From Geosiphon pyriformis uo1 (Eukaryota; Fungi; Glomeromycota), in assembly GCA_016748015.1 (NCBI GenBank), contig JAAOMT010000129.1:744001-808000 (forward strand): 64,000 bases of DNA, given 5' to 3'. Positions 1 to 64,000 of this stretch are shown piece by piece (the first letter of the stretch is position 1; the number at the start of each line of letters is the position of its first letter). The notes under the pieces were generated by a model. The model had not been told where the DNA came from. It saw only the letters and a program-made list of their open reading frames with translations, and did no database searches. The translations under genes were made by a program, and so were the position numbers.

Positions 1-3000
1 CTAAGTAATTTAATTACACCAGCCAAGAACTCTGAAACCAAACCAGAGACCGAGATAGAGATTGAGCCATCTACAGGGATTAGGCCATTCTTTTCCATGA
101 ATGTGTAATGTTTAGCACAAACCAACCAAATGTCATTCCTAAAGGCAAGACAAATAGATTGCACAAAATCAGAAATTCTAACACCAGCAACTTTGGGATT
201 ATGGAAGATGGAAATAGCCTCCCAAAGCCAACCATTAAAAACAAAACTCTTGTAAAAAGCTGAGAAAACTGGGAAATTCAAAGCACAGGTTGACAGCAGT
301 TGCAACACACCCAAAGAAGAAAGGGAGAGACCAGAAAGTGCCTTCCAAGAAAACATACAAGATTTCAAGATCTGATGACGAGCTGAATTATCAACTACAC
401 AAGAAAACACATGGTCAAACACTTCCACCTCACCACAATACAGACACAAAACACTAGGGTAATATTTGTCATAAATACACTTCTGAATAGCTATGAGAAG
501 CTGATGGTGCAAAGCCTTCATGAGGTAAGTTCGAGTATTAGCAGTCAGCCTGCTGGTAAAACCAGTGGCCATATGCAAATCAGAATGCCAAACTCTGGAA
601 AAACAAAGCCAATCAACATCTGAACACAAATCACCATCTAGAAATCTAGAACCAGATTTGACCTTCCAATGTGCTTGACAAACAACATGAAAAACATCAT
701 GAACAAAATGCCTAGAATTACCAGATACAACATCACCATCTGCCAATAAAAAATGTTTATCAACATGAGGAGGAAAATACCAACCAGAGAGAGATGCAGT
801 GTCAATAAAGCTATCAATGTAATCATTCCTCAAGATACCAGAATGGCTCTTAACCTTGCACCATTTAACTCTCAAATTCTTACTGCGAATAACATTCCTA
901 ATATGCCAACGCTCGACCCAACACTAATTGCAAAAATCAGGATACACTAGGTCAAACTCTGACCTGCAAGTATCCAAAGCTGTCTGATTATTCGAAAACA
1001 GATGGACAGAACGAGCTGCAGGCATGCACTCTAGAGCCAATGCAATAGCCTGCAGTTCTGCTAAAGTGGATAACATTAAGCCTTGAATACCAACACCCAA
1101 TCCCAAATTAATGTTCTCAAAAAAGGCAGCAGTTCCAGCTCTACAACCAATTGTGCCCAAATTTTTTACTGAACCATCCATATACACAGACAAGCTATCA
1201 ATGTCAACCCGAGAAAGACAATCACAGACAGATATAAAATCATTGGAACCATGAATGTCCAGAGGGCCAACACCAGCCAATGCCAAGGAAAAAAAATGAA
1301 AAGCCACAAGAAAAGCAACAGAAATATCAAACCAATTGGGAACTGAACCATGAGAGTCCAGCCTCTTCCATTTCTTAAAGGTGTGTTAGCTAAAAACACT
1401 ACCAAAACAATCATGAAACTGGTCCACGAAAACAATGCCATACTGCTGGAGAGAAGGTAAAATCTTACAAAACAGAGGCTCACTAAGAACAACAGACATA
1501 GATACTCTACTGTGAAACTAGAAAAAGCTGGCCAAAAAGCCATCCAAAGATAACTTGCAGTCAAAAAAAATATGAACCATACTAGCTAAGAAATTATTTG
1601 AAACATTGACATGAATATGAGCAAGGGAGACCAATAGGTGAATAGGTTGCCAATACTGAAGCTATAAGTTATGAGATCTGTGACTGAACAAGTGCCCCAA
1701 AATCCCACCAAAGTTTGCAAAACTAATAAGCAAGGCAACTTTACCCTCAGATTGACACTGTGAAAAAGACTTCAAACCATAAAAAGAGGTGTGGTGAATT
1801 GTATCACTAGGAAAGTTCGATAGAAGACCAGATTTTAGCTTCAAGCCTTTGCAAATTAAAACATCTCATTTGTTGTACACACCAATAAGAATAAAGCTAA
1901 ACTGTGTTCTATAGTTTACAATAGGGTAGAGAACTGCCAAAACCAAATACAAGAACTGTTTATCTAAGACAGCTTTCTTTAACACCAAATTAGTGAAAAA
2001 ACAAACATCTGAATGTGCTTTCACCAAATTAAGTTTGGAAAGGCTCTCTGTTGAAAGAAAAATACCCAAGTATCTATGAGACTCCCCCTTTTTGGTGATT
2101 GAAATAAGCAGACCACTGATAGTAAGAGAAAGATTGCTAACTCTGTTGTTAATAGGAATCACCACTGTTTTGTTGTTGTTAATTAAGATATCATTGATCT
2201 GAAAAAATTCACTGGCAATATTGAAAATATGTTGAGTAGTGTTTTGATTGCTACCAACCCAAATCGTATCATCAACAAAGGCACCAGCAACAAAAAAGGA
2301 AGAACATCCAGCACAAGACTTGGCACAACCATTTTTGAAAATAAAATGAAAATTCAGTCTATATCTACATACACTCTTCTAGCACTTGATCTCACACAAC
2401 AAAGAGTCATAAAATATTCACCACAAAAGGGGGAAGAAAACTTTTCCTTAATCTAGGCCATCCTGTACACAATAACCATTCGTCAAACCAAAATTAGTCA
2501 TAACCCAGTTGGTACGATCATTATAAATATTGCCAAAAAAACAAATAAATCTGCTACACATCTTAATCCTAACCAAACTATTTTTGAGATGTTTCCAGCC
2601 AACTGAATCATATGCTTTCCGCATGTTCTGCAGAACCAGCCAGAATTTTCAGTCCTTTTCTAAAGTGTCTTTAACCACTGAACCAATTGCGAAAATAAGA
2701 AACTGAGTTGTCATACTCTTTAAAACTGAGAAGTTGTCCCCACAAAGGATATCAAAAGCACTACATGCTGAGGAGATTCTGTCAGAAAGAATCTTAGAAA
2801 GAATTTTACAAGCTGTTTCAATCAAAGCAATAGGACAAATATTGGTTAAAACACCCTCTCACTCATATGGTTTGGGAATCATCAAGATCCAGGCCTCTTT
2901 CCAAGGGCCAGGCACCAATTCATTAGACAGACAAAGATTCAAAATCACCAAGAGCATATCCAGAACAGACTTATCGCAATGTTTCCAAAGTTCATTTGAG

Positions 3001-6000
3001 ATACCAGACAAACCAGCAGCTTTGCCATCAGGCAAGTCAGAAACCACTTCAAAGAACTTATCAAAACTAATCGGGCATATTACACCAGAAAAAGCCTCAT
3101 CAAAAACATAATCCAAAGGTTGATATTAACAGTGCCAATCAATCGAGATATCATCAACAACATAAGACTTCTTGGTCCATTCCTCTATGATTACATCCAT
3201 CTTAGACTTAACCAAATCAGGCTTCAAAATCAGATCATCATTAACCATTAGATGGTCTAGCACCACTTTACAGAAAGAACACTCTAGTACACTCCTGATC
3301 ATATGACTCTTGTTGACTTCAAAGCTCTTCATTCTCTTATCAATGGCAGACCTGATGTTAGCTTTCTTAGCTCTCAGAGATTCAGTGAGTTTGAAAGCAT
3401 GGTAAGACTTTCTAGCACCAAAAAGAGCAGAACAAATACAATCAGAACCAGCTCCAGAGTCCACCAGATTTTGAACAACAGAAGACTTGACATTGTCCAC
3501 AAAACTCCAACATTTCATAAGATAAACAAAGTATCCAGCATTTTCCTCACATAAAATCTTGACAATTCTAGAAACCAAAAGCTCTAATTTATGAAACTTT
3601 GAAGAATTCTTAGTGAAAATTTCATCAAACTCCTTGAACCACTTTTTTTTAAAAATTTCATTAGCCAAAAGAGTCATAATTTTGTGCATAACACACCACA
3701 TAGCATCCAAATCCGAAAACCTCACAGACACAGTGAATTTACCCAAGAACATTGCAGCATTTACCAGCGTAGAACGTTTAAAATTATTCTATTTGATTTT
3801 ATCAGCACCCTTAAAATTGAACTTCTATTAATTCTTATTTGCCTGTTTGCGAAGAGAGTTTAATCTTGTATCTAGAAGGCCACCCAAATCCAAAAACACA
3901 GAAACAGCTCTGTGATTCATGTTAAAATGCTCATTGACAACAAAAACACTATGTTGCATTATTGCATTCACCAGATTTGAGGAAACAAATACATAATCAA
4001 TCATTTTTGAAACACCCCGAGAATTGCTTCAAGTTGGTGCCTTAGCAAAAGAGCTCCCACCCAAAGAATTAACCAAACCCAAATCATGGCACCTTTTAAA
4101 ACTAACACACTTATGAAAGCCATCTTCATTAAAATCACCACCAAGAATGACAAAAGATAATTCATTTACAGCCCTTACAATCAAGGAATTGACTTTATTA
4201 GCTTGGGAAAATTGAGTAACCAAGAAGGCACCAGTATACAGACCCAGAATTAAAACCGAAAGTTTGTTTTTGAAAAGTAATCTAATGCAGAGAAGATGAC
4301 CTGGGACCTCAAAAATCTTATACACATGCCTGACCAAAGATCTGTTCATAACAATTACAACACCAGCACCTACATAACCAGAGTCCAAACCAGAAGAAAA
4401 CACACAAACATTATCAAATTTGTTGACCAATCAAGAGCGAGCCTTATTTTTTAACTTTGTTTTCATGAAAATCGAAACCAAATTGTCTATATCTTTATGC
4501 TATCTAACAATATCATCCTGTTTTGCAGGAATATTTATATCTCTAACATTGCATATAACAATCCTCCACATGAGATCACTCATTGAGAAGAAGTTAAAGA
4601 AGTGGCACTACCAGCCAAAGCCAAACTATTAAAGCAAGCAGACAAGCTCAACACAGATCTGGAGAGGCCATCCAGTATTTTTTCCAGTTTGACAACATGA
4701 GAGAATGCTGTTGAGTCCACAATCAGAACAATCTTGTTATTAGTGGCTTCACCCGAATTCACTCTCATCACTATATCCTCCCCTTAATTCTGTGATGGGG
4801 GGGGGGGGGGTTACCAGCAGCTGACATCCAGGGCTAGGCTGGGAAACTGTCAGCACAAGTGACTCCAACCTCTTAGCCAACTCACTAATCTGTTTCGCGA
4901 GGCTGACAAGACTGCTTTTAATACCAACCAGACATGATTCCAAGTTGTCCACAACTGGAGGAAGAGGTTTACCAATTTTATTAAAACCAAGAGACATACC
5001 AGCACCATGAGAAGCATGCACAGGAAGAGCATTAACTACTAACACCCAAGTTTTACCACTGAAAGCCAAAGGACAAGAAATAAGGACAGACTTTTTCACA
5101 TAAATCCTAGCCAATCTGAATTGGTCTTGGGCCAAAAGGGGAGCCTTTCTGCTGCCCAGAGCCACAGCATCCTTAACTGACCAACAATTAAGAGATGTAT
5201 GACCAAAACCTATGCAAATCGCACATGAAGCCTAAAAGAAACGAGACCAGTGAAAACTAACACTCTTTATAACTGGAGTCACTGTCATAGCACCAACCAA
5301 ATCCGATTTAGAGTTAAAGCACACAGTAGCACAGTGAACACAAAAATAACTGACAGAATTATGATCAATGAAGCAGGTCTTTCCACCAATAGAACCAATA
5401 AAATCTCACAAATCATGAGCAGTGGTTTCCATGGGGAGAATATACAGCAAGGCTCTGAAACTATCTTGGGCATCCCACAACTGTTTGTCAATATTAGCCC
5501 TGGCCACTCATACCGTATCTTTCCCAATTAGGATGGACCATTTAGCAGCTAACAGATCAGCTTGATTTTGATCCTTCAATTTGATAATTGCTTTCTGTCA
5601 CAAACTCACTAGTTGTATTTTGATTATCTTAATTACCCCAAATTTGGACACAGCTATACACACAACCTCTACAGATGTTCCCACTGGGATTTCTTTCAGC
5701 ACAATTGTCCGATTCATATGATTGTTGCCAGGGTGCTTAAGATTAGTGTTTACTACAATACCACAATTATTTGCCAATTTTGCTGTAGCCATCATTGCCT
5801 CATCAGAAGTAAAAAAAGCCTGAATTATTCCACCAAATTTTGAGAGGGTAGAGGCCCCCCCAAAACCATTTACACCAGAAAAAATTTTTCTGACATAAGC
5901 TAATTTCTCTTAAGATGACTTGCCAGTCACCACTTCAAGATTAATATCCAGAGCAAAAGATTTTCTGACTGAGATTTGCACCATATGTTTGAGAGAAAAA

Positions 6001-6570
6001 GGGGGAGGAAGAAAGAGTGATCCATCCAAAATATCATCATCATCATCATTTTCCATGCCAAAGTTAATAGTGCCAAGAGGCTTCTCAAGAGTATGCTTGG
6101 TAACAATTCTTTTGGGACTTTTAGGCATCATATTAGTATCAACACCACCAGATTCTTCTCTACTTTCTTGTCTAAAGCTAATTTTTTCAACCAGACATTC
6201 TTCCTCTATGTCAATGCTATCAAACTCAGTGGTATTACTAGTCTCTGAACTCCATGAACAACTATTCTAAACCTCAGAACCAACAACCTTACCACCAAAA
6301 CTATCTTCTAATGCATTATCTCTTCTCTTCTTCCTTGGAAGAACAGGCTTGAAGCTATCATTAGAACCAGAAACTTTAGCAGTCTTTTTTATAACTGCAA
6401 TACTACAGCCAACAGTGGCTTCGTAGTCAAGAATAAAGGGTTTGGATTTATCATATTGAATTGTGAAAATAACTTTTTTTTCAAAAAACTTTGACTCTTT
6501 TTTGGGAATTTTGGATGAAGAAGAGAAAAAAGTTTTATTTATTTTATAGAAAAATAACAATTTTATCAAT
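1..6570 (-). mobile_element. LINE (non-LTR retrotransposon) copy 1: ORF1, APE, RT, RNase H, CCHC; degenerate, 3' end beyond the window
   Basis: ORF1-like fragments at 4580-6420. APE motifs (CNVR, ILGGDFNED, KMIDYVFVS) at about 3900-4580. RT motifs (WKEAWILMIPKP, AGAFVDDTIW at about 2255-2290, HRYLGIFL). RNase H (VYMDGS, STLAELQAIALAL) at about 900-1200. Cys/His finger at about 400-460. Many stops. Confidence 0.92.
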
Positions 6571-8141
6571 AAAAACTAATATTAAACAATATTTTTTGAA
6601 AAAAACAACAATAAAAAATACAAAGATATTTTGTAAAAAAAACTTAATACAATTCTTGATTTATTAATAAAAACACAAATAATTGTTTTTGAAAAAATAA
6701 AATAAATTCAAAAAAAAATATACAAATCATTTTTTTAAATATTGATAACTTAGTTTTAAAATATTATTTAAACAAAAATAATATGTATAAAGATAAATTT
6801 TTTAGCCAATAGAAAAAACTTTTTATAATTAACAAAGTTTTAAACAATAGTTTTTATATTTTACAAAATTAATATAAAATAATTTTTAATAATTTAATCG
6901 GTATATAATATATAATTTAAAAATATTACAAATAATTTGATTAACTGTCTGTTATAATAATACTAATCCAAAAAATTAATAAAAATTATCAATAAATAAA
7001 TACACTATTTTTAAATAAAAATATTTTTAATTAATATAAACAATTATTTTCTGAATTAAAATAATTAAAAAACTTTTTATATTTTTTATAAATATTAAAT
7101 CAAAAATTATTTAAATACTACTTTAACTATTAAAAAACAAATTATTATAATTAATAACAGCAAAATATATACTATTATTAAATAAAAAAAACTATTATTA
7201 AAAGAAAAAAAACTGACAATAAAATAAATAAATACATAAATAATATATATAATTGTAATTATATTATTATTTTTTAATATATTTAAAAAAACAATTAAAA
7301 AAATTTTGCTCATAAATAAAAACTTGTCATATAAAAAACAATTAAAGTTTTATAATTAAGTTTTTTTAAATACTGTTATTAAAATTAAATATATATTTTA
7401 TTATTTTTAAGATTGTAAAATTTTTTATTATATTTGTTTTTGTTTTTATTTAATATTGTTTTTGTAATGTTTTATTAAAGTTTTTAGATAAAATTTTTAA
7501 AATTAAGTTAAAATCTAATAGTTTGTAATAATATATTATTGTTTATTTTAAATTATTTCTGGTTTTTAATGTTGTTTTAGCTTGTTAATATATTTTAGTT
7601 AAAAATAATATTCAAATTTTTTAAATAAAAAACTTGTAAATATTAATATTGTTATAAATATTAAAATTAAAATTAAAATTATTTGGTTATTAATTATAAA
7701 ATTGATTTTTTTGGTTTATTTAGATTTTTATTTAAATTTTTTGTTATGTTTAAAACTTTTATAAATTAATAAAATAATTTAATATTTTATGTTAAGATTA
7801 TTGTTTTTTAGAAATTATTTATGATTAATAATATATTTAAGTTTAATTAAAAATTTGGCAAAAACTTTTGCATTTTGCAAAAAAGATTAAAAGTTTAAAA
7901 TAAATTTAATAATTTATTTTTAAATAATAAAATAAATAAAAATTTTATTTTTTTATTAAATAATAATTTGTTAACTTGTTTATAATTTTTGTAAAAACTT
8001 TAAAACTAAGATATAAATAAAGATAAAAATAAAACTAAAATATAATTAATTAAATTTATAAAAAATAATGTAAAATTTTTTTATAAAGTATAATTTTAAA
8101 AAATTAATTATATATAAAAAACATATAAATTAGATAACTGA

Positions 8142-9134
8142 TATTACTCATAAAATATAAGAAGTATATTAGCATATAAATTAGCCAATTATAAGTAGAT
8201 GTAGTAAATATGGAATTCCAGGATTCCTCTCAGAAGAATCGCAGGATTCCAGGAATTGCAGAATTCTCACATGAGGAATTGCAGAATTCCAAGAATTCCA
8301 GGATTCTTGACATGAAGAATTGAGGAATTAAGGAATCTTAAATATGTATATATAGCAGTAGTATCAGAAATTAGAAAATTAGTCAATGGGACTTAGAGTC
8401 AATTGATTCGCGGAGTCAATTAGACTCATAAAATCAATTAGACTCGCAAAATCATAATTATTAAAATTACAAAAAAAAAAGAATTCTTTAGTGAGACCTC
8501 TCAGTTTAGATTTCATCTAGACAACTTTCCAAAACCACAAATAAATAACTGTTTGTTATCTCAAACCTGCTGCCACTATCAACATGAAGTGTTGATAGTA
8601 ATTGATACTTAACCACACTAGAACAATAGCTATTGATCATGGCTATTGACAGAATACTAACTTGCAAATTGCCTTGGCTTATTTCTTATTTTCTCTTTTA
8701 TCTTTTCTTTATTTTCTTTGTTGTCTACTAACTTGATTAAAGGATTTACTCTTAGAGGACTTACAGAGGAATAAAACTTACTTAAACAATACTTACTCTT
8801 GGAGGACTTACAAAGGAATAAACTTGCTTAAACAATACTTACTCTTGGAGAACTTACGGAGGAACTGATGTCAAGAAACAGCATTGATATACACTTATGG
8901 AGGATATTGTACCAGGAGAATCATCAACCATCAAGCTGAGCAAGCAATTGACGAAACTATGGTTTCAGGAAACTACTGATAAACTGTTACCATTGAATCT
9001 CTGTCCATTATATAAAGAACTCGATTGGAAAATCTTCAGATAAAATACCTTCAGATTATCATCGTCACCAATTACTTTGTATACCAAGTTACGGATTTGT
9101 TATTTACTCAACACCCCAAGAAACACCTGTAACA
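8142..9134 (+). mobile_element. Solo LTR (family A/D type)
   Basis: Starts TATTAC (decayed TGTTAC), ends TGTAACA. Flanks CTGA/CTGG form a 4-bp TSD with one transition. Both termini and the TATA region are homologous to 23941-24881. Confidence 0.85.
8745..8865 (+). repeat. About 47-bp tandem repeat (about 2.5 copies) inside the solo LTR
   Basis: Unit ttactcttggaggacttacagaggaataaaacttacttaaacaatac is repeated. Confidence 0.85.
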
Positions 9135-9449
9135 CTGGTTACATATAATAAAAAAATAAAAAACTAAAAACTTTAATATTAAAACACAAATTTATTCAGT
9201 AATAACAAGTATAATAAGAAAAAATAAATTAACAAACTCAATTTTAATAACAGTATTTAAAAATTTCTGAAATGTCAACTTTTACACAAAACAGCTTTAT
9301 ATTGCCTTTAATAACCAATTTGAAACCAGCAAAACCAAGCAACAACTGAAACACAGTTTTTACATAATTCAACTTAAGATTAAATCGACAATTTTGAATT
9401 TCTTTTTTGTAAGTAGCCACAATATGCAATCACATGAAAATTAAGGTTA

Positions 9450-12400
9450 TTAAAATCCAAGTTTAGTTTTAAAAATTAATGACCTATTTAGATCAGCAAC
9501 TGACCACATCCAATTTTTCTCTGGAGTTGTCAGTTGCAACTGCGAATAAAAGTCCTTTAAAGTATTGACGAAATATTGATGCTTTATAGGCTTAGCTATG
9601 TGCACCCGCCAAAAGGCGTGTGCACATAGCCACTTGGCATGATTTTTGTGGATCCAAGTTATCGAAGACTTTTCTTCACACGGGATCACATTGTAGATGC
9701 CTTTAATAGCATCTATAATGATCCCCATTACCAAGTCGTCAGAAAATTTGAGCCCACGAGAGCTCAACTCCTCCACATATTCGTCAAATTTCATTGCCCC
9801 GAGCAAGAAATTTTGATAGAGATTGACTCGGGCTGTCGCCACGGAGTTCAACCTCGTATTTAGGAAAATTTCTGAGCAATTCTTTTTCATGAATCTAAAA
9901 AAATCAATACTTTTGGTAAATTAAAGAGAAAGATTTTGAAAATCAAAGGGAAAAACTTACTGCTTTAGTTTTTTTTGGAACTCTGTGCTTGGAGAAATAT
10001 TCGACATGATCGTCATTTGATCTCGAAGTGGAGTCGAAAGAGTTCGAGAGTAATCACACTTGACCTCCAAATCTTTGGTATGAATTAAGAGGCCGCACCA
10101 CGGAAATTCGGTTGGCGATAATTTGACCTCTTCATGGTCGAAGTTTGCCAATGTTTTTTCAGGGTTTATGAAGCATCCATACTCAGGATGACCTACATCA
10201 ATTCAAATCAAATCTTAAATGTTGGCATTCTGCCTCAAGTTATGATGGAGATATAAAACGACAAACCTTCATTCATGAGCCTCAAGAAACGTATCGCCTG
10301 GGCTTTATCCGTGCTGATATAAAGGAAATCGTCCACCCATCGAAGCAGAACCTATATCGAAGGGAAAATAAATCTCGTAATTATTTAGGAAAAAAATGAA
10401 TAAAGGATTAAAAATATTAACCCCATCTTTATCAAGAAAATTTAATTTGGTTTTTTCGAGGTCCTCAAAGAAAAAACTATTTAATGCAAAATGGAGGTCT
10501 TAAATTAACAACGCCGGAATGGAAATAAGAAAAGCAATCTATCAACAAGCACAAACCTGCATAATAAAGATGATATTATCGAGCCTTGAGGTATCCCGAC
10601 TTTCTGCCGGTAATATTTATCTCCAACCTAAGGGTTGTTAGTTAACAACATCTATGAGACGTTGACACATTCATTTTAATAAGATATCTGCCTTTATGGC
10701 CTTACCTTCAAAATATGCTGTTTGATGTGGTTCTCAAGGAATTCGAGAGCTTCTTTAGCTTCTCGGTAAGGGTAAGAAACCCCATCTACAAACAACACAT
10801 GGCTCAATGATTCTGCTAATCTTTCAGCGATAAGTGGAAAGCAAGGAAAATCCTCTATATATTTACGGAAATGAATTAAATATGTAATGATCGGGTTTTA
10901 AATTATGACGAATTTATGAAGGAACTTGTCTTTAAACCTGCTGGACATGCTTTTTTGTCATATGTCTTGATATATTCATTGCCTATTGCAGACATCGTGG
11001 TGAATTTGATCATCTTGTAGCGACGCTATTGTTGATAAGTCATATAGAAGTTATCGAAAAACATTGAAAAATATAATTAAGTTTTTAATTTTAAGATTTA
11101 TACTTACACTCTGGAATAAATTCGATATGATTTGCAATAATAGATTTTGGTCGATCGAATCAAAGCAGCATCTTACATCCACTTTGGCGAAATACAGCTT
11201 TCTCCTGTAAAAAAAATTGTTAGCTTTGGCTAGTATATTCAAATTTAAAAAACTTACTTTTCGGGCAATTTTTTTTTGAAATCAACCAATCGCTTATAGA
11301 CATCTTTTGTACTCATGACCGTCCCATTTGAAAATTCTACTCTTCGCTCCTAAGGGTATTTTAGAATGAGGAAGAATCATTGTAGTTACATGCTTTAAAT
11401 TTTCGAAAATGGCGACATACTTTTTCCAAAGCCAATATTTTAAAAGCATCCAGTAAGATTTTATTCATCGTAATTTGATTTTTTTTAACCGTCAAGTCAT
11501 CATTTATATGAGAGAACGATTTCTTTGCAATGGGCCTATACCCATTCTTTTTTGGAACAAGACGGATAGAAGAAAAACTGGCTTTCGTTGTGGGAGAGAG
11601 TGGTTGTATTTTTTCCTATTGCAATCAAATAAATACTTCTTTAGAATTTTAGATCAAATGAAGTGGGAAGGCAACTGATTTTGAAGGAAAATTATTTACA
11701 CATTCAAGTTTTTCGAAATTGTTATTTAGAAAATGGGCAATTTCAATATCGGATACTTTGTGCCAGATGTCCTGTCGAAAATAGTAAACACGATGACCAT
11801 CATTTTGAATGTCAGTGATGTAGAAGTTGGTCTGTGAAGAGTTAGCGGAAAATTTCGTGAATTAATCATTTCAAGAAACCAGTTAAATTAATGAATAATA
11901 TTAGAGATTCATCTAACCCGAAGTAGTGGAATTAAGAGTCCTTCGAAAGTCCATTTTAAGAATTCTGATATAATCGCTTTGCGCTTAACCATATCACGGA
12001 CCGGCAACCATTTAGATTGTTTCATCTAAATAATTAAAAGAAAAAATAATTAGGAGATTCTCGCTAAATATTAACTTTGGAAAAATGAGTAATACCTTGT
12101 AGCCCTGAAGAACTTCATGCATAGAAATCGATTCATATCTTCCAAGAGAGAGGAATTTATCTACAACTACAAGAAATTTTGGTTTGACAATCAATAATCA
12201 AGAAAAATTGAATCAACTGGGGAAATACTTGCTTTTGAATATAGCGATTTTGTTGTCTTTACGCCCCCAAAATTTCTCAGGTATCAAACGATCTAGTACG
12301 CCCTTGACAAATTTGGATACCTGATCCAAAGGACAAGAGATATCCTTTGGATTTCCAGTATTTATAGCATCATCCTTATTTGATACAGGAGAATGTCAGG

Positions 12401-15195
12401 TTAACTAGCTTTTTATGCTTAATATGATCTTTATAAACTCACATCGATAGGACACATTTGTCTCAAAAATTTTTGACATTGGAAATCAGCATGGCGATAA
12501 ATCATTTCTTCTATCAAAACTACTGCCGACGCCAGAAATGCGGGAAACGTTTCCTATGAAAATAATCGGGGTCATTTTATTGGATAAAATGAAAGGCAAA
12601 ACAAGACATCGATAATGAATCTGTTTTCCAACTTTTTCTTCACTCAATTTGACGTTGGTTAAGGAGTCTTGGATCTTTTTAACTTTATTGTAAACTTCAA
12701 TCTCGTTTACAGGATCTTTATATAATTGAAACTGTTTTGGAAAAATCACCGAGAGAATATCTTGAGCATTACATTCGTGTCGCTTAGCTTGGTTTAACAC
12801 ATCTGAATTATTATCATATTAAAGTTGCTTTAATTTATTCACATGTAACCTAGAACGAATTATAGAGTAAATTGCTTACGCTGAGGCGGTAAACCTAACC
12901 AAACAGTCTTTTTATCACCAGCAGAAATACAAATGGGCCCACGATAAAAAATATACACCCTTTTGAGCATTTCCGCAGTATCAGTTCTTTTACTGTAGAG
13001 ATAGAGGAATGTTGAATTTTATCCAAATCAATAAACAATAGGATTTCGTGAAAATTACCTCGAAAGAGTTTCCAATCGAGGAAGTTTATTGAAAGGCTCT
13101 TGAGACATCAGGTTCATTTCTGAAGTTGAAGATGAACCAACAGTGGTTTCGTTGTATGATTTCTTTGGCCTAATGTTATTGTTGTCGCTTGAGGTAAATG
13201 AATTAGTATTACTCTCCTTTCCAGATTCTCGTTGCCTACTATAATTGGAGAGGTTGTTGTTATAGGGGAAATTTTGGAACACCTTCAGTGGATTAATTGT
13301 TGTTTCACTTCAGACAGAGCAATTATTATAATCGATCATTTAAATTCAAAAAAAACCCCGATTACAGCTTTTCGATTAAAATTAAATTACCTTGATGTTT
13401 CTAATCGGAATTTTTTTTTTCTAGCAGGTTCTTGAGGGCTTAAGTTTATCATTGAAAGAGAGGATGAACAATCTTGACTCACTTGGTATGACCTCTTTTG
13501 AGAACTTTTTATGACTAGACTGTCACAGGGGACACCTGTATTAAATGTGATAATCAATGCGATGATCCAATGAATAGATCAATCGGTATTTGAAGATTTA
13601 CCAGTAGCTTGATAATAGCAATCATTCTGCAAGTGAATGAAGGTGGATGTCCATCTTAGCAGATGTGCCATTTCACATCCCCCAATCCTAATATCAACAA
13701 TAATTTAGTAGTTCTGCCATTAATATGGTTCCAAAAGACACTCATGAAATAAGGAAGACCCAAGATTTAATATATTGACTAACCGATTGAAAAGAATCTG
13801 CCAACAGGATGAGTTACGTATTTCGCTAAGAATACTATTAGGGTAATGATTGGTATATTCGGAATTTTTACTTCCCTAATAATTTATTTAGAGAAGAACA
13901 AAATAACATATATGATTGCTTTATATGTGAGTACTTTCAAATGACAAATTTTTTAAATAAAACCATACCTTCCAATAACCTCGCATGAGAACATTAGTTT
14001 TATCATAATCGCTGAACGTTTCGGGCTTATATTTTTCAACGAGCCATTTGATCACAGTGATCAAGACCTATTTAAAACGGAGTTGATGAAAATATTTAGG
14101 GTTAAAACGCAAAATAAAGTAAAATTTTATACCTCTTGCAAAGTCATCACATATTCCGGTTCAATTGATTGGATTAATGAATCAAAAAACCCATCATCTG
14201 TATCAGGCTGAACAAATGTAGTATTAATAAAAGTTTTATATTCTTCCGGATCGTCCTTCTGTAAAAATGCTTTTGGCCTATAGTTTCTTTTATTGATGAG
14301 ATAATCTTTCATCGACATAATTTTGGGATAGATAAGTTTCAATACTCGACCCAAAGGATGTTGTGAGTTATCGGTGATGAGGGTATTTTTTGAGGTCGGA
14401 GAAACTTTCTCAATTGACGAAGACATCAATTCGATGCTATCTATAGGATTGGTCAAAGGAGGGAAGGTCAATGGGGGGCCGAATCTTCTAGCATCGGAAA
14501 GTTCAAATGATCCCAATTTGATGTCAACAAATTGATAATAAGGGTTCATGAGCTCAGGGAGATATTGTGATCCCGGAATATCCCCGTGAGTATGTGTAAA
14601 GTCGATTATACGAAAGATTGGATCCCAACGTTGGGGACTAATAGGCACGTATGATAAGGAAAATCGCTTTAAAGCGATAAAGCTCCCCTCTTTCAATCCA
14701 TTACAGGGAGAATTACTGGAAGATAAGCAAAACATACAATCGTAAAAATGTTGGGTTTATTAAAAATGTGAAAGATGAACCCGTAAAGAGTTTTTTTCAA
14801 CTTTAAGTGAATTTAATTGTTTCTACAATTTTGAACTTTGAAAAATAAACGATATTTACCTGTCTAAACACACCTGTGGGAATACACAGGGAAGGTAGTA
14901 GCGCGAATCGTGAAGAAACGCGTTAATGGTGACTACCTTTAACCCTGAATCCGATAACGTTTCTCTGGTGGTTACCTTTTATTTTTGGAAACCCAGTTTA
15001 ATTTAAGTCTCAGTTGCAAGGACTTCAAAACAAAAAGCTAGCCAAATGTATTACTTTGAAAATTTGGGCTTGGAATTCAGAGTTGAATTCTGAAATGTTC
15101 CCGCGAGTTTCAAGTAATTTCTTAATCCACAATTTGTTAAGCAGTGGATAAGAAGCGGCCCACGCAGGCCAATTGTCTTTCTTACGAGGAAACAT
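9450..15195 (-). CDS. TERT: Telomerase reverse transcriptase with an N-terminal Est3/TPP1-like OB-fold extension; 25 exons, about 1288 aa
   Basis: Manual splice model, all phases consistent: 15195-15055, 14975-14860, 14715-14133, 14067-13969, 13875-13784, 13687-13602, 13535-13391, 13307-13059, 12992-12880, 12802-12633, 12553-12443, 12374-12233, 12166-12096, 12025-11918, 11831-11700, 11615-11421, 11349-11258, 11204-11108, 11025-10938, 10854-10706, 10627-10557, 10476-10422, 10351-10267, 10192-9961, 9894-9450. TEN/GQ motifs: [38 protein letters not shown]: FLRQMCP. QFP: [21 protein letters not shown]: [22 protein letters not shown]. Motifs 1/2: [14 protein letters not shown]: [15 protein letters not shown]': [19 protein letters not shown]: [10 protein letters not shown]: [15 protein letters not shown]: FPWCGLLI. 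Confidence 0.96.
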
Positions 15196-16045
15196 TTTTC
15201 AAAGGTAAAAATTTTTTTTTGACGCGTAGAAGGGCCAATCTACCATCATTACCCAGTGGTGATCGGCCACCTTGTAAAACCTACGCAAATTTTCGTTTAT
15301 AAGAGCCGTTTGGGGACTGCTGAAGATTACCTTCAATGCGCCGAAGCAGCGACAAAGTTAGATCAATTGCAAGATATCCGACTCTTTCGAAATATTATGA
15401 ATTTTAATATTTTGATTTAATTCATTTAAACAATCGCTATTGATTTTGTAAGGCAAAGATGTGTGGAAACATAATCCCACATCATCCGATCCAAAGAGAA
15501 GAAACATTGCTACTATTAGCCAGAATGAAATTATATCATCCCTCTTAGCAGTCTTGCAAGCCTAACTCTCTAATTTGATCTACCAGTTTATTGAATCTTC
15601 AGAGTATTTTCATTGAAAAGCTTCAAAAGCCAGAAAGAACAATTTGAGTGAAATTAGAAATAATAATATATTAAAAAAGCCAATCATTCAGTTACGTTCT
15701 TGAAAAATTTCCACAAGATATCCAAAGGAGTCCCTTCGTTTTTGATTGCAGCCAAGATTAAATGGTCCCATCGCGTCAAATCATTTAGCTATATTATCAA
15801 TGTCGGAATTTGGTAGCCGAAAAATTCCAATAATTCGTATTTCCCAAAACTTTGGAACTACTCTTTTATCATCCAGTTCAACTATAATTGAATAAGGAAC
15901 TAGTAATGAATGGAAATATCGGGATCAAGGGTGCTTTCACCTGACGAAATTAAGCTATTTACCCTTTTTGCTTGGAGAGAAGCAAATTATTTATTCTCAG
16001 CGTTTAAGATTATGCAAATATTTATTAGATGATGCAATGAATATA

Positions 16046-16091
16046 ATTGAGTAATTGAGTGATTGAGTGATTGAGTAATTGATTGAATGAG
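16046..16091. repeat. 8-bp tandem repeat ATTGAGT(A/G), 4-5 copies
   Basis: attgagta attgagtg attgagtg attgagta attgattg at the edge of the TERT upstream island. Confidence 0.75.
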
Positions 16092-16559
16092 CTCAAAAGA
16101 ATGTAGAAGATTACTTGCTAGAATGATCAGATAACTAATAATGTGGAAAAAAAATTTTATGAAATTTCTTATTTACTATTTTTAATCAAAAAACTTTGTA
16201 AATTTTAATATATTATCAATTAAGCAAATGTGTTTTCATTTGCAGTAAAAATTATTTTCTAAAAGATTAGTATTAATATAATTTTTAAACTTACTTTTAA
16301 GCTAACAAAACTTTTATATATTAGTAATCAAATTGACAATATTATTAATTTGTTTTTTTTTAAAAAAAACATAAATTTGCAATATTAAAACAGATTTTTT
16401 TTTATAATTAACAAAAAAAACCAGATCTATTAAAGCATTAATGAATTAAATAATAAATTCAATTAATTAAAACAGTTTAATTAACCAAAATTTTAAATAT
16501 TTTAATTTTAATTTATAAATTATATTAAAAAATATAACAAAAAAACCAAAATTATGTAA

Positions 16560-17160
16560 TAATTATTACTAATTTAAAATTCACAAATTTTAACTAATTT
16601 TAATAATTACTTAATTAATTCCAAATTTAAACAAAACATTTCTATTTTTTTCTTATATTATTAAATAATCTATAATCAAAATTTTTTATAAAAAAATTGA
16701 TTTTTATAATAAAATAATTATACATAATTTAAAAAGCTTATAAATAAAAATTTCTGTAAAAAAATTAACTTACTATAAAATAACTACACAAAATAATTTG
16801 CATAAAATTAAATATTTTATTATAAATTTAACAACACAAATAATTCAAAGTATAAAAAAATATTTTAAAAATAAATTAACTTATTAGAAATTTAATAATT
16901 TTTATTAACAATAAAATTAACAACAAAATAATATTAATAATATTAAAAAAAAACCAAAATTTTTAGTAATAATATTTTTATAAAACATTATTAAACAGCT
17001 TTTATAATTGTTAATATTTTATTAATAAAGAAATTACTAATTGTTTCAAATAATAAAAAAGATAAAAAAATTACAGTTTTTTATTTTTTATTCTGGTTAT
17101 AATTATAAAATTAAAAAAAAAAGTGTTTTATTAATTATCTTAAAATTTAAATACTTTTAA
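16560..17160 (+). repeat. Unclassified extremely AT-rich dispersed repeat (one copy of several)
   Basis: tatattattaaataatctataatcaaaatt...aaaagcttataaataa recurs at about 30200-30500 and, split by LINE copy 2, at about 19585-19640 plus 27400-27620. An adjacent block recurs at about 19280-19480, 29640-29900 and 36190-36360. Confidence 0.7.
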
Positions 17161-19639
17161 TAATAAAAGTTTTTTTATATAAAACATATTTTATGATTAT
17201 TTAAAAATTAATTGGCAAAAATAATTTTTAATTTTACAAAAATTAAAGTAAATTTTAAAAACTTACTTTAAAATATGTAAATTTATTAATCTATATTTAA
17301 AATTTTGCCAAAAATTTTTGTAGTATTTAAAAAAATCAATACCAAAACATATATTTTTAAATTTTATTTTTTGCAAATACTTTTAAATATAAAATTAAAT
17401 TAAATTTTGTAATTAGCAATAAATTATAAAATTATTAAAACCAAATATAAAAACTGTTTATTAGAAATATTTTTTTTTAAAATTATATTAAAAAAATTTA
17501 TATATTAAAATAAGTTTTTTTATATTTAATTTAATCAAATTTTTGGTTACTAAAAATATATTCAAGTAGAAACAAAATTTATTAAGCTTTTTTTTATTAA
17601 ATATTTAACAAATACAGTTCAGCAAAAATTTAGTATATATAAACAGATTAAAAGTTTATAATTAAATATTGTTTATGTATTTTCTATATATAATCAGTTA
17701 TTTAAATTAATTAAAACAATACTATTTACTTATAATAACATTAATACTATTAAACAAACCAAAAAAAAATACATACTAATCATATAAATTTCAATTAATA
17801 ATAATAATATTATCAATATTTAATACTTAAATTACACTATTTAATAAAAATTCAGCCAATTTTTGTAAATTATAAGAAATTACTAAATTATCATAAACCA
17901 AATCACTTTTTTTTATTGTTATTTTGTATTTGGATCTATATAATTAAATCTTATTTCTATAACTTTTTATTAAATACTAAATTAAAAAAACAACAAATTT
18001 TCTAACCAAATTAGTATTTTTAAAGCTTTTATATACTAATTATTAAAAATCATACTTTAATACAAAGCTATATATCAAGCACCAGAAATCTTAAAATATA
18101 TTATTAAAAAAAACAATATAAAAATATTTATATAAAAAACTCATAAATCCAAAATTTTATTCAATAATTTAAAATAAATTTTTATATTAAAAATACATAT
18201 AAAAATATAATCCAAAATCTTAATTTTACTACAATAAAAACAAATTACTTCTAAATAATATTTATTATATAGTTATTTATAAATAATAATTAAAAACTTT
18301 TTATAAACAACTTTTATTATATAAATATGAAAACCAGTAATATACTTATTAATAAAATCTGAATATATATTTAAATTTGGCTGTTAAATTATTAAAATAC
18401 ATTATTAATTTAATATCTTTAATTATAATCTAAAAAATAATATTAGTTTTAAGACTTAATTTTTATTTAGTATTTTTAATTGATTTATAAATTTGATAAA
18501 CAAAATAACAAATATTGTTTAATATAGTCTTGTTTTTAATCTTAAATTTTATAATTAAAATAATCATTGTTTTATTTATTATTATCTAAATAAAAAATCA
18601 ATTAATTACAAAAAAAAATATAATTAATATATATATTAATACAAAATAATATATAATAATTAATAAAAATATTAAATAATAAATAATAATATAAAATAAT
18701 TATTAACAAAATAATATAAAAAATAGTATAAAATAACAAAATTTTAAAAATTATTTTATAAAATTAAAATATTTATATATATAAATAATTTTAATTTAAA
18801 AAATATATTTAGCTTTAAATTTTAATTTTAATTTTAAATATATTATATAAAACAATAATTTTTTTGATTAATAATAATAAAAATTTTGTTATTTTTGTTA
18901 TTAAAACTAATTAATAATTAAAAACAGTTATTATTATATTAAAAACTTGAAATAAATAATAATATATTATTAAATATTAACAAATTTTAACATAACTTAA
19001 AAAATTTTACTAAAAACATTAAAAGCAATTTTAATATTAACAATAATAATATTTTTAAATATATTTATAAAGCAAATAATAATAATAAAAATTTAACAAT
19101 TTTAAAAATAAAAAAATTAATAGAATTAATAAACTTGATTTAAAAGATAATATTTATTCATTTATTAAAATAAAAAAAATAATATTTAATAAAATTTAAA
19201 AAATAAATTTTATACAAAACAGTTTATATTGTTTTTAAACATAAATTTTATATTTATTTTCAAATAAAAATTAAATTATTAATTAGCATATAATTATTCT
19301 TATAATTTTTATTATTAATTAATATATATTATTATTTATTATTTAGCTAAATTATCAAATATAATTTGTATAATATATAAATAAAACTAAAATATAATAA
19401 TTAAATTATATAATATTTTAAACTATATAATATTTAAAAATTTGCTAAAATAATTTATAATTTGCCAAATATATATTTAATTTATTGAAATAAAAAAATA
19501 TTAAAATTTAAAATAGTATTTTTATAAATTATATAAAAAAAAATATTTTAAAACATTAATTAATTAATTATTTTAATTTTTTTTTTATATTATTAAATAG
19601 TTTACAATTAAAATTTTCTGTAAAAAAGTTAACTTTTAT

Positions 19640-22600
19640 AATAAAGATGAATAAAAACTTCTTTTTTTCTTATCTTCAAAAAACTCTAAAAAGCAATTTA
19701 TTTTGAAAAAGTTTTTATTTTTTTTTGCTATTTTTTGAAAAAATTTTTCAATCAAATAATTCTTTTGTGGTAAACCTGGCTGCTGCTTCAGGTAGTACTA
19801 TGTCTATGAAAAAAATGCCCAAAGGGGTTCTTCATAGCTTTGTTGAGAGTTTTTTTTCTTAGAAAAAGAGAGTTTCTGTTGGTAATGTCAAGTATTCTAG
19901 AGATAAAAAAGATATCTCTTTGGTCAAACTTAATCCTGGTAATAGTGTATATTTAGATATAAACAGTGTATCTGGTAACAGTAAAAATGATAATTTTTTT
20001 TTTGGTGTTGGCAATAATTCTCTTTTTGATTCGGCAGCAAATATCCCTAAGGCTAAAAAGATAATTACTGATCTGATTTGTGGCTCCCCTTTTGGCTTAA
20101 TTGATTATGGCATGGACAAAGACAATGGGCCCCTCTTTCCTTCTCTTAAAATTTTTCTTGATAAAAAGTGGGTTGATCCAAAAATTGTCAAATCTCAAGT
20201 TGAAGTATTTATTAGAAAGTTTTTTGTTCTTGACATCAATTTTAGTGCTATAGAAGGAAAATCAGTGACAGCAAAGACTCAATTCATCAGAAAATTTTTT
20301 TCATTAGTCAATGGTTTTGGAGGGACTACTACCCTTTCAAAATTTAAAAGGATTATCCACTCTATATTTACATCTAAGGAGAATTTGAAAAAGGCCATGT
20401 TATTGGCTAAAAATAAGGGAATCATCATAAACAATGATCTTAAAAAACAAGAAATCCATTTGAATTGGGTTGTGATTGTTAAAAAAATTTTCATAGATAT
20501 GTCTAAGAAAATGATCATTGCAGCTTTATCTGAATTTGGTCAAGTAGTGTCAATCCAATTACAGCTCATTGGGCTGTGACAAAAGGCTGTGGTTGAATTT
20601 GCCGAATCTAGCCAGGCTGAGCAGTTGGCTTTAAGATGGTCCTTTTTAATTGGGAAAGATTCAGTTTATGTGGCTATGGCCATAAAAAATTAGAATATTT
20701 GGGTATTTAGAGATTGGTTTAGAGTGCTTCTGTTTACTTTGCCTATGGGTACAACAGCACATAATTTTGAGACTCTCTTGAAAGGAGCTAATGAAAAAAC
20801 TTGCATTATAAATCAATCTTTAGAAACTGGCAATAGGATTTGCTGTGCTGTAGTTGGCTTCAACTCTGATGAGAAATTGGAATCTGCTTTTCATACAAAG
20901 CCGATTTTTGGTAGTGTAAAGCTTTCTTGGACTAGGTTAGACTTGGTTTATTGTGAGAAATGTGGGTATTTTGAACATTCAATTCTGAAATGTAATGTGT
21001 TAAAAGTATTTGCTCTGCTGTTTTCTAAAAAACCATATAAGAGAGTTGTTCCTCAAGAGATTCATTTTCAGTTAGCCAAACTGTACAGGAAAAAGAATGT
21101 TCCAATTTCTTAGTCTGCTTCTTTTGGTGGCAGATCATGAGCCTAAGTAATTACATTAAATAACTCCTCTGGTGATCATCATTTCAGTACTGGTTCTGAT
21201 TCCTTTTTCTTCAGTTCTTTAGGTTTAAGTAGTAGTTCTCCTTTTGTTCCAATCTGTAATGTGTCTTTAAGTGATTATTTGGCTTCTTTGGAATGCTCCC
21301 TAGAGCTTTTGACAGATCAGATTTCTGGTATTACATGCAAACTCAATGACATGAAATTGGTATCTTTAATCTCCATTCTCTTTCCTCTTGTCTTGGCTGT
21401 TTTGAAAGCCACCAATTTGGATTTAGGTTCCAATATGATTTTAGATGGCCCTAAAATAGTGCTTTTGCCTCCTTCTTTTGTTTTTCCTGATGTTTCGACT
21501 TTGAGTTTAAGTTGTTTAAAAGTTTTGACCACCAAGATGGGTTGTTTGGAATTGAAGTTAGCAGTTCTGGAGGCATTTATTGGTTCAGTTTTAGCAAAGT
21601 TAGAGCAAGTTTGTGCTGTTTCAATTCTTTCTGCAAATATTTTTTCTCAATGAGCAAGCTGGTATAAAAAATAGTCACATGCAATGTTCAGAGTATTAAT
21701 GTTCCTGCTAAGCAAAAGGACATTATTTGTTGACATAAAGATTCAGAAAATATGGTTTCAATCATTACAGAAACAAAGTTAAGATTTACTATTAGGCCAT
21801 AGATAATGAATAAGTTTGATGGTATTCATATTTTTACATCTGGTTTGAATAAGGGTTTTTTTGGAGCTAAAATAACTATTATTATGAACAATTTTTTGAC
21901 ATGGCACATGTCTAAGGTAGAAGAAATTCCTGATTGGGTTATTTCAATGAAACTTTTATTCAAAGGGAAACAGTCAGTTATGATATTAGATTTATATGCT
22001 GGTGTGTCTGCTAAAGTGAGATTTAGTCAGACATTAGATGTTAATTCATCTATTGTTAAGGTAGTCAACACTAATACATTTGTGGTTTTAGGTGGAAATT
22101 TCAATGAGGATAGTGCTAAAAAAAGTACAAGTTTCAAGTTTTGTTTGAATCTGAGATTGGTTAACTCATTTCATAAACATTCTTTGGTCAAAGTTCTTAC
22201 TTGGAGCAATTTCAGGAGCATAAAAAAGGTCATCAATTTTATTTTTGTAAACCAAGATATGGCTTCTGCTATTGCTGACCATAGAGTTTTTTCTGTGTCT
22301 AAATTTTTTGATACCAATTACAAAACTGTTTCAATTGCCATTGGTTTGGGTGGTCTGCTGAATTTTCACCTTAGTGTTGAACAGAGGCAGGCAAATAGAG
22401 ATAGATGGAAGTTCAGAATTAAGGATGCCAGTACAGACAAATAGTCACAGTTCAGGACTCTGTCTTTGGGCAAATTTTTACAGTTGGGGTCTGGCTTTAG
22501 TAATATGAAAAGTTATAATAACTTAGATGCTATGTAGAAGTTACTTAGAGAGATAGTAGTTAGTTCTGTCAACAATATGTTTTCTAGATTGTAATTTAGT

Positions 22601-25600
22601 GAATTTGATTGTTCTAGAAATAGGCAGTCTTCAAGGTTTTTTAGGCTGAAAATATTGGTGGCCAAGCTTGTAGAGAGACCAAAATTTGGGCACTTTTTGT
22701 TTTCTGAATGTTTGGTCTTCAATTGATAAAGAAAAACCTCTGTAGTTCATAATATAATTAATAATAATACTAGTTCAGTAGTGGTTTTTTATCATCTTTT
22801 AAGGATCAAAAAGAGTTATTACAAGTCTAAATATTATAAATTCAAGATTGCCAAGGATGAGTTTATCAAAGTGGCTATTAAGAAATACATGAATAATTTT
22901 TGTTCAAATAAAAGTCATATGATTAGAAGTATTTTGGAATGGCTATTTCGAATAATTGTGCTTAATCATTTAATAGTTGACAATTATTTGATCTTAGACC
23001 CATGTAAAATTAAAGCCATGATTGATAAGATTATGATAGGATAGACGGGATAGTGTGCAGTGCCTAGTGTATGGTCTGATTAATAATTCAACTAATACAC
23101 TCCCTTAAATCATGTTAATGATAGTGCATTTGCTGGTGTTATGTGTAAAATCAGGTTAAAGAAATTTCTCCAGATTGTTAAAAATTTGTCAGATGATAAA
23201 GCTGCAAGTCAGTTTGATATTCCTAATAAGCTTTGGAAGCATGGTGATGAGTAGGTCTTGGCTAGTTTACTAGATATTCTAAATTTGTGTTTGATGTTAG
23301 GTAAGATTCCTAAGAAATAAAAACATGCCTGGGTTTTTATGATACCAAAACCATATAAGTAGGAGGGTAATTTTACTAATGCCAGACCTATAGTCTTAAT
23401 TGAATCTATTCAGAAAGTTTTGTCAAAAATCTTGTTTAATAGGATCTCATCTGTCTGTAGCAATTATGATGTCTTACATGGTGACAACTTTTTGGTTTTG
23501 AAAGGTACTTCCACTCAAACCCCAATTTTTTCTATTGGTTCTTTGGTGAAGAATGTATTAGAAAAGAACAGGGAATTATGATTGGTCCTTTAAGACATGC
23601 AGAAAGCATATAATTTTGTTGGATGATTACATTTAAGGAACAGCTTGACCAGGATTAAAATGTGTCCCTGTTTTACAAAGTTTTTTGAACATATATACAA
23701 TGGCTAGATCAATTGCATTATGACAGATTTTGGGCTTATTGATGAGTATGCTGTCCATAATGGCTTAGATTAGGAAGAGATTTTTTTATTTTTACTGTGG
23801 AGAATTTTTTATGATTCTTTGCTCTGTGAAGTTAAGAGACATGAACAGTTGTATGGGTACAGAATTTGTTCTAATTTTTTCACAAAGACTGGCAAAGTTG
23901 ATCTTAAACACAACAAACCTTCTTTTTTTACTGCCAGCATTGTTACTTATAGAATATAAGAATTAAATATTAGTACATAAATTAGCCAAATCAAAATAAA
24001 TGTAGTAAATGTAAAATTCCAAGATTCCTTTCAGAGAAATTGCAGGATTCTAGGAATTTCAGAATTCTTGTATGAAGAATTACAGGATTCCAGAATTTCA
24101 GAATTTCTTTCAAAGAAATTGCAGGATTCCAGGAATTTCAGAATTCCTGGCTAAAGAATTGAGAAATTCAAGGAATTTCATACAATGAAATTTATATATA
24201 TATAACAGTAGTATCAAAAACTAAAAAATTAGTCAAGTAGACTCCCAAAGTCAATTAGGCTCAAAGTTAAGAAGACTAAGAGTCAGTAGAACTCTTAGAG
24301 TCAATTAGACTCACAGGTCATAATTATTAAATATTCTTTCTTCAAAAGATAAAATATTATAACTTGAAGTGAAATCACTTCCATATTAATAAAATTATCT
24401 ATTATCCTTAAATCCATGTTATTATCCACTACTTAACCTGCTGGCACAATAGCTCTTGATCACAGCTATTGACAAGACATTTATTTCTTATTTTATTTTC
24501 TTTATTTCTTTATTTTCTTTTATTTTTTTTATTTTTTTTTATTTTCTTTTGTTGTTCACTAAATTGATTAAAAGGATTAAGCACTAAGTTACAGACATAA
24601 TAAGAACTAGTAAAAAACCCGTGAAACAAGAGTAGAACACTCATAATTAAGGATAGCTTACCAGGAAAATTACTAGCCACCATGCTGAGAAGGAAATTTG
24701 ACAGAATTGCAATTCCGAAAGGCTACTGAAACACTATTGAATCTCTGTCTATTATACAAAAAACTCCACAACAAAACCTTCAGATCAACAAATCTTCAGA
24801 TACTAATGCCAATATTAGCAATTAAGCACCAAGTTACAGATTTGTTATTTGCTTTGAAACCCCAAATAATTACTTGTAACAGCATCTTTATTAATAATAC
24901 TATTTGGATTGAAAATTGTATAGTGGCTACATAACAAATTTTGAACATTGCAAGTGAATTTTTTTTAATTAATAATATTTCAATTAATATGGACAAGACA
25001 ATCACAATTCCTATTAATTAAGGTGCCAAGAAAGCTTTGTTTTCAATTAGTAGTTTAAGCATACCTATAGCCAAAAAGCATGAATTTCATTGATACTTGG
25101 AGATTTTTTTGTCAACTGATAGCTTATCTGTACCAAGTATGACTAGGGCTCATAAGGATATAAGATTTTTTTCTAATGTGGTTTTGTGGAAAGCCATTAC
25201 AGAGAAGCAATTTTTGTATTTAATATCTACTGTTTTACAGCCTATTATAAGCTACAAGTTGCAATTTAGTTGGGTTTTACAGAGTGTGTGTGGAAAATAG
25301 AACAGTTTGATAAGGAAAAACCTAAAGCTTAAAGCTAATTTGTCTAAAGATTTCCAAATGAAGTATTGTATCACCCAAAGCTTTATGGCTTAAGAACTTT
25401 TGTGCAATTACTGTCTGAGAATCTGATGGCTAATTTTATTAACTTCACTAATGCTGATGGAATCCTCAGTGATTTATTCATACACAGAGCTATGGATTTA
25501 CAGACTGTTAGCTAGATGTTCTGGCATCTCTTTTATGCTCCAATTAAGCTGTCAATAAATCTAATAAATTGTTTTTTAGCAGATATAACACATGTTCTGG

Positions 25601-27400
25601 TTTTGTGTAATTTATTTTTGAGTGGAAATTTGCTTGATGTTTTTCATACTGAGGCTGGTGCTTTTATTTTAGATATGCTGGGCTTGGACATTTATTCTAA
25701 AGTGGTGTGTTTTCTTAGGAGATATGTTGTTATTTTTGTGAGCCAACTTTTGGACTATTATAGTATTTGTTTCACAGGAAACACCTTTTATAGGTAAAAG
25801 AGACTTTGTCTTAAGAGTCCAATTCCTGTATAGTTTAGTACAGTGGCTGAGTTTATTGCGAATAGATGTCCACCAACTGCTGGTACTTTAGTTTCCTGTC
25901 TTGGTCACTCTGGCTGCCCATTTAATTTTGGTTTTATTCATCAGTGTTTGTTGGTTTCGAACCTGGTTGCTGTAAAAGTTTACATAAATGGCTCTGTCAA
26001 GAATATGGACTCAATTGGTGTTTGTGGTGGTGCTGTTGCCTATTTTCTGGCTGTTAATGTTAGTGTTGGTATCAAAATACATGGTTTGCTGTCATTGACT
26101 TTGGCTGAGCTGCAAGTTATTACTCTTGTTTTAAATTGTGTGTCTGTATCTTGTGCTGTTACTTTGTTTACAGATAGTCAGGCATTATTAGACATATACA
26201 ACTCTAGTGGAGCTGTGTCTGGTTCTGACCTTTGTAATAAGTGCTGAATCAAAAAAGAACATATATGTCAAATTATCTTAAAGAAGAATTTATTAATCAA
26301 TTGAAAAAAGGTCAAGTGTTATTCTGGTATTGTTGGAAACAAACATGCTGATTTTTATGCCAAAGCTGTAACTTTTTCACATTTCTTTTTGCCTTTTAAA
26401 AGTGTCCTGTTGTTTTTTAAAAGTAGAAGAAAGGCCTGTTTCTGGAAATGCTTATCACTTTGTTAGGAGTTTGTTTGATGTTGTCAGTTTTGTTGGATAG
26501 AAATCCAGATGTATAAATAACATCATAGATATATGTTTAGACAGTAATTTTAATATAGTTAGAACTTTTAGTGTTTGGCATCCTGATGGCAAAATTCACT
26601 CTGGTTTCATGCATGCATTGTTGACACTGCTTTGATTTTATTTTATGAAGACCCTGCATCAACATTTGCTTGTGGTCAAGAGGAAGAGATTGTATAATCA
26701 TATTTATCCAAGTGTGGCTTGCATCCAATGTGGTGTGAAAGAAGATTCTAATCACATGTTTTTATGCACGCATGATGCCAATACTAGGAATGATTTGTTA
26801 TCAGACACTATACATAAGTGGAGTGATTTGGTAGGCACTTCTGCAAATAGTGGTGTAGTCATTCACTTTCTGTACGAGACCAGAGTGTCTGGTTATTTGT
26901 ACACAGTACTGGCTAAGAGGTTTGTGTTAAAGAGTTGAGTAACTAAGACTTTGTGTATTTTGGGTTTCAGTCCTGGTGATAATGTGATTGTTAAGTTGGT
27001 TTATAGTCTTGCTGAGTGCCACAGAACTGATATTTGATTGCCTGCTGCAAAATTGAGATTCTTTTATAAGAAACACAGGCTTTTGTTATGTGATAGTACA
27101 ATTGTTTTCTTGGTTTTTGGTCTGTTGTCTTTGTGGTCTAGTGATTTGGTTCACAGTTTCAGCTTTAGATTGGGTATTCATATTTGTTTTGGCTTATATT
27201 CTTGCTTTTTCAGATTAGCTTTTGGTTTTTTGTGTAATGTTCCTGTAGTTGGTAAGTTTGGTGTATAGTATTGTTTTGATTGGTCTGAGTGACTGGTTAT
27301 ATGTAGAAAAAACATAAACTATGCTTAATTTAGAATCTGTTTTGATTTTGTGTATTTAGGTAGTAATTGGGCTGCATTTATAAAACCTAATAAAAAAAAA
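19640..27400 (+). mobile_element. LINE copy 2, near full length with poly(A) tail, degenerate, interrupted by a solo LTR
   Basis: 5' UTR resembles LINE copy 1. ORF1 about 19800-21653. APE from 21650 (TCNVQ, LGGNFNED). RT (FVDD decayed to FINN at about 24886). RNase H (VYINGS, LAELQVI, FTDSQA). CIQCGVKEDSNHMFLC finger. 3' tail and poly(A) at 27270-27400. Confidence 0.93.
23941..24881 (+). mobile_element. Solo LTR inserted into the RT active-site motif of LINE copy 2
   Basis: TGTTA...TGTAACA termini, exact 4-bp TSD GCAT on both sides; the LINE RT sequence resumes seamlessly. Confidence 0.92.
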
Positions 27401-27846
27401 TAATAATAAAATAATTATATATTATTAAAAAATCTAAAATTAAGAATGTTTATAAAAAAATTAACTTTTATTACATAATAATTACATAAAATAATTAATA
27501 TAAAATTGTTTATTTTATTATAAATTGAATAATACAAACAGTTTAAAATTAAAAAATACTTTAAAAATAAATTAGCTTATTAAAAATTTAAAAATTTTTA
27601 TTAAAAATAAAATTAATAATAATTAAATATTAATAATATTAAAAAAAATTAAAATATTAATATTATATATAAATTAAAAAACAATCTTAATAAAAAATAT
27701 TAAATATTAAAGTAAATAAATTTTTAATAATTAGTAATTATATTTTAAGTATTATTAAAAACAGTATTATTAAAAAATAAAAAATAAAATTAAATTTTAA
27801 GATTAAATAATCTAATAAATTAATTAATTAAAAAAATTATTATCAG

Positions 27847-29612
27847 TAGAATTTTAATTAAACTAAATTAAATTAAACTTTGAATGTTATTCAAGTTCAG
27901 TTTAAATTACAAATTGAACTTGAACCAAATCAATTTTTTAAAGTAGATTCAGTTTGAGTTTAACATTAATTTTTTTTGACAAGTCTAAATTCAGTTTAAG
28001 TTTGGTTCAAAGTTTATAAACTTGTTCAAGTTTGATAGCATTAAAAAAATATATCTTGTACTACTTGTTTATTAATTATTATTATTTTTAATTATTATAA
28101 TCAGTTAAAGAGATATATAAAACTATGTATATATAACAACTCTACTTTTCAACTTATTAAAATAAATTTATTGTTAGCATTATTCAATGTTTTCAAAGAT
28201 TTAAAATTCGAAATAACAGAATTTAATAATCCAAATAGTCCAAATATTAATATATTTGGTAAACATAATTTTTAGAATAAAGTATAGAACTATTTTAATA
28301 AGTTTGAATAAATAAATAAAAAAAAACAACTAAATATACAATTTCAAAATGTATGCATAAACCATTTTTTTGTGAAACTATAGACACTACTAAACTCTTA
28401 TAATATCATTTAAAAATTTTTTATTAGACAATATATGTTATAATAAAAAAATATTATAAGAAAAGACAAAATATCCAGAAAAATTATAAATTAATTAAAA
28501 AAATGTTTTAATGAATAAGATTACTATTTTTTTATAATTTTTGGCCAATCTAACTAGAAAACTGCTCTAGTTTTTTATAATAACTGCTATTAATATTGAT
28601 GAATCTGATAAAGTATTATAATCTCAATTGTATTTATTTAATTATTTATTTAACATATTTAATATTAAATTTATTACTTATTATAATAGTTAAGACAGCA
28701 AGAAAAAAGTTGGTTAAATATTACTCTAAAATAAATACAATTATAATGCTCTGTACTACATTAAATCTAAGGAAAAAATTTTATTATTTTATAAAGAGAG
28801 AATTTTTGGATAATAATATTAATAAAATAAAAAAATTATAAGTTATTAATTTATTCAAATAGTTTTATTTTTCAACTCTTACACAATAAATAAATTTTTA
28901 AAATGTATACTCTTTTTAAAACAGAGTATATACTGGACATTATACCAACATCAAATGACAGTTTTTTGTTAAATAGCAATTTTAATAATACTATAATATT
29001 AGTCATACAATCTATATTAAAGACAAACTTTAATAATAATAAAGAAAAACTTAACAAAATTGATTGTTATATTTCTGAAAAGATGTCAATAAAAAAATGA
29101 ATATAATGACATAGTAAAAGATATATTACAAAAAATATTTATTTAAATTAACTTTTATTAATAATTCGATATTTAAGCATATTAAACACAATTTTTTTGT
29201 TTTATATATATGGCTTGTAATTATTTAACAATTTAAGAATTATTTGTTGCTTCTGAACACGTTTTTTTTACAGGTAAAAATATAATTACAGATATGAGAT
29301 CTTGCTTAGTGCTTAAAACTATTAGAACAATATAATGTTTTTAATTATAAATACAAAAACCATTGAAAAAATAATTAAATAATAATATAATATAATATAA
29401 TGTTTTTAATAGTTAAACTTAAACATATTTATGAATTTTAAATCAAACTTAAACCAGACTTGTTATATATGTTCAGATTTAGTTCAATTTTAGTAATTTT
29501 AAATTTGGTTTAAGTTTAAGTTTAAAATTTTCCCAAATTTTCTGTTTAAGTTTAGTTCAGTTTAGTGTTTTGATTAAACTTAAATCAAACCAAACTAAAT
29601 ATTAGAATTCTA
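27847..29612 (+). mobile_element. Decayed hAT DNA transposon (internally deleted)
   Basis: About 12-bp imperfect TIRs TAGAATT(T/C)TAAT. 8-bp TSD ATTATCAG/ATTACCAG. Subterminal TTCAAGTT/AACTTGAAC arrays at both ends. hATC dimerisation-domain relic MACNYLTI*ELFVASEHVFFTGKNIITDMRSCLVLKTIRTI at about 29210-29335. Confidence 0.85.
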
Positions 29613-31738
29613 ATTACCAGCCAAAATTTGAAATGTCAATTAACATAAAATTATTCTTATAATTTTTATTATTAATTAACATATATTATTATTTTAATTT
29701 ATCATTATTATTTTATTAAATTATTTGAATTATTACTTAATTAATAATTTAATTTATATAAAACACAAATATAACCAAATTATAATAATTATATCATGTA
29801 ACATACTAAATTATATAATATTTAAAATTCACTAAAATATTTAGTAATTTGATAAAATATTTAATAATTTATTAAAAATAATCCATAATTTACAACAAAT
29901 TATATAAAAGAAAAACTTTTTTTTAAAAAAATATATCTTAGTTTAAAATTATTATTTTTAAATATCTTTCTTAAAATTAATCTTATTTTAGAATTAATAT
30001 TGTTCTTATAAATTAATTTAAAATAAAATTATTTTAAAACCCAAAATTTTTAAAGTATTAAATACTTAAAATTAACTCATTTAAAACTAATAATTAAAAT
30101 TAATTAACTACTAATTTTAATAACTATTAGTAACTTTTAGACTTGAATTTAAAATAATTTTTTTAACATATTTTTTTTTTAGTTAATTTTTTTTTTTTTT
30201 TTATATTATTAAGTAATCTATAATCAAAATTTTTATAGAAAAGTTAATTTTTATAGCAAAATAATTATACATATTTTAAAAAGCTTATAAATAAGATTTT
30301 TATAACAAAATAATTATATAAATAATTGGCACAAAATTGGCTATTCTATTATAAGTCCAATAATATATGTAGTTTAAAGTATAAAAAGTTATTTTGAAAA
30401 AAAAATTAACTTAATAAAAGTTTATTACCTTTTATTAACAGCAGAATTAATAATAAAATAGTATTAACAATATTAATAAAAGAATAAAAAATTTTTTGTA
30501 ATAATATATACAAAAATATAATTTGTTTTAATTTTAAAATTGGTAAAAATTAACCAAAAACTAATATATTAAATAATATAATAATTAATTCAAATTAAGA
30601 TCAATTAATATGTTTTTATTATTATTATTTAAAATAAAAAATTTATTTTTATATATAATTATAATAAAATTAAACACAAAATTAATAAAAAATAAAAAAA
30701 ATAAAAAAAATTGGCTTTAAAACAACAAAATTAATACCAGAAAAAAAACTTTTTAGCATTTTAAAAAAGTTGTTATTAATTATAATAAAAATAAAAAAAT
30801 TTGTTTTTAGGTTATTTTAACTTTTTTGGTTATTTAAGTAATAATAAGAAAAAAACAAAAAAAACAATTTAATTATTAAATATTTTAAAACTTTTAGTCA
30901 AAACAAAAATTATATTAAAAATATTTTAAGTAGATTTTTTTAATTAAAAAATAAAAAAAACTGATTAACTACTATTTTATTTAAGAAAAATACTTTTAAT
31001 ATTTGTTATTTTAGAAAATAAAAAAATTACAACTTTTTTACTCTTTATTTTAATTGTAATTATAAAAATATAAAAGAAAAAAAGTTATTTTTGGTTATTT
31101 TTGGCTATTTTTTCTTGGTTTAAATATTAATTAACTTAAATAATTAGTTTTATATAAAAAATGCATAATTTTTAATTTTAAATAAACAAATACAAAATAA
31201 AATATATATTTAATCAACTTTTTTTGTGAAAATTAATATAGAAAAGTTTTGACTGTAATACAATTTTTAATGTTTTTGAAAAAAATTCAAAATAATTGTA
31301 TAATTTGAAATTACAACTTATTAAAATGTCACTTTATTTATTAAATATAAAACCATTTAATGGTAATAACCTTGATATTTCTTTTTTTCTAGGCAAAGTA
31401 TCTGGCCCTCAGAAATTACAATTAAAAGTTGGTTGGGAAAAGAGCTAAAATAGAAATTCAAACTGAAAAGAAAATCATGTACTACGTAAAATGAGGTGAA
31501 AAAGGCACGTTACCCTGGTCGTTAAGCCACCGCAACACTTTGTTGAAACACGCGATAAATTGGTCCGCCCATAATCCTTCTACGTATTAATACCTTAGAA
31601 TCTACTTATTAGGGATTCACACTGATTTTTAAATTCCAAAATTGAAATAACAAAAATAATAATTGGCTCTTTCACTTTAAAGGGTCTTATATATCGAGAT
31701 TATGAATGTATTTTTTCATTGGGCGGCTTTCCAATATT

Positions 31739-33889
31739 CTATCCCAAGTAAGTTGAAGCACTCACATTACCACCATGACCAGTCCAATTGACATGAACGT
31801 CGGCATCCTTTGGATGCTTCTCATCAGTATATTCATCAAGATATCTAAAGGTGTGAGCCCTGAAATCAACAATGTAAACAGAGATTGAGTTTTGATTCAC
31901 AATTTTAAATCAAATATAAAAAAATCGAGGTTTACCCAAAGTAGTCTCTTTGTGCTTGCAACAGATTAGCTGGTAACCTTGCACTCCTGTAACCATCGTA
32001 AAAAGTCAATGCAGTCGCGAAAGCTGGTGTGGGGATGCCTATTAATAATGCTTGAGCGACGACTTGACGCCAAGACTCTTGGGCCTTCACAATGGCGTTT
32101 TTGAAAAATGGATCGAAAAGGAGATTCTCAAGGTGTGGGTTCTTAGTGTACGCGTTTTTAATATCTCCGAGGAAAGCACTATTTAAAATTAAATTTTGAG
32201 TTTTTCAAGTTATTGAATGTTCATCAATCAAAAATTTTAAGTGATATAACCTGCGAATAATACAGCCACCACGCCACATCAAAGCAATACCAGCAGTGTT
32301 CAAATTCCAATTGTAAGTTTTGGCCGCTTCGCGCATTAACATAAATCCTTGTGCATATGAAACTAATTTCGACGCGTAAAGAGCTTGACCTATTTTATCA
32401 ATGAAGGGTTTCTTATCCCCATGATATTTAGTGTTTGCAGGGCCAACAAGAATTTCGCTTGCCCTAACGCGTTCATCTTTAAGAGAGGAAAGGGTACGAG
32501 AATATACAGCTTCACCAATCAACGTAACTGGGATACCAAGATCAAGTGAGGATATGGCGGTCCATTTTCCTGTGCCTTTCTTTAATTATGTTGAAAGAAC
32601 AATTATTTAGCAGAGCAATACTGAGATTATGTTGAAAAGTTGCAAATGATCATACTTACTTGACCAGCAGTATCTCTGATTTTTTCTACTAAAGGTATAC
32701 CATCTTCATCTTTGAATTTTAAAATATCTTTTGTAATTTCAATCAAGAAAGAATCCAATTCTCCTTTATTCCATTCATCAAAAATATCTCCCATCTCGTC
32801 ATGTGGGAGACCAAGACCATCTTTCAGGAGATGATAGGCTTCAGTGATAAGCTGCATATCCCCGTATTCAATACCATTGTGAACCATTTTAACATAATGA
32901 CCAGCCCCAGTTTCTCCAACCCAATCACAGCATGGTTCATCACCGACTTTGGCTGCTATGCTTTGAAAAATTGGTTTAATATGGGGCCTAATTTGGATAA
33001 AAATATTATTTTCATAAAATTGAAGAAAAATAAGTGGATAGATTATTTGAATTAAACGAATAATTATTGTACCAAGCTGCTGGAGATCCTCCTGGCATAA
33101 GAGAAGGACCATAACGGGCACCGTCTTCACCACCAGATACACCACAACCAATAAACAAGAAGCCTTTTTCTTCCAAATATTTGGTTCTTCGAATAGTATC
33201 AGGGAAGTGGGAATTACCCCCATCAATTATGATGTCACCAGGTTCAAGATATTTAATTAATTCTTCAATAAAATGATCGACAGCCTCGCCAGCTTTGACC
33301 AATAACATTACTTTCCGCGGACGTTTTAACTTGCTGACGAGATCTTGGATTGAATAGGCGCCGATTATATTGGTACCTAAATTGGATTAGAGTAAATCAA
33401 ATCTATGGCTGATTTCAAATGGGAATTCATTCTTCAACATCAAATACAGACCTTTTGCTTCGTTCTGCAAAAAGGCTTCAACTTTACTGACCGTTCGATT
33501 GTAGGCAACAGCTTTGAATCCATGATCATTAACATTAAGAATAAGATTTTGGCCCTTTTTATCAAAGTATAATGCTTTCGTTCAGAAATTTATGAATAAA
33601 AAAGGTGTTCATTAGATAATTATCCAAAATACCATGACAGCCAGGCCAATAAGACCAAAGTCGGCACTAATAAGCAAAAATAAAAGAAATCAATTTCAAG
33701 CAGGAAATCATTTTGATAATGTAAATTCAATCTCTTAATTTTTGTTTTAATAGATTTAAATGTGATAACCAAGATATTATTTATATTTAGAAAAGAAATT
33801 GGTAATGTATAAGTGATTTTCACGTAGAAAATTTTATACGTGTTTTTCCACTGAGGCAGGCCCACACATACTTACAGTTCAGCAGCCAT
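31739..33889 (-). CDS. GND1: 6-phosphogluconate dehydrogenase, decarboxylating; 8 exons
   Basis: Exons 33889-33876, 33666-33633, 33554-33452, 33376-33073, 32987-32660, 32579-32251, 32178-31936, 31859-31739 with GT-AG introns. Motifs [105 protein letters not shown]. Confidence 0.97.
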
Positions 33890-34092
33890 GTTGAGAAAAT
33901 ATGAAAGATGAAATTCTTTAGAGAAGGTGAATAAGAGAAGAAAGTGTTATCATAAATCTAGAATCAAACCCAGATTATCTCAAATTGAGCATCAATAGTT
34001 TTCCCGTTTCATTTATTGCTTAATAATCAGTTGCTTAGTAATTCTTATCAGGTTCAAAATCGCTAAAATAAATACCCCCTTTCCTACTCAAA

Positions 34093-35690
34093 ATGCTGCT
34101 ACACTACCAAGAAAGGTTACCTCTACCCGTGTCTCTGGTGTAAAGCAAAAATAGGATCTCGAGGGACAAAAACACCATTCTGCAAAACTCGGGGTTCTCT
34201 TCGACGATGAGACCTACAATGAGCATGAACTCTCACAAGACATTCTTGCCATCAACATAGTCTTTATCTGCTGCATGCAGGGAAGGAGAGCTGCCTGCCA
34301 TCGATGAGAGCGTCAGGACAGGGGAAAAGCGACAGCACCGTCAGATACTCTCAACCGTACACTATTAATCAAGGATCCTCTGGAAGTGACGGATGGGTTT
34401 GATGAGTTTTGCTTATAATACTGGAGTCGATATCGCCGCTTTTATACCAAAAATTCCCATATCGGTCAATCACAACAGGCTTGTATCCATCAAATATAAA
34501 CTTAAGTTTACACAGATGTTCGGGCAGGAAAAGACGCTAATGAAGACGAAGAAAGAAACTTCAAAAAGCTGCCATATAGGGCGAGCGCAAGTTCATGCGA
34601 ACTCTTGTGTGCTTCTTAATGTTGCTTCGGGCTATGCACGGCAAAACGCCTGCAAATATTATCGATGAAGGATTGATTGTAGGGAAGAAGTAATTAGGCG
34701 TAATGTAAATTAGCAAAATTTTAACAAGATATGCGAATCGGCAAGGCCTATCAGCACACTCTATCATGTCGATATTGAAAAGAAAATGACGATTTGTGCA
34801 CAGAATTTTTCGAAATCCACATGGAATCGTTTCTATATCACTCATCTCCATAATCCATCGATGCTAACTACACATCGTTATAAGCCTACCACCATTCTGG
34901 ATAATGACAAGCGCCCTTTGTGGCTTCTGAATTTCCGAAAAAGAGGATAATGATAGGTTTCCTTGCAAGATAATTCGGATGGCAAGCTCACCTACTCTCG
35001 CAAAACTAACGAGTGAAAGTTTGCCTGGGTGTATGAGATATAAAAACAGCTTCGCGAAACCCAAGCGGGTGGCGCTGTTAATCGATCCCGGCGTCCGTAC
35101 GCCTTTTACATGGTACTCTCCCACGAAAGATGAGGCAAGATTGGCGAACATTCTATTGAACTTATAGTTTGCATTTGCAAGTACTTGGACGATCTCAACT
35201 CAAAAAGGATACTTTAATAATATCCTCCTCAAAATGTAAGAGTAAAATGGTCCAGCGACTTTATCAGGCGATTTTTCGAATATGGCGAAAAGTTATACAT
35301 CTGCAAAATGAAATTCACCAGAAATCAGTTACATTCCTTAACCGCCTCCCTTTAAAGTGTCGGACATGGTGAATCGCAAGATAAGAAATATCGCACGAAA
35401 ATTTGCCCCGAAAATGCTTTATAGGGCGCATTATCGCTTTTAACAACATCTGATCATCAAGGTCGAGGAATTAGGGGTCCATGTTATTATCCACAATGAA
35501 GCCTACGCATCCAAGACTTGTAGTTAATGTGGCAACATCCAAAGAATTGGAGGGTTTGAAGTGTCGGAATTGTGGGATCGTGAATAGGTAGAGATGAAAA
35601 TGGCGCTCAGGAGATCCTCCTCTGGCATTGCTTGATAGAGCCTTGGTCCCTCCAGGACATAATAGGCGTTACGCGGCAATGCTAAGTGTT
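34093..35690 (+). pseudogene. Degenerate Fanzor2 / IS607-TnpB-like RNA-guided nuclease (RuvC plus zinc finger), with multiple stops and frameshifts
   Basis: Motifs read across frames in the correct order: LWK*RMGLMSFAYN (about 34378-34420), RETQAG..IDPGVRTPFTWYSP (RuvC-I Asp at 35084), IWRKVIHLQNEIHQKSVTFL, PPFKVSDMVNRK..PKMLYRAHYRF*QHLIIK (RuvC-II region), NEAYASKTCS*CGNI (35495-35538), KCRNCG (35559-35576), RDENGAQEILL (RuvC-III, from 35590). Boundaries approximate. Confidence 0.85.
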
Positions 35691-36521
35691 AAAATTAAAA
35701 TTTGTTATAAATTAATAAATTTAATGTTTAAAATAAGGTATACACAATTTATTTAAATCATAAATTATTAAATATAAATAAAATATAAATGGCTTTAATT
35801 AAATTTTTATAATACATAATATTTTAATTTCCAACAAATGTAATATATATTTGTTTTCTTTTTTTTCAATTAATAAAAATTTAATTGATGAATTTGTAAT
35901 TTGAGTATTATAAATTATTATTCTTATTAAGAATTTTATAAAAAAAATATTTTGCAATAATAAAATATTTTAGTATATATATATTTATTACTTTTATTGT
36001 AATTTAATCACCAATTATTATTGCATAACACAATTATTATATGTTAAATTTTTTTATTTTTTATTTTTAACAATTATTATTTATTATAATACATCAAAAA
36101 ATACTTTAATATAAATATAATTTATGTCTTAATTATATATAATCAGCTATTTAATTAAAATTACATTACAGATTATTTAAAAACAATACATAATTAAATT
36201 AATTTATATAATACATAAATATAATTAAATATAATAAAATAAATTATATAATACTTTAAATTATATAATATTTAAAAACTTATTAAAATATTTAACGAAT
36301 TATTAAAATATTTAATAGTTTATTAAAATAACATGTAATTTACCAAAATATATATTTAAATCTTAAAAAATTTATAAAATATTAGCAAAAAAAAATTATT
36401 AAAAGTTAAAAAAAAAATTTTAAATTATTAATCAATTAATTTATTTTTAAAAAAACCAATTTTTTATAATTAATAGTTTAATACTAGTTTTTTTATTTAA
36501 ATATTTAGCAGTAATTTTTAA

Positions 36522-39500
36522 TATTATTATATAAAGAAATAAAAATTATAATAGATAAAAAAATAGCTAATTAAAAAGAAGCATAGTAAATAGAAAAATT
36601 CCAAGATTTCAAAATTTTAGAATTTTTCTTAAGAAATTACAAAATTTCAGAATTCCAGAATTCTAGAATTCTTTTTAAAAAAATTGAAAATTTTCAAAAA
36701 ATCTTGTATAACACAAATTATATATATATAATAAGAGTGTTAAAAACAGAAAAAAATTCAATATAGAGTTTAAAACAGTTAAAGATAAGTAAGTATTCAA
36801 TACTCTTTTCTTTAAAAAATAGTTTTTTATAACTTGAAGTAAAATTATACTGATATCAATAAAATTATCTATTATTATCTAATTTATGTTATTATTAATT
36901 AATTAAAAAATATTAATTATTTTTACACTATTAACAATTTATGTTGATAAAATCCAATATTTAACTACACTAAACTAATTATGATTATTAACAGAATATT
37001 AATTTTTTATTTTATTTTATTTGTTTTTTTTTGTTGTTTACTAATTAATTAAAAGATTAAGTATTGAATAATTGATGTCAAGGATAGCCTGGTAAAAAAT
37101 CCATAAAACAAAAATAAAAAAACTTAAGAATAACTTACCAGAAGAACATAATTGTTAAAATTAACTGGCCATTATACTGAAAAAAAAATTTACAGAAGAA
37201 ACTCTTAATTAAATTTCTGTTTATTATACAAAAAACTCAACCAAAATTTTTAGAAATTATTATTATCAATAACTATTAAGCATTAAATTACAGATTTGTT
37301 ATTTGTTTTAACTTCCTAAATAATCATTTATAATATTTGGTGCTCTTTGTAAAATATAATCTAACAGAAAACCAGCACCAATATCAACTATTCAGAAAAA
37401 TAGCAAACCAAAAAATCATAAAAAAAAATCATTTAAGATTTGCAAAATTTTTATTTTAATATTATCAAATTTACTTTAAACTAATAAATAATCATTGATT
37501 AGCAGAATTAGCTTTCAATTTTTATGTAAACAAAAAAATTATATAATATTTAAGAGACCAAGAAAATCTAGAAACCACTATTAAGAATTTATATAATAAA
37601 CTATTATAATACACCAATTTTATATAAAATTATAGTTTGTTTGAATCTTACTTATTAAGTGAATAAAAAAAAAATTATAGTTTTGTCTCAATAATTACAG
37701 AAATAAATCATAAGATTAAAAATTATACCAAACAGAAATTTCTCATCATCTTTACTAACAAAAAAAAAGAAAAACTATAAACTTTAACAGAAATTCCAAA
37801 AAAAATACAACTGTCTATTTAGAAAAAATCTAAAGTTATTTTATATATTAATCTATTATATCATTATATGTTTAAAAGTACTATTCAAATAATATTAACA
37901 ACTACACCTATAGTAAAAATACTATTATCTAGAGTATCATTTTAAAATAATCAAAAAAAAGCTAAATTATTAAGAACCTATAGCAATTTCTTTAAAGAAT
38001 TTAAATTATGATTAATAATATTATCATAATTTTAATTATTACTATTTTAACCAAATTTTGAATCTACCAGTAATTAAAAAAACACTGATTCAGAAAAAAA
38101 AAAACAGTAATCAACAAAATAATAATTAAAACCCAATTCTAAATAATTCAGAAATCATAACTTTAATTGTTTAAATTCAGCCAAATCTAAACAATTTAAA
38201 TCTTGCTCTTATTTTTTCACAAAACTTATCTTTAGTTATTCTAATTAATCAACTACCAATAACACCAATTACTGCTTATTAACAATAACCACAATTATAA
38301 ATATTTGCATTAATAGTTTATCTATCAATTACCAAATTAGAAAAATTTACTGACAAAAAAAACAATATCCAAATATGGTTGAATAATATAATAAAAGTCA
38401 TTACAGCTAATGGATAAGATAATGTTAAAGCTTTTTAAGCAATTTTTTACTTTTAACAAAACACTACTAACTTGTGATATCAAAATTTTGTAAACAAACT
38501 CCAAGATTTTAACATATTTAAAACTGTATTTTTACAGTATTTTAATAATAATAATAGTATTAATTGTCTGTTAATTAGTTTTACTACTATTAAGCAAGAT
38601 AATACTGAAGCAATTATTACTTACTTAAGATATTTTCATAAAAAGCTATATTAAATCAAAACAATTAACACCAATTACTTCACAGTACTGCAAATTCAGT
38701 ATTTTTCTACAATAAATATACCTAATATATCCAAATACTTTCTAAGATACAGTTATACACATCAGAGATTTCGAATTGGCAGAACTTAAAGCCAATTACA
38801 TCTAAACTATCAACTTAGTAATAAATAGATTATTTAAACTAAATTCTAAGTTAAAACAATTTAGTAATTTAATCAACCAAAAATTAGAAGGATACTTAAC
38901 TAACAATCTAATAATTTATCAATTTTCACAATATTATAATAATTAAAAAAACTTTAATTACTTTCAAAATTAATCATATCTATCCTTATTATTGGCAAAT
39001 TAATTATGACAACAAAAAATATGTAATTGCTATTATTGTAATAAACAAAACTATCTAAAAGCAAATTGCCATTTCAGATCCAATAATTTATGATCAAAAA
39101 ATTAATATAGAAATTCTAATTACAGATTTTAAATCCTAAGTTATATTAACAACTCAACTGAACAATATCAATATTAGTTTTAGTACATACCAATAATATA
39201 ACAACTCACATATTTATCTTTAATTTATCAGATTTCAGCACTAGTAATATATAAATTACAGTTACAAGTTATCTATTAACCTTAATAAATCCAAGGACCA
39301 CTCCAGATTTCAACTTAAGTACTTATTAAAAACCAAAAACTAAGAATTAATTACACTTATTAAATTTAAAGATTAATAATAGTAATGTACTAACTAATTT
39401 TCAGTTTATTAAATCAGCTATCAGGATTATGCCAACAGAATTCAAGAAGTAAGTACACTCAAAACCTAAATTTTCAAAACTATTTAAGTTTTCTGGTAAC

Positions 39501-40465
39501 TTCAAAAATTACAACAACTAAATTACTAAAAACCAATCCAATATTACTTATCAACAACATTTTACTAACAACTATTATTAAGAATAAATCACTTGTAGCC
39601 ATTTTTTTTTTAAATTAGAAAAATTAGCAATAACATCTCTATTTAGTAGAGTCATTTTTGATGCTAAACCAATTACCACAATATATATTAATATCAAAGT
39701 CAATAACCAATCTATCAAACTAATTCTTAATAATAAGTTAGCAGACAGTATTATCACATAATAATTTATGAACCAATTAAATTGCTGAGTTAATTATACT
39801 ATTAATGCCAAAATTATTACAGCCAATAGAGTAATTAAGACTCTTATTGATAAAATTGATGACTTTTTTTTTAAAGTTAATAGCATCATTGCATTTATCA
39901 AAGTTTTTATTATAGAAGTTACACAATATCAAGCTCTTGTTAATAATGACTGGCTGTTTAAGACTAATACTATGTTCAACTAGAATACTCAAGAGCTATA
40001 GTTTAATCAAGATGATCAGTATATTTAAGTATCAGTTACTTGTTGTTACTTTAAAATAACTTAATCACAATTACTAATAGAATTCGAGAAAAAAATAAAC
40101 AAATTTACTTGAAAAGCTTATCAAGTTTTATGGACAAAAAACAAGCACAATAAATTGCTATTAATACTTTTTTAAAATAATAAAAAAAAAAAGAAAAAAG
40201 CTAAATTTTAAAACACTATTATTATTAAAGAAACAGCCAACAGTTGGCATTAACTTTACTTAACTCTAAAACCAAGAAAACAACCACTTTATATTTCATT
40301 TAAATACAAAGATTATAAAAAAAAGCTTTTATTTATGAAAGCTTGAATCTTGTCCAAAAAAGACTATAAAACACATATCTGTTACTATTACAAAGTATAC
40401 CACTGAAAACATTTTGGTTATTCAAAACAACAAAAAAAGTAGAACAACAAACCATGTCTTACTAA
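36522..40465 (+). mobile_element. Highly decayed Gypsy element D (5' LTR, PBS, gag, protease, start of the Cys-rich domain), truncated by LINE copy 3
   Basis: LTR 36522-37335 homologous to 23941-24881, followed by PBS-like tttggtgctc. Relic gag and protease (39600-40050) are homologous to 47950-48420, and 40260-40460 is homologous to 47600-47800. Confidence 0.8.
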
Positions 40466-42007
40466 AAACACATTATCAAAAATGTTTTGAAATATCTAAT
40501 TTAAAAAGTAGTGTTTAACCACTTAGCAATAAATAATAATCTAGTACTGAAATTTAATAATTAAATTTAATATTAACATAATTATGGAAGAATAGACAAG
40601 AAAACATATAGTGTTTAAGGCATTATCAGATCAGTGGTCTAATTAATATGTTCTTTTAGACTATATTAACAATAATGCTTTCTTAAAAGTGATATACAAC
40701 ATTAATTTTAATAAATTCCTACAGATAATTAAGAATCTGTTTAATAGAAAAGCTGCTGGCCTCTTTAGTATTTTTAATAAGTTTTGGAAGCATAATAATA
40801 TATAAGTTTTGGGTAGTCTATTGGATATTTTCAATATGTGTTTAAGATTAGTTGTAGTTTTTACATAATAAAAAAAAGCCTAAATTTTTATAATACTGAA
40901 ATTATACAACTGAAAAAAGACTTTTACTAATATTAGACCAATAGTTTTGATTAAAACTGCTTGGAAAATATTATCAAAGCTTTTTTTAAATAGAATTTCT
41001 TTAGTGTGTAGTAAATTTGACATTCTGTATAATAATAATTTCTCAGTTTTGAAAGACATATTTATTTAAATTTCAATTTTTGCTGTTAGTTATGTAATTA
41101 AAAATGCATTAGAAAAAAATAGAGAGCTGTATTTGGTTTTTTAAAATATGCACAAAGCATATAATTTTGTTAGATAATATTACTTGAAAAACAGTTTGGT
41201 TAGAAACAAAATATATCCCTATTTTATCAAGTTTTTTAAACATATACACAATAATTGGATTAATTAAGTAATAACAAATTTTGGAATTATAACAAGATAT
41301 ATAATACATAATATATTAAATTAAAATAAAGTCTTCTTGCTATTATTGTAGAAAATTTTCTATAATTTTTTATTTTGTGAAATCAAAAAACATGACTATA
41401 TATATGATTACAGAATAGATTTTAAGTTTTTTACATGAACTGGCAAACAAAACATTAGAAATAATAAGACATTCTTTATGGCTATTGGGGTTTTTATAGA
41501 CAATACAATTTGAATTGAAAATAACATGTTTGCTACTTAGCATATTTTGGACATAGCTAGCAAATTTTTTCATATTAATAACATTTTAATTAACATAGAA
41601 AAAATAGTTGTTATTTTTATTAATTAAAGGGTAAAAATTTCTTATTTGGTGATAAGTAATATTACAGGTGATTATTTGGGGTTTCAAAGCAAATAACAAA
41701 CCCATAACTTGATGCTCAATTAATGATTGATGATGGTTTCTGAAGATTTTGGTTATTTAAAGGTTTTGATAGAGTCCTTTGTATAATGGACAAAGATTCC
41801 AATGTGGTTTTCTTTTAATGAAGTTTCAAGTGTCAACTTATGGGTTAAAGTAGTTGTTGTTTGTCACTTCTCAGAATCACAATTCTGTCAATTTTTTTTT
41901 GATGTAATAGCTAACAATCTCTTGATAAGCTATCTTTAAATCTGAGTGTCTACCCTTATTTCTGGGTCTTTTACCAGTGCTATATCCTGATGTCAATAAC
42001 TTAATGC

Positions 42008-42995
42008 TGTTACCAGAGATTTTGGGTCTCTTTTTTTAAATGTTGGTAATGTTGATTTGCTGTGAATTCATGTTTTCAGGAAGTAGTTGAACCTCCAATA
42101 ACTGAATTTATCTTCAAATTATCTTCTATAATTTAAACTGCTGGGCTTATAAGTAGAATGGCCAATTCCTTGCCAGTTACTTATGTAGTTACATTGTAGT
42201 AAATGTCAACTCTTTCCCAGGAATTGCTCGTCTGGAAGCTCACTAAAAATGTGTAGTTACTTTGCTGTGAAAGTCAACTCTTCTACAGAAATCTCATCTG
42301 TAGGCTCTAATGATTGTAATAAGAAAATAAAAAAAAAATAAAAGAAATGTAAAAGAAATAGAATTTTGTCAAGAGAAACGTTTTCTATTCAGGCCTGGAG
42401 TCACCAACAGTTTACTGAAATTGGTAGCTAATCAATTTCAAAACATTAGTTGGGTTTTGGGGATTTTCCAAGTGCAATAATTAAAAAATTTGGTTTTTCG
42501 AATTATTTGATATTTATTTCTTTTTGTGTGTATAGGAATGGTTCTAAGTGATAAATCTAAAGTAAGATACATTTTCCAGAAGAGAAAAGCTCTTCTTTTA
42601 TACAACTTGTTGTAGTACTAGTTTATGAACTTGCACTTTTTTCTCTTTGCCCAAATTCCGGCAAACTAAAGATACATTTTGATGAACTACAAGTTATTTC
42701 GCTGAACTATTGATTAATTTGGGTGAACTATTCATAATTTTGGCAAATTTCTGTAAATTTCAGCGAATTTCTGTAAATTTCGGCGAATTTTTGAATGTTA
42801 CAAAGTTCAGGGTATTGTGTAATTTGATCATCTTACTTTTTGTTATACTAATTAGATTATTTTACTTGAATCGTGATATGTGATAATTGATTAAATAATA
42901 AATGATAATTTGAAATGATATTAATATACTAATGAATTATAAGAATTATAAGAGTAATTTTATGCTAATTAATAGCTAAAATTCTACTGGTAACA
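42008..42995 (-). repeat. 3' LTR of Gypsy B
   Basis: Direct repeat of 50424-51394; carries one extra 20-bp unit (cgaatttctgtaaatttc-type) at about 42745-42790. Confidence 0.95.
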
Positions 42996-43418
42996 TAATC
43001 TCCTCCTCAAGACTGAGCTCCATCGAAGTCCAAGCACTATCTGTAATATTGAGATAGTAATCTAAAATGATTGAAGTAATCTGGTCTGAAAATTGTTGAA
43101 ATTTCAGTTCTGTGAGTTTGCCAATATATTGGACTTTCATTGATTACAGTATTGGATTTTGTAGAACATTTTCACAAGTATTAAACAAATCATAGAGTCT
43201 AAAAGCTGCTCTAAGTTTGTAGCAAGTGTTTGTTGGTCCAGCTGCTGTTTTGAATTCATTGTAGATTTGTTTTTGTATAACTTCAGGAGTGAGATTTGTT
43301 GCTTTAAGTTCCAGTTTTCGTTCATAAAGTGTTTTTCCAATTTGAAAGTATTTATAGATAGGGGTGTGTTCATTGTTCTGTTCATTAAGAAGTAATAGTA
43401 GTTTTTGTTGCATTGTAG

Positions 43419-43685
43419 NNNNNNNNNNNNNNNNNNNNNNNNNNNNNNNNNNNNNNNNNNNNNNNNNNNNNNNNNNNNNNNNNNNNNNNNNNNNNNNNNN
43501 NNNNNNNNNNNNNNNNNNNNNNNNNNNNNNNNNNNNNNNNNNNNNNNNNNNNNNNNNNNNNNNNNNNNNNNNNNNNNNNNNNNNNNNNNNNNNNNNNNNN
43601 NNNNNNNNNNNNNNNNNNNNNNNNNNNNNNNNNNNNNNNNNNNNNNNNNNNNNNNNNNNNNNNNNNNNNNNNNNNNNNNNNNNNN
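43419..43685. other. Assembly gap (N run) inside Gypsy B
   Basis: Run of N characters. Confidence 0.99.
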
Positions 43686-46599
43686 AATGTTCAATATGAG
43701 CTGCTGCTATTCTTCTTTTTCCTTCCAGTGTACTAAGAAGAGTGTAGGCTCTTCTTTGGAGTGTCTCTTGAAAGTTTTCTTTATTGATTGGTTGCACTGG
43801 GTATGTTTCTACTGTGAAATTAATTGGTAATGTTGCTGTCCTTCCATAAGTAAGATCAAATGGTGTGTGTTTCATAGTATCTTGTTTTAGTGTTCTGTAT
43901 GCTAGTAACACTAATGGAATAAAGATATCTCATTCCTGTTCAAAGTTTGTTGAGACTTTGGCTAAAGATTTACACAATGTTCTGTTGAAACATTCTACAA
44001 GTCCATTTGTTTGAGGGTAATAAGGTGATAATAGAAGTCTTTTGACATTGAACCATTCACAAATTTCTTGTATCAAGTTGTTCACAAAATGTGTTCCTTG
44101 ATCAGATAAGAGTTCAATTGGGCATCCATGTCTACAGATAATGTCTTCATAAATGAATTTTGCTACTGATTTTGCATCTGCTCTTTGGATGGCTCTAGCT
44201 TTAGGCCATTTGGTAAGATAATCCACTGCAACTGCAATATAACGATTTTCTTGGGTTGTGATAGGTAATGGTCCGACTAAATTAATTCCAACTCTGTCAA
44301 AAGGTTGTCCAACTTTGATTGGATTTAAAGGTTCTGTGGAGCGAGTTCCTCCTCTTCTTTGGCAGTTATCACAAGATTTTACATATTGTCAAATGTCTTT
44401 TTGCATGTGAGGCCAAAAATAATGTTCAAGGGTTCTTTGAATTGTTCCCTCTTTTCCCAAGTGTGCTGAAGACGGATCTGTGTGCATGTTGTATAAAATT
44501 GTTTCTTTTTTATTCTCTTGTACTAATCTGAGTGGCTGGTTTGGTTTTCTGTGATTTTTATAATAGATTTTGTTCTGGTGTATGAAATATTGTTTTAATT
44601 GGTGTTGTAAGCAGTGTTTTTCACTTGGAAACCAGTTTTCTGGCATGGTAAGGGTCTTCAAATAATTTTTAAGATTGCTGTAATTTCTGGAATCCATTCT
44701 TGTTTGGTTATTTTGTTGGTAAGTTGGTAAGTTGTGGTGAAATTGTTGTTGGTATTAATCTTGTCTCATTCTTGAGAAACTATCAACATTGGTATGTAGT
44801 TTTTCTGGTTTGTAGTGTACAATATATCTGTAGTTTGCTAGGAAGTTATTCCATCGAGACTGTTTGGCACTTTGTTCAGTTTTCTTTTTATTGAGCCATT
44901 TGAGGCCAATGTTGTCCATTATTATGTTAAATTCTTTTCCATTTTTCAGATATTGTTGAAAATGTTTAAGAGCCCAAATAACTACAGCAGCTTCTAATTC
45001 AGTTGAGCCATATTTGAGTTCTGTTGGCTTGAGTGTTCTGCTGGCATAGGCAATAACTTGTTCTTGGCCATTTTCATCCAATTGTGTTAAGATGGCACCA
45101 AATGCTATGTGTGAGGCATCAGTGGCTAATTGGAATCGTTTGTTGAAGTCTGGGTAAGTAAGAACTAAGGCTGTTGTTAATTTTGTTTTGAGAATTTCAA
45201 AAGCTTTTTGTTGTTCTTCAGTCCATTTGTATGGTACATTTTTGTTGGTAAGATAATTGAGTGGTTTGGCAATTTTTGAGAATTCTTTTATGAATTTTTG
45301 ATAGTAAGAGGCTAATTCCACAAATCCTCTTAGTTCTGTAGTATTTCTGGGGGTTTGAAAGTTTTTGACAGCATTGATTGTTCCTGGATTTAGTTTGATT
45401 CCATCTTTACTAACTATGTGTCCAAGAAAGATCAAACTTGTTTTTCCAAAGTGACATTTCTCAATATTTAACTTTAATCCTGCTTTCCGTAATCATTGAA
45501 AAACTTCTTGCAGGTAAATGAGATCGGCTTTAAAGCTTGGTGAGTATATATCAGTATCATCAAGATAAACAACTACTGATTGCCACAAGAGCCCTTTATA
45601 GACAACATCCATGAGTTGCTAAAATGTTGCTGGTGCATTGCAGAGTCCAAAAGGCATAACATTAAACTCATAATTTCCTCCTTGAGTGGTGAATGCTGTT
45701 TTGGGTCTATCTTTTGGGTCCATTTCGACTTGCCAGTATCCACTTTCTAGGTCTAAAGTTGAAAAGAACTTGGCTTTTCCCAGAGCATCTAGCATGTCAT
45801 CAATTCTTGGAAAAGGGTAGGCATCTCCAATTGTAATACTATTCAGTTGTCTATAATTAACACAGAATCTAATTTTTCCGTTTTTCTTTTTAACCAAAAC
45901 TACTGATGAGGCCCAAGGACTTTTTGATGGTTGAATCAATCCATTATTGAGCATTCTTTGGACCTCTTTTCTAATAAATTGGTGGCTGGTAGGTGGCACT
46001 TGATAAGCTTGTTGACATTTTGGTAGAGCATCTCCTATATGGATTTGATGTTGAACAATGTCTGTTTTTCCCAAGTTATTGTTGTCTTTTGCAAATATAT
46101 CTGCAAATTCAGCTATCAATTGTTTCAATTGTCTTTGTTGTTGAGATTCTAAGAGACCCATATTGATTCGAGAGAGTTTTTCTTCCAACAAGTGGTAGTT
46201 TTCAGTAGTGGGAATAATATTTGGATTTGGGAGTAGAGTGTGCTTTATAATTTCGATGAAATTAGAGACAATTTGAGGGTTTTCATCTTGAAAGATATTG
46301 CTGTGTATGATTTCAATTTCTAATTTGTTTAATAAAACAATAGAGTAATTATTGGGGTTGTAGAATGTAACTCAAAATTTTTTCATTCTTTTGGAAATAT
46401 AAACGTTTGGAATTGATATTTCATGCTTCAAACAGATTTGTTTATTGGATTCAAAGATTTGTTGTGTAGTGGTGGGTTTTAAGCAAGTGTAAATTTCGTG
46501 ATGTTCTTCAAAAGGTAAAATAGTAATTGGCTGAAGAAGTTGAAGAATCTGGTGAGATTTATTTTGTGTATTAAGAACTATGTTTACTGGAACTGTAAA

Positions 46600-47030
46600 T
46601 CGTCCAGTTGAACCAAAACCTTGAGTTCCACTTTCACTTTTTCCCAATTGTTTTCTGTTGTTTACTGATTGTAAATCCGAAATGTTGATTAAAGGTAAGT
46701 AAATTGCTTAAGCAATTTTTTCAGCATGTTCAATTTTGAATGGTTTGTCTGTCTCATTCTGTAACATAATGGTAATGTCTCCAGTGTATCCTGCATCTAT
46801 AACTTCTCCTCTAATATTGATTCCTTTGCTTGCCAATGATGATTTGGAGGCAATTTGAATCATTGCTTCTGGTGGAATTTCAAGAGCAATTTTTAGATTG
46901 ATTTTTGTCAAAGACTTTGGTTGGAGAATCAAAGTATCTTTTTCTGGGTATCTCAAGTCATATCCAGCATCAATTTCGTGTGTTTTTTCTGGTCTGATTC
47001 CTTGGCCATGGTTGTTAAAATATTTAAGTT
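46600..47030 (-). pseudogene. dUTPase domain within the Gypsy B pol
   Basis: All five trimeric dUTPase motifs are recognisable: DAGYDL, KSSLASKGI, EVIDAGYTGDI, EKIA*(Q)AI, SGTQGFGSTG. Confidence 0.92.
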
Positions 47031-50000
47031 GTAGAGATAGTTGCTTTTTAAGAAGATAGATGGGAGTGATTGGTAGTTCTTCTACTTGTTCAGATACTCC
47101 AAATTCGATTTCATTTTCATTATTCTCATCTGGCAGAGGAATGCTAAGAGCATAACATTCTAAACACCATTGGTTATCACAAGGCATAACACAATCTTCA
47201 CACAATTGAATGTTCATTTGCTCTAATTATTGAATTTGAGCTTCTTTGGTCAGATATGTGTGGCTTGCAATTTGGTGGTAGGTTTCTACTTCATCTTCAT
47301 AATCAAATTCAGCTAATTCCATGGTGTACTCAATATATTCAGCTTTTTTCATTTGGCAGACATCTTCTTGAGTGGCTTCATTGATTAATGCCATTGCTAG
47401 GTCAAAAATCATTTCAGCATCAAGAGGGTAGTAGTAAAGTTTATTGAGAACACTGTTGTATGCTGCATCAAATGGTGTTCCTCTTCTGACTTTTTCCAAA
47501 ATTGATAGAGCATATTGACAGGTTTGATCACATACTCCTTCTCTCATTGCTACATCAATCCAATTGCATTCTTCTGGTAGTATTTCTCCACATATAAGAC
47601 AAGGTGTGTTGTTCCATTTTCCACTTCTTTTTGGAGATCCAAATCGTTCTCTATGACATGCTTTGCAAAAGTAACAGATACGAGTTTCATATTCCTCTTC
47701 TGGAGAAATACATGCTCCCATTGATAAAAGTTTTTTGTTGCAATCTTTGCATTTAAGTGGAATATAGAGTGGTTGTTTCTGTAGTTCTGGTATAAAATAT
47801 CTAACTTTCTTCCATCTCCTTGATTCTTCGAAAATCTCTTGTTCAGTTTCTTTAGCCCAATTGGATGTTGATCCAAGAGCCATGTAGGTTTCAGTAAGTG
47901 GCATTTCTTTTTTCTCTTCAAATTCAAATACTGGAGCTTTTTCTGATCATTTGTTAAAGATACCACAGGTTGCAGGTACTATGGTATATTGTCCTTGGTA
48001 TGAGATTTTAAGTTCTTGAGTTTCCCAGTTCAGGTTTGCATTGGTCTTGAGAAGCCAATCATTTCCGACTAGAGCTTAGTATTGGGGTGCATCTATAATA
48101 AGAACTTTAACTGGAATGGTAATTTCATCAATTGAAAAAAAAAATCATCAATTTCTCCTACTGGAGTCTTCTTCATACCATCAGCTGTGACAATAACTGT
48201 TTGAGCTGGTCTGTCTACGTTTTGTTTGAATTGTTGCATCAACTGGTAAGTAATGATACTTTCAGCTGATCTACTATCTAAGATTAAGTAAATGGGTTTT
48301 CCTTCCACTGTAGCTTTTGTGTACATGGCAGTAATTGCTTTCTGTTCATTGACTGCTGCATTACTAAGCAGAAATGGTGATTTATTTGCCTCAAATTCAA
48401 ATGAAAATATATCGGACAGATTAGCATTTTGGGCAATTTGAGCTGGGGGAATGGTGTGGTTGGAAGAGTTTGATCTTGGTGCTGCAATTTCACCTTCAAA
48501 AAGTGCAGTTTGTTGAAAATCCGATTCCTCTGGTATTGTAAGATAACTGGGTTGAGTGTGATAGTGATTGGGTCTTTGCTGGCCTGAATTTTGGGGAACC
48601 AACTGGTTATTTGGATTGATTCTGTTGTGGTTATTCTGCAATTGATTTTGGGGTGTGAATTGGTTATATTGAACCAATCTTCTTGCTGGTACTTGATATT
48701 GTTGAGTGGATGGTGTCTGATATGGCTGAATTGGTAAAGATTGCTGATATTGTTGCTGCATTGATTGTGGAGCTGGTGGATAGTAACTGTTTTGATTTTG
48801 TGGTCTTAGTGAATAATAAGTTGGTGGTGGAGATTGGTAATAGGATTGTTGTAGTAAAGAGTAACGTTGATTATTCCTGTTTTGTTGGTCTTTTTGTAAT
48901 TTTCTACAATCTCGTTTCCAGTGTTCTGGAATTCCACAATAATGACAATTTTGAGATTGGTTGTTAGATGATGATCCAAAATTGTTTTGGTTGCGTCATT
49001 GTGGGGGTTGATATCTTTGTGGTTGTTGTTGCTGTTGTTGTTGGTTTGTGAAGTAGCTTTCAACTTTTTTTGTGAGTTGGTCTATCTTTTTTTCAGCTGC
49101 TAAGCTGGTTTCTCCAATTGCAAGATTTACAAGCTTGGTGTGATTTGCTTCTTCTATTGCCATTTCATAGCTCTTTGCATGTTTAATAGCAGTTGCTAAG
49201 TCTGCTGGAGCATGTGAACGGACTTTCTTAATCAGTTTGTCTTTTAATCCTGCTATAAACTGATCCAGAATTTGAGCATCAGAATAGTAGTCATTGGTTT
49301 CCAATTGTCAGATTCATCTCAGAAGTTTGTTAAATCTTCCAAGATAGGTCATAACAGATTCAGATGTTTCTTATTTGATATTGTGAAAGCGGTTTCTGAG
49401 AGTAATAAAGGTATTGTTGTTGGTGAATTGTTGTAGAAAAGCATCTTTAAATGCTTGCCAGTTTTCAAATGGTTCTTCTAAATTTTCAAACCATTCTCCT
49501 GCTGTTCCTTAGAAAAAGTAGGGAATTGCTTTGAGCATTCTTGCTGCAATCCAACCATTTGCATCTCTTGCTTTTTGAACTTTGTCAAGCCATTTTTGGG
49601 AACTGGTATTATTGTCTTCACCAGTAAATTCTGGGATTTTTGCAATGTAAGCAGTTGCCATTTCTTCTTTGTTTTCTGGAATTTCTTCTGGTTCTGATTT
49701 AGTTTCTTTACTTTCCAAGCTTTCTGAGTGATTACTTTCGTTTTTTTGTAAGTAATCAATGATATTGGCACTTGTTAATATTGGTTCCTGCTGTTGAATA
49801 GGATTTCTATGTGACTGAAAATCTTCTGGTCTAGAGAAACGGCTAAGTGGTGAACTTAGTGTTTGTGGTTGAACAAGTGAAATTGGAAATGGTGTAATAG
49901 AAAGTGGTAATTTGATATTGGTTCCTTGTTCAGGTGTTTGCAAGTGTTTGGCAGTTGTCTTTTGTAGTGTTGGAGTGTTTGAAGTGGTTCTTGAGTATTG

Positions 50001-50423
50001 CTTCAATCTTTGTTTGCCTTTATTGCTTGTTTCTGTTTCTGATTCAAAGTCAAAAGAGTATTTAGACTGTACTGGGTATTTTTCTTCACAATACTTAATA
50101 ATATTAAAATTAAGTTCTTGAAAGTAGGTAGCAAGTGTTTCACTGTTCAGGTCTTCTGTTCCCTAATGTGAATAATGCACTAAATTATTGTAGAGGTTGC
50201 TTCTAACTTCTGAAATGTTGTAGTTTCCAAAAAGATAATTGTTGATGCAGTTTTCAATGTATTGGTATACTGATTTCTTTACAATTTCAATTCCGTCTGG
50301 AATGTTGAATCTTTGCTTGCAGTGGGTGTAAATTGACTGGTAATACTCTAGAGTTGCTGTGTCTGGTGTGGTCGCCACTTTGAATTTGTTGTTGCTGTGT
50401 TATTTCCGTGGGAGAGCACCAAA

Positions 50424-51394
50424 TGTTACCGGAGGTTTTGAGTCTCTTTTCTTAAATGTTAGTAATATTGATTTGTTGTGAATTCACGTTTTCAGGAAGT
50501 AGTTGAACCTCCAATAACTGAATTTATCTTTAAATTATCTCCTATAATTTAAACTGCTGGGCTTATAAGTGGAATGGCCAATTTCTTGCCAGTTACTTAT
50601 GTAGTTACATTGTAGTAAATGTCAACTCTTTCCCAGGAATTGCTCGTCTGGAAGCTCACTAAAAATGTGTAGTTACTTTGCTGTGAAAGTCAACTCTTCT
50701 ACAGAAATCTCATCTGTAGACTACCCTAATGATTGTAATAAGAAAATAAAAAAAAAATAAAAAAAAAGTAAAAAAAATAGAATTTTGTCAAGAGAAACAT
50801 TTTCTATCCAGGCCTGGAGTTACTAACAGTTTACTGAAATTGGTAGCTAATCAATTTCAAAACGTTAGTTGGGTTTTGGGGATTTTCCAAGTGCAATAAT
50901 TAAAGAATTTGGTTTTTCGAATTATTTGATATTTATTTCTTTTTGTGTGTATAGGAATGGTTCTAAGTGGTAAATCTAAAGTAAGATATATTTTCCAGAA
51001 GAGAAAAGCTCTTCTTTTATACAACTTGTTGTAGTACTAGTTTATGAACTTGCACTTTTTTCTCTTTGCCCAAATTCCGGCAAACTAAAGATACATTTTG
51101 ATGAACTACAAGTTATTTCGCTAAACTATTGATTAATTTGGGTGAACTATTCATAATTTCGACGAATTTCTGTAAATTTCGGTGAATTTTTGAATGTTAC
51201 AAAGTTCAGGGTATTGTGTAATTTGATCATCTTACTTTTTGTTATACTAATTAGATTATTTTACTTGAATCATGATATGTGATAATTGATTAAATAATAA
51301 ATGATAATTTGAAATGATATTAATATACTAATGAATTATAGGAATTATAAAAGTAATTTCATGCTAATTAATAGCTAAAATTCTACTGGTAACA
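50424..51394 (-). repeat. 5' LTR of Gypsy B
   Basis: Direct repeat of 42008-42995, adjacent to the PBS. Confidence 0.95.
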
Positions 51395-52199
51395 ATGCTT
51401 AATTTTTTTAATCAATTTAGTAAATAACAAAAGAAAATAAAAGAAAATAAAGAAAATAAAATAAAATAAAATAAGAAATATGTGTTCTGTCAATAGCCAT
51501 AATCAAGAGCTATTGTACCAGCAAGTTAAATAGTGAATAATAACATAGATTTAAGGATAATAGATTATTTCATTAATATGAAAGTGATTTCACTTCAAGT
51601 TATAGTATTTTATCTTTTGAAGAAAAAGTATTTAATAATTATGACCTGCAAGTTTAATTGACTTTAAGAGTCCTACTGACTCTTAGTCTTCTTGACTTTA
51701 AGCCTAATTGACTAATTTTCTAGCTTTTGATACTACTGCTATATATACATAAATTTATGTTCTATAAGATTGTTTACATTTTCAAGTAATGTGCTATGAT
51801 TTCTTGAGCAATGTGCCCTAATTTTCTAATATTGCTCCACATTGCTAAGCAATGTGTTCATGTGCTAACTACTACTTTCTTATTGATCTACTATTTTCTA
51901 TATCTGTTTTTTTTTTATGAGTAACATTATCTCCTCCTTTTAATATTGAGCTCTGTCAAAATCTTCTAAATCTTTTTTTTGTATCAATGTTGTTGTTGTA
52001 ATTTCTATTGCTATTTGTAAATCTAATTTTATATGTAACTGGGATTTTTAACTATAGTGGTCTATCCAGAATATCCATATTCAAATCTTGCATCTGTATT
52101 ATGTGCATGTTCAAACATAATGCCCTCATTATTATTACTGAATTTAGTTAATTCTTGCTTTATTGTAAGATTTAAAAGTGTGATATATTGTTTGGTATT

Positions 52200-52405
52200 T
52201 AAAGCAAAGTTTGAATTGTTGTTGTCATTAGCAGAGTTTGAATTGTTGTTGTCATTAGCAGAGTTTGAATCATTGTTGTTATCAGTGGAGTTTGAATTAT
52301 TGTTATCAGTAGAGTTTGAATTGTTGTTGTCATCAGTGGAGTTTGAATCATTGCTGTTATTAGTGGAGTTTGAATTGTTGCTGTTATTAGCAGAGTTTGA
52401 ATTGG
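52200..52405 (-). repeat. 21-24-bp coding minisatellite (NSNS[A/T][N/D]DNN) in the internal region of element A
   Basis: About 9 units of gagtttgaattgttgttgtcattagca; the ORF 52062-52472 continues into a dUTPase-start relic (EGIMFEHAHNTDARF). Confidence 0.88.
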
Positions 52406-52769
52406 GATTAAGTTTTAATTCTGATTTCCATTTGTTCTTGCTAATTGGCTCTTCTTTGAATATATAACACATAAGAGTGGATTGTAACTATGTCTCAATA
52501 TTTTGACTCAGGATTGTCAAGTGAGTTTTGCTAATTTATTGGTATTTTGAAAATTAAGTTTTATTGGACTATTGGAGGTAAGTTTCTTTGTATGATAGTG
52601 GTATTTGGAATTTATCAGACTTTGAATGTTTGGGTTTTTAAATAATTCCCAGAGTTTGAATTGCTAGAGATTTAACGAGTTTTATCAATGATAAGTTTCT
52701 TTGTATGATAGTAGAGTTAGAATTTATTGAGTTTCAAATGTTTGGGGTTTTTTTTTTGAATGATTGGTT

Positions 52770-53310
52770 CTTGAATAATTAGAGTTTTAATAAGTTTATC
52801 AAAGGTAAGTTTCAAATGTTCAGGGTTTTAATGATTGAGTTTTGAATAAATAGAGTTTTAATTTAATGAGTTTTAATGAATTTATCAATGGTAATTTTTG
52901 AATGTTTGGGGTTTTTAATAATCAGGTCTTGAATAATTGGAGTTTTAATTTAACGAATTTTTAAGAAATTTATCAAGAATAAGTTTCGAATATTTGGAGT
53001 TTTAATAATTGGGTTTTAAATAAATGGAGTTTTAATTTAATGAGTTTTAACAAATTTATTAACAGTAATTTTCAAATGTTCAGGGTTTTTAACAATTGGG
53101 TCTTGAATAATTGAAATTTTAATTTAACAAGTTTTTAAAGAATTTATCAAGAGTAAGTTTCGAATGTTCAGAGTTTTAATGATCAGGTTTTAAATAAATG
53201 GAATTTTAATTTAATGAGTTTTAATGAATTTATCAATGATAATTTTTGAATGTTTGGAGTTTTTAATGATCAGGTCTTGAATAATTGGAGTTTTAATTTT
53301 AATGAATTTA
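52770..53310. repeat. 87-bp tandem repeat with A/B alternation (174-bp higher order)
   Basis: Unit starts at 52855, 52942, 53029, 53116, 53203 and 53290, an exact 87-bp period. Confidence 0.88.
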
Positions 53311-53753
53311 TTAATGGTAATAGTAAAATAAAGATTTTGCAAATTCTAAGTGATTTTTTCTTGGTTTTTCTTGGTCTGCCACTTTCTTATATGGTTGTTG
53401 TTGGTACTGGTTCTCTGTTAGATTATACCTCACAGAGAGCACCAAATGTTACAGATAATTATTTGGAGTCTCAAAACAAATAACAAACTCATAACTTGGT
53501 ATTCAATTGATGGTTGATAATAGTTTCTAAAGGTTTTGGTTATCTGAAGGTTTTGATGAAATCTTTTGTATAATAGACAGAGATTTTAATGTGGTTTTCT
53601 TTTAATGGAGTTTCAAGTGTCAACTTGCAAGTTAAAATAGTTGTTGTCTGTCACTTCCTAGAATCATAATTTTGTCAATTTTTTTCTCGGCATGGTGGCC
53701 AACAATCTCCTGGTAAGCTATTCTCAAATCTGAGTGTCTATCCTTATTCCTGG

Positions 53754-54625
53754 TGTTACGGGATAGTCTTCTTGTTATATTTAATTGCCAATATCCCATT
53801 TTAATTGCAATCAGTCTTTCATGAATTCTTCAATTCTATTTGTGTGATAATGTCACTGTTATACTGAAGGCTTTCTTTTTAATGTTGCAATATAAGTTAT
53901 TCCTCAATTCCTGATTGTTGTGTGTGTTTATGTACTCCTTTTCAGAGGCTGAACTGAAATCTACCCACTGTCTGGGGTCTTTTCTGAGGCTATCCTTGCA
54001 ATTGTCTAATGTGTTTCTCTAATCTAAAAATACAGAATGTTAATGGTCTTTAGCACTTTTCCTAATTTTTACAATAAAGCTTTTATCAATTAGTAACAAT
54101 GTAAATAATCTTGATCAAGGATTATTCTTCTAAGAGATTCAGCTGATGAATAATAGTTTTATTCAATAAATAATACAAGTAAGTTTCTTAATACTTTGGG
54201 TTGTAATAATTCAGTTTTAAATATTCTTTTTCATTTCTTTTTGATTTAAAGGTTTTTTGGGATATTTAATTTGAAAGTACGATTTAGTGGAGTTTGTTGG
54301 ATAAAATTGGATCTATTGCTTCATAAGTTATGATTTTTATTGCTTGATTTTTTTTTCCCAATATTAAAGCTACTGTATATATATATGTTTGTAGTTCTAT
54401 GAGAAAACACATTGTAATACTTTCTTTTTAATATTTCAATCTGGTGTTTGCTGCTATCACCAGTTGGTATTGGCTGCTATTGTGAACTGGTGCTTGCCAC
54501 TATTGTGAGATGGTGTTTGCTACTATGTTAATCATTATCTTTTTAAGATTATTACTGTGCTATATTATGATTGAATAGTTTGTATTATTTTTATGATTTT
54601 TTTGCTAAATTCTTAAACCATAACA
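53754..54625 (-). mobile_element. Solo LTR C (third family) inserted in the 5' LTR of element A
   Basis: TGTTACGGG...CCATAACA termini; TSD CTGG/CTAG; the host LTR sequence resumes exactly. Strand inferred from the TATA-region orientation. Confidence 0.85.
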
Positions 54626-57600
54626 CTAGGTTTTTTACCAGTGTTATATCCTGATGTTAGTAACTCAGCACTTAATTCTTTTAATCAATTTAGTAAATAA
54701 CAAAAAAAAATAAAAGAAAATAAAGAAAATAAAATAAAATAAAATAAGAAATATGTGTCCTATTAATAGCTGTAATCAAGAACTATTGTGTTAACAGGTT
54801 AAGTAGTGGATAATAACATAGATTTAGGGATAATAAATAATTTTATTAATATGGAAGTGATTTCATTTCAAGTTATAATATTCTATCTTTTGAAAGAAAA
54901 GTATTTAATAATTATGACCTGTGAGTCTAATTGACTCTAAGAGTTTTATTAACTCTCAGTCTTCTTAACTTTAAGCCTATTAACTAATTTTCTAGTTTCT
55001 GATACTACTGCTATATATACATAAATTTATGTTCTATGAGATTGTTCACATTTCTGAGCAATGTGTTATAATTTCTTAAATAATGTTTATATTGCTGAGC
55101 AATATGCCCTAATTTTCTAATATTGCTTCACATTGCTAAGCAATGTGCTGTAATTTCTGATATTGCTCTACATTGCTAAGCAATGTGCTTATGTGCTAAC
55201 TACTACTCTCTTATTGGTCTACTATTTTTTATATCTGTTTTTCTTTTATGAATAACAGTGAATTAAATATTTTAATAGCAAAAAAAATAAAGTTCATAGA
55301 TATTTGAGCATTTTTTTGTTTACAAAAGATTTTTTTTGATCAAGTATTACTAAAACACACTTGGACATAAAATTTTTTACAAATTTGGTTCTAAGAAAAA
55401 CTGTTTTTAATAAACAATTTTTGTATTTAGTATTTGTTGTTTTTTAGTCCATAATTAATTATAGACTATAATTTAATTATATATTAATAAATGTATATAA
55501 AAAATATAACAAAATGCTGAAAAAAAAGTTAAAACTTATAACCAATTTATCTAAGAATTTTTTTAACAAAGCCATTTTTTATCTTGAATTGTATAATCTT
55601 AAAACATTCAATTAGATACAAGCCAAAAACTCACTTGCTAATTCAGTTATTTATGCCAATTTAAAAAACATTCTTGGCAATTTGTTCAAACACAAAACTA
55701 TAAATATACAAATAATTAGTTAAATGTCTTAGCAATCTTTAGTTTTCTAATTATGTTGTTAATTAATTCTATAAATTATTTTTTGGCAGATATAATGACT
55801 ATTCTGGCATCAAATAGTTTATTATTGAATAATAACTTATTTAATGTCTTTTAGACTGGTAATAGTGTTGCTATTGCAGATATTTTAGAGTTGAAATAAT
55901 ATATAAGGATAGTAAGCTTGTTTAAGAAGTTTGATATTGTTTTTGTAAATTAGCTTTTGGACTATTATAATATATGTTTCACATAAAATACATTTTGTAA
56001 ATAGAAAAAACTGGATTTTAGGGATCTAATTTTTGAATAGTTTGGTTTGCTGGCTGAATTTATTGAGAATAATAATTTATATAGCAGTTGTACTTTAATA
56101 TATTGTTTTACTTTCAATAGCTGTTTATATAATATTAACTTTGTTAAGAAATGTCTTTTAAAAAAAAAGGCTAATAAAATAGTAGTTTATACAAATAAAT
56201 TAATCAAAAATTTAGGCTTACAGTAATACTACTACTTATTTTTCAAACACTAATGTAAGTTTGAAAGTTAGAGTACAGAGTTTATTCTCTTCAACTTTTA
56301 TAGAACTGCAGACTATTACTTTTGTTTTGGAGTATATTTTTGTATTTAGTTTGGTGGTATTGTTTATAAATAGTCAAGTATTATTGAATATATGTGCTTC
56401 AATTACAAAAAATGTTAAACCAGATTTTTATAATAAATATTGGATAAAAAAAAAGTACATTTATCAAATTATTGTGTCAAAAAATCTGTTAATTAATTAA
56501 AATAAGATCAAAAATCATTTTGAAGTTGTTAACAATAAATATACAGATTTTTTTGTCAATGTTACTATCATGTCCAATTTTACACTACTTATTAAAGTAT
56601 TATACCACTTTCTTATAGTGAAAGGCAAATTTGTTTTTAAAAATACCTGTTGCTTTATTAAAAGTCTGTTTGAGATTATTAGTTTTGTTGATTGGAAATT
56701 TAAGTATGCAAATAATATTGTAAATAGATTTCTTTGCAATCTTTTTTATGTGTATTAAACTTTTAGTATATAATACTTTAATAGTCAAATTCAGTCTGGC
56801 TTTACAAGCTCTGTTTTTGTAGTACTGTATTTTTATTTTATAAAAGTCTTATATCACTAATTGTTTATGACCAAAAGAAAAAAATTATACAATCTGTATT
56901 ATCTTAGTGTGTTATGTATTTGGTGTAGACTAATAAAAGACTCAAATCATATGTTTTTATGTATATACAATAATAATACCAAAAAAGTTTTAATTTTAAA
57001 TACTATTAGAAAATAAACTAGTTTGCTGGATATTTATGTTGCTAACTGTGTAATAATTTATTTTTTCATAAAACTGGGTTTTCTAATTGTTTATATATAT
57101 TATTAGCTAAAGATTTTGTAATAAAAGATTGAATAACTGATACAGTAGAATTGTTGAGAGGTAAATTAGATAATAGTTTATTAATTATTAATTTGGTTCA
57201 GCATTTTGCTAAGAATTACAGATCTGCTATATAGTTATTAACAGCCAAATTAAAAGCACATTATAAAAAACATAGTCTATTATCACATAATGAATTTATA
57301 ATTCTTGCTATGATTAGATTAGCTTTTTTGTGGTTCTGTAAAATAATTTATGATTTTGGAATCAAGTTGGATATTTATGTTTGTTTTGGTTTATATTTTT
57401 GGTTAACTATTATATAGTTTGGTTTTTTATATAGCTTTTTTGTAGTAGATAATTTAGATATATAGTGTTATCTTGATTAGTCTAAGTAACTGGTCATGTA
57501 TAAAAAGAGCATGAGCTATACTTAATATAAGATCTTATATAATTATATGTACTTAAGTAGTAGTTGGGCTGTACTTATTAAAATTTAATAAAAACATAAA

Positions 57601-59404
57601 AAATACAATCAGCTAAAAATAAAAAATAAAAAAATTATTAAGAAATTTATAAAAAAATATAATTAAAAATATTTGATTAATTAAAATACTATTGTTAAGA
57701 TTATATTTTTAATAATATAATTATTTTATTATTTGAATAATATTATAATAAAAACAAAGTTAAATAATAAAATTGATAACTTATTTAGTAAAATAAAATA
57801 AAATATAAAATATGAATATATATATTTAAAAAATATAAAATAATAAGAAAATATAAGTATAAAAATATATTTAAAATATTGATAACAAATATTTAAAACT
57901 TAAAAAAAAAATTGGCTTAATATAAAACTAATATTTTTTTAAATTAACAAAAAATTTATATATATAATTAAATTACTTTAGATCTATATATTATATTAAA
58001 ACTATTTAAGTATATTAACTACTTATATATATTAAATTAATTAATTTAATTGTAAATTTATTCAACATATTATTTTTTATAAATTATTAATTTAGATATT
58101 CAAATTTAAATAACTAAATTTAAAACTTAATTGTATATTAATAATATTATTTATAATTATAATTAATATAATTAAAAGTAAATCAATTAATTACATTTTT
58201 TAATAGTTGTTTTTGAATTGTTAAAATATTAAATTATATAAATAAAGATGTATAAGAATTTTAAAGTATAATAAAATCTGTTATTATTAAATTATATATA
58301 CTAATTTTTAATTTTTATTAGTGTTTTTTGGTTTATTAAAATTTTTTGGTATCTAATTTAGTTAATAATTAAATTATACTATATTTTTTTGTTGTAATTA
58401 AACTAATTGCTAATCTTTTATTTTTTATTTATTAGCAAATTTTGTTAAATTTAATAATATAAGTTTTTTTATTTAATTTTAATAATAATTTTTATAATAT
58501 ATACTTAACAAGAAAAAGTTATAGAATATTTTATATTTTTATTATTTTGTGTTTTATAAATAATAAAAATATAATTAATAATATTTAATTCGTATTTTTT
58601 TATCAACATAAGATTTTTCGAATCTTTTTTTAATAAATATAAATATTTAAAAATCCAAAATTCCAAAAAAAAATCAAAATAATTTTGAGTGTATTAAATT
58701 ATTATTTTTTTAGAAGAAAAAAAATCTGTATATAAAATATTAAACCAATTTAATTGTTTTAAATTAATTATTTAAAATATATTTTATTATAAATAAATTA
58801 ATACTATTAAATTCATATTCAAAAATAGTAAACTTTCTTTTTTTAATAAAAAACTATCAAAATATTACAATAAACAATTAAAAAAATTAAAAAAGTATTT
58901 TTAAAGAAATTTAAGAAGATTTTAATAAAAAAAATCTTAAAATTTCAATAAAAACTATCAGTGTTTTTTTATACAAAATTGGTTTTTACTTAAAAATTGC
59001 TTTAAAAAAATTATTATTAACTCAAATTCAACAAAAAAATCGATTTAATTAGTGTATTAAACATTTTTTTTGGATAATTAAAAAATAAAATAAAGTTATT
59101 TAAAGTAATAAATTAAGATTTTGTCTTTTTTTTAATAAATTTCAAAAAATATAAAGAAAAAAAAGAATAAGATTTAACAAAAAAAATATATTATTAATTA
59201 TAAAACATATTGAAAAAAGAATTATAATTTAAAAAACTGGATTAGATTTTTTAATTTTAATAAAAAATATATTAAATTGGTTTAAATATATTAATCTTTT
59301 ATAAAAATATTTATTATTATAAATTAATTATAAATATTATTTATTTCAATAAAATAATGATCTAATTTATACAGTTAGAAATATTAAGACTTGAATAGTT
59401 CAAT

Positions 59405-61700
59405 TTATTTATTTATTTATTTTTTTTATTTGAGTTTAACAAGCAAGGCCCAACCACTATCTAATACAATATGACTATGTAGGATCTTAAATTAGATGTA
59501 GTTCATGCATTTTTTACATGTAACCAGCTATTCAAACCAGTTCAGGCTATACTACATTGATGCACCAGAAGAAAACTTACCCAAAAATAACATCTTTGAA
59601 TAATCAAAAACAGAGTTGCACTACAAGAAACCAATCCAACCAGTCATTCAGCTGTTTTTAAGGCATCAGCTTTAACATCAATAGGCTCATGTTCCCAAAG
59701 GAACAACAAGTTAGAAAACACCTTATTATCCAAACCAACTGGATGCTCTGAATTACCAGACATATCAATATCCTCCATGCAGCATTCTTTTTTTAAAGAA
59801 ACCACTTCCCTTTCCAACTTACCAATAATCTTACTAAAAGAACTCATGTGTACCATAATCTCATTGACCTTAAGGCCAAGTTTACTGCTTGAGACCAAAT
59901 CCTCATTAATAAATTGCTCAAACAATTTGACCAAGGAACCAACTGGTTTAACAATAGACTCAACCAAAGTAGAAAGCTTGACCAAATCAGATTCCAAAGA
60001 AGCCAACCAGGAAGACACTAAGGAATCACCAACAACCATAAAAAAGGAAATAGAAGCTGCCAAGAAAGGAAACTCAGAAGAATCCAGGGAAGTAGAAGCT
60101 TTCACATAAGAAACACCACTCACAAAATGAGACTTAAAAACCTTGAGAACCTTGGGAGTAGGAGGTGGGGAAATCTTGCAATCTACAGCCAGATGGCCTA
60201 TTTCTTGACACTTAAAGTAGTGCCAGCAGCCAGGAGTTTCCCACCAGATATGGCATTTCATTAGAGTACCAGTCTTGACTACAGTAGAATCCAAATTACC
60301 TTGAAAGTCAAATGTAACCAAAGCAAACTGGAAACAATAACCAGAATCAGGAGAATGAGAGATAAAACATGTTTGACCACCAATCTAAGAAATCATATTA
60401 CTGATTTCAAAAGCAGTACAGCCAGGGGAAAGATTGACCAATTTGGCCTTAAACTTATCACGAGACAAAATAGTCTTATTTTGATTCACCAAAGGGAGGA
60501 TTCTAACACTATTCTTGCCCATCAAGACTAACCAATGCTTCAAGACAGACACAGCAGAGTCTAACTTTTCAAAATAAACCACCACATACTGCCAAATACC
60601 AGCAGGCTTCAGCACAACACGAGTAACACTACCAAATACATTGAGAGCCAACTTAACGTCAGCAGCAGACACACCCAAAGATATATCACGCAGCACAACA
60701 GCAGCAAGAGGAGAACCAGATTCAGAAACCACCAAAGACTTGGCAATTTTGAGAGTGGCCAAATGAACAGAACTTGTAAGCTCAACCAGAAATGCAGCTT
60801 TTAAAGACTGTTGAAAAGCAAACTTTACACAGAAAAGTTTCACATTGTCTTTTGAAACAGATTTAGCACCCAAGAAACCATGTACAGACTGAAAAACAGT
60901 CTTAACATGAGTCAATTTGATCTTAAAAGTAGCACCAGGCACCAGAGTGGAGGCCACCCACCCAGCAAACCTTTGACGACTAATAATAGTTTCCCAAGCA
61001 CTACCAGAAGTAACACCAGAAACTAGAGGAGGAGATAAATCAGTTTCCATTTGATCAGCCCAGTTCCCAAGAACAGGTGACCCAACAAAAAGAGATTGTT
61101 TTGCTTCCACTACTGGTAATGATCTGCTGAAAGATACTACATTTGGCAACACAGCCAGTGGTTGATCTTGGCCTATCTTGGATGATGTGTTGGATGATGC
61201 TATGGAGATCTCATCTAAGATCTCATTGGAAACCAAAAGGGGTTCGGTATAACAATAGCAGAGGCAAGCGACTGCCTCCACTTTTCTGAACTTCTGGTCT
61301 TTTTGACCATTTTTTTTGAAAAGGTGGTGCTAGAAGCACTAGGTGTCAAATCTATAGAGGGGAAGACCAGCTTATTTACCAGTCTATTATTAAAAACTTT
61401 TGGGCTCTTGGTTGGGGTGGAGGCAACACTGGGACTAATCCAGATGTGTCTTTTTGAGGGGACTTTGACTGGTGAAAAACCAGCCAAAGATAAAAAAGTT
61501 GTTTTAGTGGCTATCAAAGGCAGCTTATCACAATTACTGAGTAAAGGAAAGACTTCTAAAACGTTTTGCCTAGTTGCTTCTACAACAGAGAGAGCTCCTC
61601 TGATTGAAATTTTATTAGATATCTTAGGACAGATATTAGGTGCAGCTTTTTTATTTTTTGCTCTGGTCGTGGTCATAAAATTAATAAGACAAAGAGTTTA
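59405..61700 (-). mobile_element. ORF1-only LINE derivative (HAL1-like) with LINE 3' tail and A-rich end
   Basis: ORF fragments 61676-61215, 61281-60385 and 60321-59644 form an ORF1-like protein (RRM-like segments, FKCQEIGHLAVDC knuckle, coiled-coil-like end). It is followed directly by the about 130-nt tail shared with LINE copies 2 and 3; no APE or RT is present. Confidence 0.8.
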
Positions 61701-62479
61701 ATTTCTAATTAATTTATTTTTTAAATAGCCAGCATAATTATTTAATTTAAATTCAATAAAGTTTTATTAAATATATATTATAATTTTTATATTAAAAAAC
61801 ATAAAAATTTACTAATAATAATGAAAAAGTATTTTAATTAATACTTTTTTTAATTTTTTTATTGAAACTAAAAGAAAAATTTTGTTAAAAAATTTTTTAA
61901 ATTGTATTTTAACAGCTTGTAACAAATTTAATATTTTTTATAAAAACAATTTTTTGGTTTAAAAAGCATTTTTACTTAATTTTTTGTTTTTATAATAAAT
62001 TTAATTATAAAAATTGTAATTAGTTTTGTAAAACATATATAAATTTATAATTTAGTAGACTAATATTATTTAAAAAACAATTTATTAATAATCAAAATAT
62101 GTAAAAAATTTATTAAGTTTTTTAATAAATATTTATAAAAATAAGATTAATTAAATTATAACAAATTTTGGTCTTATTAAAAATTAAAAAATACATAATA
62201 ATTTAAATTATAATAAAATTTTCTTATTTTTATTTTGAAAAATTTTTTATACTTTTTTTTTGTATAAAATTAAGAGATATAAATATTTATGTAATTATTA
62301 AATTAGTTTTAAGTTTGTAATTAAGACAAATAAGATTAAAAATCAGTATTTTATTTAGCTGTTAATATTTTTATTAATAATACTAGTTGAGTTAATAATA
62401 GTTAAATTATTATTTAAATATATTTTGAATATTATAATTAAATTTTTTATAATTAATAATATTTTAAAAAAAAAAAAAA

Positions 62480-64000
62480 AAAGATAGTAAAAAAATCTTT
62501 CTCTCGTTGATCCCCTGGCTATGACGAGAACATATATTTTGTTAATAGAATAGCTTTTTTTTTTCTCTTTCTCCTCTTTAGCTTGCAGTTATTTTTCACA
62601 ATATGCTACTCTTTGTTGCAATAAAACTGGCAAGCTCATCTGCTGGTGGTTCTGGTTCTGGATTGACTGGGTTGGGGACCCAGTCTGGGGTCAAGAAAAA
62701 AGTGTGAGTTGAAAGTGTCTACTCTTGTGGTCCATTATATAAGAAACTTAGAAAACCTGACATTGCTGGTAGAATTGTGGACTTATCTGCTGGCCCTCTA
62801 TCTACTGCTCTGTTATATTTGGGCAATGAAGAATGTAAGGTATCATGGAAAAGTGAAGTTGAGAATGACAAATTCAGCATAAGTGGTATGTTAGATATAA
62901 AGAATATGGCAAACACAGTTGCCAAGGAAATGAGCTATGCGGAATTAAGAGAAAATGACGATATGAACATAACTACGCCAAGAAAAACCCAAACCCGAAC
63001 TTACATGCTGAGCAATCCTTTAAAAGCTCCAATGTTTGACATTATAAGTGATGATGAAAATGCGTTGAGTTTTCCATTGCCAAAGTTTATTAATTCCAAT
63101 CAGCTGCCGTCTGTTAGGTCACGTGTCCTGGAAAAATGGAGCTTCGAGCCAGTAAAATCATTTGCTTTGGATGTGGAATTGCCTGCTGTACCTGAAAAAA
63201 CTAGTAGTGATAAATTAATTTCTATCAAGAGAATTTTTTATCATGTGAATGGTTTTGGGAGAGCTTCTACTTCCTTAAAATTTCCAAAGATCATCAGATC
63301 CTCCTTTACTTCTGAGCTGAGTCTAAATATGGCTAAAGAATTGGCAGTTAGGGAAAAAATTTTAGTCAATAATATGATTAGGAAACCAAACAGCCATTCG
63401 AATTAGAAAGTAATAATCAAAGAGATTCCAGTAGATCTTTTCAAATTAGCAGTTGAATCAGTTTTTTCTAAATTTGGTAAGATTGTATTAATTAAAATAC
63501 AGTTGATTGGTTTATGACAGAAAGCTTTGGTGGAGTTTGAATCTCCTGAGATTGTTAACTTTGTTGCTTCCAAATGGTCAGTTCTCATGGGTAAGGACTC
63601 TGTGCAGGTGGCTTTGGCAATTAATGACAAACAATTATGAATTTTGAGGGATCAACATCAGGCTTTGTTGTACACATTACTAGTTAGCACAACTGCTCAT
63701 AATTTGTTTGGTCTGCTGGAATCATATGATGGAAGAACTTGTTTCATTGGCTGTAATCCTAGTTTGTATGTTCATGACAGATGTGCTGTGATTTGTTTCG
63801 AGAATGAAACATCCAAATTGGCTGCTATTGATTTTGTTCTTGTTTTTAAAGATGTGAATCTATGCTGGACTAATCTTTTTTTGGCATGTTGTGCCAAGTG
63901 CGAACAATTTGGTCATACTTCTGAAGTGTGTTTGGTTGGTGAGAATTCTGGAGTTCATGAGAAACAGGTGATGACTGATCAGGATTAAGTTTATTTGGCA
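62480..64000 (+). mobile_element. LINE copy 4, 5' UTR and ORF1; runs off the window
   Basis: ORF1 homologous to copies 1 and 2 (KSFALDVEL, VNGFGRAST, IIRSSFTSE, KEIPVDL, CAKCEQFGH knuckle). Confidence 0.9.

Follow-up and report, generated by a model that had tools for sequence, protein, structure and literature searches.

The window analysed here, a stretch of 64,000 nucleotides from the genome of the early-diverging fungus Geosiphon pyriformis, carries a multi-exon gene on the minus strand that runs from position 15195 to position 9450 and that, by the protein families and motifs it matches, is identified as TERT, the catalytic subunit of telomerase. Pfam comparison of the exon translations finds Telomerase_RBD (PF12009) on three collinear exons, which align with profile positions 1-30, 67-99 and 99-131 (E values of 3.7e-5, 2.4e-4 and 3.1e-7, respectively), as well as TERT_C (PF21399, E 2.5e-12). 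The reverse transcriptase (RT) motifs 1/2, A, B' and C are legible in the exon translations as P-K-K-x-G-Y-R-P-I, K-V-D-V-x-x-C-F-D-S-I, G-I-P-Q-G-S and W-V-D-D-F. The TEN part found no match in Pfam, among PDB sequences or among ESM Atlas features. We take it to begin at H205 and to include GQ-like strings, a putative assignment made by position ahead of the Ser/Asn-rich linker and the RBD and by likeness to the TEN and GQ region of human TERT. With the TEN start at H205, the extension ahead of this domain amounts to about 204 residues, made up of an OB core (approximately residues 9-134) and a linker (residues 135-204). The parts of the gene and of its leader are as follows, where X1 denotes the one public sequencing run that contains the stretch.

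15199..15249, minus strand: 16-codon upstream ORF within the 5' leader, sharing the frame of the main ORF
15201-15199, minus strand: TGA that ends the upstream ORF, 3 nt ahead of the main ATG at 15195
15055..15195, minus strand: exon 1, 47 codons, phase 0, residues 1-47 (translation, X1 joint and deposited protein)
14976..15054, minus strand: intron 1, 79 nt, GT..AG, skipped in X1 contigs
14860..14975, minus strand: exon 2, 116 nt, phase 2, residues 48-86 with the final codon split (translation and X1 joint)
14716..14859, minus strand: intron 2, 144 nt, GT..AG, skipped in X1 contigs
14133..14715, minus strand: exon 3 as a whole, a single stop-free exon
14571..14715, minus strand: OB part of exon 3, residues 86-134, which are predicted to form beta4 and beta5 (translation and AlphaFold2 model)
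14361..14570, minus strand: linker in exon 3, residues 135-204, Pro/Ser-rich, pLDDT about 31-36 (translation and AlphaFold2 model)
14133..14360, minus strand: putative TEN start in exon 3, from H205 (position and motifs)
14068..14132, minus strand: intron 3, 65 nt, GT..AG, skipped in X1 contigs
9450..14067, minus strand: rest of the TERT gene, with the remaining TEN part and its GQ-type motif, a Ser/Asn-rich linker, the RBD, the RT motifs and the C-terminal extension
11652-11861, minus strand: T motif (RBD)
9453-9920, minus strand: C-terminal extension of TERT

Exon joins and transcript evidence

The three exons that encode the extension (15195-15055, 14975-14860 and 14715-14133 on the minus strand) join in frame. 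Exon 1 contributes the start codon, a predicted N-terminal helix with the string W-I-K-K-L-L and the beginning of the OB domain, and exon 2 the central strands with the H-D-S-R motif. In an earlier sequence-only reading of this DNA the same translation and the same phases 0 and 2 had been given, and the GT..AG introns on which they depend are verified here. That reading had further placed the C-terminal half of the OB domain, the linker and the TEN start together in a single stop-free exon and an internal ATG at 14426, and both can be seen in exon 3, where this ATG encodes M183 inside the linker. The linker itself had been put at about 45 residues and has to be lengthened to about 70, since the OB core ends near G134 and TEN is taken to begin at H205 (position 14360). 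The 182 codons upstream of M183 are free of stops, which from the local base composition would be expected by chance with a probability of 7e-6.

The contigs of X1 carry an automatic label as possibly DNA. They skip at least 12 introns of the TERT gene at exact GT..AG borders, and comparison of the genome with itself revealed no intronless TERT copy, for which reasons we read the run as cDNA. Three of its joints (14975/15055, 14715/14860 and 14067/14133) coincide with the splice sites that had been proposed from the letters, and eight more GT..AG joints lie within 9450..14067. The contig that bears the joint of exons 1 and 2 agrees letter for letter with the window across 15051-15369, and the leader is thus unspliced over 174 nt or more. 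In a transcript with this unspliced leader the frame does not open further upstream, since the TGA at 15201-15199 stands in frame before the ATG at 15195. X1 contigs are also gapless and in frame across 14228-14609 and 14580-14715, and the frame thus stays open from the OB part across the linker to TEN; as assembled contigs they neither show that exon 1 and the RT exons belong to one molecule nor exclude a further start at M183.

For this locus the annotators deposited KAG9304024.1 (P0004), a hypothetical protein of 364 amino acids, which shares exons 1-5 and ends after running on into an intron. Extension and TEN are thus connected in the public annotation already, but TERT is truncated there and left unnamed. 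The proposed in-frame join of the extension to TERT is in this way backed by the genomic sequence, by the spliced contigs and by the deposited protein.

One X1 contig contains a non-canonical skip of 73 nt at 14273-14345. The candidate explanation that exons 1 and 2 form a separate upstream gene was also considered and is ruled out, as the C-terminal half of the OB domain and the TEN start lie in one stop-free exon and the joints are observed.

The N-terminal domain

When residues 1-150 are compared with all of Pfam by hmmscan, the sole family matched is TPP1/ACD (PF10341). The match is collinear, with residues 24-112 aligned to positions 24-111 of the 158 profile positions (E 6.3e-4), and scores 20.0 bits, which does not reach the curated gathering cut-off of 26.5 bits. 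A TPP1/Est3 match in Pfam had been anticipated from the sequence, and the family and the order of the alignment bear this out, but the score does not. Exon 2 by itself also matches the profile (E 0.015, 15.5 bits), as do P0004 (17.4 bits) and a paralogue described below, P0001 (E 0.018, 15.3 bits). No match of residues 1-150 to the Rep-A_N (PF04057), POT1, tRNA_anti-codon or SSB families was returned by hmmscan, even at E values up to 10. The neighbours of the domain according to a protein language model are OB-fold families only; Rep-A_N forms the top cluster (score 0.95, 13 of the 30 matches), TEBP_beta/TPP1 follows with 0.94 and 0.93, and HROB and HIN stand lower down.

The AlphaFold2 model of the domain, made from a two-row alignment with the paralogue as the only second sequence, has a pLDDT of 43. 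At this low confidence it predicts a helix (residues 11-31), strands (34-85), a short helix and further strands (98-127), and the order of helix, beta1-3, short helix and beta4-5 fits the OB fold of the TPP1/Est3 type, in which a barrel of five strands is preceded by a helix and has another between strands 3 and 4. Fold searches by Foldseek against the PDB, by VIA-align in its wide form and by the Atlas shape search gave no significant match (best Foldseek E 0.029, best Z 5.4, TM <0.5), which we ascribe to the poor quality of the model. The sub-threshold lists consist mostly of OB folds, among them RPA70N, SSB, PriB, cold-shock domains, CST and Pot1, and a chain of a Tetrahymena telomerase entry (7lma_E) is a weak match at E 0.14. 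The OB fold that had been expected to emerge from structure prediction and fold search is thus reflected in the composition of these lists but not in a significant match, and with a model of this quality OB subfamilies are not separable by structure. Searches of PDB sequences with the OB part, as a single sequence and as a two-row profile, found no TPP1, Est3, p50 or other telomere protein. The deposited protein contains the strings W23-I-K-K-L-L and H69-D-S-R, which are putative counterparts of the W-I-[KR]-x-L-[IL] and central D-[SG] signatures of TPP1/Est3, the central one resembling RPA70N as well.

An OB fold is likely because the Pfam match, the language-model neighbours, the secondary structure and the weak fold matches all point to it. 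The sequence-only reading had gone further and named an Est3/TPP1 OB fold. The OB part of that proposal stands, but the assignment to TPP1/Est3 is weakened by a Pfam score of 20.0 against the 26.5 bits of the cut-off and by Rep-A_N being level with TPP1, or above it, among the language-model neighbours. Membership in the TPP1/Est3 family would be our best single guess for this domain, at even chances or marginally better.

Copies in the genome, selection and distribution

The window holds the sole full-length TERT copy in the genome. A second copy on contig C718 is 93% identical to it and has lost about 2 kb of the RT core by deletion; it also contains four frameshifting indels after the OB part. 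The OB frame of this copy is intact and encodes P0001 (KAG9304541.1, 160 amino acids). Since eight of eight variant letters in one spliced X1 contig match C718, this copy too is transcribed and spliced. Between the two copies 4.3-6.9% of sites differ in the OB exons (4.8% in the OB part of exon 3), as compared to 8.3-13.9% in the introns. The OB coding sequences are separated by 13 non-synonymous and 10 synonymous changes (pN/pS 0.35), a ratio which indicates that the OB region is under purifying selection.

Older fragments are found on contigs C779 (83-88% identity) and C608 (71-87%) and on at least 10 further contigs. In a tblastn search of the genome with the OB domain, all matches adjoin TERT copies, including the old ones of 71-86% identity. 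Because every OB copy adjoins a TERT copy, the linkage of OB and TERT predates those duplications.

No homologue outside Geosiphon was found by phmmer, word-index searches or a metagenome scan. When exon 3 was compared by phmmer with 1.8 billion representative proteins, the paralogue P0001 and two proteins of low complexity were the only matches. The word-index searches (residues 1-160, P0004 and the TERT_C exon) gave P0001 or nothing, under a length filter that leaves out full-length TERTs and so makes them blind to such proteins, and the metagenome scan with P0004 yielded nothing. Six-frame genome searches for PF10341, PF04057 and PF02765 came back empty, by a method that fails to pick up even RPA1, which is universal, or the OB exon of the window itself.

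Discussion

The extension described here is transcribed, splicing joins it in frame to TERT, and its evolution is that of a coding sequence; we are confident that it is a real, OB-like N-terminal extension of this enzyme. About evenly balanced is the fuller proposition that the sole full-length TERT of G. pyriformis possesses an N-terminal OB domain that most likely belongs, as a distant relative, to the TPP1/Est3/TEBP-beta group and is connected by a flexible linker to TEN. That we are dealing with a natural fusion of a TPP1/Est3-type OB domain with TERT, which predates several duplications and is accompanied by a transcribed OB-only paralogue next to a dead TERT, we would put a little short of even.

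Among known systems, the architecture is Est3-like and not shelterin-like. The C-terminal POT1- and TIN2/Poz1-binding regions are absent, as the OB domain is followed by the linker of about 70 residues and then by TEN. Est3 of budding yeast is likewise a small single OB-fold protein (about 180 amino acids as compared to about 135-160 here) that has no POT1- or TIN2-binding tail, and a W-I-K-x-L-I/L string near the N-terminus and D-S in the central strand may be common to both. In Est3 an N-terminal segment and a patch on the OB core bind the TEN domain of TERT (PMC7619062). Est3 differs, however, in being a separate polypeptide held by Est1 and Pop1, whereas the domain considered here is covalently joined to TERT through the linker. 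TPP1/ACD of mammals and Tpz1 of fission yeast are brought close by the Pfam result, since their family is the only one matched, in collinear order but below the gathering cut-off; yet these are shelterin proteins, which work in trans and bring telomerase to telomeres. In Tetrahymena, p50 is a constitutive, TPP1-like holoenzyme subunit, an OB-fold activator that sits permanently on the TEN/TRAP surface of TERT. It too is a separate protein, unlike the present domain, and it also bridges the CST-like and Teb1 subcomplexes. The covalent connection of an OB-fold telomere or telomerase factor with the catalytic subunit has its parallel in engineered tethers (Cdc13-Est2, TPP1- or POT1-TERT and Tpz1-Trt1), which are laboratory constructs that bypass recruitment, whereas here the connection occurs in a natural gene. 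Finally, RPA70N (Rep-A_N, PF04057) is an N-terminal protein-docking OB on a flexible linker, is the top language-model neighbour and recurs among the weak fold matches, but it belongs to RPA1 and not to telomerase and has no Pfam match here at E values up to 10.

The last of these likenesses underlies the main rival explanation, which we consider rather unlikely, namely that the extension is an OB domain of another kind, either an RPA70N-like docking module or a Teb1/POT1-like binder of single-stranded DNA, and would provide TERT with a built-in DNA anchor or recruitment handle instead of an activator that binds TEN. It would account for the leading place of Rep-A_N among the language-model neighbours and for the RPA70N, SSB, PriB and CST chains that populate the weak fold lists, and the pattern of the central strand, which we take to be common to RPA70N and TPP1, may be counted in its favour too. 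Against this explanation, hmmscan gives TPP1 at E 6.3e-4 and, even at E values up to 10, none of the Rep-A_N, POT1, tRNA_anti-codon and SSB families. In addition, the tblastn search of the genome meets TERT copies only, and the domain is therefore not a recent copy of RPA1 or of another OB gene. A second rival, and a distinctly improbable one in our view, assumes two products. Catalytic TERT would be made mostly from an internal start, either at M183 or through a promoter that lies within intron 2 or exon 3, and exons 1-3 would serve mainly, with the same low probability, as a separate small OB protein or as a regulatory leader. M183 does precede the TEN start by 22 residues, as would be normal for the first residue of a TERT, and the C718 paralogue is an example of a free OB protein of 160 amino acids from a transcribed and spliced gene; the upstream ORF of 16 codons just ahead of the main ATG suggests translational control, and the 73-nt skip in the X1 contig would be in keeping with two products as well. 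Against this, the window copy is without a stop between OB and TEN, the two meet within one exon, and the contigs cross the region gapless and in frame. Nor do molecule starts or ends pile up in exon 3, although contigs are incapable of showing such a pile-up.

Least probable of all is, in our estimate, that the extension is a lineage-specific and largely unstructured or non-OB add-on that has no telomerase-specific role, and that the Pfam and language-model signals arose by chance. The similarity scores, which all lie under the curated or recommended thresholds, and the low-confidence model are compatible with such an add-on. Yet three independent kinds of weak evidence agree on the fold class, the OB region is under purifying selection, and the Pfam alignment stays collinear over 89 residues.

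If, then, the extension is a TPP1/Est3-type domain, we infer that it would dock in cis on TEN and give rise to a self-activating enzyme. The tethered domain may occupy the TEN (and IFD-TRAP) surface in the manner in which Est3, TPP1 and Tetrahymena p50 do so in trans, and the approximately 70 flexible residues ahead of TEN would allow it to hold this docking site permanently and thus to act as a built-in activator. Once docked, it would be a permanent subunit that keeps the active enzyme stable and promotes repeat addition, and telomerase would have to reach chromosome ends by way of another surface, contact or partner. Tetrahymena p50 is an OB-fold protein that binds TERT at TEN. Est3 and TPP1 have been reported to bind the TEN domain of TERT through an N-terminal segment and a patch on the OB core and to stimulate activity (PMC7619062), and the OB domain of TPP1 to bind TEN and IFD-TRAP and to raise processivity (PMC8653790). 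Since all three are OB proteins that bind TEN, a fusion of OB and TEN is plausible as a Rosetta-stone event.

Our search of the literature found no natural TPP1/Est3-TERT fusion, only engineered tethers and OB subunits acting in trans. Lineages differ in whether the OB-fold activator (TPP1, Est3, p50) recruits telomerase transiently or belongs to it as a stable subunit. A helper that elsewhere is supplied as a separate subunit may in G. pyriformis be part of the enzyme itself. Should this be true, the gene would provide Rosetta-stone evidence, from an early-diverging fungus, for an ancient partnership of OB and TEN in fungi, and would represent a minimal self-contained system in which activation can be separated from recruitment, as well as a single-chain construct for structural work. 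The fused form in the window TERT and the free form encoded by the C718 paralogue would be two versions of the same activator in one organism, and would suggest that free Est3-like proteins can arise by duplication and subsequent decay of the TERT part. The present analysis also corrects the public annotation, in which the TERT gene is split and its N-terminal piece is labelled a hypothetical protein.

TERT copies in the Geosiphon pyriformis genome

The window copy is the only full-length TERT in the G. pyriformis assembly (G000), through which many fragmentary copies with 63-95% identity are dispersed.

G000:C718:2137619-2138667, TERT paralogue (locus L002), encoding protein P0001 (KAG9304541.1)
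G000 contigs C779, C608, C343, C344, C392, C412, C563, C472, C385, C697, C562, C512, C727 and C704, fragmentary TERT copies (loci L003-L017)

The paralogue on contig C718 is 93% identical to the window TERT and retains an unbroken frame of 160 codons for the OB-like domain. The TERT part 3' of this frame carries four frameshifting indels and has a deletion of some 2 kb in its RT core. In the public sequencing run X1, a contig bearing all eight of eight C718-specific letters has the equivalent of intron 2 spliced out, and P0001, a free, Est3-sized OB protein, may therefore be expressed.

Another X1 contig, spanning window positions 14228-14609, has C718-type letters at 14258-14297 and at 14539, and the sequence between them is of the window type and is free of the C718 indels. 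This mixture suggests that there is a third allele or that the window and C718 copies have undergone gene conversion with each other. Also within exon 3, 73 nt (14273-14345) are skipped in one X1 contig. The ends of the skip are non-canonical (GT..AA, minus strand) and the reading frame would shift at the start of the TEN domain; the skip could represent a minor isoform, an effect of paralogue alignment or an assembly artefact.

Leader, annotation and surroundings of the window gene

15199-15249, minus strand, uORF of 16 codons, sharing the TERT frame and lying within the transcribed leader
13688-13783, minus strand, intron entered by the deposited model KAG9304024.1

The uORF stops 3 nt 5' of the main TERT ATG and may subject TERT to translational control by reinitiation. 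The public annotation divides the gene, since KAG9304024.1 passes the exon 5 donor and ends inside the intron; this N-terminal TERT piece is labelled a hypothetical protein.

Across the window, gene islands (G+C 0.30-0.39) are interleaved with intergenic blocks of exceptionally low G+C (0.11-0.19).

6001-8000, 16001-20000, 28001-32000, 36001-38000 and 56001-60000, low-G+C intergenic blocks
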